Part shown: in pieces, positions 1-63,627 of the stretch | Position numbering within the stretch: the first letter of the stretch is position 1 | Layout: each line of letters opens with the position of its first letter | From: an uncultured Bacillales bacterium | GTDB lineage: Bacteria > Bacillota_I > Bacilli_A > RF39 > UBA660 | Assembly: GCA_946410555.1 (NCBI GenBank) | Contig: CAMKAT010000004.1 | Location: forward strand, 1 to 63,627 | Length of the DNA stretch: 63,627 nt | Reading direction: 5' to 3' | The notes under the pieces: generated by a model | The model's database searches: none | What the model saw: the letters and a program-made list of their open reading frames with translations, nothing else | Told to the model about the DNA's origin: nothing | Translations under genes and position numbers: made by a program

Positions 1-35
1 TGTGCCAAGGATAAACCCTTTGGAATCCCGTTTAA

Positions 36-80
36 GCACCAATACTACAAACTAACGTAAGTAGTAAAGGTGCCTTTTTT
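36..80 (+). terminator. Rho-independent terminator of a transcript that starts upstream of the window
   Basis: Nested stem gcacc/actac ... gtagt/ggtgc followed by a T6 run. Confidence 0.6.
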
Positions 81-193
81 ATTTCAACATTTAGTTTCAT
101 AAAAAAGAAAAATACTATCGCCACTTTCATTACTTCGTAACAAAACGTGCCACGTATTTTTTATAATCGGAAAATAGTAATATTACGATTCCT

Positions 194-222
194 ATAGGTA
201 GAAATAATTCTACCTATTTTTA
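194..222 (+). terminator. Rho-independent terminator
   Basis: Perfect 10-bp stem ataggtagaa / ttctacctat with a 4-nt loop, followed by a T-run. Confidence 0.65.
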
Positions 223-231
223 TGTGATTTG

Positions 232-268
232 TTGACAAATGTTATATAGTGTTATATACTGTTATATG
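232..268 (+). promoter_or_regulatory. Sigma-A type promoter overlapped by three phased direct repeats (candidate GntR operator)
   Basis: TTGACA at 232-237, 17-nt spacer, TATACT at 255-260. GTTATATA repeats at 241, 251 and 261 with exactly 10-bp phasing. Confidence 0.5.
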
Positions 269-284
269 TAAGGAGGCAATTCTT

Positions 285-662
285 ATGAAAATGATTATAA
301 GTAATAGCAGTTCAGTTCCTATTTATGAGCAAATAAAAAATTCTATTATTGAACAAATTATGAATGATGAATTAAAAGAAGATGATGCGATACCTTCTAT
401 AAGAAGTTTAGCACAAGATATAAAAATAAGTGTAATGACGATTAAAAAAGCTTATGATGAATTAGAACAAGATGGCTACATTATTTCTAGGCAAGGAAAG
501 GGTACTTTTGTAGCACCTAAAAATACAGAACTGGCTAAAGATAAAGCACAAAAAGATATTGAAGAATATATATCAAAAATTGTAGATATATCATCGAAAT
601 TTAATATATCAAAGGAAGAAATAATTGATGTATTTAATCTATTTTATGGGAGTGATAAATAA
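285..662 (+). CDS. GntR-family (YtrA-like) transcriptional regulator
   Basis: N-terminal winged HTH pattern PIYEQIKNSI...PSIRSLAQDIKISVMTIKKAYDELEQDGYI...GKGTFV. AAGGAGG RBS precedes ATG 285. Small size and the downstream ABC pair fit the YtrA subfamily. Confidence 0.85.
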   Translation: MKMIISNSSSVPIYEQIKNSIIEQIMNDELKEDDAIPSIRSLAQDIKISVMTIKKAYDELEQDGYIISRQGKGTFVAPKNTELAKDKAQKDIEEYISKIVDISSKFNISKEEIIDVFNLFYGSDK

Positions 663-1519
663 TGAAATATGCTATAGAAATTAAAAATTTAAAAAAGAAC
701 TATCCTGATTTTAGTTTAAAAGTTGATGAACTAAAAATACCATCTGGTGCAGTGATTGGCTTAATTGGAGAAAACGGTGCAGGTAAAACTACATTAATAA
801 AATCTATTTTAAATATTATAAAGAAAGATGATGGTAAGATTAAAATTTTTGATAAAGATTTAGAAGAACAGGAACTAAATATAAAAGAGGATATTGGAGT
901 TGTATTAGATAATACTTTCTTCCCTGAATCACTTAATTCAAGAAACATAGATTCTATTATGCAAGATATTTATAAAAATTGGGATAGTAAATTGTTTTAT
1001 AAATATTTAAAAGATTTTGGTATAAAAGATAATCAAATATTAAAGACAATGTCAAAAGGTATGAGAAAAAAAGTTGAAATAGCAACTGCTTTATCTCATC
1101 ATCCTAAATTGCTTATATTAGATGAGGCAACAAGTGGACTTGATCCAATAGTTAGAAATGAGGTTTTAGATTTATTTTTAAATTTCATCAAAGATGAAGA
1201 ACACACCATTATTTTATCTACTCATATTACAAGTGATTTAGAACATATTGCTGACCACATAATTTTTATTGATAAAGGAACAATTGTATTAGAAAATACA
1301 AGAGATGAAATAATTGATAACTATGGTATTTTAAAATGTGATATTGATGAGTTTGATAGAATTGATACAAATGATATTGTATCTTTTAGAAAAAATAAAT
1401 ATAGTTATGAAATTTTAATAAATGATAAAGATAAATGTAGAAAAAAATACAAAGATTTTGTGATAGACAAGATAACTATTGAAGATTTAATGTTACTTAT
1501 GATTAAAGGAGGAAAGTAA
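662..1519 (+). CDS. ABC transporter ATP-binding protein
   Basis: Walker A GENGAGKTT, signature MSKGMRKK, Walker B LLILDEATSGLD. The start overlaps the regulator stop (TAATG). Confidence 0.9.
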   Translation: MKYAIEIKNLKKNYPDFSLKVDELKIPSGAVIGLIGENGAGKTTLIKSILNIIKKDDGKIKIFDKDLEEQELNIKEDIGVVLDNTFFPESLNSRNIDSIMQDIYKNWDSKLFYKYLKDFGIKDNQILKTMSKGMRKKVEIATALSHHPKLLILDEATSGLDPIVRNEVLDLFLNFIKDEEHTIILSTHITSDLEHIADHIIFIDKGTIVLENTRDEIIDNYGILKCDIDEFDRIDTNDIVSFRKNKYSYEILINDKDKCRKKYKDFVIDKITIEDLMLLMIKGGK

Positions 1520-1520
1520 A

Positions 1521-2150
1521 ATGCTTGGAATGATAAAAAAAGATATATTTATGATAAGAAATAATTTAAAAACTTTGATATTCGCAATTTTTATTTATTT
1601 ATTCTATACATTTATGTTTGAGGCGGATATGTCATTTATACTTCCTTTTATGATGTTGATGATATGTATTTCAACCTTTGGATATGATGAATATAATAAT
1701 TGGTATTCATTTGCATCAGCATTGCCTCAAGGTAAAATTAACACCGTAAAATCTAAATATATAACTACTATTACTTTAATTATATTTGCAACTATTATAG
1801 GTATTATTTGTACTTTTATAATTAGCAATTTTAAAACAACTATTAATTTTAGTGATGCGATTTCATCTATAAGTGGTTGTTTATTTGCAATATTTATTTT
1901 AGTTTCTATGCTATTTCCATTTTTATTTAAGTATGGACATGAAAAAGGAAGAATTGCAATGTTTATTCTTGGCATGGGAGCATTTGCAGTAATTATTTTA
2001 TTAAAAAAGGTTATAAATATAAGTATTCCTACTAGTATAATAACATTCCTTGATTCTTATGGATTAATTATCTTTTTAATATTATCTATTATTTTTATAG
2101 GTATTTCTTATTTAATTTCTAAAAAAATATTTTTAAAAAAGGAATTTTAG
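1521..2150 (+). CDS. ABC-2 type transporter permease / multi-pass membrane protein
   Basis: About six hydrophobic segments. Starts immediately after the ATPase stop, consistent with a ytrA-type operon. Confidence 0.7.
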   Translation: MLGMIKKDIFMIRNNLKTLIFAIFIYLFYTFMFEADMSFILPFMMLMICISTFGYDEYNNWYSFASALPQGKINTVKSKYITTITLIIFATIIGIICTFIISNFKTTINFSDAISSISGCLFAIFILVSMLFPFLFKYGHEKGRIAMFILGMGAFAVIILLKKVINISIPTSIITFLDSYGLIIFLILSIIFIGISYLISKKIFLKKEF

Positions 2151-2187
2151 TTGTTTGTAATATTAAGATATTACGATAAATGATTAA

Positions 2188-2216
2188 TTGATTAATATTC
2201 TTATATTATGTATAAT
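2188..2216 (+). promoter_or_regulatory. Sigma-A type promoter for the small SEC-C ORF
   Basis: TTGATT at 2188-2193, 17-nt spacer, TATAAT at 2211-2216. Confidence 0.5.
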
Positions 2217-2252
2217 AATGGTGACAAAGAAAATATAGGATATGCTAGGATT

Positions 2253-2271
2253 TGTGCACATTTTGTGCACA
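2253..2271. promoter_or_regulatory. Tandem palindromic boxes TGTGCACA x2 (candidate operator)
   Basis: tttgtgcacat repeated head-to-tail with an 11-bp period. Each copy holds the perfect 8-bp palindrome TGTGCACA. Lies between the -10 box and the ORF start. Confidence 0.45.
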
Positions 2272-2295
2272 TTAGATGAATATTTTATATAAAAA

Positions 2296-2448
2296 ATGAC
2301 AAAAATAGTACTTAAAATACAAAATGTTACCTGTCCACAAACCCTTGAAAATAAAGGAAATATGCATAATATTATAAGTATGTATAATATACTAAATGGC
2401 GCCGCATGTGGCAGTGGTAAGAAATATAAACAATGTTGTGGTAAATAA
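2296..2448 (+). CDS. Small (50 aa) SEC-C metal-binding-motif protein; below the ORF-track cutoff
   Basis: My translation is MTKIVLKIQNVTCPQTLENKGNMHNIISMYNILNGAACGSGKKYKQCCGK. The C-terminus matches the SecA-type SEC-C motif C-x-C-G-S-G-K-K-Y-K-x-C-C-G, though the first Cys position is Ala. It has its own promoter and terminator. Confidence 0.55.
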   Translation: MTKIVLKIQNVTCPQTLENKGNMHNIISMYNILNGAACGSGKKYKQCCGK

Positions 2449-2467
2449 GCCAACGAACCCACATAAA

Positions 2468-2495
2468 ATAAGAGGACCTAAACCTCTTATTTTTA
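2468..2495 (+). terminator. Rho-independent terminator
   Basis: Stem ataagagg / cctcttat followed by a T-run. Confidence 0.65.
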
Positions 2496-2521
2496 TGTTA
2501 AAATATAATTAGGTGATAATA

Positions 2522-3406
2522 ATGAGAGAAGTGTATGATAAAGAATTTATAAAAAGATATTTATATCTTTTGGAGAATAAAGAATTAATCTTAGGATTAT
2601 GTGTTGATTATGATATTGAAAAAGAATACTACCAAACTAAAATTAAAGAAAACAAACATTTATTAAAAAAGTTCAAAGATAAAACTTCTCCAGAGTATGA
2701 ATTGATCGAATCATTCTTAGAAAAATCTAAAAAAGCATTAAAAGAACCAAAACCATATTTAATGAAGAAAGTTAATCCTGAGATACCAAAGATGTATGAA
2801 GATTTTCTATTTACAGATAATAGAATGGAACAAACTGATCTTTATAAATGTATCGAAGGTATAAAGAATAATCATCTATATTTAGATAGTATGAATACTT
2901 TGATCGAAAATCTAAGACAAAGAAGAAGTACTAATATGTATTTAAAAGATGTAGATCCATTTAATGTATGGAGAATCTTAGATTATGTTAGAACTAATTG
3001 CAATAAAGATCCAGAAACTTTATATGCATTAGATAAATATTATAATTTTGATAGATATTTTGTAACTGGTATTAACTGGAGAAGTGGATATTATCTAGAA
3101 AGTGATGAAGCCAAAGAAAAAAATAAATATTTACCATTATTTCCTAAGGTTGAATTATTTAGTTCATCATCTTTATATGATGATTTAGGAATATATTCTT
3201 ATTATCAAAATGAATTTGAAGAAGAATCTGATTATAGAAATTATGCCGTTTGTTATAATTATGGAAATCTAGAAGAAAAAGACTATAACTTTAAACATTT
3301 CTTAGCAGTTAGAGCTATTTATTCTGAGAATCTTAAATATCATGCTAAGATAATTCTTAATGAAAGAAATCTAGATAAGAGAATAACAAGATCATTAACT
3401 AAGTAG
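2522..3406 (+). CDS. Hypothetical protein (294 aa)
   Basis: Long ORF in AT-rich DNA. AGGTGA RBS before ATG 2522. No motif recognised. Confidence 0.7.
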   Translation: MREVYDKEFIKRYLYLLENKELILGLCVDYDIEKEYYQTKIKENKHLLKKFKDKTSPEYELIESFLEKSKKALKEPKPYLMKKVNPEIPKMYEDFLFTDNRMEQTDLYKCIEGIKNNHLYLDSMNTLIENLRQRRSTNMYLKDVDPFNVWRILDYVRTNCNKDPETLYALDKYYNFDRYFVTGINWRSGYYLESDEAKEKNKYLPLFPKVELFSSSSLYDDLGIYSYYQNEFEEESDYRNYAVCYNYGNLEEKDYNFKHFLAVRAIYSENLKYHAKIILNERNLDKRITRSLTK

Positions 3407-3425
3407 ACACAAGTCTACTTTTTTT
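3402..3425 (+). terminator. Rho-independent terminator
   Basis: Stem agtagac / gtctact followed by T7. Confidence 0.65.
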
Positions 3426-3435
3426 GACCCAAGAC

Positions 3436-3470
3436 TTGACTTTTTATAATAAATCGTATACGATATATTC
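3436..3470 (+). promoter_or_regulatory. Promoter region of the redox operon with a 12-bp perfect palindrome (candidate OhrR/MarR operator)
   Basis: TTGACT at 3436-3441. Palindrome ATCGTATACGAT at 3453-3464 overlaps the -10 area (TACGAT/TATATT). Confidence 0.45.
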
Positions 3471-3488
3471 AAACAAAGGAGAGATTGT

Positions 3489-4031
3489 ATGAAATTTTAT
3501 GACTTAAAAGTTAAAAAAAGAGACAACTCAGATTTATCATTAAGTGAACTAAAAGGGAAAGTAGTATTAGTAGTTAATACTGCTACTGGATGTGGATTTA
3601 CTCCACAATATGAAGGTTTAGAATACCTTTATAAAAAATATAAAGAAAAAGGATTTGAAATCTTAGATTTTCCATGTAATCAATTTGGACATCAAGCACC
3701 TGGTGATAATGATGAAATCCATGCTTTTTGTACAGCTAAATACAATACAACATTTGACCAATTAAACAAGATTGATGTTAATGGAGAAAATGAAGATCCA
3801 ATATTCACTTTATTAAAAAGCGAACAACCAAAAGAAGTGGTAAAAGGATTTAAAAATAAATTAGCTATGAAAGCAATTTATAAAATAAGTAAAACAAGAG
3901 TTAAAGACTCAGATATTTCATGGAACTTTACTAAATTCTTAGTTGATAAAGAAGGTAATGTTGTTAAAAGATACGATCCTACATTTAATCCTAAAGATAT
4001 AGAGTCAGATATTATTGAATTATTAAAATAA
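3489..4031 (+). CDS. gpx: Glutathione peroxidase family (Cys-type) peroxidase
   Basis: Motifs VVNTATGCGFTPQY, FPCNQFGHQAPG and WNFTKFLVDKEG. The active-site residue is Cys (TGT), not UGA. Confidence 0.9.
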   Translation: MKFYDLKVKKRDNSDLSLSELKGKVVLVVNTATGCGFTPQYEGLEYLYKKYKEKGFEILDFPCNQFGHQAPGDNDEIHAFCTAKYNTTFDQLNKIDVNGENEDPIFTLLKSEQPKEVVKGFKNKLAMKAIYKISKTRVKDSDISWNFTKFLVDKEGNVVKRYDPTFNPKDIESDIIELLK

Positions 4032-4465
4032 TGGATAAGTTATTATTAAAGAATCAATTATGTTTTCCTTTATATCTTTGCTCTAAAGAAATAATTAGAA
4101 AGTATACACCATTACTTAATAAAATAGATTTAACATATACTCAATATATAGTAATGATGTATCTATGGGAAAACAAAGAATGTAATGTTAAAGAATTAGG
4201 TAAGACACTTTTACTTGATTCAAATACATTAACTCCATTATTAAAAAAACTAGAAAGTAAGGACTATATAACTAGAAACAAATCTAGTAATGACTCTAGA
4301 AATACAATAATATCTATCACAGAAAAAGGATTAGAATTAAAGAAAAGTGCATTAGCTATACCAGATAGTATGATTAAATGTGTAAACTTAAGTGACGAGG
4401 AAGCACAAACTTTATATAAAATACTTTATAAAGTTTTATATAATATAGAAAAGGAGGAAAACTAA
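4031..4465 (+). CDS. ohrR: MarR-family regulator, OhrR-like (organic hydroperoxide sensing)
   Basis: N-terminal QLCFPLY with the conserved reactive Cys, then a MarR winged HTH (TYTQYIVMMYLWE...LTPLLKKLESKDYITR). Confidence 0.75.
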   Translation: MDKLLLKNQLCFPLYLCSKEIIRKYTPLLNKIDLTYTQYIVMMYLWENKECNVKELGKTLLLDSNTLTPLLKKLESKDYITRNKSSNDSRNTIISITEKGLELKKSALAIPDSMIKCVNLSDEEAQTLYKILYKVLYNIEKEEN

Positions 4466-4466
4466 T

Positions 4467-4778
4467 ATGGCAGTTTTAGAAGTAAATGAAACAAATTTTA
4501 AAAGTGAAGTTTTAGATTATAATGGAAAGGTATTAGTAGATTTTAATGCTGAATGGTGTGGACCATGTAAAATGTTAGCACCAGTTTTAGAAGAAATTGC
4601 TGAAACTAATAATACTGTTAAATTTGTATCTGTTAATGTAGATGCAAATGAAAGAATTGCAGCTGAATATAATATAATGTCTATTCCATGTTTAGTTATG
4701 ATTGAAAATGGGAAAGAAGTTAAAAGATCAGTTGGTCTAGTTCCTAAAGTTGAACTTGAAAGATTCATAGGTGAATAA
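4467..4778 (+). CDS. trxA: Thioredoxin
   Basis: WCGPC active site, about 103 aa. Confidence 0.95.
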   Translation: MAVLEVNETNFKSEVLDYNGKVLVDFNAEWCGPCKMLAPVLEEIAETNNTVKFVSVNVDANERIAAEYNIMSIPCLVMIENGKEVKRSVGLVPKVELERFIGE

Positions 4779-4779
4779 T

Positions 4780-5682
4780 ATGGTTGATGTAATAATTATA
4801 GGAGCAGGTCCTGCAGGCCTAACTGCAGCCATCTATGCTCTTAGAGCAAAGAAAAGCGTGTTAGTTTTTGAATCTAATATGGTTGGTGGACAAATAGTAA
4901 ATACTTTAGATATCGAAAATTATCCAGTAAATCCACATATTAGTGGATATGATTTTGCTACTAATTTAAAGAAACAAGCTGAAGAACTAGGAGCTACTAT
5001 TATTAATGAAAAAGTAGTATCGATAGAAAACGATACTAACAAAAAAGTAAAAACAGAACAAAACGTATATGAAGGAAAAACTATAATCATAGCAAGTGGC
5101 TTAGAGAATAGAACACTAAGTATTCCTAATGAATTAGAATTAGTTGGGAAAGGTGTATCTTTTTGCGCTACTTGTGATGGTAATTTTTTTAGAGGTAAAG
5201 ATGTTGCAGTCGTAGGTGGTGGAAATACAGCACTTGAAGATGCTTTATATTTATCTAACATTGTTAATAAAGTATATTTAATCCACAGAAGAAATGAATT
5301 CAGAGGAGATACTAAAACAGTAGAACAAATTAAAACTAAGAGTAATATTGAATTGGTATTAGAATCTACTATCTCAAGTATTAATGGAAAAAATGCTTTA
5401 GAAAACATAGTAGTTTTAAATAGAGATGGTTCTATGAGAACAATTCCGATATCAGCTTTATTTATTGCTGTTGGTAAAAAACCAAACACTGATTATTTAA
5501 ATGGACTAATCAATACAGATGAATCAGGATTTATCATTTCAGATGAATCTTGTAAGACTAATATCGAAGGCATATTTGTTGCAGGAGATATAAGAGAGAA
5601 AAAGGTACGTCAATTAGTTACTGCAACAAGTGATGGTGCAGTTGCAGCCCTAGAAGCAATTAATTATTTAAATAATAATTAA
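4780..5682 (+). CDS. trxB: Thioredoxin-disulfide reductase
   Basis: GAGPAG FAD motif, CATCDG redox centre, GGGNTA NADPH motif. ATG 4780 has an AGGTGA RBS; GTG 4771 is an alternative start. Confidence 0.92.
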   Translation: MVDVIIIGAGPAGLTAAIYALRAKKSVLVFESNMVGGQIVNTLDIENYPVNPHISGYDFATNLKKQAEELGATIINEKVVSIENDTNKKVKTEQNVYEGKTIIIASGLENRTLSIPNELELVGKGVSFCATCDGNFFRGKDVAVVGGGNTALEDALYLSNIVNKVYLIHRRNEFRGDTKTVEQIKTKSNIELVLESTISSINGKNALENIVVLNRDGSMRTIPISALFIAVGKKPNTDYLNGLINTDESGFIISDESCKTNIEGIFVAGDIREKKVRQLVTATSDGAVAALEAINYLNNN

Positions 5683-5721
5683 TGTGCTATAATATCTTTT
5701 AGATATTTAGGGAGGTTTTTT

Positions 5722-6177
5722 ATGTTTGAATTAGATGATAAAGTATCTTTTTCTTTAGTAAATATTTTTGATGATGAAGGTGCATTATTAAATTTGTCTT
5801 ATTCTTTACCATTAAACAAAAAAATAGAATTACCATCAAATGTTAGAGAAGTAAGTTTATTTGAAAGCCATCTAGGTAGAATTAATGCTGGATTTGTTTC
5901 AAAAATATTCTATGTTGGTAAAAAGATGAAATTAAAAGACATATTTAAAAATAATAATAAAGTAATCTTTACTGCAGAAAGCAACTTTAATAACAGTAAT
6001 GAAGAAGTATTAGTTAGAATCTCAGAAGACGGTACAATAAATGCTTTAACTAAAGTAGAAGAGGGTGCAGTTGTTGTTCCTAACGTAGAAAGTTTAACAG
6101 TTTTACTAAACTATGTTTCAAGTGAAGTAGAACACATTAATGATTCTGTACAAAAGATTAAAGAATTACATAAATAA
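5722..6177 (+). CDS. Hypothetical protein (151 aa)
   Basis: ORF with a GGGAGG RBS; no motif recognised. Confidence 0.65.
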   Translation: MFELDDKVSFSLVNIFDDEGALLNLSYSLPLNKKIELPSNVREVSLFESHLGRINAGFVSKIFYVGKKMKLKDIFKNNNKVIFTAESNFNNSNEEVLVRISEDGTINALTKVEEGAVVVPNVESLTVLLNYVSSEVEHINDSVQKIKELHK

Positions 6178-6222
6178 TGTAATTCTTTTTTTATTGTGAT
6201 ATTATTATTTTAAGGTGTGAGT

Positions 6223-6945
6223 ATGAAAAAAGTAATAAGATTTTTAATTTTAGTATTAGCTGTTTGTGGTTTATGTTTTTCATTAATTAAGATAATTAAC
6301 TGGAAAAAAGATGTAGATGATAATAAAGATACACAAGAACAAATTCAAGAGTTTGTTCAAATAGAACCAGAAAAAGATGAATTCAATATAAATTTTGACG
6401 AGTTAACAAAGAGAAATAGTGATACTATCGCTTATGTTTATGTTCCTAATACTAATATTAATTATGTTGTTGTTAAAGGAACAGATAATGCCTTTTATTT
6501 AAATCATAACTTTGATAAAAAGAAAAACTCCGCTGGCTGGATGTTTATAGATTACTCTAATTCCGGAGATGTAAGTGATAAAAATATAGTTATATATGGT
6601 CATAACATGAAAGATGGCTCAATGCTTGCTAATTTAAGAAGAACTATTAATAAAGATTGGTATGAAAATAAAGATAATCATACTATTACATATATTAATA
6701 AGAATGGATTGTATAAATATAAAGTATTCTCTCAATATATAACTACTGAAGCAGAAGAGTATTACATTAAAACTTCATTTGAATCTGAATCATCATTTAA
6801 AGAATTTGTTAAATCAATAAAAAGAAGATCATATAATAGCTATGATCTTGATATAGATTCGGTTAAATCAGTTCTTACTTTCTCTACATGTTCAAGTGTT
6901 GGAGATGGTAGAGTTGTTATGCATGCTGCACTTGTTAACGAATAA
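6223..6945 (+). CDS. srtB: Class B sortase
   Basis: N-terminal TM anchor, YGHNMKDGSM (catalytic His region), TFSTCS (catalytic Cys), and a conserved Arg near the C-terminus. Confidence 0.85.
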   Translation: MKKVIRFLILVLAVCGLCFSLIKIINWKKDVDDNKDTQEQIQEFVQIEPEKDEFNINFDELTKRNSDTIAYVYVPNTNINYVVVKGTDNAFYLNHNFDKKKNSAGWMFIDYSNSGDVSDKNIVIYGHNMKDGSMLANLRRTINKDWYENKDNHTITYINKNGLYKYKVFSQYITTEAEEYYIKTSFESESSFKEFVKSIKRRSYNSYDLDIDSVKSVLTFSTCSSVGDGRVVMHAALVNE

Positions 6946-7744
6946 TAGAATTTAAATCTAAGATAAGTATATCTTTATACTTATCTTTTTTAATGTAACT
7001 ATTTATTTCAAATAGACATATAAGTTTATCCTCATCTAAATATATTTGTTCTAACATCGGAGGTAATTTAATAGATTTAATAAATGTAAGATTAGAATCT
7101 TTATCATATTTGTAAATTGTTATTAATGATTTGTTAACAACACCAAATGATGAAGAAACAATTAAATAATGATTATTAAGTGTGATTCCTTGAACTAAAT
7201 CTTGAAAATTTGGTATCTCTTTTATTAAAGTTTTTAATTCTTTATCATATATTTTTAAAATACTATCTTTTTTAGAATTAAAATTACCTAAATAAAGTTT
7301 ATTATTAAAGTATGTAATATAAGCACAAGCTGTTTGATCAAAGATATTTTTTAGTTTATCGCTAACATCAATTCGTTCTATCTTTGGGATAACCATATCG
7401 TATTTAAGTATTTCATCTAAATCAAATATACTTACGGTTCCATGTTTGTCAGTTATATAAATAGTCTTTTTACCATCATATGCTATTCCACCAACGTGAG
7501 CATTGTTATATAGATTAGTTTTCTTAATTAATATAAAGTCTTCATCATATATAAATATAATTGAGTTAGAACCTTTCTTATAAGCAGTTATAAAGTACAT
7601 ATTCTTTACTTTAGTAATCCCTTGAAATATGTAAGATTCATTATCAAGTTTAAAAGAATCTAATAAGAATTCCGAATATTTTTCTTTAACATTATTCTTT
7701 TTCATGAATAAATCTATAGATGCACTTATAATTTTCTTATTCAT
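6935..7744 (-). CDS. Hypothetical protein (269 aa), possibly a beta-propeller-like repeat protein
   Basis: Long ORF with repeated beta-strand-like segments; no catalytic motif recognised. Confidence 0.6.
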   Translation of the reverse strand: MNKKIISASIDLFMKKNNVKEKYSEFLLDSFKLDNESYIFQGITKVKNMYFITAYKKGSNSIIFIYDEDFILIKKTNLYNNAHVGGIAYDGKKTIYITDKHGTVSIFDLDEILKYDMVIPKIERIDVSDKLKNIFDQTACAYITYFNNKLYLGNFNSKKDSILKIYDKELKTLIKEIPNFQDLVQGITLNNHYLIVSSSFGVVNKSLITIYKYDKDSNLTFIKSIKLPPMLEQIYLDEDKLICLFEINSYIKKDKYKDILILDLNSIIR

Positions 7745-7811
7745 ACAATCACCCTATTTATATTAATATCATATCATTATATATGTTATAATTAAAATGG
7801 GAGTGATGAAT

Positions 7812-8288
7812 ATGAGTAAAAATTCTATATATGTTATGGATTTAATATCTTATTATGTATTATCTGTTATTGGAGTGTTTATTGGATATAGTAATCTTAA
7901 TTTTGTAGAATCTATTGAATCTGAATACAATATATTCAATGTATATACATTTAATCCTACGAATGAAAATATAAGCTTTATAATTATGACTATAGCTACA
8001 TTATTCTTATTATATTTTATATATAGAGTTAATAAAGAAATAAGAGGACAATCAATATTCTCATTCATAGGGAAAGAAGTATTACTATTATTTATAATAC
8101 TATTCCTAGTATTCTCTTATGCAGTAATGCCATTCATATTCATGATTGAGTTACCTAACCAAGTAATTCCTACAAGTAGATTAACTGAGATTATTAAATA
8201 TGGTTTCTTACTTTTACCATTAGTCTTCTATGTTATTAATTTAATTTTAAATATAGTTTTAAAAATCAAAGGTGTTAAAGAAGACTAG
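7812..8288 (+). CDS. Integral membrane protein (about 4 TM)
   Basis: Hydrophobic segments throughout. GGGAG RBS precedes ATG 7812; in-frame ATGs at 7797 and 7806 are also possible. Confidence 0.6.
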   Translation: MSKNSIYVMDLISYYVLSVIGVFIGYSNLNFVESIESEYNIFNVYTFNPTNENISFIIMTIATLFLLYFIYRVNKEIRGQSIFSFIGKEVLLLFIILFLVFSYAVMPFIFMIELPNQVIPTSRLTEIIKYGFLLLPLVFYVINLILNIVLKIKGVKED

Positions 8289-8331
8289 ACAATTAATTTT
8301 CAAATGATAAAATTTAAGAAAGAGTGATTAT

Positions 8332-9424
8332 ATGAATAACGAATATTTAAAAAAATATAATGATTTATTAACTAATTTAACTGATATTGGGAGGTCACTT
8401 TGACCTTGATGGTAAGCAAGAAGAATTAAAGAGTTTAGAACTTGAATTACAAAATCCGGACATATGGAATGATATGTCTAAATATAATGATTTAAATCAA
8501 AAATATAATGAATTGAAAAAAGAAACTAAAGAATACTTAGATTTAAAGAATAGTATTAATGACAATATAGAGTTTCTAACAATGTCTCTTGAAGATGATT
8601 CAATAGATATTAGTGACTTTATAAATGATTATGATTCAATCAAAGAAAAACTTGAAGAGTTTGAAACAGCTTCTTTATTAAATGGAGAATATGATAAAGA
8701 AAACTGTTATTTAGAAATACATCCTGGAGCTGGTGGTACCGAATCTTGTGATTGGGCTAACATGCTACTTAGAATGTATACTATGTTTTTTGATAAGTTT
8801 GGATTTAAATATGAAATAATTGATAAACTTCCTGGTGAAGAAGCAGGAATTAAATCAGTTTTAATTTATATCAAAGGAACTAATGCTTATGGATACTTGA
8901 AAAGTGAAATTGGGGTTCATAGATTAGTTAGAATTAGTCCATTTAACGCTAATGGAAAAAGACAAACTTCATTTGCTGCTGTTAATGTTACTCCAGAGTT
9001 TCCTGATGTTTCTAAAAATATTGATGTTAATGAAGATGATTTAAGAATCGATGTTTATAGATCAAGTGGAAATGGTGGTCAGGGAGTTAATACTACTGAT
9101 TCAGCAGTAAGAGTAACTCATATTCCAACAGGTATAGTTGTTACTTGTCAAAATGAAAGAAGTCAAATCAAAAACAAAGAAACAGCAATTAAAGTATTAA
9201 AGAATAAATTATATGAAATAGAACTAAAGACTAGGGAAGATAATATAAATAGTCTTAAGGGAAATAGTAATATAGATTTCGGTAGTCAAATTAGAAATTA
9301 TGTATTAGAACCATATACATTAGTTAAAGATGTAAGAACAGCTTATGAAACAAATAATGCATCTAAAGTATTAGATGGTGATCTATATGGATTTATTAAT
9401 GCATATTTAAGAATGAAGAGGTAA
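8332..9424 (+). CDS. prfB: Peptide chain release factor 2, translated via a programmed +1 frameshift
   Basis: Frame 0 runs from ATG 8332 to CTT (8398-8400) and TGA (8401-8403). The +1 frame continues from GAC 8402 to 9424. SPF tripeptide (RISPFNANGKRQTSF) and GGQ (SSGNGGQGVNTT) are present. Confidence 0.95.
8389..8404 (+). promoter_or_regulatory. RF2 autoregulatory +1 frameshift site
   Basis: Internal SD-like GGGAGG, a 3-nt spacer, then CTT TGA C. Confidence 0.9.
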
Positions 9425-9426
9425 AG

Positions 9427-10251
9427 ATGAAAAAGTGGTTATTGTTGATACTTAGTTTAGAATTAATTGCTATTAGTTATATAGTATTTATTATTCCAAA
9501 TGGTTTTATATCATTTGGTGTCGAGGGAATAGCTAGTCTTATTTATAGAATAAATGGAGTTAATCCTGCGATAAACATTATAGTAATAAATGGAATACTT
9601 ATTCTTCTTATATCTATATTATTAGATTTTAACAAGATTAAGGATTATATTATTCCAGCTTTATTAATTCCTATATTTATATTTATTAACATGTTCCTAT
9701 TTAAAAACTATGATATTAAGTTACCTGAGACTTCCATTACACTTTTAGTTGCGGGTGTTATCGGAGGTTATGGATATAGTTTATTATATAGACTTGGATA
9801 TGGAGCAAGTATTATTTTCTTACTTGAAGAACTTGCTGGTAAATATACTAAGTTCCATAGTAAAGTATATTCATGGATATTAGATATAATCTTAATATTT
9901 ATACTTTTTGCAATAAGTAATTATCGAATAGCAACATATTCATTTATAATTATAGTAATTATTAAATACATGATTACAAAGGCAAGATTTGGAATTAATG
10001 ATTCTAAGATGTTTTATATAATTACTTCAAAAGAATCAGAAGTTAAAAACTATATATTACATGTTCTAGGATATGAATTAACAGTGTTAGAATCTCGTGG
10101 TGGATATACTAAACATAAAAATAAAGTATTATTAACAGTTATAAATAGAAATGATTTCTATAAATTAAAAACTGGTATTAAAGAAATAGATAATAAAGCA
10201 TTTATAGCAATCACTGATACATATGATGTTATAAATGGTAAATCATTTTAG
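9427..10251 (+). CDS. YitT-family membrane protein (DUF2179 C-terminal domain)
   Basis: Five or six TM segments plus a C-terminal soluble domain GGYTKHKNKVLLTVINRNDFYKLKTGIKEIDNKAFIAITDTYDV. Confidence 0.7.
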   Translation: MKKWLLLILSLELIAISYIVFIIPNGFISFGVEGIASLIYRINGVNPAINIIVINGILILLISILLDFNKIKDYIIPALLIPIFIFINMFLFKNYDIKLPETSITLLVAGVIGGYGYSLLYRLGYGASIIFLLEELAGKYTKFHSKVYSWILDIILIFILFAISNYRIATYSFIIIVIIKYMITKARFGINDSKMFYIITSKESEVKNYILHVLGYELTVLESRGGYTKHKNKVLLTVINRNDFYKLKTGIKEIDNKAFIAITDTYDVINGKSF

Positions 10252-10260
10252 GGGGACTAT

Positions 10261-10746
10261 ATGAAATATTTAAAAGCCTTAATTCTTATTTTAGTAGTAT
10301 TTATTACATGTGGATGTGGTAAAAGAACATCAGTTAGTCCTCAAGACTTTTTAAATAAAGCAAAGGATTATAATTACACAGATGTTAAAAACTCAATAGA
10401 TTTTGCAGATGCTGCTTATAAAATCGAAGGGGATAATAATTTAAGTGTTTTATACATTAAATGTAGTAATAAGAATACTATTAAAAGAATGTATTATGAT
10501 GAAACTAATAATGTAACTAAGAAAGCTGCAGCTGAGCTTGCACTTGAAGATAAAAGCAAAACAGAGTTTAGTTTAGATGATATTGAAAAGAGTATTACTA
10601 AAGGTGATAACTATACAATCGCAGGTTATGATCTTAAGAGTACTTATTATAGATTAAGCTGGATAGATGATACAGTTATCATTGCTAGTATAGATATAAA
10701 ACATAAATCTGATTTAGTTAATTTTATGAAATCTATGAATTATTAG
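10261..10746 (+). CDS. Secreted or lipoprotein-like hypothetical protein
   Basis: Signal-peptide-like N-terminus ending ITCGCGK. Confidence 0.6.
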   Translation: MKYLKALILILVVFITCGCGKRTSVSPQDFLNKAKDYNYTDVKNSIDFADAAYKIEGDNNLSVLYIKCSNKNTIKRMYYDETNNVTKKAAAELALEDKSKTEFSLDDIEKSITKGDNYTIAGYDLKSTYYRLSWIDDTVIIASIDIKHKSDLVNFMKSMNY

Positions 10747-10828
10747 TATTGTAAAATCCATGTATATCATGGATTTTTATTATTTAATAGAACAAAAAGT
10801 ATATTATGATTATTATGAGGTAATCGAT

Positions 10829-11134
10829 ATGGAAGAAAAAAATATAGGAGTTTCCTTAACTAAGATAATTGAAGAAGGTGAATTACTTGCTCAAAACATC
10901 GATCGTGGTGTTAAGATAGCAAAGGAAAAGAACACACTTGAAGCAATTGAAAAGATAGTTAAAAAAGTGAGTAATTTTTATAACGATATTAATTCAATTC
11001 GATTAAATGGCGATAATAGGTCTAAAGTTATAAGCATCTTTAAAGCGGTTAGACCTGCATTAAATGAGTTAAATATTTTAAAAATCAATTTAAGTCAAAA
11101 CAAAACAGAAGTTCAACCAAGTCCATCTATGTAA
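10829..11134 (+). CDS. Hypothetical protein (101 aa)
   Basis: ATG 10829 follows a GAGG RBS. The longer track ORF (10760) would run through the terminator hairpin aaatccatg/catggattt of the upstream gene. Confidence 0.55.
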   Translation: MEEKNIGVSLTKIIEEGELLAQNIDRGVKIAKEKNTLEAIEKIVKKVSNFYNDINSIRLNGDNRSKVISIFKAVRPALNELNILKINLSQNKTEVQPSPSM

Positions 11135-11218
11135 AGGTGGATTTTTTAATGTTTATTTAATTTACGTTCAGTATATTTTTACTTGAGGATGTGGTAGAAT
11201 TTAGTTAAGGTGAAGAAT

Positions 11219-12151
11219 ATGAAGGAAAAGGTATTTAAGACATTAGACGAACAGATTGAGATACTAGAAAAGAAAAATCTTAAGATTGATGACGTTGATT
11301 ATGCAAAAAAGATATTATTACGTGAAAATTACTTCTTCCTTATGGGGTATAGACATTTATTCTTAAAACAAAATAATAGATCACAATTTATAGATACAAC
11401 TGAGTTTAGAGAAATCTATGCTTTGTTCTCATTTGATAGACAATTAAGAAATATTATATTTAAAAATATTTTAATAATTGAAAACAATGCTAAGAGTATA
11501 TTCTCTTATGTATTATCTCAAAAACATGGTTATAAAGAAAAAGATTATTTAAAACCAAGTAGTTATAACCATAGTCCAGAAAAACAAAGACAAATTAGCG
11601 ATTTATTAAGAAAGATGAAAAGACAAATAAATGTTAATGGAAGACAACATGAAGCTACTAAACACTACTTAGATAATTATGGATATATTCCTTTATGGGT
11701 AGTTGTAAAAGTATTATCTTTTGGTATAACTTCTGAATTATACACAATTATGAAAAGAGTAGATCAAGAAGAAATAGCTGAAAAATTCCAAATTTCCGTT
11801 GAAAACTTAATAGCTTTCTTCCCAATTCTTTCTAACTATAGAAACCTTTGTGCTCATGAAGACATTCTATATGAACACAAAACTCAAAAGGTTATTCCAG
11901 ATAATAAATATTTAGAATATTTAAATATTCCTAGAATAGATGGAGAATACATTTATGGTAAAGGTGATGTTTTCTCTGTAATAATTATCTTTAAATACTT
12001 ATTATATAAGGATGACTTTAGAATGATGATGAATGAAATCAACTATGAAATTGATCATTTAAGTGGGGTATTACATTCCATCTCTATAGATAATGTATTA
12101 GATAGAATGGGATTCCCTAACAATTACAAAACACTAGTAGATATAGATTAG
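11219..12151 (+). CDS. Abi_2 (AbiD/AbiF-like) abortive-infection family protein
   Basis: N-terminal LDEQIEILEKKNLKIDD...AKKILLRENYFFLMGY plus a downstream YRNLCAHED motif, both typical of the Abi_2 family. Confidence 0.8.
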   Translation: MKEKVFKTLDEQIEILEKKNLKIDDVDYAKKILLRENYFFLMGYRHLFLKQNNRSQFIDTTEFREIYALFSFDRQLRNIIFKNILIIENNAKSIFSYVLSQKHGYKEKDYLKPSSYNHSPEKQRQISDLLRKMKRQINVNGRQHEATKHYLDNYGYIPLWVVVKVLSFGITSELYTIMKRVDQEEIAEKFQISVENLIAFFPILSNYRNLCAHEDILYEHKTQKVIPDNKYLEYLNIPRIDGEYIYGKGDVFSVIIIFKYLLYKDDFRMMMNEINYEIDHLSGVLHSISIDNVLDRMGFPNNYKTLVDID

Positions 12152-12160
12152 GAGATTATT

Positions 12161-13285
12161 ATGGAAAAAAATAAGAATATTAATAATAAGATAATTATAA
12201 TAGGTATAGTAATAGTATTTTTACTTGTAATCGTAGATTTAGTGGCACAAAATGTTCCATGGAATAATCTATTTGAAAAAGAAGTAATAACTAAAGAAAA
12301 CAGAGATGTTACTATTACTGATACTGGAATAGCAGAATCAGTTGATAAATTATATGATGCTACAGTTATAGTTAAGGTTGGTAACCAAGCTGGTCAAATA
12401 GCAGGTTGGGGATCAGGTGTTGTTTATGACACTGATGATACTAAAGCTTACATTTTAACTAATCACCATGTAGTAGAAAATGCATCAAAGATTGAAATTG
12501 AATTTACTAATGAAACTACTACTACTGGAACATTAGTAGGTGAAGATAAAATTGCAGATATCGCAGTTGTAAGTGTAGATAAAGATAAAATAATTAAAGT
12601 TGCTGAAATCGGTAAGAGTGCTGATATAAGACTAGGAGATACAGTATTTGCTATTGGTACTCCAATTCAATTATCATTTAAATTTACAGTAACAAGAGGT
12701 ATCTTAAGTGGTAAAGATAGACTAGTAGAAATGTCTAGCAGTTCACAATCTTATTTCTCAAGAAATACAGAGTCTTGGTATATGAATTTATTACAAATTG
12801 ATGCATCAATTAACTCAGGAAACTCTGGTGGTCCACTTGCTAATGCAAATGGTGAATTAATTGGTATTAATAATAGTAAGTTATCTTCATCATATACTTC
12901 AACATCAATTGAAAATATGGGATTCTCAATTCCAATCGAAGATGCTTTAAACATTGCCTCTCAATTAAGAAATAATGGAAAAGTTACTAGACCATTCTTA
13001 GGTGTTAGTATGACTAGTGTAGATCTTGCTAGTAGAGCAGGTATTAAACTTGATTCATCAGTAACTGAAGGAGCAGTAATTGTTGAAGTTCAAAAAGATT
13101 CAGCATCAGATAAAGCTGGACTTAAGAGTGGAGATGTAATTACTAAGTTTGGTGATTATAAAATCAAAGATTACACATATTTAAAATATTATCTATATAG
13201 ATATAATGTTGGTGATAAAGTTACTGTTACTTATATAAGAAATGGTAAAGAAGCAACAACAGAAATGACTTTAAGGGAAAGTTAG
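12161..13285 (+). CDS. htrA: HtrA/DegP-family serine protease with a PDZ domain
   Basis: TM anchor; catalytic triad context NHHVV, DIAVV, GNSGGPL; C-terminal PDZ (GAVIVEV...AGLKSGDVI). Confidence 0.9.
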   Translation: MEKNKNINNKIIIIGIVIVFLLVIVDLVAQNVPWNNLFEKEVITKENRDVTITDTGIAESVDKLYDATVIVKVGNQAGQIAGWGSGVVYDTDDTKAYILTNHHVVENASKIEIEFTNETTTTGTLVGEDKIADIAVVSVDKDKIIKVAEIGKSADIRLGDTVFAIGTPIQLSFKFTVTRGILSGKDRLVEMSSSSQSYFSRNTESWYMNLLQIDASINSGNSGGPLANANGELIGINNSKLSSSYTSTSIENMGFSIPIEDALNIASQLRNNGKVTRPFLGVSMTSVDLASRAGIKLDSSVTEGAVIVEVQKDSASDKAGLKSGDVITKFGDYKIKDYTYLKYYLYRYNVGDKVTVTYIRNGKEATTEMTLRES

Positions 13286-13337
13286 TTAAAACTTTCCTTT
13301 TTTTATGTTATAATACTAACGAATTGGAGGAATTTAA

Positions 13338-14438
13338 ATGTCACTTAAAGCAGGAATCGTAGGTTTACCTAACGTTGGTAAATCAACTTTATTTAATGCT
13401 ATTACAAAACAACAAGCACTAGCAGCTAACTATCCATTTGCTACTATTGAACCTAATATTGGAGTAGTTACAGTACCAGATAAAAGATTAAACTTCTTAA
13501 ATGATTTATATCAACCTAAATCATTAGTACCAACTGCATATGAATTTATTGATATCGCAGGATTAGTTAAAGGAGCATCTCAAGGTGAAGGATTAGGAAA
13601 TAAATTCTTATCACATGTAAGAGAAGTAGATGCAATCGTAGAAGTAGTTAGATGTTTTGAAAATAGAGATATTACTCACGTTGAAGGATTAGTAGATCCA
13701 ATCAGAGATATTGGTATTATTAATACAGAACTTATTTTATCTGACTTAGAAATTGTTGAAAACAGAATTGCTAAGATGGGTAAGAAAGCACAAATGACTA
13801 AAGATAAACAAGAATTACTTGAAATTGGTGTTTTAAATAAATGTAAGGAAAACTTATTACAAGAAGTTCCATTAAGATTAGTAGATTTTGATGAAGATGA
13901 ATTAGTTGTATTAAAGGGTTTTCAATTTATTACTGCTAAACCAATTATTTATGTAGCTAATGTATCCGAAGATGAAGTCGCTACTGGTAATAATGAATAT
14001 GTTGAAAGAGTACAACAATATGCATCAAAAGAAGGTGCTGGAGTTGTAGTCATGTGTGCTAAGATTGAAGCTGAACTTGCAGGTCTAACTGATGAAGATA
14101 GAGAATTATTCATGGAAGACTTAGGAATTAATAATTCTGGATTAGATAAGCTTATATTTGAAACATATGATTTATTAGGGCTTGCTACATTCTTTACCGC
14201 AGGTACAGATGAATGTAGAGCATGGACATTTAAGAAGGGCATGAAAGCACCTGAATGTGCTGGAATCATCCATACTGACTTCCAAAGAGGTTTCATTAGA
14301 GCTGAAGTTATGAGTTATGAAGACTTAGTTCAATATGGAACTGAATTAAAAGTAAAAGAAGCTGGTAAAACTCGTCTTGAAGGTAAAGAATACCTAATGC
14401 AAGATGGAGATATAGTATATTTCAGATTTAACGTATAA
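13338..14438 (+). CDS. ychF: Redox-regulated ATPase YchF
   Basis: GIVGLPNVGKSTLFNA P-loop, 366 aa, C-terminal TGS-like DGDIVYFRFNV. Confidence 0.95.
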   Translation: MSLKAGIVGLPNVGKSTLFNAITKQQALAANYPFATIEPNIGVVTVPDKRLNFLNDLYQPKSLVPTAYEFIDIAGLVKGASQGEGLGNKFLSHVREVDAIVEVVRCFENRDITHVEGLVDPIRDIGIINTELILSDLEIVENRIAKMGKKAQMTKDKQELLEIGVLNKCKENLLQEVPLRLVDFDEDELVVLKGFQFITAKPIIYVANVSEDEVATGNNEYVERVQQYASKEGAGVVVMCAKIEAELAGLTDEDRELFMEDLGINNSGLDKLIFETYDLLGLATFFTAGTDECRAWTFKKGMKAPECAGIIHTDFQRGFIRAEVMSYEDLVQYGTELKVKEAGKTRLEGKEYLMQDGDIVYFRFNV

Positions 14439-14477
14439 AAGGCACTGTATAGTGCTTTTTTATAATGAAATTTAAGG

Positions 14478-14506
14478 TTTACAAAGGTTATTCTCTTTGT
14501 TATAAT
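14478..14506 (+). promoter_or_regulatory. Promoter of the rpsF-ssb-rpsR operon
   Basis: TTTACA, 17-nt spacer, extended -10 TGTTATAAT. Confidence 0.6.
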
Positions 14507-14512
14507 ACATTG

Positions 14513-14575
14513 TGAGCGAAGAGCTCCTTGTTTATTCGTGGGAATAAACCAAAGTCCATAAGGAGGTGTAAGAGA
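14513..14575 (+). promoter_or_regulatory. rpsF 5' leader with a hairpin (candidate S6:S18 autoregulatory leader)
   Basis: Hairpin GTTTATT-cgtggg-AATAAAC directly upstream of the AAGGAGG RBS. The position matches known rpsF leader elements. Confidence 0.4.
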
Positions 14576-14866
14576 ATGAGAAAATACGAAATGATGTTCA
14601 TCGTAAAATCTACTGTAGAAGAAAACGTAGCTTCAGCTGCTGTTGAAAACATTAAAAATATCGTTACTTCTATGAAAGGTGAAATCACTAAATTCGACGA
14701 TTTAGGAAATAAAAAATTAGCTTACCCAATTAAAAAGGAAGTAACTGGTTCTTACTATGTTATGTACTTCAATGCTAATAACGAAATTATTTCTGAATTA
14801 GATCGTAAATCTAGAATTGACGAAACAATTTTAAGACATTTAATAATTAAATTAGACGAGGAATAA
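14576..14866 (+). CDS. rpsF: 30S ribosomal protein S6
   Basis: MRKYEMMFIVKSTVEE... is a typical S6 N-terminus; AAGGAGG RBS. Confidence 0.93.
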   Translation: MRKYEMMFIVKSTVEENVASAAVENIKNIVTSMKGEITKFDDLGNKKLAYPIKKEVTGSYYVMYFNANNEIISELDRKSRIDETILRHLIIKLDEE

Positions 14867-14869
14867 AAT

Positions 14870-15316
14870 ATGAATAACGTATGTTTGATAGGAAGATTAA
14901 CTAGAGATCCTGAATTAAGAACAACTGCTAATGGAACAAGTACTACAGCATTTTCTATAGCTGTTGATGGTTATAGAAATCAAAATGGTGAAGTTCATAC
15001 TGACTTTATTAACATCGTTGTTTGGAATAAACAAGCTGAAAATGTTTGCAAATTCGTTAAAAAAGGTTCTCAAGTAGGAATTCAAGGAAGAATTTCAACA
15101 AGAAGTTATGATGCTCAAGATGGTACTAAGAGATACGTTACTGAAGTTGTTGCTTCAAATGTTACTTTCTTAGGATCTAAAGCAGACAATGCTTCTACTA
15201 ATTTTGAAAGTAGTTCGTCTTTTGAAAATGCTGAAACAGCTGATTTCTCAGAAAACACTTATAGTGATTTCGATGGAGATACAACATTAAGCGAAGATGA
15301 CGACCTACCATTCTAG
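14870..15316 (+). CDS. ssb: Single-stranded DNA-binding protein
   Basis: NNVCLIGRLTRDPELR OB-fold N-terminus, acidic tail ending DDDLPF. Confidence 0.95.
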   Translation: MNNVCLIGRLTRDPELRTTANGTSTTAFSIAVDGYRNQNGEVHTDFINIVVWNKQAENVCKFVKKGSQVGIQGRISTRSYDAQDGTKRYVTEVVASNVTFLGSKADNASTNFESSSSFENAETADFSENTYSDFDGDTTLSEDDDLPF

Positions 15317-15330
15317 AAAGGGCGTAAATT

Positions 15331-15546
15331 ATGAGAGATTTTTATAAGAAAAAGAAAAAATTAGCACAAATTTATGATCCAAAAACAGTAGACTATAAAG
15401 ATGTTAACATTGTTACTAAATTTATAAATGAAAAAGGTAAAATTTTACCTAGAAGAATGACTGGCGCTACTGCTGCAGATCAAAAACATATTGCTAAACA
15501 AGTAAAAAGAGCTAGATTCATGGCTTTAATTGCTGACGTTAAATAA
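15331..15546 (+). CDS. rpsR: 30S ribosomal protein S18
   Basis: VDYKDVNIVTKFINEKGKILPRRMTG...QKHIAKQVKRARFMALI. Confidence 0.93.
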   Translation: MRDFYKKKKKLAQIYDPKTVDYKDVNIVTKFINEKGKILPRRMTGATAADQKHIAKQVKRARFMALIADVK

Positions 15547-15595
15547 GAGTTATTTATTAACTCTTTTTTTATAAATAAAAAATCTAGGAGTAATC

Positions 15596-16642
15596 CTAGA
15601 TTTCTTTTTCTATTAATTCAATTATTTCGTTTCTTAATTCTTCATTAGATTCTTTCTTTAATAGTGAATTAAAGTTTGCAAATACTATTAGTTTAGTAGC
15701 TTCACTCTTTGATAAACCTCTAGACATTATATAAAATAGTTGATTATTATCTACTTTTCCACTAGATACTGAGTGACTACCATTAACATCTTCTTCAGTA
15801 CATAAAAGCATAGGTAAGCTTTTAGTAATTGCATTATCGCTTAGTAATAATACATTCTCATATTCTTTTCCAAATGCTTTCTTACATCCTGATTTAAAGT
15901 CTATCGTAGATTTATAATTCTTTATAGCTTTATCGTTTAGAATACCATATGTAGTCATATTAGATTCTGTTTTAACGCCTTTTAATTCGGTTAAATAATT
16001 CATATCTAATAATGAATCATCTTTGCCTATATAAATATTATTTAAGTTATTTGAAGAACTAATATCTTTAAGATCAGTATAATAGTTAGTAATTCTCTTG
16101 TTACCTTTAAGGTCATATAAGTTATGGTTTATAAAACCTGATTCTTCCACATTATTTTCTATTGCTATTAAGTTATTAGAATCTTTATTAATATTAGCAA
16201 CTATAGAAATGTCTAAATGCGCATTCTTTTCAACATTATTAATTTGTTTTAAATAGTTAAATGCTGGAGTATCATCTTCAGATATAAACTTTATAATGAA
16301 TTTAGATTTAGAGGATTCTTTAGCATTAATATTAATCCTACTAAATAATTTATTAGCATCGTTTGTGAAGTGATATTCGATTATACAATCATTCTTAAGT
16401 TCTTCGTATTCTTTTACTGTGATGTTTATTTCATAATCTAATGTATCTTCAAGACCGATTTTTGTTGTTTCATTAGTATTAGGTTTGTTAATATCTATAT
16501 CTATTTTATCCATTTCATCACTTACAATGTTTATAATGTTTAATTTATAAACAAGTGGAATATCTAGATCAACATTAATATTATTAATCATAAAACCATT
16601 TGTAGTCTTAACTGGAGTTTCATTTAATATATATTTCATCAT
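15596..16642 (-). CDS. sufD: Fe-S cluster assembly protein SufD (short form)
   Basis: C-terminal SufBD beta-helix pattern with HSVSSGKVDNNQLFYIMSRGLSKSEA. Lies downstream of sufB. Confidence 0.75.
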   Translation of the reverse strand: MMKYILNETPVKTTNGFMINNINVDLDIPLVYKLNIINIVSDEMDKIDIDINKPNTNETTKIGLEDTLDYEINITVKEYEELKNDCIIEYHFTNDANKLFSRININAKESSKSKFIIKFISEDDTPAFNYLKQINNVEKNAHLDISIVANINKDSNNLIAIENNVEESGFINHNLYDLKGNKRITNYYTDLKDISSSNNLNNIYIGKDDSLLDMNYLTELKGVKTESNMTTYGILNDKAIKNYKSTIDFKSGCKKAFGKEYENVLLLSDNAITKSLPMLLCTEEDVNGSHSVSSGKVDNNQLFYIMSRGLSKSEATKLIVFANFNSLLKKESNEELRNEIIELIEKEI

Positions 16643-16650
16643 GTACCTCC

Positions 16651-18045
16651 TTAACCTATGGTTCCTTCAAGTTCTAAGTTGATAAGTCTATTCATTTCAA
16701 CAGCATATTCAACTGGGAACGATTTAGATATTGGTTCAGCAAAACCACGAACTATTAATGCTTTAGCTTCATCTTCAGATAAACCTCTAGACATTAAATA
16801 GAAGATAGCTTTATCGGATATTTTACCAATTGTAGCTTCATGTGAGAATGTTACATCATCAGTTTCTATTTTATTAACTGGGATAGTGTCAGATCTAGAT
16901 ATTGAATCTAACATTAAAGATTCACAATTAAGACTAAGTTTAGCATTCTTAGCGTTCTTCTTAACCCATTCATAACTTCTGAATGTACAGATACCACCAT
17001 CTTTAGAAATAGATTTAGAATTTACAACACACGAAGTATTCTTTGCATTATGAATTACTTTAAGTCCTGTATCTAAGTTTTGTCCATTTCCCGCGAATGA
17101 TATTGCGGTAAATTCACATTTAGCATTTTCTCCATTAAGTACACTTAAAGGATATAACATAGATACTTTAGAACCAAATGAACCCATGATCCATTCAATC
17201 TTAGCATTTTTACCTACGAAACATTTCTTTGTATTTAGGTTTAACATGTTTTTAGACCAATTCTCAATTGTTGAGAATCTTAAATTTGCATTATCATTAA
17301 CGAATAATTCTACACATCCAGCGTGAACGTTAAGTTCATTATATCCAGGAGCAGAGCAACCTTCGATAAATTGAAGATCAGCACCTTCATCTACAACTAT
17401 TAAAGTGTGTTCAAATTGACCAGCCCCAGGAGCGTTAAGTCTAAAGTAAGATTGTAATGGGTAATCTAACTTAACTCCTTTAGGTACATAAATAAATGAA
17501 CCACCTGAGAATAGGGCATAGTGAAGTGCTATATATTTATGATCATTCAAAGGAACTGCTTTTGAGAAGTATTTCTTAACTAATTCTGGATACTCTTTGA
17601 TAGCAGTATCAAAGTCTGTGTAGATAACTCCTAGTTTTTCAACTTTTTCGGATAAGTTATGATATACAGCTTCAGAGTCATATTGAGCTCCAACACCTGC
17701 AAGGGATTCTTTTTCAGCTTCAGGAATACCTAATTTATCGAATACATTTCTAATATCGTTAGGAACATCATCCCAAGTCATTTGTTTTTTGGTTTCAGGT
17801 TTGATATAAGTAGCAATTTTGTTTATATCAAGTTCAGTAAGTTCAGGACCCCAATCAGGATTATTAAGTTCATTAAATAATTTTAATGCTTTTAATCTTA
17901 TATCTAATACCCAATCAGGTTCTTCTTTTTCTTTTGAAATAAGTCTTATAACATCTTCTGAAATTCCTACACCTTTTTTGATATATTTAGTTTCGGTTTT
18001 AATGTTATAAATGTTTTTATCTATATTATCAATTCTAGTTTTCAT
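16651..18045 (-). CDS. sufB: Fe-S cluster assembly protein SufB
   Basis: GIPEAEKESLAGVGAQYDSEAVYH and FYLMSRGLSEDEAKALIVRGF; 464 aa. Confidence 0.92.
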   Translation of the reverse strand: MKTRIDNIDKNIYNIKTETKYIKKGVGISEDVIRLISKEKEEPDWVLDIRLKALKLFNELNNPDWGPELTELDINKIATYIKPETKKQMTWDDVPNDIRNVFDKLGIPEAEKESLAGVGAQYDSEAVYHNLSEKVEKLGVIYTDFDTAIKEYPELVKKYFSKAVPLNDHKYIALHYALFSGGSFIYVPKGVKLDYPLQSYFRLNAPGAGQFEHTLIVVDEGADLQFIEGCSAPGYNELNVHAGCVELFVNDNANLRFSTIENWSKNMLNLNTKKCFVGKNAKIEWIMGSFGSKVSMLYPLSVLNGENAKCEFTAISFAGNGQNLDTGLKVIHNAKNTSCVVNSKSISKDGGICTFRSYEWVKKNAKNAKLSLNCESLMLDSISRSDTIPVNKIETDDVTFSHEATIGKISDKAIFYLMSRGLSEDEAKALIVRGFAEPISKSFPVEYAVEMNRLINLELEGTIG

Positions 18046-18796
18046 TCTTTAATCCTTTGATTATTTCTGAATATCCTTCTTTATCAATTCTATTAGCTAA
18101 AGTATGATCACCACTTAAAACTATCTTTCCATCAACTAAAACATGAACATAATCTACATCTAAGTTTTTAAGTAACTTAGTAGAGTGAGTAATAATAATT
18201 ACTGAATTATTATCGTTTTTAAATAAATTTATACCATTAGACACTATATTTATAGCATCAACATCTAATCCTGAGTCTGTTTCATCTAAGATAGCAAGCT
18301 TAGGATTTAATACTAACATTTGTAATATTTCATTCTTTTTCTTTTCACCACCTGAGAATCCAACATTTAAATCTCTTGTTGTATTCTTAGTTGGAATACT
18401 AAGCTTATTCATGAAGTCTTCAACTTCTTTAGAGAAGTTATATAGATTTACTTTTTCTTCACTAACATTTTGTTTAGCACTCTTAAGAAATTGTGCTACT
18501 GTAATCCCAGGAATCTCTTCAGGAGTTTGGAAGGACATGAATATACCAGCTTTAGCAATATTGTTTACTTTTTCGTTAGTAATATCTTTTCCATCAAAAA
18601 TAATAGTTCCTTCAGTTTTTTCATATTCAGGATTATTAAATATTGTATTTGCTAAAGTAGATTTACCTGCACCATTAGGTCCCATGATTACATGAATTTC
18701 ACCTTTATTAACTGTTAAATCTAAACCTTTAAGTATTTGTTTATCTAAATCTTTAACTTTTGTATGTATATTTTTAATTTCTAATAGTTTCTTCAT
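18035..18796 (-). CDS. sufC: Fe-S cluster assembly ATPase SufC
   Basis: Walker A GPNGAGKST, FSGGEKKKNEILQ signature, Walker B LAILDETDSGLD. Confidence 0.93.
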   Translation of the reverse strand: MKKLLEIKNIHTKVKDLDKQILKGLDLTVNKGEIHVIMGPNGAGKSTLANTIFNNPEYEKTEGTIIFDGKDITNEKVNNIAKAGIFMSFQTPEEIPGITVAQFLKSAKQNVSEEKVNLYNFSKEVEDFMNKLSIPTKNTTRDLNVGFSGGEKKKNEILQMLVLNPKLAILDETDSGLDVDAINIVSNGINLFKNDNNSVIIITHSTKLLKNLDVDYVHVLVDGKIVLSGDHTLANRIDKEGYSEIIKGLKNEN

Positions 18797-18805
18797 AGTT
18801 CCTCC

Positions 18806-19195
18806 TTATAAAAGATCCTTTAGTGTTTTATTATCAAAGAATTCATTTAATGTATTATCTAAGTCACACCATAACTTCTTAGAAATACATGTGTCTTTTT
18901 TATCACAGTTATTATCGCAATCAACAGTTCTTATTGGGCCTTCGCTTGCTTTAATAATTTCTAAGATAGTGTATTCTTCAGGGCTTCTGTTTAACTTATA
19001 ACCTCCGCTTGCTCCTCTCAAGGTATCAACAAGTTTAGCTTTAGTTAAAAGAGCCATTATTTTTTCTAGATATTTTAAAGAAATAGATTCATTATCTGAT
19101 ATTTCTTTTAAAGTAATAAAGTTATTTGAATTATAATTCTTGGCTAGATATATCATTATAATTAATGCATATCTGCCTCTCGTAGAAATCTTCAT
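18806..19195 (-). CDS. Rrf2-family transcriptional regulator (IscR/SufR-like)
   Basis: MKISTRGRYALIIMIYLA N-terminal wHTH and a Cys cluster CDNNCDKKDTC. First gene of the suf operon. Confidence 0.85.
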   Translation of the reverse strand: MKISTRGRYALIIMIYLAKNYNSNNFITLKEISDNESISLKYLEKIMALLTKAKLVDTLRGASGGYKLNRSPEEYTILEIIKASEGPIRTVDCDNNCDKKDTCISKKLWCDLDNTLNEFFDNKTLKDLL

Positions 19196-19210
19196 AAAAT
19201 CACCAAAAAT

Positions 19211-19257
19211 ATTATACTACCAATTTGGTAGGAATTACAATAAAAAGAATGTAATTC
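19211..19257 (-). promoter_or_regulatory. suf operon promoter with palindromic operator candidates
   Basis: Minus-strand -10 TATAAT (19211-19216) and -35 TTGTAA (19235-19240). CTACCAAtTTGGTAG (19217-19231) fills the spacer. A second inverted repeat GAATTACA...TGTAATTC lies at 19232-19257. Confidence 0.5.
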
Positions 19258-19318
19258 TTAGTTAAGTTATATTGCTTATTTATTTATAATTAAATATACT
19301 TTAAATAGGAGAATATGT

Positions 19319-20038
19319 ATGGAAGGTATAAAGATATTTTTAGCTATATTACCAGTGTTTATATTTGCATTATATGTTTATATACATGATACAGAAAAAG
19401 AACCAACTCATATGCTTATTAAAGCATTTGTTTTTGGTATGTTAATAGCTATTCCATGTATGTATGTAGAAAGTGCTTTATCATCAAGTCTATATTTTTT
19501 ACAAAAATCTTATATAACAAGTTTTCTATATGTACTTATAGTAATTGCTCTTGTTGAAGAGGGTTATAAATTCTTAGCTACTTATATACTTTTTTATCAT
19601 GATAAAAATGTTAATTATACATTCGATATGATAGTTTATACTACATTCTTAGGATTAGGTTTTGCTTTCTTTGAAAATATAATCTATTTAAAGACATTAC
19701 CATTATCTTCAGTAATATTGAGAGGATTTACTGCAGTTCCTGTTCATTTATCATGTGGAATAATCATGGGATATTATGCATCACTTATGAAAACTGATAA
19801 AAAGAAATTTAAAAAGAACTTATTAAAAGCTTTGCTTATACCTATTCTTATTCATGGTTTTTATAATTATTATCTAGTTTATATATCAACATTAATTAGA
19901 AAGTTATTTACTTATAATCAATCTATAATGATTACTTATTCATTACTTATATTATTACTTGGATGTTTATTCTTATCTGTACATTATGTATTATCTAAAT
20001 GTTCTTTAGAAGACAAAAAAATAAAGGTTAAAAAATAA
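19319..20038 (+). CDS. prsW: PrsW-family intramembrane glutamic/metallo-protease
   Basis: Multi-TM protein with EEGYKF and HGFYN motifs characteristic of PrsW. Confidence 0.8.
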   Translation: MEGIKIFLAILPVFIFALYVYIHDTEKEPTHMLIKAFVFGMLIAIPCMYVESALSSSLYFLQKSYITSFLYVLIVIALVEEGYKFLATYILFYHDKNVNYTFDMIVYTTFLGLGFAFFENIIYLKTLPLSSVILRGFTAVPVHLSCGIIMGYYASLMKTDKKKFKKNLLKALLIPILIHGFYNYYLVYISTLIRKLFTYNQSIMITYSLLILLLGCLFLSVHYVLSKCSLEDKKIKVKK

Positions 20039-20051
20039 CCTTTATTTTTAT

Positions 20052-21371
20052 TTACCACATAACTGTATAACTACCATCGGAAGAGTAGAAGTTATCTAAG
20101 GTATTAATATATCCATATAATCTATATAGATCAGAATTTCTATCAGTATAACTTAATTTATTAATTCTAACTCCTTTAAGAAGTGATTCAGCAATATAAA
20201 TGTAATTATCATCTAGACCTGCGATTAAAGCTGTATGGCCATCTCTTGCAACAATATCACCAACTTTATATTTTCTAGCATTAGCATATTCATATGTAAG
20301 TTCATGCATTTCTCCGATATCACTCATATCATCAATACCGGGGCTAATACCAGATCCAATATCACCAACATCATGACCACTATTTAGCATAGCCCATGTT
20401 ACAAATCCTGAACAATCTAATCCATTAGGATATAAACCTCCGATAGTCCAACCATATTCATCATCGTAATTAACAAGTCCACATCCCCAGATTGCTGGTC
20501 CAGAATGGACTTTTTTTAAGTCTTTAAACTTAGATTCGTTTAGATATAATCCTATATGATAATATCTTCCTTCGCCATCAACATATCTTTGTCCATTAGT
20601 GTTATTAAGTCTTCCATGTTCAAAGAAGTATGGAACTTTATATCTAAAATTTAAAGTAATAAATCTTAATACTTGAATCATAGCCGCTCTTGAACCAGGT
20701 TCTTCAGCGGTAACTCTTGATTCTAATATTTTATCTAATAATTCATTTTCTTCTTTAGAATATCTATTGCAAGGAACCTTACTTTTATTATCATCAAGTT
20801 CTGGTTTTCTAATAATATCAGTTACTATAACTTTGATTGTATCACTAACACCATTCTTAGTAGTTACCTTAACATTAGTAGTTCCTACATTGTTACCAGT
20901 TATTTTACCGTTATCTACTTTAACAATGTTTTCATCATCACTTGTCCAAGTTACTTCTTTATCTGTAACACTTCCTATTTCTTCGAAAGATAATCTTAAA
21001 TTATATGATTCACCAGGAGCTAAATAGTATTCATGTGTATGTATTTTTATTTTAGTTATTTCGTTTATTTTAATATTTATTTCTTTATAGTCATTAGTAA
21101 ATGAATTTTTTACCTTTAACTTATATTCACCGTCAACAACATTAAATTCACATTTACCATTCACAGGTTTAACCCATTCATTTTCATTAATGGCACATAC
21201 TGAATCTAAATAGTTATTATCTACATCCATATAAACAGTTAAACTATTATCAGAATTAAGACTACTATAACTTATGTTAGATATCGTAATTGGATTTAAC
21301 ATGAAAAAAGATAGGAAACATAATAAAGATACAAATATAATAACTGTCAAAAAAAATATGACTTTCTTCAT
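20052..21371 (-). CDS. Secreted cell-wall peptidase: Big_2 domain plus C-terminal NlpC/P60-like cysteine peptidase
   Basis: Signal/TM N-terminus; Big_2-like VTWTSDDENIVKVDNGKITGNNVGTTNVKVT; catalytic context GLDCSGFVTWAM ... DGHTALIAG. Confidence 0.75.
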   Translation of the reverse strand: MKKVIFFLTVIIFVSLLCFLSFFMLNPITISNISYSSLNSDNSLTVYMDVDNNYLDSVCAINENEWVKPVNGKCEFNVVDGEYKLKVKNSFTNDYKEINIKINEITKIKIHTHEYYLAPGESYNLRLSFEEIGSVTDKEVTWTSDDENIVKVDNGKITGNNVGTTNVKVTTKNGVSDTIKVIVTDIIRKPELDDNKSKVPCNRYSKEENELLDKILESRVTAEEPGSRAAMIQVLRFITLNFRYKVPYFFEHGRLNNTNGQRYVDGEGRYYHIGLYLNESKFKDLKKVHSGPAIWGCGLVNYDDEYGWTIGGLYPNGLDCSGFVTWAMLNSGHDVGDIGSGISPGIDDMSDIGEMHELTYEYANARKYKVGDIVARDGHTALIAGLDDNYIYIAESLLKGVRINKLSYTDRNSDLYRLYGYINTLDNFYSSDGSYTVMW

Positions 21372-21449
21372 ATCAAACTCACCTTAAATTAATTATAAAT
21401 TATAAATAATAAAAAAACTATAAGATTAATATCTTATAGTTAGTTTTTT

Positions 21450-22391
21450 CTAGAAGCCGTGGCTAGCTCCTCCACCAGAGGAACCGCCACCTCCGCCTCC
21501 GCCGCCTCCGCCACCAGAGGAACTATCGGATTGAGGACTATAAACTCTTTTTGTACCAGTTTTAACAATATTAATATTACTTATTGCAACTGATTTTTCA
21601 ATACCATTAAATAATTCTTTACCTTTAGCTTTCTTTATTGAAGATGTACTTAATACATATATATAACAAATGAATGTAGCAATTGTTATTGATATAAATA
21701 TATTAGACATCATCTTCATTGGTTCAAATATTTGTTTACCAGAAAGTAATGTATATATTTGTTTAAATGCATTGTTAGCACATCCATAGTAATTACCATT
21801 AGTAGCATATCTATATACATTAGATACAATTGATTCGGCTTTATTAGTAGTTATAATATTATAGTTCTTTCCATCACTAAATACACTTAATTGTCTTATT
21901 TTCATATTGATCATGAAAATGGTACCGCTAGTTGTACCAAAATTACTATGATACCAGTCTTGTGCATATTTGTTTGGATTGCTAGTTTGTACACTAACTG
22001 AAACAAATCCAGCATTACCAAACTCACTACATAACTCTAAAGTTTTTAATAATTCTTCTTCTTCAGAATCTGTTAAAATATCTGCATCATCATCAACAAA
22101 ATATTTATAACCACTTGATTCATTATTTCTTACCTTAGCATTTTTACCTAAATCAGCATTATTATATGTTGAAGTTATATTATTAAACTCATCTTCTAAA
22201 TCATCTAAATCATAATCATCGTCATCATCATAATAACTAGTAGTTTTTGAACTTTTAGTAGTAGATGAATAACTGGTTCTTGTTGTACTTGTGACTACAC
22301 TTGCTTTACTAGTTGTAGTAACTTCTTCAGCCATTACTGTTGGTATAAATACAAATAGTAATGCAATCATTAATACTTTAATCTTATTCAT
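21450..22391 (-). CDS. TPM-domain protein with a TM segment and a Gly-rich C-terminal tail
   Basis: Signal peptide, FVDDDADILTDSEEEELLKTLE (TPM signature region), TM segment, tail SSGGGGGGGGGGGSSGGGASHGF. ATG 22391 follows a GGTGGTGA RBS. Confidence 0.7.
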   Translation of the reverse strand: MNKIKVLMIALLFVFIPTVMAEEVTTTSKASVVTSTTRTSYSSTTKSSKTTSYYDDDDDYDLDDLEDEFNNITSTYNNADLGKNAKVRNNESSGYKYFVDDDADILTDSEEEELLKTLELCSEFGNAGFVSVSVQTSNPNKYAQDWYHSNFGTTSGTIFMINMKIRQLSVFSDGKNYNIITTNKAESIVSNVYRYATNGNYYGCANNAFKQIYTLLSGKQIFEPMKMMSNIFISITIATFICYIYVLSTSSIKKAKGKELFNGIEKSVAISNINIVKTGTKRVYSPQSDSSSGGGGGGGGGGGSSGGGASHGF

Positions 22392-23823
22392 CTTTATCAC
22401 CACCTCTTTTATTTAATTGTGGTAAAGGTCTTGCTATAAATGTATTATGTTTATTAATGATAAGTCTAAAAATAATAAGTATTAAAGCAAGTGATATAGA
22501 TGCAGCAATATAGTAAAACTCATCTTGGAATGGATGGAACATTAATATAATTAGTGAAGGTATACCAGATAAAAATAATGGTAATCCATATCCTTTAGTT
22601 TTATTTTTTACCTTTTTAGCTTTCTTTGCTTTTTTATTTCCTTCGATAATCATTTCCTCTTTATTATCTGCATTTGCTGTATTTTTATAATTATATCCTT
22701 CATCATTAATTCTATTTTCTTTTTCATTTATATGTTTTAAATCAATTGATTGTAGGATAACTGCTATTACTAATGCAATAATGGCTGCAATACAAACATA
22801 ATTTGGAGTTAATGTTAAGAAATATTGCATTACTGCAAAAATAGGTATAGCTAGTAATAATACAGCTACTAAATATTTCTTAAAGTCTACTGGAATATCT
22901 ACTGCTGATTTACCAGTTTGACCATTAATAACTGCATAGTGAATTCTATCACCTTTTTTATTTTTAAATGATGCAAAGTAAACAGGGAAGAAACCTGTTC
23001 TTTTATCATTAATATGAGAACTTACTTTCATACCTGTAATTGAATATGGTCTAAGTTCTTTAGTTCTAGAAATCTCAGATACAATATCATCTGTTACTGT
23101 TTTTAGTGCATCATCGTTATATATATCATTATCTACATCACTAGTATCTGCATAGTTACCAATTAAATAGTTATGATTAAATTCTTCTTTACCATCTTTA
23201 TAATTAAATGGTATTGCTTGACTTACATCATCACTATATGAAGAAGATAAATCAAATGATAAACCATCATAATCAGCATCTACTTTACCTGTAATACTAT
23301 ATACATCATAGATTACATAATCACCTGATCTATGAGAATATCTTTCTCCCTTTGCTTCAAAGTTTTCATGAGTTTCAATATCATATATTTCATAAGGCAT
23401 ATAAATACCTCTGAACTTCTTTAATATAATATCTTTCTTAAATTCATTTGGAGCAAACATAGATTTATTAAGTTTTTCTTTGTATAAATTAATAGCTTCA
23501 TCTTTAGTTTTCTTAAATGGTATAACTACCTTAGGATTAAGCATATTAATTTCACTTTCAATTAATGCTTGCGAATCACAGTAATTACAGAAAGTAACTG
23601 CTGTATCATCAAAAGTTACTAATTGAGCACCACATTGTGAACATGTAAAACATTTACCTTTAGTAGTACCTGTATCATATTCAGTTGCAGTTCTCTCAGT
23701 AGCACCTTTAACTTTGTTAATTTCTTTCTTTGGGTCGAACTCTGAATCACAGTAAGGACATTTAACAACTTGTCCTTTGATTTCAAAATCCATCTCCCCA
23801 CCACAATGAGGACATTTTATCAT
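22384..23823 (-). CDS. Zinc-ribbon membrane protein (479 aa)
   Basis: N-terminal CPHCGG...CPYCDS and CSQCGA...CNYCDS ribbons with C-terminal TM helices. Overlaps the downstream TPM gene. Confidence 0.65.
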   Translation of the reverse strand: MIKCPHCGGEMDFEIKGQVVKCPYCDSEFDPKKEINKVKGATERTATEYDTGTTKGKCFTCSQCGAQLVTFDDTAVTFCNYCDSQALIESEINMLNPKVVIPFKKTKDEAINLYKEKLNKSMFAPNEFKKDIILKKFRGIYMPYEIYDIETHENFEAKGERYSHRSGDYVIYDVYSITGKVDADYDGLSFDLSSSYSDDVSQAIPFNYKDGKEEFNHNYLIGNYADTSDVDNDIYNDDALKTVTDDIVSEISRTKELRPYSITGMKVSSHINDKRTGFFPVYFASFKNKKGDRIHYAVINGQTGKSAVDIPVDFKKYLVAVLLLAIPIFAVMQYFLTLTPNYVCIAAIIALVIAVILQSIDLKHINEKENRINDEGYNYKNTANADNKEEMIIEGNKKAKKAKKVKNKTKGYGLPLFLSGIPSLIILMFHPFQDEFYYIAASISLALILIIFRLIINKHNTFIARPLPQLNKRGGDKDE

Positions 23824-23896
23824 AGTATCACCAATTATAATTCTACCAAAATTAGTATCTTTTATAAATAAAAAAACAATTACTTTTCAGTAATTG

Positions 23897-24850
23897 TTAT
23901 CCCATATATATTACATATGAATAATAAATAATAAATATAATTAAGAAACTTAATCCTTCCTTTTTAGATATCTTATGATCATTAAAAGAATATAAGAATA
24001 AAAGTATAGAACTTCCTAAGAATACAAGTAAATCTATAGGATTAAAGTTTATTTGATTAGTTCCTCCAAAGATAGTAATTGGAATACCTATAACCATACC
24101 TATATTAAATATGTTAGAACCAACTACATTACCAATGGCTATATCAAATTGTCCTTTTCTTGTAGCAGTTACTGAAGTAACTAACTCTGGTAGAGAAGTA
24201 CCTAATGCAATGATAGTTAAAGATATTAACTTTTGAGAAACACCTAAAGCTTCTGCAATCTTAGCAGCTGAATCAACAACAAAGTTGGAACCAAGTACTA
24301 TTGCTATAATTCCTCCAAGTGTAAAAATAATAGCTTTTCCAATAGGTAAATACTCTTCATCTTGATCATCATCTATCTTATGTCTAGCAAGACTTATTAA
24401 ATAATAGATAAATATAGTAAAGAATAATAATAGTACAATACCATCACTTCTAGTAAATGCATTTTCATATCCTATATTAAATAACTTATCTGAAAGTAAT
24501 ACACAAAATAAAGTAGTTATTAACATAGTGATAGGTAATTCTTTTTTAACTGTATTATTCTTAACTGTTAAAGAGTGAAACATACTACTTACTCCAAGTA
24601 TTAAAAGTATATTTAATATGTTAGAACCAATAACATTACCAAATACTATATCGTGATTACCTGAGATTATAGATTTTATTGATACTGCAAGTTCTGGAGC
24701 AGAGGTACCAAAAGCAACAATAGTTAAACCAATAAGCATTTTTGATACTTTAAAGTTTCCTGCGATACTAGATGCACCATCTACAAATACATCAGCACCC
24801 TTAATTAATATTACAAATCCAATTATTAGTAAAAATATATTTAAAATCAT
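23897..24850 (-). CDS. Ca2+/Na+ antiporter (CaCA family, YrbG-like)
   Basis: Two alpha-repeats GNVIGSNILNI and GNVVGSNIFNI; about 10 TM. GGAGG RBS precedes the ATG at 24850. Confidence 0.85.
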   Translation of the reverse strand: MILNIFLLIIGFVILIKGADVFVDGASSIAGNFKVSKMLIGLTIVAFGTSAPELAVSIKSIISGNHDIVFGNVIGSNILNILLILGVSSMFHSLTVKNNTVKKELPITMLITTLFCVLLSDKLFNIGYENAFTRSDGIVLLLFFTIFIYYLISLARHKIDDDQDEEYLPIGKAIIFTLGGIIAIVLGSNFVVDSAAKIAEALGVSQKLISLTIIALGTSLPELVTSVTATRKGQFDIAIGNVVGSNIFNIGMVIGIPITIFGGTNQINFNPIDLLVFLGSSILLFLYSFNDHKISKKEGLSFLIIFIIYYSYVIYMG

Positions 24851-24947
24851 ATTAAAGTCCTCCATAAGCGAATTATACATATTAATAAAATAAAAGTAAA
24901 TTATTTTTAAAATATATGTTAAACTATATATTACCTAGGAGGTAAGT

Positions 24948-25289
24948 ATGGGAAAGATAGATGTAAAATTATGGATAAAATATCATAATCATCCAAAGTC
25001 ACATTATACAGATGATGAACTTAGAATTATTAGAAAAACTGATGTTTTTATATGCTTCTTAGTTCCTACGAATTTGCTTGAAAAAAGAATTAATCTTGAA
25101 GAAGTAAGAAATTGTTCTCCCTTAAAAAAATTTAATTTACTTTCAAGAGAATCAGAATATTTTGGTGTACCTCCAGAAGTAATTAGTATTAAAATTGATG
25201 AATTATTAAATGAAAATATCAATGAAATAAAGAAAGAGAAAAAAGAAGGAAAAATTAGAACTCTAATTAATAAAATAAAAAAACATTAA
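24948..25289 (+). CDS. Hypothetical protein (113 aa)
   Basis: ORF with an AGGAGG RBS; its stop codon lies inside hairpin repeat copy 0. Confidence 0.6.
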   Translation: MGKIDVKLWIKYHNHPKSHYTDDELRIIRKTDVFICFLVPTNLLEKRINLEEVRNCSPLKKFNLLSRESEYFGVPPEVISIKIDELLNENINEIKKEKKEGKIRTLINKIKKH

Positions 25290-25307
25290 CTTAATTGTTA
25301 ATGTTTT
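25280..25307. repeat. Hairpin repeat family, copy 0 (bidirectional terminator)
   Basis: AAAACATTAAC-ttaatt-GTTAATGTTTT. It differs from the other copies by one compensated stem pair and lies between convergent genes. Confidence 0.7.
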
Positions 25308-26077
25308 CTTTTTGTATATTTATTATTTAAGTAAAGCTTTTTAGCCATTTCTTCATAATTAGTATTTAATTCATCGTTACAATCATAAATGAATCTACAT
25401 TTATCTTCATTTAATTTAAAATTATTTTTGAACAAAGAATTAAACTCAAGGTAATCTTCACCATCGAAGTAAGAACCACCAAGTGAGAATTTCCATTCTT
25501 TTAGATTATTTAAAAGATTAGCATTAATATTATCTATTGATGAAAAAATACAAAATGTACCATCACCAAATAATTGTGCATTCTTTAAATATTTATACTT
25601 TTCAACAAATTCTTGATATTCCATAAATAAATCTAAATAATCTTTAGCAGGAAATCCATCAACTTTTACTTCATCTCTATAAAAGTTTTCATTGTTATAT
25701 GGAAGTCCTCCGCTTGTAACGAAAGTCTCTATCTTTCCATCTTTTTCTAAGATATTAAAGTAAGTAAAGTTATGATCAGTCATTATTGGTTTTTCTACAT
25801 ATATTTCTACATTTTTAAAAGTGGAATCACTGTTTTTATAATCTAATATAATTGAGTTATATTTTCCTAATTTAATCTTTCCTAATTTTTCATAATCTTT
25901 TTTAAATCTCATATATTCATCATTAAAGCTTTTCATAAAATCATATACTGATATAGAGTTTTCTAAATTAGGTACTTGCTTCTTTATATCAAAGTCCACT
26001 TTACATAGATCTTCTCTTGTAATTGTATCAGTAAATATTAAGTTACTAGTATTCACAAAATCATTTCTTTTATCCAT
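25298..26077 (-). CDS. Hypothetical protein (259 aa)
   Basis: Long ORF with no motif recognised; the C-terminal KH-stop is encoded within the hairpin. Confidence 0.65.
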   Translation of the reverse strand: MDKRNDFVNTSNLIFTDTITREDLCKVDFDIKKQVPNLENSISVYDFMKSFNDEYMRFKKDYEKLGKIKLGKYNSIILDYKNSDSTFKNVEIYVEKPIMTDHNFTYFNILEKDGKIETFVTSGGLPYNNENFYRDEVKVDGFPAKDYLDLFMEYQEFVEKYKYLKNAQLFGDGTFCIFSSIDNINANLLNNLKEWKFSLGGSYFDGEDYLEFNSLFKNNFKLNEDKCRFIYDCNDELNTNYEEMAKKLYLNNKYTKRKH

Positions 26078-26197
26078 AATACACTTCCTTAGAATTGATT
26101 ATATCATAGTTAATAATAAGTAAATAAAAATATTACAATAGTATTCAAATACTTATATATGTTATGATAATTAAAAGTATATAGATAGGAGATAGAT

Positions 26198-26770
26198 ATG
26201 AAAAAAACAGGTTTAATTATAATAGGAGTAATCGTAGTTGTACTAGTAATGTTAATTGGATTCTATGTATCAACTTATAATTCAATCATTGGATTAGAAG
26301 AAAGAGTAAATACAGAATATTCTAATATTAATGTTCAATTAGAAAGAAGAGCAGACCTTATACCTAACTTAATAAATACAGTTAAAGGTTATATGGCTCA
26401 TGAAGAATCTATTATCAATAGCATTACTGAAGCAAGAGAAAACTTAGTTAAAGCAAATACAGTTTCTGATAAAGCTGCAGCTAATGAATCATTAACAAAA
26501 GCTTTAAATAATTTAAATGTAATTGTTGAAAATTATCCAGATTTAAAATCTAATACTAATTTCATTCAATTACAAGATGAACTTGCTGGTACTGAAAATA
26601 GAATTGCTACAGTAAGAAGAGATTATAATAATGTAGTTAAAGAATATAATACTAAAATTAAAACTATTCCTTCTTCAATCGTAGCTTCTATGATGGGAAG
26701 AACTTCTAAAGATTATTTTGAAGTAACAGATGAATCTAAAACTACAGTTCCTTCAGTAAACTTTAATTAA
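26198..26770 (+). CDS. lemA: LemA-family protein
   Basis: N-terminal TM, then YNSIIGLEERVNTEYSNINVQLERRADLIPNL, typical of LemA. Confidence 0.88.
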   Translation: MKKTGLIIIGVIVVVLVMLIGFYVSTYNSIIGLEERVNTEYSNINVQLERRADLIPNLINTVKGYMAHEESIINSITEARENLVKANTVSDKAAANESLTKALNNLNVIVENYPDLKSNTNFIQLQDELAGTENRIATVRRDYNNVVKEYNTKIKTIPSSIVASMMGRTSKDYFEVTDESKTTVPSVNFN

Positions 26771-26781
26771 TAAGGTACTTC

Positions 26782-27666
26782 ATGAAAAAAATACTAAAAG
26801 TATTGTTAGTATGTTTAATAGTTTTTACTACTCGTGTATTTGCTATTGAAACAACCGAAGAATTTTATATTAATGATTATGCAAATATATTAAGTGAAGA
26901 AACTGAAGACTATATTCAAACTAATAGTGTTAGTTTAGCTAATGCTACTACAGCACAAATCGTAGTAGTTACAGTACCTTCATTAAATGGTGTTTCACTA
27001 GAAGAATATTCTACTAATCTTTTTAGGCAATTTGGAATCGGAGATAAAGAAAAAAATAATGGATTACTTATTTTAATTGCTCTTGAAGAAAGAAAGTCTA
27101 GAATTGAAGTAGGTTATGGTCTTGAAGGAGTTTTACCTGATGGTAAAACAGGTAGAATTCAAGATGAATATATGATTCCGTATTTTAAGGATAATAATTT
27201 TGATGAAGGAATACTTAATGGTTATAAAGCTTTATTTAAAGAAGTGGCTAATGAATATAATTATGATGCTAGTAATATTAATCCAATTCCAGTTGAAAAT
27301 GAAAAGGATGATACTTTTCTTAACTTTATAGCACTTCTTTTAATAGGTAAAATATTTTATACATTTATTATTCTTGGAACCGATTTAATTACTGCTAGAG
27401 AAAAGATGACTCAATTTATTATTTTAGAGATTTGGTCAATAGGTGTAGCAATGGGTAGTTATCATTATGCAGGTGATGCAGCATTCATGCTGATAGTTGT
27501 AGGGACATTATTTAATATACTTGCAGTTTTAGTTCACTTTGTAGACTTTGGTTCTGGTGGTTATAGTTCTGGTGGTTATCACGGAGGCGGCGGCTTCTCA
27601 TCTGGTGGTGGATTCCATGGCGGAGGAGGTTCATCCGGAGGTGGCGGATCTTCAAGAAGTTTTTAA
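26782..27666 (+). CDS. TPM-domain protein (YgcG-like) with TM segments and a Gly-rich tail
   Basis: YINDYANILSEETEDYI, RIEVGYGLEGVLPDG, C-terminal GGYSSGGYHGGGGFSSGGGFHGGGGSSGGGGS. The pairing with lemA is conserved. Confidence 0.85.
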   Translation: MKKILKVLLVCLIVFTTRVFAIETTEEFYINDYANILSEETEDYIQTNSVSLANATTAQIVVVTVPSLNGVSLEEYSTNLFRQFGIGDKEKNNGLLILIALEERKSRIEVGYGLEGVLPDGKTGRIQDEYMIPYFKDNNFDEGILNGYKALFKEVANEYNYDASNINPIPVENEKDDTFLNFIALLLIGKIFYTFIILGTDLITAREKMTQFIILEIWSIGVAMGSYHYAGDAAFMLIVVGTLFNILAVLVHFVDFGSGGYSSGGYHGGGGFSSGGGFHGGGGSSGGGGSSRSF

Positions 27667-27743
27667 GTAAAATACTATCTTTATGATAGTATTTTTTTAT
27701 ATAATAATATTAATTAATGATATACTTTAGGTGAGGCGATAAT

Positions 27744-28739
27744 ATGAAGCGTTTAAAATATGTAATTTCTCGTATATTTAAAATGGATTTTAAAAATATG
27801 TTTAGAATTGCAAAAAAAATAAGTAAAAAGGCAAAAAGACCTAGATTATTTATTCTTATAGATATGGTTATCTGTGGATTTAAATATGGGGCAGGTTATT
27901 ATGACTATCAAGAATTTGAATTCTATTTATTAAAAGGTAAAGAAAGAAAAACTTATCTTACTAGAGCTAAGAATAATCAAATAATTAGTACATATAATGA
28001 TAAAAAGTTCTTCCATGTATTAGATAATAAAATAGAATTTAATGAAAAATTTAAAGACTATATAAATAGAGATTATATGTTTATTGATGATAATTATGAT
28101 GAATTTGAAAAATTCTTCAAAAGTCATAAAACTATCATAGCTAAGATTATTGACGGTGAAGGTGGAAAAGGAATTGAAAAGTTCACTTATACTGATTCCA
28201 CTGAATCTAAAAAAATATATAATTCTTTAGTTAAGAAAAATGAATTATTAATTGAAGAATGTATCGTTCAACATGAATCAGTAGATAAGTTATATTCAGG
28301 TTCAGTTAATACATTAAGATTATTTACTTTCTTTGATGGTAAGAAAGCTTATGTAGTTAATCAAATATTTAAATTTGGTAATGGTGGAGTAACTGATAAC
28401 TTCAGTAGTGGCGGTATGTATACATTCACTGATGAGGAAGGTGAAGTTATTGTTCCTGCTATTGATAGGGAAGATAATACTTTTGAAGTTCATCCTTTAA
28501 CAAATGAAAAAATCATAGGTTATAAAGTTCCTCATTTCAAAGAAGCTTGTGATCTTGTTTGTAAAGCTGCAAAGGAAATTCCTGAGATTAAGTATATTGG
28601 TTGGGATGTAGCAATTACAAAAAAAGGTCCTGCTATTATCGAAGGAAATTCATTCCCTGGAGTATTCCAAATTAAACCAAGTTTCTTAAGAAATAAAGGA
28701 TTAATAACTAAATATAGTAAATATATGAATATAAAATAA
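27744..28739 (+). CDS. ATP-grasp domain protein (sugar-transfer-associated / alpha-L-glutamate-ligase-like type)
   Basis: GEGGKGIEKF glycine-rich loop and C-terminal IIEGNSFPG. Confidence 0.6.
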   Translation: MKRLKYVISRIFKMDFKNMFRIAKKISKKAKRPRLFILIDMVICGFKYGAGYYDYQEFEFYLLKGKERKTYLTRAKNNQIISTYNDKKFFHVLDNKIEFNEKFKDYINRDYMFIDDNYDEFEKFFKSHKTIIAKIIDGEGGKGIEKFTYTDSTESKKIYNSLVKKNELLIEECIVQHESVDKLYSGSVNTLRLFTFFDGKKAYVVNQIFKFGNGGVTDNFSSGGMYTFTDEEGEVIVPAIDREDNTFEVHPLTNEKIIGYKVPHFKEACDLVCKAAKEIPEIKYIGWDVAITKKGPAIIEGNSFPGVFQIKPSFLRNKGLITKYSKYMNIK

Positions 28740-28764
28740 AACACTAACTTAAAGTTAGTGTTTT
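28738..28764. repeat. Hairpin repeat family, copy A (bidirectional terminator at the left edge of the accessory region)
   Basis: AAAACACTAAC-ttaaa-GTTAGTGTTTT. Overlaps the stops of both convergent ORFs. Confidence 0.75.
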
Positions 28765-29418
28765 TTCATTGTTATAATCTTGTTTGAAATTTAAGATAGG
28801 TATTTCTATAATTTCATATTCATTATATGAATAATTTCTATAACTATATAATTTTTTTACATCATCTTTAGCATCGTCGGAATAATCATTTATATTAAAG
28901 AAATTCATGTAATAAGCTAATATTGCTTCTAAATCATATATATAAAAATTTGAATATTTATTCCTTAATGCAATAATCTTTATATTTGATGGTGGAATAA
29001 TATCATTATAACAACAATTATCAGGTTGACTTTCGTCCTCAACTTTTATTCCTTCAATAGTAAGAAGGCAAGGAGAACCACCTAAATAGTTTTGAAAACT
29101 TCCACAATTCCTTACGTCTTCAATTCTTTTAATTGTCAAATTACATTCATCAATCATAAATGTATATCCTGGATTATATCTTTGAATATCATTTTTACAT
29201 TCCTTAATTATCTCTGTTCCTTCTATTCCTACTATTTTTAAATAATAGTTAAGTATATGTGAAAACATTTGAATTGAATTTTTTATACCTTTTGATAAAA
29301 ATACACCGCAATCTTTATCTTGAATAGAGTATGATCTGAAACCAGATTGAGGTATTAGACCAAACTGCATAATGCTATTAAAATTATTTAAACTTGTAAA
29401 ATGATAATATTTATCCAT
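28744..29418 (-). CDS. Hypothetical protein with an ART/Tpt1-like N-terminal motif
   Basis: DKYYHFTSLNNFNSIMQFGLIPQSGFRS...GVFLSKG resembles the H-x-T ... GL-P ... R ... V-x-LS pattern of KptA/Tpt1 and DarT-type ADP-ribosyltransferase folds. Judged by eye only. GAGGGG RBS before ATG 29418. Confidence 0.6.
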   Translation of the reverse strand: MDKYYHFTSLNNFNSIMQFGLIPQSGFRSYSIQDKDCGVFLSKGIKNSIQMFSHILNYYLKIVGIEGTEIIKECKNDIQRYNPGYTFMIDECNLTIKRIEDVRNCGSFQNYLGGSPCLLTIEGIKVEDESQPDNCCYNDIIPPSNIKIIALRNKYSNFYIYDLEAILAYYMNFFNINDYSDDAKDDVKKLYSYRNYSYNEYEIIEIPILNFKQDYNNEKTLTLS

Positions 29419-29475
29419 AAAACCCCTCACATTTATGCATATTCTAGCACTAATTATTTTTAAGTCAAATAAAAT

Positions 29476-29501
29476 AAGAACGAACTAAATAGTTCGTTCT
29501 T
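29476..29501 (-). terminator. Terminator hairpin after the 114-aa gene
   Basis: AAGAACGAAC-taaata-GTTCGTTCTT, T-rich on the minus strand. Confidence 0.6.
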
Positions 29502-29511
29502 TTCAAATTAT

Positions 29512-29856
29512 TTATAAGTTGTAATATTCTTTTATAAAACCTATAATATCAGAATTGTTTTCTTTTACTTTTGGATCTTCCAATAATTCATCTAAAGTAA
29601 AATATTTACCTTCGATATCAGCATTTACTTCATAGAAGTAATGATGATAAGTTCTATTTTCATTATGAGATACAGAATATTTATCATGTACTTTATCGAA
29701 TAAAAATTTTACATTATCTGTATTATATTTTTCTTTTATTTCTTCGATATCATTTCCTTTTATATTAGGAAATAAATACATATCCCATCTTTCATCATAG
29801 TAATTTAAAAATTTATTATCTTTTTTTATTAAAATTATTGAATGTATGCTCTCCAT
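29512..29856 (-). CDS. Hypothetical protein (114 aa), Nudix-fold-like without an obvious Nudix box
   Basis: SIILIKKDNKFLNYYDERWDMYLFPNIKG resembles the Nudix N-terminal strand/W-x-F-P-G pattern. No GX5EX7REUXEE box was seen. Confidence 0.55.
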   Translation of the reverse strand: MESIHSIILIKKDNKFLNYYDERWDMYLFPNIKGNDIEEIKEKYNTDNVKFLFDKVHDKYSVSHNENRTYHHYFYEVNADIEGKYFTLDELLEDPKVKENNSDIIGFIKEYYNL

Positions 29857-29894
29857 AATGTTCTCCTTACTTATTTTAAATTATAGCAAAAAAA

Positions 29895-29945
29895 TAATAA
29901 TCGAACTACAAAGTTCGATTATTATTTTATGCATTAGAAAAATAG
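29895..29945 (-). repeat. Cassette-end repeat, minus-orientation relative
   Basis: The minus strand reads ATTTTTCTAATGCA...AATAATCGAAC-tttgta-GTTCGATTATT. Compare copy D, ATTTTCTAAATGGCACGGTAATCGAAC. Confidence 0.45.
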
Positions 29946-29964
29946 ATTCAAATTTATAATACTT

Positions 29965-30144
29965 CTATTTAGCAATCGGAGTATTATTCTTTAAACTCTC
30001 TTTTTCATTTTTTAGATGTTCTTTATATGCTTTTCTAATTTTTAATGGTGTATTTAGTTTTAATTTTCTTTTCCCATTTTTATCTATAACTAAATATTCT
30101 ACCCATGGTGCTTGATCAGCTGTGAACAATCCTTTTTGATTCAT
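29965..30144 (-). CDS. Small hypothetical protein (59 aa), below the ORF-track cutoff
   Basis: GGAG RBS 8 nt upstream of the ATG (30142-30144). Translation MNQKGLFTADQAPWVEYLVIDKNGKRKL...; has its own terminator. Confidence 0.45.
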   Translation of the reverse strand: MNQKGLFTADQAPWVEYLVIDKNGKRKLKLNTPLKIRKAYKEHLKNEKESLKNNTPIAK

Positions 30145-30267
30145 AATATCATCTCCTAATGATATTATACAATAAATAAAAATACTTTTGTACTTAGTTT
30201 ATTTAATGACAAATGTAATAATATGTTTTATAGTAATATTGTAATTAAAGAAAGGAGTGTGATTAAA

Positions 30268-30315
30268 ATGTTTATAATTACAAATTTAAATAGATTTAAT
30301 CACATTTGTGGTTAA
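30268..30315 (+). CDS. Candidate 15-aa leader peptide (MFIITNLNRFNHICG)
   Basis: Strong AAAGGAG RBS 8 nt upstream. Embedded in the 9-bp inverted repeat GTGATTAAA/TTTAATCAC. Ends 22 nt before the deaminase start. Confidence 0.4.
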   Translation: MFIITNLNRFNHICG

Positions 30316-30337
30316 ATCTTAGGAAGGAACTAAGATT

Positions 30338-30745
30338 ATGGAAAAAGAGATATGGGATTTACTTATTAGTAAGGCAAAAGAGGTAAGAAATCCTAAAGTA
30401 ATCTCACCATTCATTGAAGGCGGACAAGTGGGTGCAGCAATACTAACAAAAGCGGGTAATATATATACTGGTGTATGTATTGATACAGCTTCTACATTAG
30501 GAATATGTGCTGAGAGAAATGCTATTCATACCATGATTACTAATGGTGAATCAAAAATTGATAAAATAGTATGTATTGATTCTTCAGGTAGAGCTGGATC
30601 TCCTTGTGGAGCATGTAGAGAACTAATTATGCAATTAGATAAAGATTCAAAGAATATAGAAATTCTTCAAAATGAAGAAACATATGAAGTAATTACTATG
30701 GAAGAATTAATGCCTGATTGGTGGGGATATTCTAGATTTGAATAA
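30338..30745 (+). CDS. Cytidine-deaminase-fold zinc enzyme, blasticidin-S deaminase-like
   Basis: CAE (ICAERNAI) and SPCGACRELIMQL zinc motifs. The 135-aa size and C-terminal ELMPDWWGY resemble BSD/Bsr-type deaminases. Confidence 0.7.
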   Translation: MEKEIWDLLISKAKEVRNPKVISPFIEGGQVGAAILTKAGNIYTGVCIDTASTLGICAERNAIHTMITNGESKIDKIVCIDSSGRAGSPCGACRELIMQLDKDSKNIEILQNEETYEVITMEELMPDWWGYSRFE

Positions 30746-30746
30746 G

Positions 30747-30790
30747 AAAACACTAACGTAAAGTTAGTGTTTTAATATTCTTAATGGCAC
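30747..30790 (+). repeat. Cassette-end repeat, copy B
   Basis: AAAACACTAAC-gtaaa-GTTAGTGTTTT then AATATTCTTAATGGCAC. Confidence 0.75.
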
Positions 30791-30989
30791 CTTTAGTAGT
30801 TCGTTGAGAAACCATACAGGTTTCTTTTTTTATGTATGTCAACTAATTAAGTTACGTCATCAATTCATTATATTTTTATATTAAGTAGATTTAAATATCT
30901 ACTTTTTTATGCATGTAAACAAACTCTACAAATAGTGTGGATACTTTTATATAATATGGATATACAATGTAGTTGAAAGAAGGAATAAT

Positions 30990-32423
30990 ATGGATCAAAA
31001 AAGAATAGGACACTTTATAGCTAAACTTCGTAAAGAAAATAATTTGACTCAACAAGAATTAGCAGATCAACTATATGTAACTGATAGAGCAGTTTCACAC
31101 TGGGAGAATGGAAGAAGGTTACCTGATATATCATTATTGAAAAATTTATCGGATATATTAGGTGTATCTGTAAATGAATTAATAAGTGGCGAAAAATTTA
31201 AAGATAATAATATAATAAAAAAATCTGATGATAACATTATAAAAACATTAAAGGATAATAAAAAGAATAAACAATTATTTAAGTTAATTACATTTATTTT
31301 AATTATCATGTTAATATTATTGATTGTATTTGCTAATATCACTTTAAAGAAAAATATAAAACCAAAAATCAAAATATTTAGTATTAATGTTCAACAAAGT
31401 GAAAATACTAAATGGAATAGTAATGAACAACTACATATTAAATTGTATTATTTAGATTCGGTTGATTTGTGTACAGAAAATGGAAATTGTTATGATATTT
31501 TTTATGCATTTGAAAATAATGCCATGGATAGAATTACTTTATCTAATTATTTAAATAAGCAAGTTGAAATTAATGCTTTAAAAAGTGAAACATTAAATGA
31601 TAGTAGGAGTACAATTTATTCAAATGATTATTATGAGGTTGTAATGTGTAATACTCAAGAAAGTAATAATGATATATTAGTTGGAAGGCCAGGTTTAACA
31701 GATAATTTAAATGGAAATATATGTGGCTATAAAGGAATTAATATTAACAAATTCCATAGAGTATACCACATCAAATCTATCAAAGAAAGTAATAAAGATA
31801 CTATAGATGTTGAATTAACTGACGATAATAAAAAATATCATGTAGTAAATATCATAAATAAGTATGATATATTACCTGGACATGATTATGAATTTACTTT
31901 CGGCACTTATGAAAATTTTTCTGAAACTGTTGAAAACATATTTAATTATTCAATCATATATAATGTTGAAGAATATACATTAGATGAGAGTATTTCTGAA
32001 TACAATAGTAATAAAGATGAAATCAAAGTAAATGAAAAGAATACCGGTGTATTAAATGAGATTCCAGAAGCATCTATGTATATTAAAAAGAATAGTATGA
32101 GTAAAACTAAGGCTACAGTTATCATTGAAGATTACTCTAATGGTCAATACTTTTATGGTTCTTTCTATAAAATTGAAAAGTATAATTCAAATGGAGAATG
32201 GACAGATTTAGTATATATCAATGATAAAAATACTTCTTGGAATAGTATGGGATATAAACCTGATAAAACAGGAATTATCAAATATGAACTTGATTGGAAA
32301 GAATTATATGGTGAATTAAGTGCAGGAAAATATAGAATTGTAAAAACCGCTGTTAAGGAAAGCGATCCTTGTACTAATGGCTGCAAATTATATAATATTT
32401 CTGTTGAATTTAATATTGAATAA
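30990..32423 (+). CDS. Membrane-anchored XRE-family HTH protein with a large extracytoplasmic domain
   Basis: N-terminal HTH_3 (IGHFIAKLRKENNLTQQELADQLYVTDRAVSHWENGRRLPD), one TM, and a C-terminal Ig-like region ending GKYRIVK. Confidence 0.8.
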   Translation: MDQKRIGHFIAKLRKENNLTQQELADQLYVTDRAVSHWENGRRLPDISLLKNLSDILGVSVNELISGEKFKDNNIIKKSDDNIIKTLKDNKKNKQLFKLITFILIIMLILLIVFANITLKKNIKPKIKIFSINVQQSENTKWNSNEQLHIKLYYLDSVDLCTENGNCYDIFYAFENNAMDRITLSNYLNKQVEINALKSETLNDSRSTIYSNDYYEVVMCNTQESNNDILVGRPGLTDNLNGNICGYKGININKFHRVYHIKSIKESNKDTIDVELTDDNKKYHVVNIINKYDILPGHDYEFTFGTYENFSETVENIFNYSIIYNVEEYTLDESISEYNSNKDEIKVNEKNTGVLNEIPEASMYIKKNSMSKTKATVIIEDYSNGQYFYGSFYKIEKYNSNGEWTDLVYINDKNTSWNSMGYKPDKTGIIKYELDWKELYGELSAGKYRIVKTAVKESDPCTNGCKLYNISVEFNIE

Positions 32424-32558
32424 TTGGAATCAAAAGATTCCTTTTTTTCATGGTATAATTTATATATATAAATGATTATTCTTCAAATGTTAAAATACAT
32501 TGCTTGTAGCAACGGTATATTTATAATAAATTGAACTTGATGAAAGGAGAAATTTAAT

Positions 32559-33065
32559 ATGTTAAAAGATAATTTAAAAATATTAAGAAAGAATAAAGGT
32601 CTTTCACAAGAAGAATTAAGTGTTAAATTACATGTTGTTAGACAAACAATTTCAAAATGGGAATCAGGTTTATCTGTTCCAGATGCTGAAATGCTAGTAA
32701 CAATATCAGAGTTATTTGAAACACCAGTAAGTGAAATCCTCGGAGAAAATATTGAAAAACAAGAAAAAGATGATTTAAAAGTAATATCTGAAAAATTAGA
32801 AGTGATTAATGAACAATTATCAAATTATCAAAAGGAGAAAAGAAAGCAAAAAAATAAAATATTGATAATTATAGATATAAGTATCATTTTACTATTCATA
32901 TTGTTGGCAATATTAGGCAGTCCTTATCTGACTTGGGACTATAATATTACAGAATGGGCAATATTAGGAACTTTCTACCATGCATTTGAATGGATGTTTA
33001 TGAGACTAGCACCTATTGTTGTAATAGTATTAACAACTATTATATTAATTAAAAAGAATAAATAG
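32559..33065 (+). CDS. XRE-family HTH protein with C-terminal TM helices
   Basis: LKILRKNKGLSQEELSVKLHVVRQTISKWESGLSVPD followed by two hydrophobic helices. Confidence 0.8.
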   Translation: MLKDNLKILRKNKGLSQEELSVKLHVVRQTISKWESGLSVPDAEMLVTISELFETPVSEILGENIEKQEKDDLKVISEKLEVINEQLSNYQKEKRKQKNKILIIIDISIILLFILLAILGSPYLTWDYNITEWAILGTFYHAFEWMFMRLAPIVVIVLTTIILIKKNK

Positions 33066-33088
33066 CATAATAATTATAATATAAATAA

Positions 33089-33133
33089 AAAACTCTAACA
33101 ATTAAGTTAGTGTTTTACTTTTCTAAATGGCAC
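33089..33133 (+). repeat. Cassette-end repeat, copy C
   Basis: AAAACTCTAAC-aattaa-GTTAGTGTTTT (one stem mismatch) then ACTTTTCTAAATGGCAC. Confidence 0.75.
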
Positions 33134-33225
33134 AATAATCATAAGGGTTTAAAACTTTTTTTAATTATTATAATACAGGTAATCATTAAATATGAAACAA
33201 TGATATAATGTTGTTGAGGTGTCTT

Positions 33226-33996
33226 ATGGATAAGAGTTTATATGAAATGATATTTAAGAGAAAGTCTTTTCATTTATTTCGAAATATAGGTAATGAAAAA
33301 ATCAGCAATGATGAATTAAAAGATATTGAGAATAAATTTAATGATTTAAAACCACTTGTGAAGGATATTAAAGTCAAAATAAAAATAGTTAAAGATTCAA
33401 CTACTTGTAAAAGAGGACAAGAGTATTGCATACTATTTTATTCAGAAAAGAAAGATAATTATCTTCAAAATATTGGTTATATAGGAGAACAGTTGGATCT
33501 TTACTTAGTATCTAAAAATATCGGTACTTTATGGTTTGGAATAGGAAAAGTTGAAGAACCTAAAATTGACAATTTAGATTTTGTTATTATGATTGCTATT
33601 GCAAAGGTAGATAAAGAAGATAAATTTAGAAAAGATATGTATAAGAGTAAAAGAAAAGCATTATCTGAAATATGGGAGGGTGATAATCTTCTAGATATAG
33701 GAAATATCGTTCGTTTTGCTCCAAGTGCATGTAATACTCAACCATGGAGAGTTGAATCTTCTGATAATATATTAAAAGTATATAGATATCGAAAAGAAGG
33801 TAAAAGAGGAATAATGCCTAAGGATATGGTTATATACTATAATCAAATAGATATTGGTATATTCTTATGTTTCTTAGAATTATGTTTAGAGAAAAACAAT
33901 ATATCTTATAACAAAAAAATATATGTAGAATCAAATCATGAAAATGAAAATAATTTAGTTGCTGAATATATAATAAAAAACACTAACTTTTGTTAG
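33226..33996 (+). CDS. Nitroreductase-family protein
   Basis: IFKRKSFHLF N-terminal FMN-binding pattern and RFAPSACNTQPWR motif. GAGGTG RBS before ATG 33226. Confidence 0.8.
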   Translation: MDKSLYEMIFKRKSFHLFRNIGNEKISNDELKDIENKFNDLKPLVKDIKVKIKIVKDSTTCKRGQEYCILFYSEKKDNYLQNIGYIGEQLDLYLVSKNIGTLWFGIGKVEEPKIDNLDFVIMIAIAKVDKEDKFRKDMYKSKRKALSEIWEGDNLLDIGNIVRFAPSACNTQPWRVESSDNILKVYRYRKEGKRGIMPKDMVIYYNQIDIGIFLCFLELCLEKNNISYNKKIYVESNHENENNLVAEYIIKNTNFC

Positions 33997-34018
33997 TGTT
34001 TTATTTTCTAAATGGCAC
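33977..34018 (+). repeat. Cassette-end repeat, copy D (abuts the recombinase element)
   Basis: AAAACACTAAC-tttt-GTTAGTGTTTT then ATTTTCTAAATGGCAC. The hairpin encodes the last codons (KNTNFC-stop) of the nitroreductase. Confidence 0.75.
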
Positions 34019-34109
34019 GGTAATCGAACGAGTTTCCAAATTATAATTTACCACTTATTCAATTTCCTTTGCTGTTTAAATTATACTATATATTTATAAT
34101 TTTAACAAC

Positions 34110-35792
34110 CTAGTTAGCAAAACTTTCACTAACTTTTTTTAATAAATTAGTTGGCTCTGTTAAGTATAAATATATAGTCTTTTCTTTTTCAATAACACTT
34201 TTTGGTTTTACTTTGATTATCTTAAATAATAATACATCTAAATAATAATCATAATCTTCTGATAATGTATATGCCATTAACTTATGCTTTTTCTTTAATA
34301 ATTCAATATATTCCAAAGCATCTTTTTCATGTTTCATTGTTGATATTGAAGCCTTATATACACCAGTACCAATTATTTTATCAACCATATTTCCATTAGT
34401 ATAATCTAATAGTTCATTAACTTTATTTGGTTTTAATTTTAAATCTGTTATATCAACCGATGTTATTTTATTTCTTGATGTCTTATATTCCTTAATTGTT
34501 ATTTTATCTACATACTTTCCTATAAACTCACATTTTGTTTCATAAGATGTCATATTCCATAATTCGTTTAAATCATTTTTTGTTAATGCTTTTCTTTTTT
34601 CTTCAATAATACTTTCATCTATTGCAAATCTTAATCTATGGTCTAATCTACAATTATTAAAATCATTTGCTGTCTTTTTATCAGTTATATAATAATTCTC
34701 ACTAATTAAATTAGATAGTTCAAATAAGTTATTTAATTCACTCATAAGTGCCTTTTCTATAAGTTCTTCTCTAATGTATGTTCCACAATCTTTGCACTTA
34801 TAATATAGATATTCAGTTTTATTTGGTTTCCTTGTTCCATTACAAGCCATTATTCTTCCACATTTAGGACACACTAATCTTTGTATAAATAAATATCTTT
34901 TTGACCTATAATAATTTCTGCCATTTCTAAATATCATATCTTGGCAGTCATTAAATAAATCTTCTGAAACTATTTTAGGAACAATATCTACAATTTCTAT
35001 TGTTTCTTTATTATCAATACTTTTTCTATATTCATAAGTACCCATATAACATTTATTATTCAATATACAAGATATAGAACTATCAGTCCAACTTCTATAT
35101 GTTATTTTTTCTTCATTTGTATTTTTATCTTTTCTAATAGATGATATTACATTAGGATACTTTTCTTTTAATATATTAGATATTTGAAAATATGTTTTTC
35201 CACTCGCACATAGTTCAAATATTTCTCTAACTATTTTTGCTTCATCTTCATTGATAATCCATTCTTTTAATTTCTTTCCATCATCATCTAATTTAGTTTT
35301 ATAACCAAGAGGGGGCTTACCACCAAAATGCCCCTTATTAACAGCACTTTCAACTCCGACCAATGTTCTTTCTTTTATTAGTTCTCTTTCAAATTGAGCA
35401 AATATGCCTAATATACGAGCAAACATCATACCTGCTGCACCATTAGTATCTATCTTTTCACATAAGAACTCAATACCACAATTATACTTTTTAATTTCAT
35501 TAAAGAAAGTTTCAAAATCAACTATACTACGACTTATTCTATCCATTTTGAAAGCCATAATTAAATTGAACTTCCCTTTTTTCATATCTTTCATCATTTG
35601 TTGATAGGCTGGTCTATTTTCAGTAGACTTACCACTAATACCAGCATCAGTATATACCTTATAAACTTTATAATTGTTTGCTTCACACATTGCTCTTAAT
35701 CTTTTCTCTTGTTCTTCTAATGAATGTCCTTCTCGGGCTTGGTCTGTTGTACTAACTCTTGTATATATAGCAACTAACTTTTCTTCAACCAT
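34110..35792 (-). CDS. Large serine recombinase (integrase)
   Basis: VAIYTRVSTTDQ catalytic Ser motif, recombinase domain (GGKPPLGYK), zinc ribbon CPKCGR...YYKCKDCG, C-terminal coiled-coil region; 560 aa. Confidence 0.92.
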   Translation of the reverse strand: MVEEKLVAIYTRVSTTDQAREGHSLEEQEKRLRAMCEANNYKVYKVYTDAGISGKSTENRPAYQQMMKDMKKGKFNLIMAFKMDRISRSIVDFETFFNEIKKYNCGIEFLCEKIDTNGAAGMMFARILGIFAQFERELIKERTLVGVESAVNKGHFGGKPPLGYKTKLDDDGKKLKEWIINEDEAKIVREIFELCASGKTYFQISNILKEKYPNVISSIRKDKNTNEEKITYRSWTDSSISCILNNKCYMGTYEYRKSIDNKETIEIVDIVPKIVSEDLFNDCQDMIFRNGRNYYRSKRYLFIQRLVCPKCGRIMACNGTRKPNKTEYLYYKCKDCGTYIREELIEKALMSELNNLFELSNLISENYYITDKKTANDFNNCRLDHRLRFAIDESIIEEKRKALTKNDLNELWNMTSYETKCEFIGKYVDKITIKEYKTSRNKITSVDITDLKLKPNKVNELLDYTNGNMVDKIIGTGVYKASISTMKHEKDALEYIELLKKKHKLMAYTLSEDYDYYLDVLLFKIIKVKPKSVIEKEKTIYLYLTEPTNLLKKVSESFAN

Positions 35793-35808
35793 TTTTAATC
35801 TCCTTTCT

Positions 35809-36153
35809 TTAACAATTTTCTAATAAACTTTTATTTATTTGTTCTTCATCATCTTTTTTATCTGCTGATGTTTCAAATAACTTTTTTAATTTAGGCATTT
35901 TATAATTTTCATCTTTTAACTTTGCCTTTCTTTTAAACATACGAAAACCCATTACTTTTTCCATTGTGACATAGACATTAGTAATTGTTTTTACATAATT
36001 ACCATTTTCATCATAAATAGGTTCTTCTTCATATCTTACATTATCTTTGCCATATCTTTCTTCCCAGTTTATAGGAATTAGAGGTGTAGGCATTTTTTCT
36101 TCAATTTCATATATTTGTGGTACAAATACCATTTTTGAATTTTTTCTTTTCAT
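35809..36153 (-). CDS. Hypothetical protein (114 aa), upstream of and co-oriented with the recombinase
   Basis: ORF 16 nt upstream of the recombinase gene; no motif recognised. Confidence 0.55.
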   Translation of the reverse strand: MKRKNSKMVFVPQIYEIEEKMPTPLIPINWEERYGKDNVRYEEEPIYDENGNYVKTITNVYVTMEKVMGFRMFKRKAKLKDENYKMPKLKKLFETSADKKDDEEQINKSLLENC

Positions 36154-36271
36154 ATACTAAAACTCCTTTCTTCATATTGAGTTTAACAACTTTTTATGAT
36201 ATATTAGATATCAATATTGAAAATGTTTTTGTATTTACATTTTCCATATATCTTAAAAGGAATGATAGTTA

Positions 36272-37123
36272 ATGAATTATGGTAAAGAATTTATATTATT
36301 TGAAAATATGAGTACCAAAGAAATAAGTATTAAAAGTAATAATAAGCATTATAAATTAGGTTTTGAAACTGCCTTTGATATTTTAACCAAAGAACAACAA
36401 TTATTATTAGATAGATTATTTAATTATGCCAATAGTTTTAATTCAGGTTATGTTGATAGTATTGTTTGGTATTCTTTTTTAGCCACATCAAATATAGAAT
36501 TACCACTTATAAAAGAACAATATAAATACAATAATATTGATAACATAAAAGATATAGATATATCAGTACAAAGAAGTGGAAGAAATATAAATAGCCATTT
36601 AACTAAAAATGATTTTACTGATAATAATTTATATCAAATGAAAAAGACACCATTATTTCAAATTTCTAATAATGAAAATATGAATAATGATGATTTTTGT
36701 ATGATATTACAAAAGACTATTTACTATAAAACTGATACTGAATTTTTATTAGGCTTATTACATTCTATTTTTTCCACATCCAAGCAATATTATTTAAAGA
36801 AATGTAATAGATGTGGAAAATACTATATAACTAATAAAACTGATAATTGTTATTGTAATAGGGAATATGAGTATAATAATAAAACCATATCTTGCAGTGA
36901 TATTGCTAAAATACTAAAAAAATCTTATGCCTATGTTGAATTAAATAAAAAACACAAATCTTTCTTACAAACATTAAATAAAAATAAAAATGTTAAAACT
37001 GAATATATTGAAACATATAAAATAGAGCATAAGAAAAAAGTAAAAGAGTATGTTAGAACTATGAATATCAATCCACTAAAAGATTTTATAAATACATATG
37101 AAGAATTACACCCATATAACTAA
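36272..37123 (+). CDS. Hypothetical Cys-rich protein (283 aa)
   Basis: CNRCGKYY...CYCN...C cluster suggests a zinc-binding module. Confidence 0.6.
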   Translation: MNYGKEFILFENMSTKEISIKSNNKHYKLGFETAFDILTKEQQLLLDRLFNYANSFNSGYVDSIVWYSFLATSNIELPLIKEQYKYNNIDNIKDIDISVQRSGRNINSHLTKNDFTDNNLYQMKKTPLFQISNNENMNNDDFCMILQKTIYYKTDTEFLLGLLHSIFSTSKQYYLKKCNRCGKYYITNKTDNCYCNREYEYNNKTISCSDIAKILKKSYAYVELNKKHKSFLQTLNKNKNVKTEYIETYKIEHKKKVKEYVRTMNINPLKDFINTYEELHPYN

Positions 37124-37713
37124 TATTTATTAACCATATTATAAAATGTACTTGGTTTAAGACCTAGTTGTTCTATTGCTTCTTTTGTTTTAATTTCTTT
37201 ATTTTTCCATTTATTAACCACAATATCAAAATTTTGTGGTTTTTCTATTGTTGGTCTACCAAACTTAATTCCTTTATTCATTGCTGTTGATATACCTTCT
37301 TTTTGCCTTTGTTTAATAAAAGTTCTTTCTTGCTCTGCGACATAAGATAATATTTGTAAAATTAAATCACTAATAAATGTACCTAATAAATCTTTATTTT
37401 TAGTAGTATCTAATAATGGCATATCTATAACTACAATATCAGCCTTAATATTCTTTGTAATATCTTTCCACTCATCAATAATCATATTATAATTTCTTCC
37501 AAGTCTATCAATGCTTTTAATAACTAAAATATCATTTTCCCTTAATATATGTTTTAAGATATTATATTGCTCTCTATCAAAATCTTTTCCACTTTGTTTG
37601 TCTATATAAATATCTCTTTCATCAATACCATAATTTTTAAATGCTATTATTTGTCTTTCTTCATTTTGTTCTTTACTACTAACTCTTGCATAACCAAATA
37701 TTTTGTTTTTCAT
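37120..37713 (-). CDS. Small serine recombinase (resolvase/invertase family)
   Basis: IFGYARVSSKEQNEERQ catalytic motif and a C-terminal HTH (TKEAIEQLGLKPSTFYNMV); 197 aa. Confidence 0.9.
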   Translation of the reverse strand: MKNKIFGYARVSSKEQNEERQIIAFKNYGIDERDIYIDKQSGKDFDREQYNILKHILRENDILVIKSIDRLGRNYNMIIDEWKDITKNIKADIVVIDMPLLDTTKNKDLLGTFISDLILQILSYVAEQERTFIKQRQKEGISTAMNKGIKFGRPTIEKPQNFDIVVNKWKNKEIKTKEAIEQLGLKPSTFYNMVNKY

Positions 37714-37723
37714 AATATAAAAC

Positions 37724-37954
37724 CTACCTTGCTAAATAATCGCTCGTTTCTCTATATATCTTATCGATGATGTCACAATCAAAAGTTTTATAGAAATCTA
37801 CTTTTATATTTTTCTTCTTTAACTCATCAATAAAATTAGAACAAGCAATAGTATATGGGAAATCATTTTCATTTTCTTCAATCCCAGTTAATAGAGTATC
37901 AATATAATCATCGCATACAGAAGATACTATTTTTCTTAATGCAAATCTTTCCAT
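37724..37954 (-). CDS. Hypothetical protein (76 aa)
   Basis: AAGGAGG RBS precedes the ATG at 37954. Lies immediately upstream of the resolvase gene. Confidence 0.5.
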   Translation of the reverse strand: MERFALRKIVSSVCDDYIDTLLTGIEENENDFPYTIACSNFIDELKKKNIKVDFYKTFDCDIIDKIYRETSDYLAR

Positions 37955-38144
37955 TTTATGCCACCTCCTTACCATATGAAGAATAATTATATGATACTTT
38001 TTTCGTTCTTAAAAGGCTTTTTCTTTAAAAAGGTTATGAATGACTTTTTACATATCCAAAAAAGAAATAGGGACTTTATTACATAAAAAAGAGACTTAAT
38101 TTCATATAAAATTAAATCTCCAATAAAGTGTACTTTTTTAAATA

Positions 38145-40673
38145 TTATAATTTTTCATAATCAACCTTTTCTTTATAATCTCTATTATTCCCAGAATTAT
38201 TATATAAAAATAATACTTTTTCTTGTTCTGAATTTAAGTCATAATTAACTTTTTTTAATATACTGTCTACTTTTTCTCTAGTAGTATATAATTTTAAATT
38301 TTCATTTGAAAAATCATATCTTTCGTCCATTCCATAATAAGTTGTTATAAACATCCCCAAGAATTTAAATATTGTTTTATTATTAACATATGACATAACA
38401 TATTTTTTTAATTTTTCTTTATCTTCTATATTTCTATATAATAACCAAAAATACTCTCTACTATTTTCAGCATTAAAAATATTTACTTTATTATTTATAT
38501 CTAATTCTAATTTCTCTTCTAGTTTTCCTTTACCATAATTATATATAAATTCTTTATGACTATTTTGTTCATATTTATCTGGTTTTAACCATCTCAATAC
38601 TTCTTCTAATAAGAAATAATCTTTTTCATATATTAAGTCTATATATTCTTTTTGCTTACCTTGTTCTTGTTCATTATCTATAATAGATGATAATAATATT
38701 TTAGCTCTATCACAAGAATTAAGTCCTAAAAATCTGATGCCATCTTCATACTTATCAATATTATCTAAAACATAATCAAATATGGAAGAACTATCACTTA
38801 TTTCTTTTATGCGAATATTTAATAATTCAAATAATAAATCATGGTTATTAGGATTAACTTTTCTAATTATATAATTAAATTCTTTTTCTATTTTTTTACC
38901 ATTATTTACATTAGTTATAAAATCATTAACCAAAATATTTAACTCTGTAAAAAATGAGTGCCTAATAGTAAAGTAGTTCTTAAAAAATCTACCATTATAA
39001 CATCTTCTATTTTTTATTGAGTTAATTCTATCATCATTAACTACATAATAATATTTTTCCTTAATCGGCTGATTATCATCATATTTTTTTACATTTGGAA
39101 AAACATAGCATAATAATTCTTTTATTTTTTCATCTTTAAATAAATCATCAAAAAACTGTTTTGCTTCTTCATTATACTTTTCTGGCCATATATATTCATA
39201 TTCCATACCATAATTACTATCTTCTGATATAAAATACTTTGAATTGTTATATATATTATTATATAATGTGATATCTTTAAATTTGATAAATTCTAAAACT
39301 AAATAATCAGAAATATCTAATTTTAAAATATAAAGAAACTTAATAGATGTTGAAATGGAATTTATAAACCTTATTACTTCTCGTAAATCTTCAAAATTAT
39401 TAAATATTAAATTTGATATTTTTGAAAAATGATTTTTGTCAGTAATGTCTATATTATAAATATTTAGTAGATTAGATAAACATTTTGTTCCAATATCAAT
39501 AATCTTTTCTTTTTCTATAATTGGAACATACACCTTATCTTGCACTATCTTATTCAAATAATCGCTATCTATTTTTAGTTCTTGTTCAAATATTTTTTTA
39601 ATTCTTGTTTCATCATAACTTAATATATAAACGATGTTATCAAAATCAAAAATATTTTTAACCATTTTAAATGTAAATAATATTTCTTCTTTGCCTAATC
39701 TATCAATATCATCAATAACAATAATTATTTTTTTATCGTTATATTTAATAATATCATTTATTTGTTTTTTTATTGTTTCTAATTCTTGCTCATCATCTTC
39801 AGCAAAAATAGTAGGTAATGAAATATTAGTTGTCCTTTCTATCATATTGAAAATTACCTTTTCATATTTTTTTAGCATACTTTTATAATTAACATAACCA
39901 TAATTTTTGCCAATAAGTTTAAATATATAATTATAAAAACCTCTAAATAAACTAATCTTATTGTCATATTTCCAAGGACTAAAGGTATCAATTAAACAAA
40001 TATTACTACTATTAATTTTAAGTTTTAATAAATTTATTATGCTGGTTTTACCACAACCCCATTTACCAATAAGAGATGTTACAAAAGTCTTTTTAGGATT
40101 ACAGTGAAGTAAACTATCTCTAATACTATCAGTAAATAAAGATAAATCTAATAAATCTTCATTTTCACTTTTTATTGCTTCTTCTTCAAGTAGAATGAAA
40201 CTTTGATTTGTATTTTTAATTTTATTGTTATAAAGGTCATAAATATTATATATATTGCTGTGTTTATCACTACTTTTTTTACTAATTTTTTCTATATGAA
40301 TTACTCGTATAATAACTATTAAAATATTAACTGCTAATATCAAAAACAAAATATTTTTCCAATAAGAATAATATACAATATAGCCATATATAGATAATAC
40401 TTCCGAAAATAGCAAGACAGTTATTATTTTATCAAAATAAGTCATTGTAGATAAAAATAATAAATTCCATAATTTTCTCTTAAATATTTCACATATAAAG
40501 TAAATTAGTATTAAAACTAATACTATCTCGGTATATATCATATTTTGTTCAGCAAATAATAAATTAGTTATATCTAAATAATCTAAAATAAAAATTATTG
40601 AACTGACTATGAAAGAAGTGAAAACTATTGAATAAAGGTTAAAAAAACTATGTAATTTCTTAAAATAATTCAT
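38145..40673 (-). CDS. Membrane-anchored KAP-family P-loop NTPase
   Basis: About four N-terminal TM helices, Walker A LIGKWGCGKTSIINLL, Walker B KKIIIVIDDIDRLGKEE, and a long helical C-terminal region. GGGTGA RBS before the ATG at 40673. Confidence 0.8.
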   Translation of the reverse strand: MNYFKKLHSFFNLYSIVFTSFIVSSIIFILDYLDITNLLFAEQNMIYTEIVLVLILIYFICEIFKRKLWNLLFLSTMTYFDKIITVLLFSEVLSIYGYIVYYSYWKNILFLILAVNILIVIIRVIHIEKISKKSSDKHSNIYNIYDLYNNKIKNTNQSFILLEEEAIKSENEDLLDLSLFTDSIRDSLLHCNPKKTFVTSLIGKWGCGKTSIINLLKLKINSSNICLIDTFSPWKYDNKISLFRGFYNYIFKLIGKNYGYVNYKSMLKKYEKVIFNMIERTTNISLPTIFAEDDEQELETIKKQINDIIKYNDKKIIIVIDDIDRLGKEEILFTFKMVKNIFDFDNIVYILSYDETRIKKIFEQELKIDSDYLNKIVQDKVYVPIIEKEKIIDIGTKCLSNLLNIYNIDITDKNHFSKISNLIFNNFEDLREVIRFINSISTSIKFLYILKLDISDYLVLEFIKFKDITLYNNIYNNSKYFISEDSNYGMEYEYIWPEKYNEEAKQFFDDLFKDEKIKELLCYVFPNVKKYDDNQPIKEKYYYVVNDDRINSIKNRRCYNGRFFKNYFTIRHSFFTELNILVNDFITNVNNGKKIEKEFNYIIRKVNPNNHDLLFELLNIRIKEISDSSSIFDYVLDNIDKYEDGIRFLGLNSCDRAKILLSSIIDNEQEQGKQKEYIDLIYEKDYFLLEEVLRWLKPDKYEQNSHKEFIYNYGKGKLEEKLELDINNKVNIFNAENSREYFWLLYRNIEDKEKLKKYVMSYVNNKTIFKFLGMFITTYYGMDERYDFSNENLKLYTTREKVDSILKKVNYDLNSEQEKVLFLYNNSGNNRDYKEKVDYEKL

Positions 40674-40717
40674 AAAATCACCCAAGTAATATTATATCAT
40701 TAAAAAATGCCTTTTGT

Positions 40718-41218
40718 TTAGGCATTTACATATATTTCTTTTATTTCTTCATTAGGTAATACCAATGTAAAATCAATATTATATTGATTAACTAATATTT
40801 CTAATTTATCAGCAACTATTTTTCCAATATCATTATGTTTATAACCATGTACCCCAGTTCCTATACTTACGCTAACAATATTTTTATAATCTTTTTCTTT
40901 CGCTGAAATAAAGATATCACTATAACTTTCTAATAGTTCGCTGATTGGATCTTTGCTTTGATGATATTTAGGACAATAAATATGCAAGATATCTATACCT
41001 ATATTAAATCCTGGGGTAAATCTAATCTCATTGACTTTCATATTATCTTTAAAATGTTCTTTACAATATTTTTCTAATAAATTTTTACCAGCCATTTTAT
41101 ATATTGCTCCACAAACACCACTACCATATATCATATATTGATTAGCACTATTAACTATTAAATCTTTATTGTCTAAATAATCAAATATATTACCACTCAC
41201 AATATTTAATTTAGCCAT
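40718..41218 (-). CDS. Stand-alone macro domain protein (ADP-ribose binding/hydrolase fold)
   Basis: LIVNSANQYMIYGSGVCGAIYKMAG and VSIGTGVHGYKH match the N-x-A-N...G-x-G-V...A-G and T-G-x-x-G macro signatures. Confidence 0.75.
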   Translation of the reverse strand: MAKLNIVSGNIFDYLDNKDLIVNSANQYMIYGSGVCGAIYKMAGKNLLEKYCKEHFKDNMKVNEIRFTPGFNIGIDILHIYCPKYHQSKDPISELLESYSDIFISAKEKDYKNIVSVSIGTGVHGYKHNDIGKIVADKLEILVNQYNIDFTLVLPNEEIKEIYVNA

Positions 41219-41242
41219 AATAACAACTCCATATCATAATAT

Positions 41243-42058
41243 TTAATTATAGTCTTTATCTTTAATGGTATTTATAAAAGTTTCTTTTTTTCTACCGATA
41301 TTTATATTATCTAAATAAAAACTCCCTGAGCCAATTAGCCAAAAAATCTTATCAACTTTATAAGGGGTTTCATCAACTATATTTGCCATTTCTATTACTG
41401 CTTTATATGCTGAATAATCATTATTTTCACATAAATTAAAGAAAGCAAATATATCTTTTATATGTACATCTGGTTTTGGGTACTTATCATAACCAAGTTC
41501 CTTTAAAAAATCACAAGCAAGTGGAAAACCTAAACCAACTATTTCTCTTTCTAATAACATTGGCAGTGCTGCAGAAGATAGTTCATTATAATCAAACATA
41601 CTAACAAACTTATCAAAATCATTAACATCACTAAATCTATTTATAAACTCACAAGCTGATATAACTGATTTAGCATATAATCTCCACAAATTATTTTTGC
41701 TATCTATATTTTTTACATTAAAATGATTATCAAAAGTATTTAATAAACTATCACAATTATAATGTTCTAATATTTTATTGCTATCATAATCAAACAATAA
41801 TTTCTTAAATATATTTTTTCTTTCTTCCTTTTCTAAACCTATAACATTTGATGACATTTGTCTGTTTTGTAATGATACTAATAACCCATACAATATATCA
41901 TTTTTTGATTTAAACTTTTTTTCAACTTTTAAATATTTATTCAAATCTAAATTTGGATTTATATTATTTAAGTAATTTACTGCTTCATTATATAAAACTT
42001 TATATCTATTATATTTATCAATATCAAATATTTTCTTCACAACAAACACCTCATACAT
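41243..42058 (-). CDS. Hypothetical protein with an HhH-GPD-like (DNA glycosylase superfamily) motif
   Basis: IVGLGFPLACDFLKELGYDKYPKPDVHIKDIF parallels EndoIII [29 protein letters not shown] and AlkA GIGRWTANYF...LPDDYLI (helix-hairpin-helix plus catalytic Asp). Judged by eye only. Confidence 0.45.
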   Translation of the reverse strand: MYEVFVVKKIFDIDKYNRYKVLYNEAVNYLNNINPNLDLNKYLKVEKKFKSKNDILYGLLVSLQNRQMSSNVIGLEKEERKNIFKKLLFDYDSNKILEHYNCDSLLNTFDNHFNVKNIDSKNNLWRLYAKSVISACEFINRFSDVNDFDKFVSMFDYNELSSAALPMLLEREIVGLGFPLACDFLKELGYDKYPKPDVHIKDIFAFFNLCENNDYSAYKAVIEMANIVDETPYKVDKIFWLIGSGSFYLDNINIGRKKETFINTIKDKDYN

Positions 42059-42190
42059 AAAATATTATAACATATATAACTAATATCTTATGTTTATTAC
42101 CGATTATTTCGCTCATATTTCGTTTTTAAAATAAAATCAACATATTTTATTATCTCAATACAAAATATCTTTTATATAACATTTATCAAA

Positions 42191-42835
42191 CTAATTATTT
42201 TTAATCTTATTAACTACATACATAAATGTCCCAGTATTTTCATCATCTAATTTACTATAACATTTCCAATTTATATAATAACTATCTTTTAATACAATAG
42301 GTTTTTCACAATTTTTCATAGTTCCTTTACTCGCTGTCTTTTCCCAAAACATTGTACCACTTTTAACTATTTTATCTTCTAATGAAAATTGCTTATACAC
42401 ACAATTCTTTTTTAATGGCTTTTTTATATAACTTATATCATTAGTTATAAACATTGTATACCCAGTATCAAACTCTTTAACATTATTTCTTATTTTCTCA
42501 ATTCTCATAATATCTTTTAAATATAAATAACTATTAACATCTTTTGCACCATGATTTTTTAAATTAAATATTTCATCATCAACAACTTTGGTACAACCTT
42601 TTGTCTTATACTTTAATTCAATAGGATACCATTTATTATCTATAATAACTAATATATCAATATGCATATTTAAATCAAAAGTAGGGCAATACTCTAATCT
42701 TATCTTCGCATTAGGATAATTTTCTTTAATAGTCCAAGCAAGTTCTAATTGAAAATCGGCTTCTGATACAAATATTTTTCTTCTTTCTTTTAATTTATCA
42801 ACTATTAACCCCATATCTAAAAAATTACTACCCAT
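42191..42835 (-). CDS. PD-(D/E)xK nuclease-fold protein
   Basis: SEADFQLELAW ... HIDILVI ... YPIELKYK gives the E ... D ... E-x-K arrangement of restriction-endonuclease-like nucleases. Confidence 0.6.
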   Translation of the reverse strand: MGSNFLDMGLIVDKLKERRKIFVSEADFQLELAWTIKENYPNAKIRLEYCPTFDLNMHIDILVIIDNKWYPIELKYKTKGCTKVVDDEIFNLKNHGAKDVNSYLYLKDIMRIEKIRNNVKEFDTGYTMFITNDISYIKKPLKKNCVYKQFSLEDKIVKSGTMFWEKTASKGTMKNCEKPIVLKDSYYINWKCYSKLDDENTGTFMYVVNKIKNN

Positions 42836-42969
42836 ATTTTATGCTCCTTATAGTTATTTTCCTATAAGAACATTATAACATAAAATATATGTTTTTACAC
42901 ATACTAATATTAGTTAATATTACTATCACTGAAAACTAATAATTTTAAAATTATATATAGGTGGTACTT

Positions 42970-43308
42970 ATGAAATATAATAACCAAAACAATTTACAAA
43001 CTATAAGAAAGAAATTAGGATTAAAACAAATTAAAGTTGCTATGGATTTAGGAACTACCCAAGAAACTATATCATCTTATGAAACGGGTAGGGTCTTTCC
43101 TAATATTGATATGTTAATTGCATTAGCCAAATACTATAATACATCTATTGACTATCTTTTAGGTTTAACTAAATATGATATTCCTACTAACGATATTAAA
43201 CCTAACAACATAACTGATGATGACTTTATGTTATTAACTAAAATCAATAAACTATCTTCTATCAATAAAGCAAAAGCAGAAGCCTATATAGATGGTCTTA
43301 ATGACTAA
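42970..43308 (+). CDS. XRE-family HTH transcriptional regulator (repressor-like)
   Basis: LQTIRKKLGLKQIKVAMDLGTTQETISSYETGRVFPNIDMLIALAKYYNTSIDYLLGL. Divergent from the nuclease gene. Confidence 0.88.
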   Translation: MKYNNQNNLQTIRKKLGLKQIKVAMDLGTTQETISSYETGRVFPNIDMLIALAKYYNTSIDYLLGLTKYDIPTNDIKPNNITDDDFMLLTKINKLSSINKAKAEAYIDGLND

Positions 43309-43512
43309 TCATATATAGGACTTTTTCTTTTTATTCTACTTTTAACTATATATTTTAACCAATTCTATATCTTACCCCTATAATAATATTACTCATTATA
43401 TTATCCGTATATTAACTGACTTTACTATGTAAAATCATTCATTATTATATTACTTATTATATCAAAATTATGTATCTATTATATGATAGTTATTTATACT
43501 ATCTTTTTTTAA

Positions 43513-44328
43513 TTAAAGCCATATTTCTTCTTCGTATTTTCTTCTTTTCAAACTTTCATTTTCCTGTACTTTATTATTATTTATTATTTCGTAATTACTT
43601 GCTATCTTATCTAATTGAACTTGTTTCATCAACTTATCAACAACTTTTTTATCTTGGTCTTTTGACAAATCCCAATAAAAGTTTTTAATTTTATAATAGT
43701 TATCTTCAAGTTCTAATCTCTTTTTAGTTCCAATAGTTCTACAATATTTTAATGCTGTTCTTGCTTTCATATATGCCTTATATAAATCTTTTAAACTATA
43801 ACCTTTTGGAATTCTTTCTTCGCCCGTATAATTATAATTACAAAATAATACTTCATCTGCTTGGTCTATAAAATATTCGGCTTTATTTATATTTGTATCT
43901 TTCTTATATATTTTGCTTTTATCTTTTATTTTCCCATAGTCAAAAGGCTCTTTTTCTATTTTTAATTCATTCCAATTTTTATCAATATATTTTTTTATTT
44001 CTTCTCTAAAAGCATACATAGGCTTTGATACAAATAAAATATGTAAATGCCATTTAACTTTTATATCTTCATTAACACTATAATATTTATCTATAACCTT
44101 ACTAGGTCTACCAACTTTGCCATTATGTTCATAATATACCATTGTGCTATTACCTTTATTACTACTAACACAAATCATTGCTTCAGCCGACCAGCCTTTA
44201 TCTGCTTTCTTCTTACAAGTATATCTAATAAATTCTTTTAATCTTTTAGCATATCTTATTGCTTCCTCTTTATCTTTAAATCTCATATTCAAATCAAAAC
44301 TAGAAATACCTAATTTACTCTTTGACAT
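43513..44328 (-). CDS. Hypothetical protein, possible HUH-type Rep/relaxase
   Basis: KWHLHILFVSK fits the H-u-H-u-u-u motif. Downstream Tyr candidates are KAEYFIDQ and LYKAYMK. No search was run. Confidence 0.35.
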   Translation of the reverse strand: MSKSKLGISSFDLNMRFKDKEEAIRYAKRLKEFIRYTCKKKADKGWSAEAMICVSSNKGNSTMVYYEHNGKVGRPSKVIDKYYSVNEDIKVKWHLHILFVSKPMYAFREEIKKYIDKNWNELKIEKEPFDYGKIKDKSKIYKKDTNINKAEYFIDQADEVLFCNYNYTGEERIPKGYSLKDLYKAYMKARTALKYCRTIGTKKRLELEDNYYKIKNFYWDLSKDQDKKVVDKLMKQVQLDKIASNYEIINNNKVQENESLKRRKYEEEIWL

Positions 44329-44621
44329 TATGCTACACCATCTTTCATAGCAGTTAATATCAAATCAAGTTCTTTCATCTTTATAGGCATTTCTCTATTA
44401 TATAAAAACATATTATTCTCATCAAAATATAATACTATTATTTTCTTACCATTTAATTTAATATGAAATCTATGAGGCTCTATAAAACTAACATTAACTT
44501 TATCTAAATTGATAATCTTTCCTTGCTCGAACTTGTATTTTGCATTATGAAAATCACAAGTTATCATTATTTTACTTTCAAATTTCTCATTTCTTTTTAA
44601 CTCTATATAATCTTTTACCAT
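44328..44621 (-). CDS. Hypothetical protein (97 aa)
   Basis: AGGAGG RBS. Its stop overlaps the start of the downstream Rep-like gene (ATGA-type coupling). Confidence 0.6.
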   Translation of the reverse strand: MVKDYIELKRNEKFESKIMITCDFHNAKYKFEQGKIINLDKVNVSFIEPHRFHIKLNGKKIIVLYFDENNMFLYNREMPIKMKELDLILTAMKDGVA

Positions 44622-44721
44622 AATTTCCTCCTATTTTATGGCAAATTAAAACACGGATAAATTATTCGTTTTCCGTGCTTTTATATAGGTTAAATCCAAT
44701 TTTTTGGATTATTTCCAACAA

Positions 44722-44795
44722 TGGCAGGGGTGGAAGGAATCGAACCCTCCTCTGTGGTTTTGGAGACCATCATTCTACCGATGAACTACACCCCT
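44722..44795 (-). tRNA. trnW: tRNA-Trp (anticodon CCA)
   Basis: Cloverleaf AGGGGTG acceptor, anticodon loop CTCCAAA, T-loop GGTTCGATTCC, encoded CCA end. The 3' end faces the mobile element. Confidence 0.9.
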
Positions 44796-44888
44796 AAATC
44801 AAATTGATAATGTGATTATAACACGAAATTTGACCAATTGCTACAATTATGTTAAACTAGACGAAGTTTTTTTGAGGGGGGAATAGAT

Positions 44889-45698
44889 ATGAATAAAGAA
44901 CAAATTATTAAAAGTTTAAAAGAAATTAAAAATGTTATTTCTGTTACTTGCAGTAATACAATAGAAAGTATTACTACTAAAAAAGAAGATCTAACTACTT
45001 CTATTAATAAATTAGAAAAGAATACTCAAGAAGTTATTGGATTAAAAGATATATTAAGTAAAGTAGAATTAAGAGGTTCTATTCCTAACTTTATTCTTGA
45101 AGGCTATGAATCAGCTGATATAAAAGAAAAAAATGGAGTAAATTACTTAGAATTTATATATAGAGATGGTAAAGCTAGAGTAATTTGCCAAAAGTTAGAT
45201 GATAAATCTATATTTCCAAATTATAAATATAATATAGATAGAAAATTTAATGGTGAAAATGGTTTAGTTTCTTATAAATATAATACTCAAAATAATAGAG
45301 CAGACTATACTATGTGTGTTAGAGATGAAAATTGTGTATCTAATATTAAAGGTCAAGTTAAATCTACTAAAAAAAATGTATCATATATTGAAGCTGCATC
45401 TAAAGTTTATACATATAGATCATTAGAATTATTAAAACCATTCTTTAACTTTGATAATGAAAAGATTGAAATCGTATCTAATGTTGTTAATGGATTTAGA
45501 TCTCAATATTTACCTACATATGAAGATACATACACATGTAAAAGAGTAGGAGAAAAAGTAACTTTAGAATATAATGGTGAAGATAATTTTAATTCAATAG
45601 AATCATATAATGAAGGATTAGGAATGAAAGTTGGATTTGAATCTTATATAAATGGTGAAATGAGACCATTAGATGCTTTAGTTAGAATACTTAAGTAA
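44889..45698 (+). CDS. Hypothetical protein (269 aa)
   Basis: GAGGGGGG RBS and its own terminator (ataccag...ctggtat plus T-run at 45703-45728). Confidence 0.65.
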   Translation: MNKEQIIKSLKEIKNVISVTCSNTIESITTKKEDLTTSINKLEKNTQEVIGLKDILSKVELRGSIPNFILEGYESADIKEKNGVNYLEFIYRDGKARVICQKLDDKSIFPNYKYNIDRKFNGENGLVSYKYNTQNNRADYTMCVRDENCVSNIKGQVKSTKKNVSYIEAASKVYTYRSLELLKPFFNFDNEKIEIVSNVVNGFRSQYLPTYEDTYTCKRVGEKVTLEYNGEDNFNSIESYNEGLGMKVGFESYINGEMRPLDALVRILK

Positions 45699-45770
45699 TT
45701 TAAATACCAGGCTACTGGTATTTTTTTTGTGCCTTTATAATGTTATAATTTATATAAGGTGGTTGGTAGT

Positions 45771-47156
45771 ATGATAAATAATTTATCGTATCTTTCATTT
45801 TTGAATAAAAAGATATTTATTACTGATGAAGAATTAAATTATAAATTTGGTTTAGATAAATTATTAGTTAAAAACCAATATGAGTTTAATCTTTATAAAG
45901 AGAATATCAAATATTTAGTAACTGAAACATTAGAAAATGATGGTCTATTCAGATATGTATTAAAGAATATGGCTAATAAGAACTATGTATTTGCTATATC
46001 TTTTATATTATTAAAAGATGATGATGTCATAGGATCTATTTCATTAACTAAGAAAACTTATGCTTTATGTCTATATAAATTATTAAGTTTAGGTTTAAAA
46101 GATACAGCTCTAACTAGAGCACATAAGTTATTATCATTTACTACAATCGAAGAATGTAAAAAGAATAATACTTATTCAACTACTCAAATTACATTTAAAG
46201 ATGGTAATAAAATATCGATAAACAATATAGATTTGATTAATATATTTAATTCTAGTCCTGATTATATAAATGTAATAGCTAATAAAAATAATATAAGTGT
46301 TAATAATGTAAGACTATTAATGCTTATGTTTGCTTCAACTGGAATACTAAAGAAATACTTATTTAGTGATTCTGCTTATATTATGGAAGAAGAATTAAGA
46401 CACATTGATATATCTTCTTTAGTTATTGAAAAACACGACAAACCGAAACAAACATTAAATATTAAAATATATAATAAATTATTTGATTATATGGATGAAT
46501 CATATACCCCATTTGAAAAGTTAATGTTTGTATATAAACAAATGAAAGATATTCAATTTAGTATTCAAACTCTAGCTTTTGTAGCAGAAAACTTAGGAAT
46601 TGAATATAAATTAGATGGTAATCTCCTAGAAATATGGTATGAAGAATACAATATCTTATTCTCTAAGGAAAGATTTAGAATTCAAACTGATAACTCATCA
46701 ACTAGAATGAAAGTATATGAAATAGATGATAAGCTATCTGAAGATATAATTAATAAACGTACTACTGAAACAAGATTATTTAATAATATCGCATATTATA
46801 AGAATTTCTATTTAACCGATGGACCTAGTGATAGTGAAAAATTGATTACTTTCTTAAGAATAGCTTCATTTATTAAAGATTATGATTCGACCTTTTTAAA
46901 TAGAATTGAACATATTTATAAAAAGATCTTAGGACATGATGAAAACTCTAAGTTATATGTAATAACTAATGATTCAAGAAATAAAGAAATGAAGAAAGTA
47001 ATACCTATCGTAGTAGTAAAATATAATGATACTTATTATGTTATAGATCCAATTTCTAATATAAAAGTTAATAACTATAAAGATATAAACAATTATTTAG
47101 AGAATAAAGAATATTATTCTGAAATGATAAAAGGATGTGATTTTCTAAATGCTTAA
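45771..47156 (+). CDS. Hypothetical protein (461 aa), first gene of a six-gene operon
   Basis: Extended -10 TGTTATAAT at 45741-45749. AAGGTGG RBS before ATG 45771. Confidence 0.7.
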   Translation: MINNLSYLSFLNKKIFITDEELNYKFGLDKLLVKNQYEFNLYKENIKYLVTETLENDGLFRYVLKNMANKNYVFAISFILLKDDDVIGSISLTKKTYALCLYKLLSLGLKDTALTRAHKLLSFTTIEECKKNNTYSTTQITFKDGNKISINNIDLINIFNSSPDYINVIANKNNISVNNVRLLMLMFASTGILKKYLFSDSAYIMEEELRHIDISSLVIEKHDKPKQTLNIKIYNKLFDYMDESYTPFEKLMFVYKQMKDIQFSIQTLAFVAENLGIEYKLDGNLLEIWYEEYNILFSKERFRIQTDNSSTRMKVYEIDDKLSEDIINKRTTETRLFNNIAYYKNFYLTDGPSDSEKLITFLRIASFIKDYDSTFLNRIEHIYKKILGHDENSKLYVITNDSRNKEMKKVIPIVVVKYNDTYYVIDPISNIKVNNYKDINNYLENKEYYSEMIKGCDFLNA

Positions 47157-47358
47157 TAAATTAAGAGAAAAGACACAAGAATTATTGGATAGAAATGATG
47201 AAAATTTTAAAAAATATTCAATAATAAATGATATACTTAAAAATGAAAGATGTTTCTATGAGATGGATATGGATACATCTATTTCAATTATTATGGATTT
47301 AGGATATACATATGAGGATTCATTAAAGATATATTCTTATTTCATAATTAATTCATAG
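47149..47358 (+). CDS. Hypothetical small protein (69 aa)
   Basis: Start overlaps the upstream stop by 8 nt (translational coupling). Confidence 0.55.
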   Translation: MLNKLREKTQELLDRNDENFKKYSIINDILKNERCFYEMDMDTSISIIMDLGYTYEDSLKIYSYFIINS

Positions 47359-47367
47359 GGAGGTTTT

Positions 47368-47718
47368 ATGGAATTACCAATTATTAATCGTGAACTAGTA
47401 GATTTCACTAGTGATACTGAAGTAGTTAACATTGGATATAACGAAGGAGTATATGAAAATAGACCATATAGAATTGAAGTATGGGCAAGTTATGATATAG
47501 ATGTAGCTACTGTATTTATATCTAATATTGATTTATCAGAAAATAATATTAGAAAGTATTTAATAGATTCTAAGATTGTTAATATAATCGAAGATAATAT
47601 TAAAATAGATACAATCGAATCAGATGGTAATAAATTCTATTCAATTAATATTCCATTAAGAGATAGAACAAAAGTCTATAATGAAGTATTAGTAGACTTA
47701 AAACCATATGATTTATAG
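47368..47718 (+). CDS. Hypothetical protein (116 aa)
   Basis: Preceded by TAGGGAGGTTTTATGG, nearly identical to the junction before the next gene. Confidence 0.6.
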   Translation: MELPIINRELVDFTSDTEVVNIGYNEGVYENRPYRIEVWASYDIDVATVFISNIDLSENNIRKYLIDSKIVNIIEDNIKIDTIESDGNKFYSINIPLRDRTKVYNEVLVDLKPYDL

Positions 47719-47728
47719 GGAGGGTTTT

Positions 47729-48493
47729 ATGGTAGAACATAAGGATTTTAGAGAAGTTTTAGAAAATAATAATCAAAGACATGAAGTTGTAATTGGTTAT
47801 AACAAAAATAATGATGTAAGAGTAATAGATTTAAAAGAAAATCCATCAGTAATTGTTACTGGTGAAACAGGATCTGGAAAATCTATACTATTAGATCAAA
47901 TTGCATGCCAATTAATTAAAAATAATACTTCACTCGATATGGATTTCTTCCTAATTGATTCAAGTGGTGTAGAATTGAATCTATATGCTGACTCTAGATA
48001 TTCTAAAAATTATGCACTAAGAGATAATGATAAAGCTTTAAGTGTATTAGTAAAAGTGTTAAATATTATGGATGAAAGATATAGATTAATTCATTCAAAA
48101 GGATATATAACTGTAGATGAATATAATGAAAAAGAAGAGGAAAAGTTAAGTGATATAGTACTAGTAATAGATGATAATGATACATTTATAATGAATGAAG
48201 ATATCTCTAAACAAATTACTTCTTTAATTACAGGTTTAAAAGATACAAATATTTTCTTTATTGGAGCTTTCTCTAATACTGATAACTATTTCTTTAAATC
48301 TGATAAGAATACTTATTCATCAATTATTATCTCGTTTGATATGAGTGATGCTGAACATGCAAACTATGCTAATGTTCCAGGAGCAGAAGATTTACCTATA
48401 GGTAAATTCATAATATCTGAAGATAATGAGGATAAAGAGTATTATAATTTTGACTTTGATGATAAAATAATTGTTGAAACATTAAACAAATAG
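47729..48493 (+). CDS. Soluble FtsK/SpoIIIE (HerA-FtsK superfamily)-like P-loop ATPase
   Basis: NPSVIVTGETGSGKSILLDQI Walker A in FtsK-like context, Walker B IVLVIDDNDTF; no TM segments; 254 aa. Confidence 0.65.
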   Translation: MVEHKDFREVLENNNQRHEVVIGYNKNNDVRVIDLKENPSVIVTGETGSGKSILLDQIACQLIKNNTSLDMDFFLIDSSGVELNLYADSRYSKNYALRDNDKALSVLVKVLNIMDERYRLIHSKGYITVDEYNEKEEEKLSDIVLVIDDNDTFIMNEDISKQITSLITGLKDTNIFFIGAFSNTDNYFFKSDKNTYSSIIISFDMSDAEHANYANVPGAEDLPIGKFIISEDNEDKEYYNFDFDDKIIVETLNK

Positions 48494-48522
48494 TGTGTTA
48501 TAATGAAATTGGAGTGATATTT

Positions 48523-48912
48523 ATGGCAAGTACTGCACAAGAAAGATTAATTGAAATCGATAAACTAGATGGAACTCTACTTAATAGAAAGATTAAGTTC
48601 TCTAACGGAGAGTATAAAACAATTAAAGACTATTTAATTGAAATCTATCCAGATGAAATGGATTTTGATGCAGGAAAAATATTAACTGTACTACAAAGTA
48701 GAGCTAATAAAGCTGAAATGGATTATAAAGCATTCTTAAACGAAGTATTTGAAAAAGAGCTTAATGATCCTAAGTATTCTGAACCTATTAGAAAAGGTGA
48801 GAATGAATATATGTCATTCAGAGAATATATTGAAAGTTTACCAGTTGGTACAATCGTAAGTTATGATGATTCAACTGAAGAAAAAACTTCAAGTGAAAGC
48901 GTAGGCGAATAA
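48523..48912 (+). CDS. Hypothetical protein (129 aa)
   Basis: GGAG RBS before ATG 48523. Confidence 0.55.
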   Translation: MASTAQERLIEIDKLDGTLLNRKIKFSNGEYKTIKDYLIEIYPDEMDFDAGKILTVLQSRANKAEMDYKAFLNEVFEKELNDPKYSEPIRKGENEYMSFREYIESLPVGTIVSYDDSTEEKTSSESVGE

Positions 48913-48913
48913 A

Positions 48914-49555
48914 ATGATTAAATACGGTGTTAATGTTAACGGACAAATCAAAGATATTAAAGTTTTAGCTGTAAAATTCATAAATGATAAATATGAAGTA
49001 ATGCCAGAATTAAACGAAATCCAAGAACCATCTAAGGAAGAACAAGAAAGAGCAATTAAACAACATGAAGTAGGTAATGCTATTTACTTTACAGTTATGG
49101 ATGTTCTTGAAAGAGTTTGCAAAGATAGAGATTTAGACTTTGAAAAGACTAAAGAAGATTTAATGGAAACTATTATTGCAAATATTGCTACTAAATTCTC
49201 TGATTTAGTTGTTGCTAAATCAAATGGTTCATTAACAGATGAAATAAATAATATTATTAATAATGCTATTATTAATAAGCAAATGGCTAATAGTGTAAGA
49301 CAAGTTGAAGAAGAAGCTGAAAGAGAAATGCAAGAAACTGCTGTTTCTAAGATTGATGAAATAGTTCCTACTCAATTTGGACCAAGCTCAAGTACTTATA
49401 GAACAGATCTATTAAATGCAAATGAAATTAATGCATTTATTAATCCTGTTATGGGTGGTCCTGGTGATGAACAAGAGATTGAAGCTGGAGATGGAGTAGA
49501 AGAAACTGAAGTATTCTTAAATAAAGAAGATGAAAACAAAAAAATAAGAATGTAA
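48914..49555 (+). CDS. Hypothetical acidic protein (213 aa)
   Basis: Starts 1 nt after the upstream stop; acidic and helical; no motif recognised. Confidence 0.6.
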   Translation: MIKYGVNVNGQIKDIKVLAVKFINDKYEVMPELNEIQEPSKEEQERAIKQHEVGNAIYFTVMDVLERVCKDRDLDFEKTKEDLMETIIANIATKFSDLVVAKSNGSLTDEINNIINNAIINKQMANSVRQVEEEAEREMQETAVSKIDEIVPTQFGPSSSTYRTDLLNANEINAFINPVMGGPGDEQEIEAGDGVEETEVFLNKEDENKKIRM

Positions 49556-49568
49556 TTTCTTATTTTTT

Positions 49569-50786
49569 TTATTTGTATAAAACATCAATATCTACAGCGT
49601 TGTCAGGTATTCCATCAATTTTACCACTACCTGTTAATTGCCACATGAAGTATTTTCCTTGATATGTTGTTTCATCAGTATAATGAGCAAGCCATACAGG
49701 TTCATCTATATTGATCCAGAAGTTTTCTAAATAATATTTAGATGCATAGAAGTGAGTTTCTAATCCTTTGGAATTAAGTTTATCTTTAAATCCTTTATAA
49801 CCTTCACTTAAATCATGAAGAGATGTTTCATATTCCATAATATATTGATAGTTTTCCCAGTCGTATGAAACACCTAAATCTAATTTTTTATCTCCAAGTG
49901 TATTAAGAACAAATTCCGCAGTTTTAACACCATCTTCATAATTAAGGGCAGTAGTATAAACATAAACTCCTACCTTAAGACCTGCACTTTTAGCATCTCT
50001 AATATATGTACTATAATTGCCGTCTATACTGTGTTCATAATTTCTACCTGCTTGTACACCAATTCTTATTATTACAAATTCACATCCAGCTTCTTTTACT
50101 TTATCAAAATCAATATTACCTTGCCATTTAGAGACATCTATACCAATCATTGTATTATCATTTTTATATTTTTTAACTACATCTTCGAAATTGATATAAG
50201 TAGTTTTAGATGAACTTCTACTTTTTCCTGATGAAGTAATTTTTTCTACTACTTTAATAGTTATATCTTTATCTACTTTATTTCCAGCTTTATCACTTAT
50301 AGTCATTTTAACTGGATAAGTACCTTCTTTATCATATTCAACATCACCTTCGATTACGCAACTAGGTTTAGTGTCATAATCATCTATATATAGTGCTTTA
50401 TCACATGGATATGCAACATTCATAAGTGTTGTTGTTATATTACTTTGATAACTTAAAACTAGGGGTTTTGTTACATCAGTTACTTCAACATTCATATTAT
50501 AATAATATTTCTTTTTATTATATTTAATAGTCATTTTCTTAGTTTTAGTTCCTGTAGAATCTGTATTAATTTTCTCATCTTCACTTAGAATTTCTACATT
50601 CTTATTTGTTATTAAATCAAAGTAATTACTATTACTATATACTACTAGTTTATTACTATATTCGAATACCACTTCTTCTGGTATCTTATATTTATCATAA
50701 AAAGTATTTTTATATAAATATACATCTAATATAATAAATCCTATCAACAAAATGAAAACTATTATAAACCTTAATACTTTTTTCAT
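49569..50786 (-). CDS. Membrane-anchored GH25 muramidase (lysozyme)
   Basis: N-terminal TM, Ig-like middle region, GH25 signature IGIDVSKWQGNIDFDKVKEAGCEFVIIRIG. Confidence 0.85.
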   Translation of the reverse strand: MKKVLRFIIVFILLIGFIILDVYLYKNTFYDKYKIPEEVVFEYSNKLVVYSNSNYFDLITNKNVEILSEDEKINTDSTGTKTKKMTIKYNKKKYYYNMNVEVTDVTKPLVLSYQSNITTTLMNVAYPCDKALYIDDYDTKPSCVIEGDVEYDKEGTYPVKMTISDKAGNKVDKDITIKVVEKITSSGKSRSSSKTTYINFEDVVKKYKNDNTMIGIDVSKWQGNIDFDKVKEAGCEFVIIRIGVQAGRNYEHSIDGNYSTYIRDAKSAGLKVGVYVYTTALNYEDGVKTAEFVLNTLGDKKLDLGVSYDWENYQYIMEYETSLHDLSEGYKGFKDKLNSKGLETHFYASKYYLENFWINIDEPVWLAHYTDETTYQGKYFMWQLTGSGKIDGIPDNAVDIDVLYK

Positions 50787-50831
50787 ATTTAACACCATGT
50801 TTATTATATAATACTATTAGGAAGTGAAACA

Positions 50832-51347
50832 ATGAGAAAAAGAATAGATTTTATTTGTCCTACTTGTAAGAATAAAAAAAGAATTACTATTAATGATGAA
50901 TATAATGAAACTCACATTGATAAAATATTAGATAGATCATTATTTAATATAAAGTGTGATAAATGTAATACTAATATTTACTTAGATTATAAGTTTGTAT
51001 TAAAAACTCCAAATTATAGTTTGTCTTATGGAGAATTTGAAGATGTTGATAGAATGTGTTCTACATATGATGATATTAAAGAAAAAATACTTATATATGA
51101 AGATAAATTAAATGATTGTTTAATAGAATTATCAAAAAGAAAAATAGAACATGATTTAGAAAAAGAATTAGATTTAAGATATGATGGAATTGTTGAAGAT
51201 AAATTAGTATTTTATTCTTTAAAAGAAGAAAAGTCTTATTCTTTTAATAAAGAATTGTATGATTATTATGTTAATAAATATAAAGTTGTTAACATTAATA
51301 ATGAAGAAGTAAACTCAAGTAATTATTTTAAGTATATAAAGGACTAA
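50832..51347 (+). CDS. CpXC-domain zinc-ribbon protein
   Basis: CPTC ... (about 30 aa) ... CDKC with intervening ILDRSLFN fits the CpXC domain pattern. Confidence 0.55.
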   Translation: MRKRIDFICPTCKNKKRITINDEYNETHIDKILDRSLFNIKCDKCNTNIYLDYKFVLKTPNYSLSYGEFEDVDRMCSTYDDIKEKILIYEDKLNDCLIELSKRKIEHDLEKELDLRYDGIVEDKLVFYSLKEEKSYSFNKELYDYYVNKYKVVNINNEEVNSSNYFKYIKD

Positions 51348-51396
51348 GAGGTTGTTAAAGATTAATTAATTTGTTAAGATTTAAGTGGGTGATAGT

Positions 51397-51906
51397 ATGG
51401 AAAAAGAAATAAAGAAAACTAATTATTTTATATTAGTAGCTATGATAGTTCTTATATTATCTATATGTACAGCAACTTATAATATTTATTCAATTTATAA
51501 AAATAATAAAGCTAACTATACAAGTCCACTTAATTTAACTAAAGAAGTTCAATTTAGTGAACTTAATGATACTACTTTAGAAATCGGAGAAGATGCTTTC
51601 TTAGTATTAAGTTATTATGGTGATGAAGATATTTATCAAAATCAAAAAAATTTAAAACTAGTATTCAGAAGATATGGTCTTTTAGAAAACATCATTTATG
51701 TAGATGTAACTCAAGAATACGAAAAAGAAGGCTTCTATGATAAGTTAAATGAAGTTTTAAAACTTAAAGATTTTAAAGTAGATAAAGTACCATCAATTAT
51801 TTATTATAAAGAAGGTAAACCTACTGCGATTGCAACTTCGACAAATGGTATTATAGATTCATCTTCTTTAGAAGATATTATTAAAAATAATGCAAATGTA
51901 GATTAA
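51397..51906 (+). CDS. Membrane-anchored thioredoxin-fold-like protein lacking CxxC
   Basis: One TM, then a thioredoxin-like VPSIIYYKEGKP cis-Pro loop region; no CxxC seen. Confidence 0.45.
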   Translation: MEKEIKKTNYFILVAMIVLILSICTATYNIYSIYKNNKANYTSPLNLTKEVQFSELNDTTLEIGEDAFLVLSYYGDEDIYQNQKNLKLVFRRYGLLENIIYVDVTQEYEKEGFYDKLNEVLKLKDFKVDKVPSIIYYKEGKPTAIATSTNGIIDSSSLEDIIKNNANVD

Positions 51907-51953
51907 AATCTACATTTTTTTATTGTATAATACATAACTGAAGAGGTGTTATT

Positions 51954-52487
51954 ATGTTAAATATTGTTTTATATCAACCAGAAATACCACAAAACACTGG
52001 AAATATTATGCGTACTTGTGTAGCAACACATACACATTTACATTTAATTAAACCATTAGGATTTAGTATGGATGAAAAATCTATTAAAAGAAGTGGTGTT
52101 AATTATATAGAAAATTGTAAATGGACTATATATGAAAATTGGGAAGATTTTGTATCAAAAAATGATGGAGTATATTATTTTTATACAAGATATGGTCATA
52201 AACCACATAGTGATTTAAATTATACAGACGAAGCTAATGATAATAAGAATATCTATTTAGTTTTTGGTAAAGAATCAACTGGTATTGATCCTGAAATTCT
52301 AAAAGATAAATTAGATAATTGTGCAAGAATACCAATGACTGATAAAGTTAGAGCACTTAATGTATCTAATTCAGTAGCTATTTGTATATATGAAGCATTA
52401 AGACAAAGAAACTATGAAGACCTTTTAAGAGATGAACCTTCGGATGAAGGTCATAAGGGTCCTAGATTCTTAGAAGATTACAAATAA
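51954..52487 (+). CDS. trmL: tRNA (cytidine/uridine(34)-2'-O)-methyltransferase TrmL (SpoU family)
   Basis: MLNIVLYQPEIPQNTGNIMRTC is almost identical to the canonical TrmL N-terminus. SPOUT knot motif LVFGKESTG ... NVSNSVAI. Confidence 0.9.
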   Translation: MLNIVLYQPEIPQNTGNIMRTCVATHTHLHLIKPLGFSMDEKSIKRSGVNYIENCKWTIYENWEDFVSKNDGVYYFYTRYGHKPHSDLNYTDEANDNKNIYLVFGKESTGIDPEILKDKLDNCARIPMTDKVRALNVSNSVAICIYEALRQRNYEDLLRDEPSDEGHKGPRFLEDYK

Positions 52488-52517
52488 AAAAACAGTATCA
52501 AATTGATACTGTTTTTA

Positions 52518-52712
52518 TTATTCTTCAATTGAAATTGCTTCTACAGGGCAACCTTCAACTGCTACTTGTGTATTTTCAGTTGGAGTTTCGTTTTTTACTA
52601 CAGGTAAATTGTCATCTCCAAAATCAAAGTTTCCACCATTGTCTACACCGCAATTTGCAACACATGCTCCGCAACCGATGCATTTAGTCTTATCTAATAC
52701 TACTTTTGCCAT
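52518..52712 (-). CDS. fdx: Small 4Fe-4S ferredoxin
   Basis: CIGCGACVANC plus distal CPVEAI; 64 aa. Confidence 0.85.
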   Translation of the reverse strand: MAKVVLDKTKCIGCGACVANCGVDNGGNFDFGDDNLPVVKNETPTENTQVAVEGCPVEAISIEE

Positions 52713-52760
52713 AATATTCTCCTTCGTTCTTAATATATACTTATTATAATATAAACGAAC

Positions 52761-52807
52761 TTAGCGCACAACAAAGAACATTCAAAGAATGTTCTTGTTA
52801 ACGCTAA
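52761..52807. promoter_or_regulatory. Long nested palindrome in a divergent intergenic region (operator or RNA hairpin)
   Basis: TTAGCG...AAGAACATTC-aaa-GAATGTTCTT...CGCTAA. The inner arms are perfect 10-mers. Confidence 0.45.
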
Positions 52808-52923
52808 AAGTATCCCTTTACATAATTATAATATCATACAAATAAGACAAATCAAAGTCTAATTTTCTCCTATGTACATTTTATACATTTGATGTTAAAC
52901 TAATAGTGATAGGATGTGTAAAT

Positions 52924-53823
52924 ATGCAATCTAGAATGGATAAGTATAACGATACAACTGTCTTTACTTCAAGGGTAGAAAAGAATAGAGCTCTATACGA
53001 AGAGGTAAAAAACAGTTCAATTAATGATTTTGATATCGAAGACAATACTAAACTTATGGACAACAATTCTTCTAGAATTGATGCAGGCAACTTAAGAAAT
53101 TTACTTGATAATGATTACTTAGATAACACTCCTAAAAGAAAAAGCATCTTTATTGAAAATGAACATGATGAAAAAGAAAAAGTTCAAGATACTAAAGAAT
53201 ATGATATTAATGCAATTTTAAGAAAAGCTAAGGAAGGAAAAGATATTAATTATAATAAAGAACGTTTAAGAAGTGTAAGACAAACACAATATGAAATTCT
53301 TAATAATATCGACCTAACTAAAACCGATGAATCCGAAAAGAGTTATCAAAAGAAGAAAAAAGTTGAAGAAGATAATTTAATGGATTTAATCAATACTATC
53401 ACTGCTTTAGAATTGAAGAACAAACAAAACAAGGTTAAAGAAGATGTTTCTGAAGCTTTAGATCTATTTGATGATTTAAATAATGGTGAAGAAATTAAAG
53501 CTGAAGAGTTAAAACATGAGATTGAAAAACAAGAGATAGTAGAACGTGTTGTAGAAGAACCTAAAAAGGAAGTAGTTCCTGAAACAAAGGTTGTTCAAGA
53601 AAAAAAACAACCAGTTAAAGAAAAAACTCACGAAGAACATGTTACAAAAACACTATCAAAGTTAAATATAGATATGGATTCATATGATGAATTCGGAGAT
53701 GTAGTAAAAGGAGATAAATCAACATTTATTTTAAAAGTTATGATATTCCTAGTTGTTATTCTTTTAATAATTGGTACAATATTTATACTAAACAATATGT
53801 TGAATTTAGGTTTATTTGATTAG
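52924..53823 (+). CDS. Hypothetical protein with a charged coiled region and a C-terminal TM anchor
   Basis: K/E-rich middle region, C-terminal hydrophobic helix FILKVMIFLVVILLIIGTIFIL. Confidence 0.6.
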   Translation: MQSRMDKYNDTTVFTSRVEKNRALYEEVKNSSINDFDIEDNTKLMDNNSSRIDAGNLRNLLDNDYLDNTPKRKSIFIENEHDEKEKVQDTKEYDINAILRKAKEGKDINYNKERLRSVRQTQYEILNNIDLTKTDESEKSYQKKKKVEEDNLMDLINTITALELKNKQNKVKEDVSEALDLFDDLNNGEEIKAEELKHEIEKQEIVERVVEEPKKEVVPETKVVQEKKQPVKEKTHEEHVTKTLSKLNIDMDSYDEFGDVVKGDKSTFILKVMIFLVVILLIIGTIFILNNMLNLGLFD

Positions 53824-53837
53824 AAAGAAAGGTAAAT

Positions 53838-54632
53838 ATGGAAGTTAAATTCTCTCAAAAGTATTTTATTAATCCTGCTTTTGAATATGGAATAAGATCA
53901 TATATTTCATATAAGAATGGTGAAGGCTATCAAAGACTTCACACTTTTGAAATGTATGTAATAAAAGCTTTAACTATTATTTATGGTGAAAAAGCAATAT
54001 TACTTCCATATAAAATAGATAATGAAAAAGCATTCAAATGTAATTTACTAATATATGATTTTAAAGAATCTGAAGTAAATACATTTATAGATAATATGAA
54101 TTCTTATTATGAATTCTTAAAAAATTATAAAGAAGGAGTTAAAGTTACAGGATTAATTGCAGAAATAGAGAAATCTCTATTAAAGATGATTATGAAACGT
54201 AATAAAAGAAAAGAGTTTACTCCTGAAGAAATCAGAGAATTTGATAAGATATTCACTCCTAATGATGGAGACTTAAAGAAATTAAAATCTATTATTTCAT
54301 CTGATAAAGAGTTAATCTTAAGAACATGGACTAATGATAAGATCCAAATTACAAACACACAACTTGGACTTATGGCAGTTAATGCTTCATTATTACATCC
54401 AAGTGTTTATCAAAAATATGGATTTGATATTAGAAATGTAGCGAGTCTTAGTGAAGAAGAGATAATGGATATTAATAGAAAAATAAAAGAAGAAGAATTA
54501 ATTAAAACTTCTAGAATTTCAACACCATTAAGAAATAAAAAGAAATTTGCTTATGGTTTTGTTAATGTTTTATTAATACTTAGTGTGATTGGAACTGCCG
54601 CAGCAGTAACATTCTTCTTATTAACTAAGTAA
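53838..54632 (+). CDS. Hypothetical protein with a C-terminal TM anchor (264 aa)
   Basis: ORF with an AAAGG RBS and a terminal TM; no motif recognised. Confidence 0.6.
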   Translation: MEVKFSQKYFINPAFEYGIRSYISYKNGEGYQRLHTFEMYVIKALTIIYGEKAILLPYKIDNEKAFKCNLLIYDFKESEVNTFIDNMNSYYEFLKNYKEGVKVTGLIAEIEKSLLKMIMKRNKRKEFTPEEIREFDKIFTPNDGDLKKLKSIISSDKELILRTWTNDKIQITNTQLGLMAVNASLLHPSVYQKYGFDIRNVASLSEEEIMDINRKIKEEELIKTSRISTPLRNKKKFAYGFVNVLLILSVIGTAAAVTFFLLTK

Positions 54633-54644
54633 TCGGGGGATAAT

Positions 54645-54920
54645 ATGAATATTGAAAGTAATGGATTTAAATATGAACTTGTTAAAAACTATCGTGAAGG
54701 TTTTGACAAGGATGCTTTCCTAGAAAGAGTTACTGAATATTTTGATGAATATGATTACATATTTGGTGACTGGGCATATGGAAAGTTAAGATTAAAAGGG
54801 TTTAATGAATCAAAGAATAAAAATACAACTAAGATAAATGATATAGCAATCTTAGATGACTATATTAAAAACAATTGTGCATATGATTGTAAGTATTTCT
54901 TACTAAAGAAAATTAAATAA
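54645..54920 (+). CDS. yutD: YutD-like protein (DUF1027)
   Basis: FKYELVKNYREGFDKDAFLERVTEYFDEYDYIFGDWAYGKLRLKGF matches the YutD family pattern. Confidence 0.6.
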   Translation: MNIESNGFKYELVKNYREGFDKDAFLERVTEYFDEYDYIFGDWAYGKLRLKGFNESKNKNTTKINDIAILDDYIKNNCAYDCKYFLLKKIK

Positions 54921-54928
54921 AAAAAGGG

Positions 54929-56440
54929 TTGGTTAGTGTGAATAATAAAGTATATATTGTTGACAGAAATGGAAATCAAATAATAGCGGAAGGAATTTCA
55001 TACATCACATTAAAAGGTGATGGTTTTAGTAATGATTATTTATTCTATACATTAAATGAATTAGTTAATGGAGATTTAAATAAGATTTATGTTGCTAAAG
55101 TTAGTGAAGTGGATAAAAACATTACTGATGAAGAATGGGATAATGTTAAAAGAGTAATGCTTGCTATAACTCATGGAGAAACTGTTGAAGGTATGTCTTA
55201 TAACAGTATCTTTGATGAAAAAGGTGAAGGCAAATCATTTAACGTTGATATTCCAAGAAAAATTGCTATTAAGTTAGATAAATTAACTGGATTAAGAGAT
55301 AACTATAAATTAGCAATTACAAATCCAAATCGTAATGCTAATGTTGCAGCAGTAGGAAATCCTGAAAATGTAGTTACTACAGAAGTTGTAAGTGAAACAC
55401 CTGCTATACCTGAAGTAAAAGTTGAAGAAACACCAGTAATTCCAGCTGAACCTGTAGCAGCAATTCCAACACAACCAGTACAACCTGAACCAACTGTAGT
55501 AGCTCAACCTGAAGTTACTACAACAGTAGTTGAAGAAACTAAACCTGTTACTACAGAAGTTGTAACGGAAGTAAAAGAAACCAAACCAATGGAAGAAATC
55601 CAAAGTATTTCTCCAATGCCAATCCCAGATGTTGTACTTGAAGATAAAAAAGAAGATAGCTTTGCTATCCCTGTAAATAATAAAGTAACACCATCAATTG
55701 AAGATAATGATATATTTAATGAAATTATTAAAGAATTAAAAGATATAAGAACTCAAAATGATGAGATTAAAGAATCTATTAGAAAATTAACTAATAATAT
55801 AGCTAATATAAATACTAGTTTGTCTAGTCAAGAGATTAAACAAGCTCAAGGAAGCTATGATGGTATGATTAATACTAATATGGCAAATACTACTGAAGAT
55901 GTATCTGCTATAGATATAACAAGTAATGGAACAGTAGTTATTCCTTCATTTGAACAAGCACAAAAGAGTGCAGTTAACTCAGCAAATGTTATTAGTAATA
56001 ATATTATTGATACAACTGTTAGTGCTCCTGTAGCTGAAACTCCAGCAGTTGAACCAGTTGTTGTACAACAATCAACAGTTCCAACTGCAGCTCCAGTAGT
56101 TGAAGAAACACCAGTACCTGCTAATCCTATTGAATCATTAGCAACAAGTCCTGTTGAAACTCCTACTGCTCCAGTTGTACCTGAAACACCAGCTGTACAA
56201 GAACCAGCTGTTGCTCCTGTAGCTCCAGCACCTGTTCAAGAACCAGCAGTTGCTGCAGTGCCAGAGTTACCTCAAATATTACCTGATGTTCCTATGGCTG
56301 ATGAAAAAACATCAACAACTAATCCAAATATAATTATTCCGGAATTTGATCCAAACGCAGGACTTCCACCAGTACAAATGCCAACAGGCGTATCTGCTGG
56401 AGATGATTCTTCTGCTGTAGGCTCAACAATCGCTGGATAA
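54929..56440 (+). CDS. Hypothetical protein with two Pro/Val/Glu/Thr-rich low-complexity regions
   Basis: Globular N-terminus, then ETPAIPEVKVEETPVIPAEPVAAIPTQPVQPEP... and APVAETPAVEPVVV... tracts. The start is uncertain (TTG 54929 or GTG 54938). Confidence 0.6.
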   Translation: MVSVNNKVYIVDRNGNQIIAEGISYITLKGDGFSNDYLFYTLNELVNGDLNKIYVAKVSEVDKNITDEEWDNVKRVMLAITHGETVEGMSYNSIFDEKGEGKSFNVDIPRKIAIKLDKLTGLRDNYKLAITNPNRNANVAAVGNPENVVTTEVVSETPAIPEVKVEETPVIPAEPVAAIPTQPVQPEPTVVAQPEVTTTVVEETKPVTTEVVTEVKETKPMEEIQSISPMPIPDVVLEDKKEDSFAIPVNNKVTPSIEDNDIFNEIIKELKDIRTQNDEIKESIRKLTNNIANINTSLSSQEIKQAQGSYDGMINTNMANTTEDVSAIDITSNGTVVIPSFEQAQKSAVNSANVISNNIIDTTVSAPVAETPAVEPVVVQQSTVPTAAPVVEETPVPANPIESLATSPVETPTAPVVPETPAVQEPAVAPVAPAPVQEPAVAAVPELPQILPDVPMADEKTSTTNPNIIIPEFDPNAGLPPVQMPTGVSAGDDSSAVGSTIAG

Positions 56441-56473
56441 AAATAAAACTCATATCAATCGATATGAGTTTTT

Positions 56474-56707
56474 TTAAATTTCTACGTTAATAACACCCTT
56501 ACACTCAGGAATAACTTCTTTAATAGATGCATATATACCATCTTCAATAGTTACATCCATCATTGAACAGTTAGCACAAGCACCATAGAATTTGATATAA
56601 ACATAATCATCTTCATATTTAACAAATTCTACATCTCCGCCTTCCATATTAAGGTAAGGTCTTATTTGATCTAATACTTCATTAATCTTTTTAATTGTTT
56701 CTTCCAT
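56474..56707 (-). CDS. nfuA: NifU C-terminal-domain (Nfu-type) Fe-S scaffold/carrier protein
   Basis: LDQIRPYLNMEGGDVEFV ... GACANCSMMDVT contains the CxxC motif. Confidence 0.85.
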   Translation of the reverse strand: MEETIKKINEVLDQIRPYLNMEGGDVEFVKYEDDYVYIKFYGACANCSMMDVTIEDGIYASIKEVIPECKGVINVEI

Positions 56708-56788
56708 ACGGCTTCACCTGTGTTGATTATAGTTTAATTCATTTACAAAGTAAAGATATTTTGTTATTATATGAAACGAGGTGCAATA

Positions 56789-57142
56789 ATGGAAGAATTC
56801 AAAGTAGGTAGTATTGTTAGTTGTATTGTAACTGGAATTAAGAATTATGGTATCTTTGTTAAATTAGATAATGATTATAGAGGTCTTATACATATTTCTA
56901 AAATATCTGAGAAGTTTGTTAAGAATGTAGAAGACTATGCAAATGTCGGAGAAACAATATATGCTGAAATAGAATCTATAGATCATGAAAATAAACAATG
57001 TGTACTATCAGTTAAAAATATGAATTATAGAATAGATGAGAATCCTTTAATCCATGAAACAATCTCAGGTTTTTCCTCATTAAAGAAGAAATTACCAGAA
57101 TGGATTGAAGAAAAGAAAGAAGAATATAAAGACGCTAAATAA
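56789..57142 (+). CDS. S1 RNA-binding domain protein (GSP13/CvfD-like)
   Basis: FKVGSIVSCIVTGIKNYGIFVKLDNDYRGLIHISKIS is an S1 OB-fold pattern. Confidence 0.8.
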   Translation: MEEFKVGSIVSCIVTGIKNYGIFVKLDNDYRGLIHISKISEKFVKNVEDYANVGETIYAEIESIDHENKQCVLSVKNMNYRIDENPLIHETISGFSSLKKKLPEWIEEKKEEYKDAK

Positions 57143-57170
57143 AAAAATTCTCATATCAGTAAATTTTTTG

Positions 57171-57200
57171 TTGACTTATTAAAATTCGCTATGCTATAAT
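57171..57200 (+). promoter_or_regulatory. Promoter of the first tRNA operon
   Basis: TTGACT, 18-nt spacer, extended -10 TGCTATAAT. Confidence 0.6.
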
Positions 57201-57226
57201 CAGTTTGTTATCTCAAAGAGATATCC

Positions 57227-57319
57227 GGAGGAATACCCAAGTCTGGTTGAAGGGACTGGTCTTGAAAACCAGCAGGTCGTGCAAGCGGCGCTAGGGTTCG
57301 AATCCCTATTCCTCCGCCA
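57227..57319 (+). tRNA. tRNA-Ser (UGA)
   Basis: Anticodon loop CTTGAAA, long variable arm, encoded CCA. Confidence 0.9.
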
Positions 57320-57336
57320 CTTTATTTTTTACATAT

Positions 57337-57413
57337 CGCGGGATAGAGCAGCTTGGTAGCTCGTTGGGCTCATAACCCAGAGGTCGTAGGTTCAAATCCT
57401 GCTCCCGCAACCA
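57337..57413 (+). tRNA. Initiator tRNA-fMet (CAU)
   Basis: C1:A72 mismatch, GGG/CCC in the anticodon stem, loop CTCATAA. Confidence 0.85.
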
Positions 57414-57416
57414 TTT

Positions 57417-57493
57417 GGTCCGTTAGTCTAGAGGCCTATGACGTCTGCCTGTCACGCAGAAGATCAGGGGTTCGAATCCCCTACGGACCGCCA
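57417..57493 (+). tRNA. tRNA-Asp (GUC)
   Basis: Anticodon loop CTGTCAC, T-loop GGTTCGAATCC, CCA end. Confidence 0.9.
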
Positions 57494-57502
57494 TTTTTTT
57501 AT

Positions 57503-57578
<76 letters not shown>

Positions 57579-57651
57579 TTTTATTGATTATCCACTAAAG
57601 TGGGTTTTTTAATGAAGGCTTTAAAACTTTTAGTAAAATCTAAAAAAAATG

Positions 57652-57680
57652 TTGATTTTCCGAGAGTTTTAATGTATATT
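57652..57680 (+). promoter_or_regulatory. Promoter of the second tRNA operon
   Basis: Follows a terminator hairpin (ccac-taaa-gtgg plus T-run at about 57593-57610). TTGATT, 17-nt spacer, TATATT. Confidence 0.5.
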
Positions 57681-57717
57681 AAAGAAGTCTTATATATAAG
57701 ACAACCGAATTGGTGCT

Positions 57718-57806
57718 GCCCAAGTGGCGGAACAGGTAGACGCACAGGACTTAAAATCCTGCGGGTGTTAAAGCCCGTGCCGGTTCAAGTCCGGCCTTGG
57801 GCACCA
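57718..57806 (+). tRNA. tRNA-Leu (UAA)
   Basis: Anticodon loop CTTAAAA, long variable arm. Confidence 0.9.
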
Positions 57807-57812
57807 TTCTTC

Positions 57813-57889
57813 GGGCGATTAGCTCAGTTGGTTAGAGCACCTGCCTTACAAGCAGGGGGTCACAGGTTCGAGTCCTGTATCGCCCACCA
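57813..57889 (+). tRNA. tRNA-Val (UAC)
   Basis: Anticodon loop CTTACAA. Confidence 0.9.
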
Positions 57890-57895
57890 TTTTAT

Positions 57896-57971
57896 GCCAA
57901 CTTGGCGCAATTGGTAGCGCAACTGACTTGTAATCAGTAGGTTGCGGGTTCGATTCCTGCAGTTGGCACCA
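57896..57971 (+). tRNA. tRNA-Thr (UGU)
   Basis: Anticodon loop CTTGTAA. Confidence 0.9.
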
Positions 57972-57978
57972 CTTATTT

Positions 57979-58062
57979 GGAGGGTTAGCGAAGTGGTCAA
58001 ACGCGGCAGACTGTAAATCTGTTCCTTCGGGTTCCATGGTTCAAATCCATGACCCTCCACCA
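57979..58062 (+). tRNA. tRNA-Tyr (GUA)
   Basis: Anticodon loop CTGTAAA, long variable arm. Confidence 0.9.
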
Positions 58063-58068
58063 CGTTAA

Positions 58069-58144
58069 TGTCCCGTAGCCAAGTGGTAAGGCATCAGACT
58101 TTGACTCTGACATTCCGATGGTTCGAATCCATCCGGGACAACCA
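58069..58144 (+). tRNA. tRNA-Gln (UUG)
   Basis: U1:A72 pair, anticodon loop CTTTGAC. Confidence 0.88.
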
Positions 58145-58163
58145 CTTTTATTTTTTGTAACAC

Positions 58164-58239
58164 GTTCCGATAGCTCAGTTGGTAGAGCATCTGACTTTTA
58201 ATCAGAGGGTCGAGGATTCGAGTTCCTCTCGGAGCACCA
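58164..58239 (+). tRNA. tRNA-Lys (UUU)
   Basis: Anticodon loop CTTTTAA. Followed by the terminator aaactagtc...gactagttttt. Confidence 0.9.
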
Positions 58240-58331
58240 TTTTGAAATTTAAACTAGTCTTATGACTAGTTTTTATTGTTTTATAGAATAAATTTATTAA
58301 ATAAAAATAAAAACAGCTATTAAGCTGTTTA

Positions 58332-58763
58332 TTATGCAAATAATTCTTTTTTATATTTAATTTTTTTATCTGTAACCATTATACATAAATCATTATTATC
58401 ATCTAGATATGCATCTTCATATGTATTTTCTAGTATACCGTTTTTAGCTATTCTTCTTTTAATTAGTTCAAAGTCTTGTTTTTCTCCATTTTTAAAATTA
58501 ATTGTTACTTTAATAATATCTTTCTTTTTTAATAATCTTTGAAGAACTATTATTGATTCATTATCATTTTCTTCATTTTTGATTTTAATCATAAAGAAAT
58601 TAGCAAATAAAGTGATTTGATCTTCACATAATAAATAGTTCATTTCATCACCATTATCATCTATATTTGCGATATAAAAGTTCTCAAAACTTTCAGATGT
58701 GATTGTAAATACATCTTTGTTGTTTGAATAAATATCAATAGAATCAATACAATCCATCTTCAT
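58332..58763 (-). CDS. Hypothetical protein (143 aa)
   Basis: ORF with a nearby terminator (aaacagct...agctgttt at about 58311-58331). Confidence 0.6.
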   Translation of the reverse strand: MKMDCIDSIDIYSNNKDVFTITSESFENFYIANIDDNGDEMNYLLCEDQITLFANFFMIKIKNEENDNESIIVLQRLLKKKDIIKVTINFKNGEKQDFELIKRRIAKNGILENTYEDAYLDDNNDLCIMVTDKKIKYKKELFA

Positions 58764-58970
58764 CTTTTATCACCTATATAAATTATACCATATTAGCCTC
58801 TTTTTGAGTGAAAAATATGCTCCAAAATAGTACTTTTTTTATACAAATTTTAAGGCAATTTTATATGTCAAGATTTGTCTGTTAATAACTCTTGTGTTTT
58901 CCACAATTTTGACAAATTAACTCTTTTTTGATAAGATAATGACGTTCGTCTTAAAGAGGAGGACTTTATA

Positions 58971-59909
58971 ATGAAGTTGAAAATAGCTTCTAATACAAAT
59001 TGGAAGCAAGTGTTAATTGCTATGGTATTATTATCAATATTTACCATATCCATAGGAACACATATCTATTCTGAAGGGTTAAAGTATGAATCTGCAGCGA
59101 GTGATAAACAACTTGGAGATGTACCCCTCACACTAACTGTTGGTGGAGAGAATATTTATAATTTAGAGTACTTATCTTCTAACACTGAATCTCTAGGTCC
59201 AGATGAAGAAGTTACAGTTACTGCAAATTATTTAAACATGTTCTTAAATGATTATTCTTCTGATATATCTCTATTATCCAAAACTTTTGGATTAGATGAG
59301 AAAGAAGTAATAGCTTCGTTAGAGAAACTTTATGATGAGAATCCAGATGAATTTGAAATTACTAACGTTGGATATTTAAAAGACGCAAAAGGGAAAATTA
59401 AAGTATATAGAAGTGCTCAATACGGTATATACATGTACTTACAAAATTATGCGGACGAACACCCTGAATCTGTAAGTAATAAACATGTAGGTTACTCTGG
59501 TAACGCTGAATACGTAGAAAAGCTAATTATGTACTATACAAAGAATATATTTACTAATGTCGATACAAATATGGCATTAAGTATTGGGGCTGCCGAGTCT
59601 GGTTACTATACTGCTAAATATATGTTATATTGTAACAATATTTATGGTGGTATGGGATCACACGGATTAATTAAATATAGAACTATAGAAAATGGTACTT
59701 ATAGATATATTAAGTATTTATCTGAAAACTATATTTCTAAAGGTTTAACAACATTACCTTCAATTGGACGTATTTATTGTCCTACTGTTGATGCTAATGG
59801 TAATAGAGTAGCTAGTCCACATTGGATTTCATTAGTTACTCGTGCTATGAATCATTATGAAGGTACTAATTTTAACGTTAGTGCTAGTGATGTTTTAAAC
59901 TCTAAATAG
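58971..59909 (+). CDS. Secreted protein with a glucosaminidase (FlgJ/Atl-type)-like domain
   Basis: TM/signal N-terminus. LSIGAAESGYYTAKYMLYCNNIYGGMG resembles the ALESGWG...NNLFG motif of mannosyl-glycoprotein endo-beta-N-acetylglucosaminidases. Confidence 0.5.
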   Translation: MKLKIASNTNWKQVLIAMVLLSIFTISIGTHIYSEGLKYESAASDKQLGDVPLTLTVGGENIYNLEYLSSNTESLGPDEEVTVTANYLNMFLNDYSSDISLLSKTFGLDEKEVIASLEKLYDENPDEFEITNVGYLKDAKGKIKVYRSAQYGIYMYLQNYADEHPESVSNKHVGYSGNAEYVEKLIMYYTKNIFTNVDTNMALSIGAAESGYYTAKYMLYCNNIYGGMGSHGLIKYRTIENGTYRYIKYLSENYISKGLTTLPSIGRIYCPTVDANGNRVASPHWISLVTRAMNHYEGTNFNVSASDVLNSK

Positions 59910-59971
59910 AATTACATTTGTTGTAATTCTATTTTTTTTTGATTATAATTTTTAAAGAATAGGGTGATTAT

Positions 59972-61141
59972 ATGAACTTCATTGAAAATGCAAATATTGA
60001 TAATAAAAAGGTTATTCTAAGACTAGATTTAAACGTAAGTATTAAAGATGGTGAAATTGTAGACGATACAAAGATAAAGAAATCTATACCTACGATTAAA
60101 TACCTATTAAATAAAAATTGTAATGTATTAATATTATCTCATTTAGGTAAAGTTAAAACTGAAACTGATAAAAAAGAGAACTCTTTATATATAGTATGTA
60201 AAAGATTAAGTGAATTAATGGAAATGAATATAGTATTTGTTAAGGATACTAGAGATTCGAGATTAAAAGAAATAGTTAAAGATAATAGACTAGTTATGCT
60301 TGAAAATACAAGATATGAAGATCTTCCATCTTCATTAGAATCATCTTGTGATAGAGATCTTTCTATGTTCTGGGCATATCTAGGTGATGTATTTGTTAAC
60401 GATGCATTTGGTACAACTCATAGAAGACATGCTTCTAATTATGGTGTATCTAGATTTCTTGATACTTATTATGGATTTCTTGTTGAAGAAGAAGTTAAAG
60501 GATTAGAACCGGTAGTTAATAAAATAGAACGTCCATTTGTAGTTATTATGGGTGGAGCAAAAGTTGATGATAAAGTAGCTTTAATTAAAACATTAGTAGA
60601 AAAGTGTGATTATATTCTCGTTGGAGGAGGTATAGGAAATACTTTTCTAAAATCAAGTGGATATAATATAGGTAATTCCCTATATTCTAAAGACTATGTA
60701 GATGAAATAGCTAATATCATAACTAATAATAAAGATAAGATTATTATCCCATCTGATGTAGTCGTAGAAAATAATGGTGAAGTAATAAGAAAGAATATCA
60801 CTGATATAACAGATTCAGATGTTATATATGATATCGGAGAAGAAACAATTAAGAATTATAGATACTATATTAATAAAGCTGATACTATTTTTGTTAATGG
60901 TACTGTTGGTTTATATGAAGATGAAAGATTTAGAAGTGGTACTGAAGAGTTACTTAGAGAATTAAGCAAATCAGATGCTTATAAAATTGCTGGTGGAGGA
61001 GATGCAGTAGCTTCAGTTAACAAACTTGGATTTAGTGAAGCTTTTGATTTTCTATCTACAGGTGGTGGAGCAACACTAGAATATATAGCATCAGGTAAAT
61101 TAAAATGTGATGGTGAAGAAGATGTTAGTTTTAAATCTTAA
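59972..61141 (+). CDS. pgk: Phosphoglycerate kinase
   Basis: RLDLNV, FGTTHRRHASN and GGGDAVA...STGGGATLEYI motifs. Confidence 0.93.
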   Translation: MNFIENANIDNKKVILRLDLNVSIKDGEIVDDTKIKKSIPTIKYLLNKNCNVLILSHLGKVKTETDKKENSLYIVCKRLSELMEMNIVFVKDTRDSRLKEIVKDNRLVMLENTRYEDLPSSLESSCDRDLSMFWAYLGDVFVNDAFGTTHRRHASNYGVSRFLDTYYGFLVEEEVKGLEPVVNKIERPFVVIMGGAKVDDKVALIKTLVEKCDYILVGGGIGNTFLKSSGYNIGNSLYSKDYVDEIANIITNNKDKIIIPSDVVVENNGEVIRKNITDITDSDVIYDIGEETIKNYRYYINKADTIFVNGTVGLYEDERFRSGTEELLRELSKSDAYKIAGGGDAVASVNKLGFSEAFDFLSTGGGATLEYIASGKLKCDGEEDVSFKS

Positions 61142-61805
61142 AATGCATTTAAATAAAGATGAAATCGAAGACTTTGAAAACTATATATATAATAAGAATA
61201 TTATAGTTTTACCTGAGTATCCTTATTTACCTTTCTTTCAAAGAGGTAAATATAAACTTGGTAGTCAAGATGTATCAAAATTTAAAGATGGAGCTTTTAC
61301 TGGTGAAGTAAATGCTAAATGTTTAAAATCACTTAATGTTAAATATTCATTGATAGGTCACTCTGAAAGAAAACAAAACTTCAATGAAACTTTAAAAGAT
61401 CTTACTGATAAGATTCAAAATGTAATAGACGAAGACATTATTCCTATATATTGTATAGATAGAGATCTTTTTGATAAAAGACAAGACCCTGAATATAAGA
61501 ATATAGAAAAACAATTGGAAGCAATCCCTTCAAATACTAAATATATAATTATTGTATTTGAACCATCTTATATAATTGGAAACACTGAAATGATTCCAGA
61601 TATAGATGAAATAAGTAAAACTATTACTAAGATTAAAGAATACTTAATTGAAAGAAATATTAACCATACTATTCTATATGGTGGTGGAGTTTCAAAATTT
61701 AATGTAGATGAAATATTAAACATTAAAGGTATCGAAGGAACTATTATATGTTCTAGTATTTTTAATAAAGATGAATTTGAATACATATACAACAAATGTG
61801 TATAA
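61122..61805 (+). CDS. tpiA: Triosephosphate isomerase (divergent, short)
   Basis: VLNLKMH (Asn/Lys), IGHSERK (His), VFEPSYIIG (Glu), YGGGV phosphate loop. The start overlaps the pgk 3' end; alternative starts at 61107 and 61110. Confidence 0.8.
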   Translation: MLVLNLKMHLNKDEIEDFENYIYNKNIIVLPEYPYLPFFQRGKYKLGSQDVSKFKDGAFTGEVNAKCLKSLNVKYSLIGHSERKQNFNETLKDLTDKIQNVIDEDIIPIYCIDRDLFDKRQDPEYKNIEKQLEAIPSNTKYIIIVFEPSYIIGNTEMIPDIDEISKTITKIKEYLIERNINHTILYGGGVSKFNVDEILNIKGIEGTIICSSIFNKDEFEYIYNKCV

Positions 61806-61867
61806 AATAAATCTTGAGGTAGAAAAATATTAAAAAATAAGTTATACTATGACGTGGAGTGCGATTT

Positions 61868-62407
61868 ATGAACAATATGAATTTAAATGTTGGGGATAAA
61901 TTGGAACTACATTGTTATAAACATAATGGAAAAATTAATACTGTATCTAGTAAGATGATGGTATTAGATATTGGTGAAGATTTCTTAGTATGTGGAGATT
62001 ATAAAACAACTATTACTGAAAAAGATGGATCTAAACATAAAACTAAGGAACCTACAATAATATTTTTCTATAAGAATAATTGGTTTAATGTATTAGCCCA
62101 ACTAAAAAAGAATGGATTATTCTATTATTGTAATATCGCAACACCTTATGTTATTGATGAGGGAGCTCTAAAATATATCGATTATGATTTAGACTTAAGA
62201 GTATTCCCTAGTGGAAAGTATAAAATATTAGATAAAAATGAATATAAGTATCATAAAAAGATAATGCATTATTCAGAAGATATTGACTTTATAGTTAATA
62301 AAGAAATGGAAAAACTTATTAAAATGAAAGAAAATAATGAAGGTCCATTTAATAAGGATGTTGTAGATAAATATAGGGTAATATATGAGAATGTCGTTAG
62401 AAATTAA
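61868..62407 (+). CDS. DUF402-family protein (Ntdp-like nucleoside tri/diphosphatase)
   Basis: YKHNGK..., FYYCNIATP and IDYDLDLRVFP patterns of DUF402; about 180 aa. Confidence 0.6.
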   Translation: MNNMNLNVGDKLELHCYKHNGKINTVSSKMMVLDIGEDFLVCGDYKTTITEKDGSKHKTKEPTIIFFYKNNWFNVLAQLKKNGLFYYCNIATPYVIDEGALKYIDYDLDLRVFPSGKYKILDKNEYKYHKKIMHYSEDIDFIVNKEMEKLIKMKENNEGPFNKDVVDKYRVIYENVVRN

Positions 62408-62456
62408 CGACATTTTTATTTTTGTTAAAAAATTACTCAAAAAATGCAAGTTTTTG

Positions 62457-62485
62457 TTGACTTGTATACTGGGGTTTGGTATAAA
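62457..62485 (+). promoter_or_regulatory. rRNA operon promoter P1
   Basis: TTGACT, 17 nt, extended -10 TGGTATAAA; A/T-rich UP-like upstream region. Confidence 0.55.
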
Positions 62486-62551
62486 TATTCTTGTGTTCGA
62501 GAAAGAGCACAAACATGAATAAAAATTTATTAAAAAATAGTAAACTTTTTG

Positions 62552-62580
62552 TTGACTATCATAGATAAATTTGTTATTCT
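62552..62580 (+). promoter_or_regulatory. rRNA operon promoter P2
   Basis: TTGACT, 17 nt, extended -10 TGTTATTCT. Confidence 0.5.
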
Positions 62581-62644
62581 ATCAATTGTGTTTTACAGAG
62601 AGGAAATCAAATAAAAAAGTTTTGAAAAAAACTTAAAAAAGTAT

Positions 62645-62673
62645 TTGACAAAGGCCTGAAAAAATGGTATATT
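62645..62673 (+). promoter_or_regulatory. rRNA operon promoter P3
   Basis: TTGACA, 17 nt, extended -10 TGGTATATT. Confidence 0.6.
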
Positions 62674-62781
62674 ATTCCTGCATTTGTGAAATGCGAAATG
62701 ATCTTTGAAAACTAAGTAAAATGTCAAAATTTGAGTAGCTGGATTGAACTATTAATCTAATCGCAAGATTAGCTTATATTT

Positions 62782-63627
<846 letters not shown>

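Follow-up and report, generated by a model that had tools for sequence, protein, structure and literature searches.

Hairpin repeats downstream of a tRNA-Trp gene are probable joints of a tandem array of small cassettes and a serine-recombinase element

The window, the whole 63.6-kb stretch of DNA analysed here, contains a hairpin repeat, AAAACAYTAAC-loop-GTTARTGTTTT, which an exact pattern search placed at 25280–25307, 28738–28764, 30747–30773 and 33977–34002. A fifth copy (33089–33116) has one mismatch in its left arm (AAAACTCTAAC), an arm that is perfect in the strain contig L128 (98.9% identical). No match arose in 100 shuffles of the window and none is expected by chance, and the search bears out the five occurrences within 9 kb reported in the earlier note. 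Three of the five copies run on into TTCTWAATGGCA, and the second conserved block that had been described there, TTCTWAATGGCAC, lies at 30778, 33121 and 34006, only after those three hairpins (shuffle mean 0.24 matches, with no shuffle reaching 3). Because a fuzzy search added only a degenerate relative at 27669–27695, all family members fall within 25.2–34.0 kb of the window; the earlier note had not seen the repeat at the other terminators it checked. A hairpin at 52489, matched in the same search, is unrelated to the family, and the supposed minus-strand relative at 29895–29945 proved to be an ordinary terminator hairpin, undetected by profile searches. On either strand every copy forms a stem of 11–12 bp (−8 to −17 kcal/mol, z −2.6 to −4.3), with loops ranging from 3 to 7 nt, and scores as terminator-like; open reading frames end within the hairpin as described (KH-stop, KNTNFC-stop). 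Some unrelated genomes contain the 22-nt stem on its own, for instance at a conserved locus in Chryseobacterium and behind a different tRNA in Clostridium.

Repeat C (30747..30789, + strand), which closes a segment with a deaminase gene, consists of the hairpin and the spacer AATATTCTTAATGGCA, ending in the core TGGCA (profile score 44.0). It is followed by cassette X (30790..33132, +), comprising a left end of type T3 (CCTTTAGTAGTTCGTTGAGAAACC), an HTH/Big_14 gene (30990–32423), an HTH membrane gene (32559–33065) and repeat D (33089..33132, +; hairpin plus ACTTTTCTAAATGGCA). Cassette Y (33133..34017, +) has a T1-type left end (33133..33157, +; CAATAATCATAAGGGTTTAAAACTT), an extended −10-like element (TGATATAAT), a nitroreductase gene (33226–33996) and repeat E (33977..34017, +; hairpin plus ATTTTCTAAATGGCA), which is also attL, the left junction, of the neighbouring element Z. 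Cassettes carry their own −10-like elements, which look like promoters. Cassette units measure 0.5–2.4 kb and hold one or two genes, from a repertoire that includes GNAT, nitroreductase, methyltransferase and deaminase genes. The remaining copies are reduced. Hairpin A (25280..25307; variant stem CATTAAC/GTTAATG) lies between convergent genes with neither spacer block nor junction, and is possibly an old, decayed array member; the syntenic relative L064 has unrelated DNA in place of the segment around it, 24902–26162. The degenerate relative (27669..27695; AAAATACTATC...GATAGTATTTT) lies 3′ of a TPM-domain gene, and L064 has a canonical AACACTAAC hairpin at the equivalent position. Hairpin B (28738..28764) is the terminator of an ATP-grasp gene and lacks the spacer block; in L097, an ATP-grasp gene (74% identical) is followed by the full hairpin and spacer and then directly by tRNA-Trp. 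The suggested role as array joints stands for the full copies at 30747, 33089 and 33977 and not for 25280 and 28738, which are hairpins only, with no junction.

Between repeat E and the tRNA-Trp gene lies element Z (34018..44721), a 10.7-kb integrative element encoding a large serine recombinase (LSR; 34110..35792, − strand; 560 aa; Resolvase, Recombinase and weak Zn_ribbon_recom matches) beside its left junction, a small serine recombinase (37120..37713, −; 197 aa) that is kept in Z-like elements, a PifA-like KAP NTPase, a macro-domain protein, an HTH protein and, at the tRNA-proximal end, a conserved 97-aa/271-aa gene pair. The LSR has 780 homologues at E<1e-30, and the closest match among curated families is CcrB (151 bits versus a cut-off of 900). 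No tyrosine recombinase was found among the ~60 window ORFs scanned with Pfam, in line with the earlier view that serine recombinases are the only ones present. The P′ arm of Z (34018..34042, +; CGGTAATCGAACGAGTTTCCAAATT) is identical beside the recombinase gene in L119–L123, L127 and L130, with a different sequence past TGCCA in each host; this recombinase-side end, CGGTAATCG followed by TGCCA, is constant in at least 7 loci, with a variable outer flank and tRNA-Trp at the opposite end. The other end (attR; 44690..44726, +) joins the P arm, a hairpin AATCCAATTTTTTGGATT plus ATTTCCAACAATGGCA, to tRNA-Trp through the shared core AATGGCA. The motif ATTTTATGGCA at 44633–44643, previously taken for the far end, is internal to the element, and L120, a relative, has TTTACCAT there; the far junction proper is formed by TGGCA at 44722–44726, the end of tRNA-Trp. 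In L120, a Z-type P arm runs straight into a P′ arm, which gives an attP-type junction stemming either from tandem copies or from a circular form. Relatives sharing the Z backbone are invariably bounded by a TGCCA junction on one side and on the other by tRNA-Trp, whose end is the target of this recombinase element. Hosts without the hairpin repeat commonly carry Z-type recombinase elements.

The tRNA-Trp (CCA) gene (44722–44795, −) is 10.7 kb from the nearest repeat junction; TGGCA on the + strand is the reverse complement of its 3′ end (G73-CCA). The comparison loci, which come from uncultured Bacilli of the gut and rumen, were taken from the exact hairpin matches listed, so that stem conservation figures are biased. 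Among those matches, hairpin and spacer are followed immediately by tRNA-Trp at 17 loci of other genomes and by an element end at ~26 other junctions, where the end nearly always begins with C in place of the tRNA's G. Since hairpin and spacer run into either tRNA-Trp or the conserved end of an element, each of the three full copies marks a junction in a stack of elements at a single site. Other genomes thus support the proposed SCC-like tandem accretion at one att site, although the site itself, the tRNA-Trp CCA end, had been missed. We regard it as extremely improbable that the hairpin is a generic terminator, a MITE or a REP-like repeat unconnected to recombination. It is a good bidirectional terminator and its bare stem recurs in unrelated genomes, but all window copies occupy one 9-kb stretch beside the island, the copies of other genomes are grouped no more than a few kb from tRNA-Trp, the spacer is the 3′ flank of tRNA-Trp, and the repeat has no terminal inverted repeats, target duplications or Rfam match.

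We favour, as the probable reading, that the repeats join the members of a tandem array of integrative elements accumulated at the last 5–7 bases (AATGGCA, + strand) of the tRNA-Trp gene, and that small mobile cassettes and one 10.7-kb serine-recombinase element were inserted there successively. Arrays of like layout occur in L038/L060, L098, L054, L004, L036 and L144, with intact junctions near the tRNA and degraded distal ones. Comparison of aligned loci provides evidence of cassette movement. L135 has the nitroreductase cassette at 98.0% identity, yet the tRNA-Trp directly beyond its repeat is only 76.6% identical, and in L079 the end of the nitroreductase gene and its repeat adjoin tRNA-Trp. 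The HTH168 gene of cassette X and its repeat, 87–90% identical in L037 and L054, adjoin tRNA-Trp in the former and sit between two repeats in the latter. L037 and L054 also share 99.4% identity over 505 bp of a cassette with different right neighbours, homology stopping exactly at TGGCA. Contigs L144–L150 agree at 99% identity and share an identical, related recombinase protein; among them, L145, L149 and L150 differ from L144 and L146–L148 by a 1136-bp, one-gene, recombinase-less cassette with TGCCA on both sides, so that the anticipated presence/absence variation is seen exactly at the junction core. L144 has a hairpin-ended cassette between its resident recombinase element and the tRNA. No small cassette was seen as a circle among the compared loci.

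The units could instead be decayed, once-autonomous recombinase elements that inserted serially and are now singly immobile, with the repeats as scars. We consider this unlikely, although several observations fit it: no recombinase gene was found beside T1 (at least 12 sampled), T2 or T5 junctions, distal copies are degraded, and L128, the sole strain-level relative of the window, has the same array over its contig's reach. Cargo genes are also paired with differing left ends across genomes: the GNAT gene, for instance, lies behind T1 in L042 but behind T2 in L054, a pattern suggestive of decay and fusion in situ. Against such a fossil array stand the near-identical cassettes beside a divergent tRNA-Trp or different right neighbours, the presence/absence of a one-gene cassette between 99% identical strains, and the conservation of the 25-nt T1 end across unrelated cargo. 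That end is kept after TGGCA at at least 12 junctions in at least 8 other genomes. At 33133..33157 it matches recombinase-adjacent arms at 14–16 of 25 positions, and the T1 consensus matches them at 13–18 (15–18 for four of the five arms), compared with 11–21 among the arms themselves, and we read it as a putative P′-type recombinase half-site. The T3 end after the 30747 copy is unlike these arms: with types T2, T4 and T5, it matches at 6–14 of 25 positions, the background level.

Left-end conservation is also left unexplained if the repeats are mere homology patches for RecA-mediated swaps after DNA uptake, with no site-specific enzyme. The repeats are 80–100% identical across 44 nt, and up to ~70 nt when T1 is included; nitroreductase homologues lie on many ~1–2 kb contigs, which may have been cut short at flanking repeats during assembly, and such repeats would be of assembly-breaking length. 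Yet the breakpoints coincide exactly with the TGGCA core instead of being spread over the repeat, and the L145 cassette has only ~7 nt of flanking identity and dissimilar arms, making this explanation improbable.

A very improbable alternative, related to the attC-bounded cassettes mentioned in the earlier note, is integron-like: the hairpin would serve a tyrosine recombinase encoded at another locus, either as a folded site of attC type or as an 11-spacer-11 core like that of Xer/dif. The arms of the palindrome are 11 bp long, the cassettes resemble those of integrons in size and cargo, and CTAAC...GTTAG bears a loose resemblance to integron RYYYAAC/GTTRRRY boxes. However, homology between genomes ends at TGGCA, mapping the crossover 16 nt 3′ of the hairpin rather than within it; a tyrosine recombinase core has a fixed spacer, with which loops varying from 3 to 7 nt are incompatible; and the cassettes' −10-like elements and the failure to detect a tyrosine recombinase among the ~60 window ORFs scanned also speak against it.

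Returning to successive insertion at tRNA-Trp, each cassette would comprise a ~25-nt left end (a P′-type arm), an apparent promoter of its own, one or two accessory genes, a bidirectional terminator hairpin and a 15–16-nt spacer ending in the core. This right end equals the sequence downstream of tRNA-Trp at unoccupied sites, and therefore insertion rebuilds an intact target, the same logic as that of SCC islands at rlmH. The next element would insert at the rebuilt target beside the tRNA, pushing older members away to decay to bare hairpins (28738, 27669 and 25280), and Z, with its LSR beside the left junction, would be the newest member in the window. We infer that large serine recombinases of the Z family, including the 560-aa enzyme, would catalyse insertion and excision of the small cassettes in trans, although Z may have landed in an array built by other enzymes. 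Canonical large serine integrases need a directionality factor to recombine attL- or attR-type sites with attP, so reuse of the site would require a putative SCC-like relaxation of site choice.

The closest known systems are SCC/ECC and the Dehalococcoides ssrA islands. SCC/SCCmec composites and enterococcal ECC use large serine recombinases that act where a single conserved gene ends, at its 3′ side (bioRxiv 10.64898/2026.03.31.715619; PMC6222049), and share with the tRNA-Trp stack this placement, short direct repeats around a small core, element ends that rebuild the target into tandem composites, recombinase-less members (no-ccr elements) and highly variable cargo. They differ in target (rlmH rather than the G73-CCA end of tRNA-Trp) and unit size (3–60 kb versus 0.5–2.4 kb); here the LSR is not a Ccr orthologue by the CcrB model and forms no CcrA/CcrB pair, the repeat is a terminator hairpin and spacer outside the anchor gene, and the array occurs in uncultured Bacilli of the gut and rumen. 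Dehalococcoides ssrA islands (DsiB/DsiA), many of which lack an integration module and were proposed to be cis-mobilizable, likewise stack in tandem at an RNA gene with direct-repeat borders, and their module, on the reverse strand beside attL, pairs a ~540-aa CcrB-like LSR with a ~200-aa small serine recombinase (PMC3146451), as Z pairs 560-aa and 197-aa enzymes. Their repeat is 20 bp of the gene itself, at the tmRNA T-loop (PMC3146451), whereas here only 5–7 nt of the tRNA are repeated, the remainder being downstream flank; those islands span many kb and are rdhA-rich, unlike single-gene cassettes, and belong to a different phylum and recombinase clade. Tycheposons and CIMEs also integrate serially at tRNAs, pushing older elements into the island, with degenerate, integrase-less members between att repeats (bioRxiv 10.1101/2020.12.28.424599; PMC5704250), but they are larger, with mostly tyrosine recombinases and partial tRNA copies as repeats. 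Integrons (IntI, attI, attC) share arrays of ~1-kb cassettes, mostly in one orientation, with a conserved palindromic end, insertion at one array end and cargo of small-molecule-modifying enzymes; in contrast, the present array has no attC architecture, no tyrosine integrase was found in the window, its crossover lies outside the hairpin, its cassettes have apparent promoters and terminators of their own, and its anchor is a tRNA gene. The tRNA-Trp stack would thus be much like staphylococcal SCC islands, but built of integron-sized cassettes.

The conserved hairpin and second sequence block described in the earlier note were borne out by exact and fuzzy searches and by shuffling; the repeat is a real feature of this DNA. 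Four exact copies of AAAACAYTAAC-N(2-12)-GTTARTGTTTT lie in the window (copies A, B, C and E, at 25280, 28738, 30747 and 33977), which has a G+C content of about 25%, and none was found in 100 shuffles. Copy D, at 33089, carries one mismatch in its left arm, which is perfect in L128, a contig from a 98.9% identical strain. Only copies C, D and E (30747, 33089 and 33977) continue into the block TTCTWAATGGCAC. The fuzzy search added one degenerate relative, at 27669, and no other family member across the remaining 54 kb. The hairpins are 25–29 nt long, fold on either strand with stems of 11–12 bp and score like intrinsic terminators. No Rfam family corresponded to the repeat, gathering scores in the window being reached only by tRNAs and 16S rRNA, and a scan of viral contigs for the hairpin plus block gave no matches. 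Repeats of the MITE, REP or generic-terminator kind are scattered through a genome behind unrelated genes, and MITEs have terminal inverted repeats with target duplication. This explanation was rejected, as the window copies are confined to 25.2–34.0 kb and copies elsewhere, among the matches listed, cluster by tRNA-Trp. A hairpin at 29895–29945, previously taken as a relative of the repeat, and a motif at 44633–44643, previously assigned to the same system, had no detectable relation to it, and the motif is not kept in a relative of the recombinase-bearing element (Z, 34018–44721).

Comparison across genomes revealed what the repeat is anchored to. The comparison sequences were mostly MAG or metagenome contigs, with loci ascertained by exact hairpin match. 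A scan for the bare hairpin in one genome per species returned at least 118 loci; among the matches listed, many were unrelated single occurrences, such as one conserved Chryseobacterium locus. In loci from MAGs of uncultured Bacilli, Erysipelotrichaceae and 'Tenericutes', the spacer AATATTCTAAATGGCA comes after the hairpin, and in at least 17 of these the next bases, GGGG..GAATCGAAC.., are tRNA-Trp on the opposite strand. Because the spacer runs into the tRNA gene, TGGCA is the reverse complement of its G73-CCA end plus one acceptor base. In the window, the tRNA-Trp gene (44722–44795, minus strand) is found 10.7 kb to the right of copy E, with the sequence ...ATTTCCAACAATGGCA|GGGG. The earlier proposal of tandem accretion at one att site was largely right in its SCC-like form, but had missed the key, the tRNA-Trp anchor. 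Identity was 86% for the repeat versus 81% for the tRNA, a comparison that is biased because loci were chosen by exact stem match.

The hairpin's 22-nt stem, AAAACACTAAC/GTTAGTGTTTT, lies directly downstream of a different tRNA gene in several Clostridium genomes (L009, L020, L088 and L117) and, in many Chryseobacterium species (L003 and others), at a single conserved locus, in both cases without the spacer block. Right of the window's tRNA-Trp, 44889–50798 holds several open reading frames without a family match, a 261-aa FtsK/SpoIIIE-like protein (47708–48493) and a GH25 lysozyme (49569–50798, minus strand); this stretch may be a further mobile element, lying 5' of the tRNA. In the window an Abi_2 abortive-infection gene is paired with an HtrA-like protease gene (11210–13285), and in L140–L142 this pair flanks the tRNA-Trp island (L140, 16985–19013).

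Profile searches gave 46 full repeat copies in 36 loci, about 26 of which are followed by an element end whose first base is nearly always C. After TGGCA, type T1 (CGATAATCATAGGGGTTTCAAACTT) occurs at window copy D and at least 12 junctions in at least 8 genomes, with different cargo each time. T2 (CGCTCTTTATAAACG..) was found in L098, L054, L016, L051 and L144, T5 (CCGGTAGCTACC..GAAACTA) in L002, L004, L069 and L075, T4 (CATCAAGTATCC..) in L054, and T3 (CCTTTAGTAGTTCGTTGAGAAACC) only at window copy C. At copy E, TGGCA is followed by the arm of element Z, CGGTAATCGAACGAGTTTCCAAATT.

These junctions bound small cassettes. In the window, copies C and D enclose two HTH genes (cassette X, 30790–33132, 2.3 kb), and copies D and E a single nitroreductase gene with a T1 end (cassette Y, 33133–34017, 0.9 kb). 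Elsewhere, two T1 cassettes (L038) or two T2 cassettes (L098) lead up to the tRNA; L004 has at least four junctions; L054 has four, one of which bounds a 2.5-kb element containing little beyond a 626-aa large serine recombinase; and in L144 the order is tRNA, repeat, two-gene T2 cassette and the P arm (the tRNA-side end) of a recombinase element. Cargo includes GNAT acetyltransferases, methyltransferases, a DNA-alkylation repair protein, GrpB and ApeA/HEPN. A putative extended −10-like motif, TGATATAAT, recognized by sequence only, precedes the cassette gene in the window (33190–33205), L042 and L071, and a regional promoter scan was not above chance. Cassette right ends are of the same type as the sequence beside the tRNA at empty sites. 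Close to the tRNA the junctions are intact, and distal ones lack the spacer or core (window copies B, 27669 and A; L038 at 1563 and 3002), a gradient that fits a scheme in which new cassettes would insert at the tRNA end and older members would decay with age. Relative to a syntenic MAG (L064, 77–80% nucleotide identity), window segments 24902–26162 (113-aa and 259-aa genes with hairpin A) and 27719–29510 (ATP-grasp and 228-aa genes with hairpin B) are replaced or inserted, so the variable island reaches left of the intact junctions. A segment of about 59 bp right of copy C (30844–30902), with an 18-bp direct repeat at its flanks, is missing from L128.

Several comparisons bear on cassette movement. 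In L135, a k=141 contig without Z, the nitroreductase cassette is 98.0% identical at the nucleotide level and its repeat adjoins a tRNA-Trp whose identity to the window's is only 76.6%, indicating that this cassette is common to different hosts. L037 and L054 share 505 bp (HTH168, the HTH membrane gene at 32559–33065 in cassette X, plus repeat) at 99.4% identity, and homology ends exactly at the A of TGGCA, beyond which L037 has tRNA-Trp and L054 a T4 element. The gene adjoining tRNA-Trp varies: ATP-grasp (L097), macro-domain (L011), HTH168 (L037) or nitroreductase (L079). The clearest case comes from a sister system, in which the cassette presence and absence at boundaries that the earlier note had proposed looking for among related strains was seen. 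Among contigs with 99% identity and one and the same recombinase protein, L145, L149 and L150 have a one-gene, recombinase-less cassette of 1136 bp that L144 and L146–L148 lack. TGCCA stands at both of its boundaries; the right end consists of a hairpin plus TTACATCCAAATGGCA, and the left end, CGATTTTAAAGGCAATTCCCAATTT, matches a recombinase-adjacent arm at 18/25 positions. Such variation was not seen between the window and its sole close relative, L128, which has the same array as far as the contig reaches. Searches for proteins identical to the nitroreductase (with two start codons) and to the right-flank gene gave no match, and that for HTH168 returned same-strain contigs only.

Element Z fits an integrative element of the large-serine-recombinase type, with its recombinase at one end, constant ends, variable flanks, a short core and empty sites. 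The 560-aa large serine recombinase gene (34110–35792) ends 92 nt from the copy E junction. Metagenomic relatives of the recombinase share a recombinase-side end that is constant up to ...CCG|TGCCA, with host-dependent DNA beyond it (differing flanks in L119–L123, L127 and L130), and have tRNA-Trp at the opposite end, 3–9 kb away. In L120 the two ends are joined, ...CCAATAATGGCA|CGGTAATCG..., an attP-type junction in a contig that also holds an integrated copy; it represents either tandem copies or a circle (or assembly through one). AATGGCA is the only core shared by the window's attL and attR, the L120 junction and the empty-type sites in L135 and L079. The recombinase has Pfam Resolvase (3.6e-38) and Recombinase (1.7e-17) domains and a weak Zn_ribbon_recom match (0.0015, below cut-off). 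Its nearest curated family is CcrB, far under cut-off (NCBIfam, 151 bits against 900; CcrC, 127 against 900; CcrA, 56 against 700); it is at most 33% identical to phage integrases and belongs to an abundant family with hundreds of homologues.

Z also carries a small serine recombinase (37120–37713), an HTH protein and, at 38145–41218, a PifA-like KAP-family NTPase (PADLOC 4e-39) beside a macro-domain protein. Relatives retain the backbone and exchange the cargo: the same slot holds a reverse transcriptase, DUF4268 or an ADP-ribosylglycohydrolase in sister elements, suggesting that it is a slot for defence genes. A 97-aa/271-aa gene pair at the tRNA-proximal end (43513–44621) is kept in all Z-like elements (94–100 aa and 266–272 aa) and had no match in Pfam, NCBIfam, PHROGs or a plasmid collection; WHLHILF in the 271-aa protein might be an HUH-type Rep motif. 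PHROGs likewise returned nothing for nine unknown proteins (seven in Z, two in the right flank) or the 228-aa gene.

The earlier statement that serine recombinases are the only recombinases here held in a Pfam scan of about 60 window ORFs (outside the island, those of about 140 aa or more): only 34110–35792 and 37120–37713 were found, and no Phage_integrase or other tyrosine recombinase. This bears on an integron-like, attC-based reading. Integron cassettes are mostly promoterless and share a common Pc promoter, and their arrays adjoin an IntI-type tyrosine recombinase; attC sites are imperfect palindromes of 57–141 nt with R'', L'', L' and R' boxes and crossover at G|TT of R'. The repeat here is likewise palindromic, but its 11-bp stem is perfect, its loop varies in length, its breakpoints lie outside the hairpin, at TGGCA 16 nt 3' of the stem, and IntI was not found, so we rejected this reading. 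The 11-loop-11 palindrome also recalls Xer/dif sites, a reading ruled out by the varying spacer length.

Trans-mobilization by large serine recombinases is the best-supported, though inferred, mechanism. A large serine recombinase gene lies at a TGGCA junction in both arrays with a recombinase in the examined DNA (the window and L054), and the T1 consensus matches recombinase-adjacent P' arms (the recombinase-side element ends) at 13–18 of 25 positions, with 15–18 for four of the five arms; those arms match each other at 11–21/25. T2 to T6 match them at a background-like 6–14/25. Against this mechanism, no recombinase was found beside any T1 junction, and Z-type elements commonly occur in hosts that lack the hairpin repeat. 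Among recombinase relatives 61–78% identical, each has its own P' arm and none has a T1 end. Half-site registers compared by eye were suggestive but inconsistent, a TTT.AA-type motif lying about +12 nt into the spacer arm versus about +16 nt in P' arms, and are given no weight here. For the site to be reused, the enzyme would have to recognize a target in which the previous cassette provides the outer half. Such reuse departs from the canonical attP × attB rule. SCC operates in this manner, its element half-site mimicking the chromosomal one (bioRxiv 10.64898/2026.03.31.715619).

The layout works like that of SCC/ECC (PMC6222049), with tandem composites bounded by repeats (window copies C, D and E; arrays L038, L098, L054, L004 and L144), recombinase-less members and an element end that rebuilds the target. 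It differs in having no ccrAB or ccrC (scores below cut-off) and in being anchored at tRNA-Trp rather than the 3' end of rlmH (orfX). Even closer are the Dehalococcoides ssrA islands, which lie in tandem at an RNA gene and carry a small serine recombinase and a CcrB-like large one by attL on the reverse strand, many module-less islands having been proposed to be cis-mobilizable (PMC3146451). The paired recombinase module, tandem islands and module-less members are shared; the target there is ssrA, of which 20 bp from the 3' end are repeated, whereas here it is tRNA-Trp, with only TGGCA or AATGGCA shared with the gene region. The array belongs to neither family, as target, recombinase clade, repeat structure and unit size differ. 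A limited, non-exhaustive search of the literature turned up no account of such arrays at tRNA-Trp.

Other arrays of small accessory genes were also encountered. In L138 (MAG contig JAZAUS010000010.1, ~8100–20700), a nitroreductase with 86% identity belongs to a different array, whose genes (GNATs, APH, hydrolases, reverse transcriptase) run in one direction directly downstream of secA. Its intergenic units repeat the 3' end of secA (as a SEC-C mini-ORF, ...CPCGSGKKYKQCCGK), together with a terminator and the motifs TTTAGATACG TTTTAGATACG in tandem. The arrangement resembles a second cassette system with the 3' end of secA as its anchor, and may be a sister system. L136/L137 (2700–13500) have a long same-strand run (methyltransferase, APH, nitroreductase, peptidase S51, NUDIX, GNAT, cupin, HD, Ham1) beside tRNA-Asp/tRNA-Phe, which contains no copy of the hairpin repeat.

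Tentatively, and at a likelihood somewhat below even, the 0.5–2.4-kb units would be trans-mobilized cassettes at tRNA-Trp, a large-serine-recombinase analogue of the integron that is widespread in uncultured gut and rumen Bacilli. Each unit would be a self-contained promoter–gene–terminator module, carrying one P'-type arm and one that regenerates the target, which large serine recombinases would capture and shuffle at tRNA-Trp; the att arms of this recombinase family can be read directly from the junctions. If so, the system would offer a natural example of a regenerated site being used again by a large serine recombinase, with implications for the evolution of SCC-type accretion and for designing multi-round serine-integrase landing pads. 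Bacilli of low G+C content in the gut and rumen would then have a compact gene-capture platform that needs no integron integrase: single-gene modules, ready for expression, stacked at a tRNA anchor (acetyltransferases, nitroreductase, methyltransferases, deaminase, regulators and defence genes), transferable between hosts whose tRNA-Trp has diverged by about 23%.

Follow-up and report, generated by a model that had tools for sequence, protein, structure and literature searches.

The four co-oriented genes in the middle of the mobile element described here are probably a mosaic of independently exchangeable units in the cargo arm of that element, and not one system. They lie in a stretch of 63,627 nucleotides (the window) and encode, in this order, a 214-aa PD-(D/E)xK-fold protein, a 271-aa glycosylase-fold protein, a 166-aa macro domain and a transmembrane KAP NTPase. 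Sister copies of the element carry these genes in other combinations, and known defence systems take the place of the KAP gene.

Anatomy of the element

The serine-recombinase element measures ~10.8 kb (about 34010-44798) and abuts a tRNA-Trp gene (Table 1). Homology with sister elements, delimited by blastn, begins at 34007-34013 and stops at 44796-44799, with the large recombinase at one end, which bears out the mobile-element setting proposed in the preliminary description. The tRNA gene is the probable integration site; judged by its letters, the short sequence at the left end may be a displaced att repeat. The backbone protein encoded at 43513-44328, for which Pfam, NCBIfam and PHROG gave no match, served as bait for collecting copies of the element.

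Gaps of 132, 24 and 32 or 44 bp separate the four minus-strand ORFs. The last value depends on the KAP start: the 846 aa are counted from a TTG at 40685, and the ATG used in the preliminary description is at 40673. The 214-aa gene is divergent from the XRE regulator gene. Thus far the preliminary description was accurate: the ORFs, their spacing and motifs and the divergence from a repressor-like gene were all found again, and the fold and domain calls for the four proteins hold, by profile searches and, for the 271-aa and 214-aa proteins, by AF2 models compared with Foldseek.

Table 1. Features of the element, by position in the window.
Feature	Position	Strand	Remarks
Short sequence ATGGCACGGTAATCGAAC	34013-34030		Resembles the tRNA-Trp 3' part, ATGGCAGGGGTGGAAGGAATCGAAC at 44721-44745
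Large serine recombinase, 560 aa	34110-35792	-	Pfam Resolvase + Recombinase + Zn_ribbon_recom; left end of element
Small serine recombinase, resolvase/invertase type, 197 aa	37120-37713	-	Pfam Resolvase E = 8e-25; flanks defence slot; kept in sisters
Backbone protein, 83 aa	37724-37975	-	Immediately upstream of small recombinase; right edge of defence slot
Transmembrane KAP-family P-loop NTPase, 846 aa	38145-40685	-	Pfam KAP_NTPase E = 5e-41; variable defence slot cargo
Inverted repeat AAATGCCT-7 nt-AGGCATTT	40705-40727		Spans macro stop codon; left edge of KAP cassette
Stand-alone MacroD-type macro domain, 166 aa, predicted ADP-ribose hydrolase	40718-41218	-	Pfam Macro E = 2.8e-17; element-family backbone gene
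Ogg2-like HhH-GPD DNA-glycosylase-fold protein, 271 aa	41243-42058	-	Profile, AF2, Foldseek; optional cassette
PD-(D/E)xK-fold protein, 214 aa, extra C-terminal beta domain	42191-42835	-	First gene of XRE-divergent operon; frequent backbone gene
XRE-family HTH regulator	42961-43308	+	Pfam HTH_3 E = 8e-14; kept in sister elements
Backbone protein, 271 aa, distinct from glycosylase	43513-44328	-	Family-conserved; WHLHILF, HUH-like
Backbone protein, 97 aa	44328-44621	-	Kept in sister elements
tRNA-Trp(CCA) gene	44722-44795	-	ARAGORN; right end of element

Exchange of cassettes among sister elements

Six sisters with flanks 88-98% identical to those of the window are devoid of the KAP gene. The blastn alignments cover 34010-38150 and 40680/40740-44798 and skip exactly this gene, placing the edges of the KAP cassette at ~38143 and ~40724. 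From six further sisters (L106, L107, L108, L110, L113 and L115), ~41260-42093, exactly the glycosylase gene, is also missing. The slot filled here by KAP contains, in sisters, a DRT UG13b reverse transcriptase (E = 5e-127 and 2e-124), GajA and GajB of Gabija (E = 2e-84 and 7e-36), a type II R-M C5-methyltransferase (E = 6e-95), PDC-S49, or an N6_N4 methyltransferase accompanied by an EndoVII-like nuclease. The first position of the block varies as well, being occupied by the 214-aa protein, a 188-aa protein, a 307-aa DUF4268 protein or a 245-aa protein.

Among 23 complete copies, which share ancestry and are not phylogenetically independent, the 214-aa protein is present in 15, the glycosylase in nine and KAP in three. 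The macro position is occupied in all 23, by a macro domain (20 copies) or by an ARH (three copies), two unrelated folds, and the presence of a hydrolase does not depend on what fills the slot (Gabija, DRT or R-M) or on its being empty. Nine copies combine the 214-aa protein and the macro domain without the glycosylase. Genes in the fetched loci were called crudely, by taking the longest ORFs. Among the loci whose gene context was compared, only this window has all four genes; a 99%-identical KAP protein (P0241) stands outside that comparison.

The glycosylase-fold protein and the ADP-ribose hydrolases

The family profile of the 271-aa protein matches Ogg2 glycosylases (3knt, E = 9e-4), and the best Foldseek matches of its AF2 model (pLDDT 93.9) are MjOgg, Tm1821, EndoIII, Mag2 and AGOG. 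The catalytic Asp is kept, as D197 of PKPDVH is invariant among 37 homologues, and the Schiff-base Lys position is Pro179. Without this lyase Lys, the protein is probably a monofunctional glycosylase. Its family (1002 matches in the homologue search) is found across bacteria and archaea; the members mostly stand alone, and R-M, WYL and other defence genes are over-represented around them.

The macro protein has MacroD-type domains as its best PDB matches (5lcc, E = 3e-11), with a Cys in place of the MacroD Asp of GGGVDGAI. It is MacroD-type and not DarG-type, has no DarT-binding domain and has no DarT nearby; its earlier separation from DarTG stands.

A 271-aa homologue is paired with a macro gene in the window lineage and in L017-22, where L018 and L022 have an extra gene between the two. 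Elsewhere, a divergent 260-aa HhH-GPD gene directly abuts a macro gene (L127), a 271-aa homologue and an ARH are separated by a 4-nt gap (L035/L036), or the ARH lies upstream (L034). As the pair recurs outside the window lineage (L034-36, L127), its two members may be coupled and not independent. The three or four separate settings in which an HhH glycosylase adjoins an ADP-ribose hydrolase, of one or the other of two folds, may amount to a new association.

An alternative pictures the three upstream genes, or at any rate those for the glycosylase and the hydrolase, as one module acting on adducted DNA, with KAP as a separate unit. The glycosylase would remove ADP-ribosylated or otherwise modified bases, the macro domain or ARH would remove or recycle the ADP-ribose, and the PD-(D/E)xK protein would cut at the lesion, either in counter-defence against DarT-like toxins or in defence against decorated phage DNA. 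The adjacency in three or four settings with two unrelated hydrolase folds (window/L017-22; L127; L034-36) argues for it, as do the 48% identity between the ARH of L035 and the backbone ARH of L101 and the orphan DarG/NADAR erasers on phages (AdfN), which act in counter-defence against DarTG (PMC11825919). However, for about 70 of the 80 genomic homologues of the glycosylase, the loci examined contain neither a macro nor an ARH gene, nine element copies dispense with the glycosylase, a gene intervenes in L018 and L022, and 50,697 phage genomes hold no homologue of either the glycosylase or the 214-aa nuclease. Such a module is rather unlikely. The connection of a base-excision fold with ADP-ribose removal, suggested in the preliminary description, may hold as a two-gene association but not as part of a four-gene system.

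The 214-aa protein

Residues E25, D60, E73 and K75 are invariant among 33 homologues. The Foldseek matches of the AF2 model (pLDDT 95.2) are weak, yet consistently PD-(D/E)xK nucleases in both PDB and BFVD (best BFVD match: E = 1.9e-3, prob 1.0); like the HhH-GPD fold of its neighbour, this fold survives the structure check. Elsewhere, family members are found alone in ICEs next to relaxase genes, beside an R-M-like operon, and as a prophage moron between terminase and portal genes.

The 214-aa nuclease and the macro protein might serve the life cycle of the element, for example at transfer or replication intermediates, leaving the slot cargo alone as defensive. Their conserved position in the backbone and the homologues adjoining relaxase genes are consistent with this. 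On the other side, the first position of the block is itself variable, the family also occurs as a prophage moron, and we know of no precedent for a need of ADP-ribose removal in the life cycle of a mobile element. This explanation is improbable.

The KAP NTPase and its neighbours

The KAP domain spans residues ~185-445, with the Walker A motif GKWGCGKT at residues 207-214 and IIVIDDIDR at residues 321-329. By hydropathy, the four hydrophobic segments are confined to residues ~13-135, and the NTPase domain itself contains none. The C-terminal region of ~400 aa has no Pfam domain. The PADLOC PifA model matches the protein over residues 296-615 (E = 4e-39). A TG-extended -10-like site is present on the minus strand directly upstream of the KAP start; it is only suggestive, since the promoter scan overall did not exceed shuffle expectation in this AT-rich DNA.

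KAP homologues at 82%, 66% and 52% identity have an ADP-ribose hydrolase immediately before them (an ARH in L101, a macro domain in L102 and L130), and L130 retains the 214-aa, macro and KAP genes despite the loss of the recombinases. This adjacency is attributed to the hydrolase being the backbone gene at the slot edge; given its repetition, a functional link between macro and KAP is possible. A stronger version would make the macro domain or ARH a regulator or antitoxin of KAP, in a toxin/antitoxin-like pair in which ADP-ribose removal keeps KAP silent. The hydrolase does precede KAP in four lineages, even across the non-homologous displacement of macro by ARH. But it is no less present with other slot contents, KAP is intact with neither a macro gene nor another hydrolase in decayed elements and at chromosomal sites (L103-105, L129), and published transmembrane-KAP proteins function as single genes (PMC13552941). 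This pairing is very unlikely.

The reading of the preliminary description, one undescribed defence system with the membrane KAP NTPase as abortive-infection effector, alerted by macro, glycosylase and nuclease proteins that inspect ADP-ribosylated or modified nucleic acid, could draw on the co-orientation, the short gaps, the common divergent XRE promoter region, the hydrolase-KAP order in the window, L101, L102 and L130 and the genes retained in L130, but is very unlikely and has for the most part been refuted by gene order: none of the 80 genomic loci with a 271-aa homologue in the genome scan has a KAP homologue within 10 kb of it, nor have four other contexts (L001-L004), KAP is absent from six sisters and replaced by Gabija, DRT or R-M with the other genes unchanged, every other KAP-bearing copy found is without the glycosylase, and intact KAP also occurs alone. 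Parts of it also match known kinds: KAP has its PADLOC PifA hit and fits the single-gene transmembrane-KAP kind (PMC13552941), and defence by HhH glycosylases that stand alone has been reported (bioRxiv 10.1101/2025.10.29.685425).

Proposed roles of the exchangeable units

For a mosaic of exchangeable units, the reading preferred here, the anatomy, folds, cassette edges and slot contents of the sisters are observed, whereas every biochemical activity and any phage phenotype is our inference. The backbone operon usually opens with the 214-aa PD-(D/E)xK protein and always closes with an ADP-ribose hydrolase, which in this copy is the macro domain. This putative eraser would strip ADP-ribose from the DNA, RNA or protein targets of ADP-ribosyltransferase toxins, thereby protecting the element or the host. 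The glycosylase, an optional cassette, would most likely excise a modified base from foreign DNA, as is reported of Dag and Brig. The defence hot spot is situated between the hydrolase gene and the pair formed by the 83-aa and small-recombinase genes. Its present occupant, KAP, would act alone, NTP hydrolysis driving the C-terminal region at the membrane, by which the phage would be blocked. A conflict-related role of the region, in defence or counter-defence, is plausible.

Comparison with known systems

The macro gene resembles the orphan erasers of phages in that it encodes a stand-alone predicted ADP-ribose hydrolase, travels on mobile DNA and has no gene for a cognate transferase in its vicinity. 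It differs from DarTG and orphan DarG in its type and its domains, as described above, and from the phage erasers in being carried by an integrative element.

Ogg2 enzymes (MjaOgg 3knt, Tm1821 3n0u) are the best profile and structure matches of the 271-aa protein. Both the HhH hairpin and the catalytic Asp have their counterparts in the alignment (GLGF...PKPDVHI here, GIGY...IIDRHI in Ogg2), whereas the family has Pro or Ala at the Schiff-base Lys; sequence identity amounts to about 18%, and the TM-score is 0.5-0.66. In addition, the protein has an extra N-terminal region of ~60 residues and a mobile-element, not a housekeeping, context. The HhH glycosylases Dag1-Dag17 were reported in 2025 as stand-alone defences, and Dag1, with a Lys-Asp pair, appears bifunctional (Getz et al., bioRxiv 10.1101/2025.10.29.685425). 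Compared by description, the 271-aa protein is likewise small, stand-alone, of a highly diverged HhH fold and missed by curated sequence models; unlike Dag1, its family has no Lys at the canonical Ogg2 position. The location on mobile DNA with R-M and defence neighbours is common to the family, Dag and Brig1 (Nature 2024), although Brig1 has a UDG fold (PMC11078745).

With PifA of the F plasmid (Pif, T7 exclusion), KAP shares the NTPase family, but the PADLOC match is limited to residues 296-615. To our knowledge, an N-terminal four-helix membrane anchor is not among the described PifA features. A tblastn search of 72,556 plasmids with KAP brought up no Escherichia record at E <= 1e-3, so that a close kinship with F PifA can be dismissed.

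Protection of E. faecalis against phage has been shown for transmembrane-KAP proteins that work singly and are encoded next to small serine recombinases (RADS; Andersen et al., PLoS Biol 2026); the protective proteins include three from gut metagenomes, Walker B and the C-terminal region are both required, and small serine recombinases are linked to defence cargo (PMC13552941). In EF_KAP, one helix is N-terminal and one lies within the KAP domain, whereas all four helices of the window protein are N-terminal. The architecture is common to both kinds: transmembrane helices at the N-terminus, a KAP domain, and a long C-terminal part in which no known domain is recognised. The window KAP gene is, moreover, separated by a single small ORF from a small serine recombinase, the DNA is of the Bacillota type and from a gut metagenome, and the slot is interchangeable with known defence systems.

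Four Cargo Genes in a Mobile Element

The four minus-strand ORFs and the divergent XRE gene of the preliminary description were recovered by ORF calling, in a window with a GC content of ~20-30%. The called start of the KAP ORF is a TTG, the alternative ATG at 40673 being the start chosen earlier, and the intergenic gaps along the run are 132, 24 and 32/44 bp. The domains assigned to the four proteins (KAP, macro, HhH-GPD and PD-(D/E)xK) were also correct: Pfam recognized the KAP and macro domains, and family profiles and AF2 models searched with Foldseek gave a glycosylase fold for the 271-aa protein and a PD-(D/E)xK fold for the 214-aa protein. With the single sequences of these last two proteins, searches of the PDB, NCBIfam, PHROGs and PADLOC yielded no useful match, and the profiles and models were required.

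Features of the window and their positions
Feature	Position	Strand	Remark
TM1586-type nitroreductase gene	33208-33996		Just outside the recombinase end of the intact element
Short tRNA-Trp 3'-like sequence (ATGGCACGGTAATCGAAC)	34013-34030		Left end of element; by eye
Resolvase	37120-37713		
846-aa ORF	38145-40685	-	KAP NTPase; TTG start
166-aa ORF	40718-41218	-	Macro domain
271-aa ORF (p271)	41243-42058	-	HhH-GPD fold
214-aa ORF	42191-42835	-	PD-(D/E)xK fold
XRE gene	42961-43308	+	Divergent from cargo operon
Backbone 271-aa protein	43513-44328	-	Distinct from p271
tRNA-Trp(CCA) gene	44722-44795		Right edge of element; tRNA scan
Unannotatable genes	44889-49555		Past the tRNA-Trp end
FtsK/SpoIIIE-type ATPase	47708-48493		Within the preceding block
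Ten tRNA genes	57227-58239		Ser, Met, Asp, Phe, Leu, Val, Thr, Tyr, Gln, Lys

The proposal that these genes form a single undescribed defense system fared differently. Its folds and genomic context stand, but the sister elements and a scan of 80 genomes speak against one four-gene unit. Each component, moreover, has a described counterpart, and the four genes together do not make up a unit. A tight run of co-oriented genes on a mobile element can be a patchwork of independent cassettes, and a "system" label drawn from one locus alone inflates novelty. The best explanation, and in our judgment a probable one, is a mosaic cargo arm plus a stand-alone transmembrane-KAP defense in a recombinase-flanked hot spot.

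The mobile setting was confirmed by blastn against related loci: homology with sister copies spans 34007-34013 to 44796-44799 and bounds a ~10.8-kb unit with serine recombinases. Read in the cargo orientation, the genes encode a 97-aa protein, the backbone 271-aa protein, the XRE regulator (opposite strand) and the cargo operon, followed by an 83-aa protein, a 197-aa small serine recombinase, a 283-aa protein (opposite strand), a 114-aa protein and a 560-aa large serine recombinase (LSR). The region thereby defines a family of compact elements of ~10-12 kb in which an LSR is combined with a small serine recombinase and an XRE regulator. The window copy abuts tRNA-Trp, and this gene at the right edge, together with the 3'-like sequence at the left end, suggests that the element is integrated there. 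Such an integration would be unusual for large serine recombinases. No att repeats were reported by the direct-repeat finder, the tRNA-like repeat being spotted by eye after the tRNA scan. A promoter scan was uninformative in DNA of 20-25% GC (74 sites vs. 71 expected). A phage origin of the element or its genes was rejected, as megablast of 34000-48000 gave only an 83-bp phage match and no plasmid match; for the 271-aa and 214-aa cargo genes, tblastn gave no phage match.

The backbone 271-aa protein, conserved in the family, is without a family match. Its sequence has conserved tyrosines and, in WHLHILF, an HUH-like H-hydrophobic-H motif; it may serve the element as a rolling-circle Rep or relaxase. 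The block past the tRNA-Trp end may represent another mobile element that adjoins this one. Further downstream, the ten-tRNA cluster accounts for a local GC peak of 0.43. In one of the fetched comparison loci (L106), a second element start (14793-15234 vs. 4244-4688, 92% identity) lies directly past the LSR; two related elements seem to be inserted in tandem.

The KAP Slot Is a Defense Hot Spot

In five loci (L005, L007, L008, L015 and L016), the flanks are 88-98% identical to the window and the KAP gene is missing. Sister homology stops at ~38143-38153 and restarts at ~40677-40741, which gives the edges of the KAP cassette. With the backbone 271-aa protein as bait, 23 more loci were fetched and 23 complete element copies were catalogued. 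An ADP-ribose hydrolase is present in all 23, either a macro domain (20) or an ADP-ribosylglycohydrolase (ARH, three), a fold unrelated to macro. The other cargo genes vary: the 214-aa protein is found in 15 of the 23 copies, an unrelated 188-aa protein in three, the glycosylase in nine, a 198-aa membrane protein in five and KAP in three. Six loci (L106, L107, L108, L110, L113 and L115) have the macro gene directly behind the 214-aa gene, and relative to these the glycosylase gene (~41260-42093) is a clean insertion in the window.

The position occupied by KAP has the hydrolase gene on one side and the 83-aa/resolvase pair on the other. In sister elements, the same slot holds DRT UG13b reverse transcriptases (L106, L117), Gabija GajA and GajB (L111), a C5-methyltransferase R-M system (L113), PDC-S49, a different KAP-like candidate (L114), a DUF4145 protein (L115), or an N6_N4 methyltransferase with an EndoVII-like nuclease (L007). 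The slot is thus a defense hot spot and the KAP gene one interchangeable occupant. Its bounds are clear, and it can serve as a source of new single-gene defenses.

In five copies (L018, L102, L109, L116 and L123), the gene that separates the hydrolase gene from the first gene of the cargo encodes a recurrent protein of ~200 aa, which has a hydrophobic segment at its N-terminus and no family match (e.g., L102 2589-3185).

KAP homologues at 82%, 66% and 52% identity in the same element family each lie directly behind an ADP-ribose hydrolase. The gene order is 188-aa, ARH, KAP in L101 and 188-aa, 198-aa, macro, KAP in L102; in L130/131, the 214-aa homologue, macro and KAP form a decayed element beside a TM1586-type nitroreductase gene. 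This recurrence would favor a functional link between hydrolase and KAP, but the hydrolase is present whatever the slot holds, and KAP is intact without any hydrolase in L103-105 and L129. Such a link is therefore very improbable, and the simplest explanation of the adjacency is position, not function. An early reading of KAP as wholly unrelated to its neighbors was weakened by the homologues beside ARH or macro; the census then showed the hydrolase to be backbone irrespective of slot content.

The nitroreductase gene of L130 (9206-9916) lies beside an element without recombinases. As a gene of this type is found at both L130 and the window, the decayed element and the window element are suggested to share a chromosomal neighborhood. 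In L103 (1-5000), a KAP homologue (50% identity) and element remnants lie beside an NAD biosynthesis/NrtR cluster encoding NAD synthase, PRPP synthetase, an NMN adenylyltransferase-like protein, CinA, NAD kinase and a Nudix-NrtR protein.

The KAP NTPase

The 846-aa protein matches Pfam KAP_NTPase (PF07693) with 141.2 bits (E = 5e-41; cut-off 20 bits). Walker A (GKWGCGKT) corresponds to residues 207-214 and Walker B (IIVIDDIDR) to 321-329. A Kyte-Doolittle scan found four hydrophobic segments, all within residues ~13-135, and none inside the NTPase domain; past residue ~445, no Pfam domain was found. The PADLOC PifA model matches with E = 4.2e-39, over residues 296-615 only (model positions 160-481 of 720). 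PifA mediates the Pif abortive infection, in which T7 gp1.2/gp10 act as trigger and membrane permeability lesions follow. Among 72,556 plasmids, tblastn with the KAP protein matched 52 records, with KAP-family genes in Bacillus and others. As no Escherichia record was among these 52, the protein is not a close relative of the F-plasmid PifA.

The PD-(D/E)xK and Macro Proteins

In the 214-aa protein, E25, D60, E73 and K75 are invariant among 33 homologues. These residues sit on the helix and strands expected for the E...D...ExK motif of an alpha-beta-beta-beta-alpha-beta core (H25-39, E59-65 and E68-77 of the AF2 model, pLDDT 95.2). All the fold matches are PD-(D/E)xK nucleases, with modest scores; those in the PDB are RecU, HincII, MGME1, Hjc and EcoRV, and the best BFVD match is annotated as a PD-(D/E)XK nuclease (E = 1.9e-3, probability 1.0). 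An additional beta domain occupies the last ~80 residues. Homologues are also found behind an R-M-like operon and in ICEs, where the gene adjoins a MobL relaxase and has another downstream partner. A further homologue (41% identity; L132, NZ_CP007453.1, 4998-5627) belongs to a prophage carried by a megaplasmid of Peptoclostridium, where it is inserted at a classic moron position, with the gene for the terminase large subunit on one side and the portal gene on the other. The 188-aa protein of the first cargo slot was considered as a distant homologue and rejected (hhalign probability 0.2%); only the resemblance in the D...ESKYK motif is left.

The 166-aa protein consists of a macro domain alone (Pfam Macro, E = 2.8e-17), with MacroD-type enzymes as closest PDB matches. 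Its macro loops, NSANQYMIYGSGVCGAIY and GTGVHGY, align to those of 5lcc/5l9k (N-x6-GGG and G-[IV]-[YF]-G). The catalytic Asp of MacroD (GGGVDGAI) is not kept; a Cys is present instead (GSGVCGAI), as in those sister macro proteins inspected. Active viral macro domains with Ala at this position are known.

A Glycosylase Family of Its Own

The HhH-GPD protein reaches only 15.1 bits against Pfam Ogg-HhH, below the cut-off of 27, and has no NCBIfam match. A profile built from 37 homologues matches the Ogg2 glycosylase/lyases 3knt/3fhf (E ~1e-3), its stretch GLGFPLACDFLKELGYDKYPKPDVHI aligning to an Ogg2 segment of 26 residues. D197, the catalytic Asp behind the hairpin, is invariant and aligned to the Asp of Ogg2 IIDRHI. 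The Schiff-base Lys is not kept: Pro179, Ala in most homologues, stands at the Lys position of GIGYK, and because of this substitution the protein is likely a monofunctional glycosylase. The AF2 model (pLDDT 93.9) retrieved MjOgg, Tm1821 and EndoIII, each with a Foldseek probability of 1.0, as well as Mag2, AGOG and Mag1.

Homologues were found in 80 species-representative genomes, among them Bacillota, Patescibacteria, Bacteroidota, Chloroflexota and archaea. The four genes do not stay together in these: a KAP homologue within 10 kb is absent from all 80, the 214-aa protein is near in only three, and the macro gene is adjacent in only the eight closest. Elsewhere, the glycosylase is alone or downstream of R-M genes. 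Recurrent families among 105 flanking proteins are methyltransferases of the Eco57I, MmeI and N6 types, ADP-ribosylglycohydrolase, WYL, Mrr and type I S subunits. This unnamed, widespread family (>1000 clusters in bacteria and archaea) provides new candidates for glycosylase-based immunity.

In L040, L042, L093 and L095 (e.g., L040 10816-11256), a ~140-aa PDDEXK_5-like protein (NIGNAGEYFVAAELERRGF...) recurs beside 271-aa homologues and, in ICEs, beside a 214-aa homologue.

In the window lineage and L017-22, p271 is paired with macro. In L127, a divergent 260-aa HhH-GPD protein (family profile E = 1.3e-6, Pfam HhH-GPD 0.014) abuts macro. Outside the element family, an ARH follows the p271 homologue after 4 nt in L035 and L036 and lies upstream of it in L034; the ARH of L035 is 48% identical to the backbone ARH of L101. 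Across these separate settings, the adjacency looks non-random, and the presence of hydrolases of two unrelated folds beside the glycosylase points to catalysis as the selected property. We propose, very tentatively, that the HhH-GPD glycosylases of this family act jointly with interchangeable macro or ARH enzymes, often also with a PD-(D/E)xK nuclease, to recognize and process DNA bases that carry ADP-ribose or a similar sugar adduct. Such a module could be a mobile-element counter-defense against DarT-type DNA ADP-ribosylation or, alternatively, a defense destroying decorated foreign DNA. Separate from it, and just as speculative, is the idea that the backbone of these small defense-carrying integrative elements requires an ADP-ribose eraser throughout the family. 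The question raised is why these elements always carry an eraser, and why erasers recur beside glycosylases.

Comparison with Known Systems

The locus was correctly set apart from DarTG: neither Pfam nor PADLOC found a DarT/ART among the four genes and their neighbors, and DarG combines a macro domain with a C-terminal DarT-binding domain, whereas the 166-aa protein is macro only. Orphan ADP-ribose erasers on phages act in counter-defense (PMC11825919).

Phages with 7-deazaguanine DNA are countered by Dag1-17, a diverse set of HhH glycosylases encoded on integrons (Getz et al., bioRxiv 10.1101/2025.10.29.685425), and Brig1 is a UDG-fold precedent for a defense glycosylase (PMC11078745). Like Dag, the 271-aa protein has an HhH fold, lies on horizontally transferred DNA and is distinct from housekeeping enzymes. 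Its invariant K186, D197, D236 and W240 recall K118, D132, D184 and W188 of Dag1, as a likeness of pattern only.

With small serine recombinases as bait, KAP NTPases were found enriched (Andersen et al., PLoS Biol 2026, PMC13552941); the slot defined here lends independent support to the idea of recombinases as bait. E. faecalis was protected by single proteins made of TM helices, a KAP domain and an uncharacterized C-terminal region; protection depends on Walker B as well as on the C-terminal region and is not abortive infection, and three further KAP proteins, of metagenomic origin, are also protective (PMC13552941). Many prokaryotic KAP members, as cited there, have TM helices inserted in the NTPase domain (Aravind et al. 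2004); in the present protein, on the contrary, the hydrophobic segments are upstream of the domain. Like the protective proteins, it combines in a single ORF TM helices and a KAP domain with a C-terminal region of no known function. Its gene is likewise linked to a small serine recombinase, only one 83-aa ORF separating it from the resolvase, and the locus holds other defenses in relatives. By predicted architecture and context, the KAP gene fits the class of recombinase-associated transmembrane-KAP defenses.
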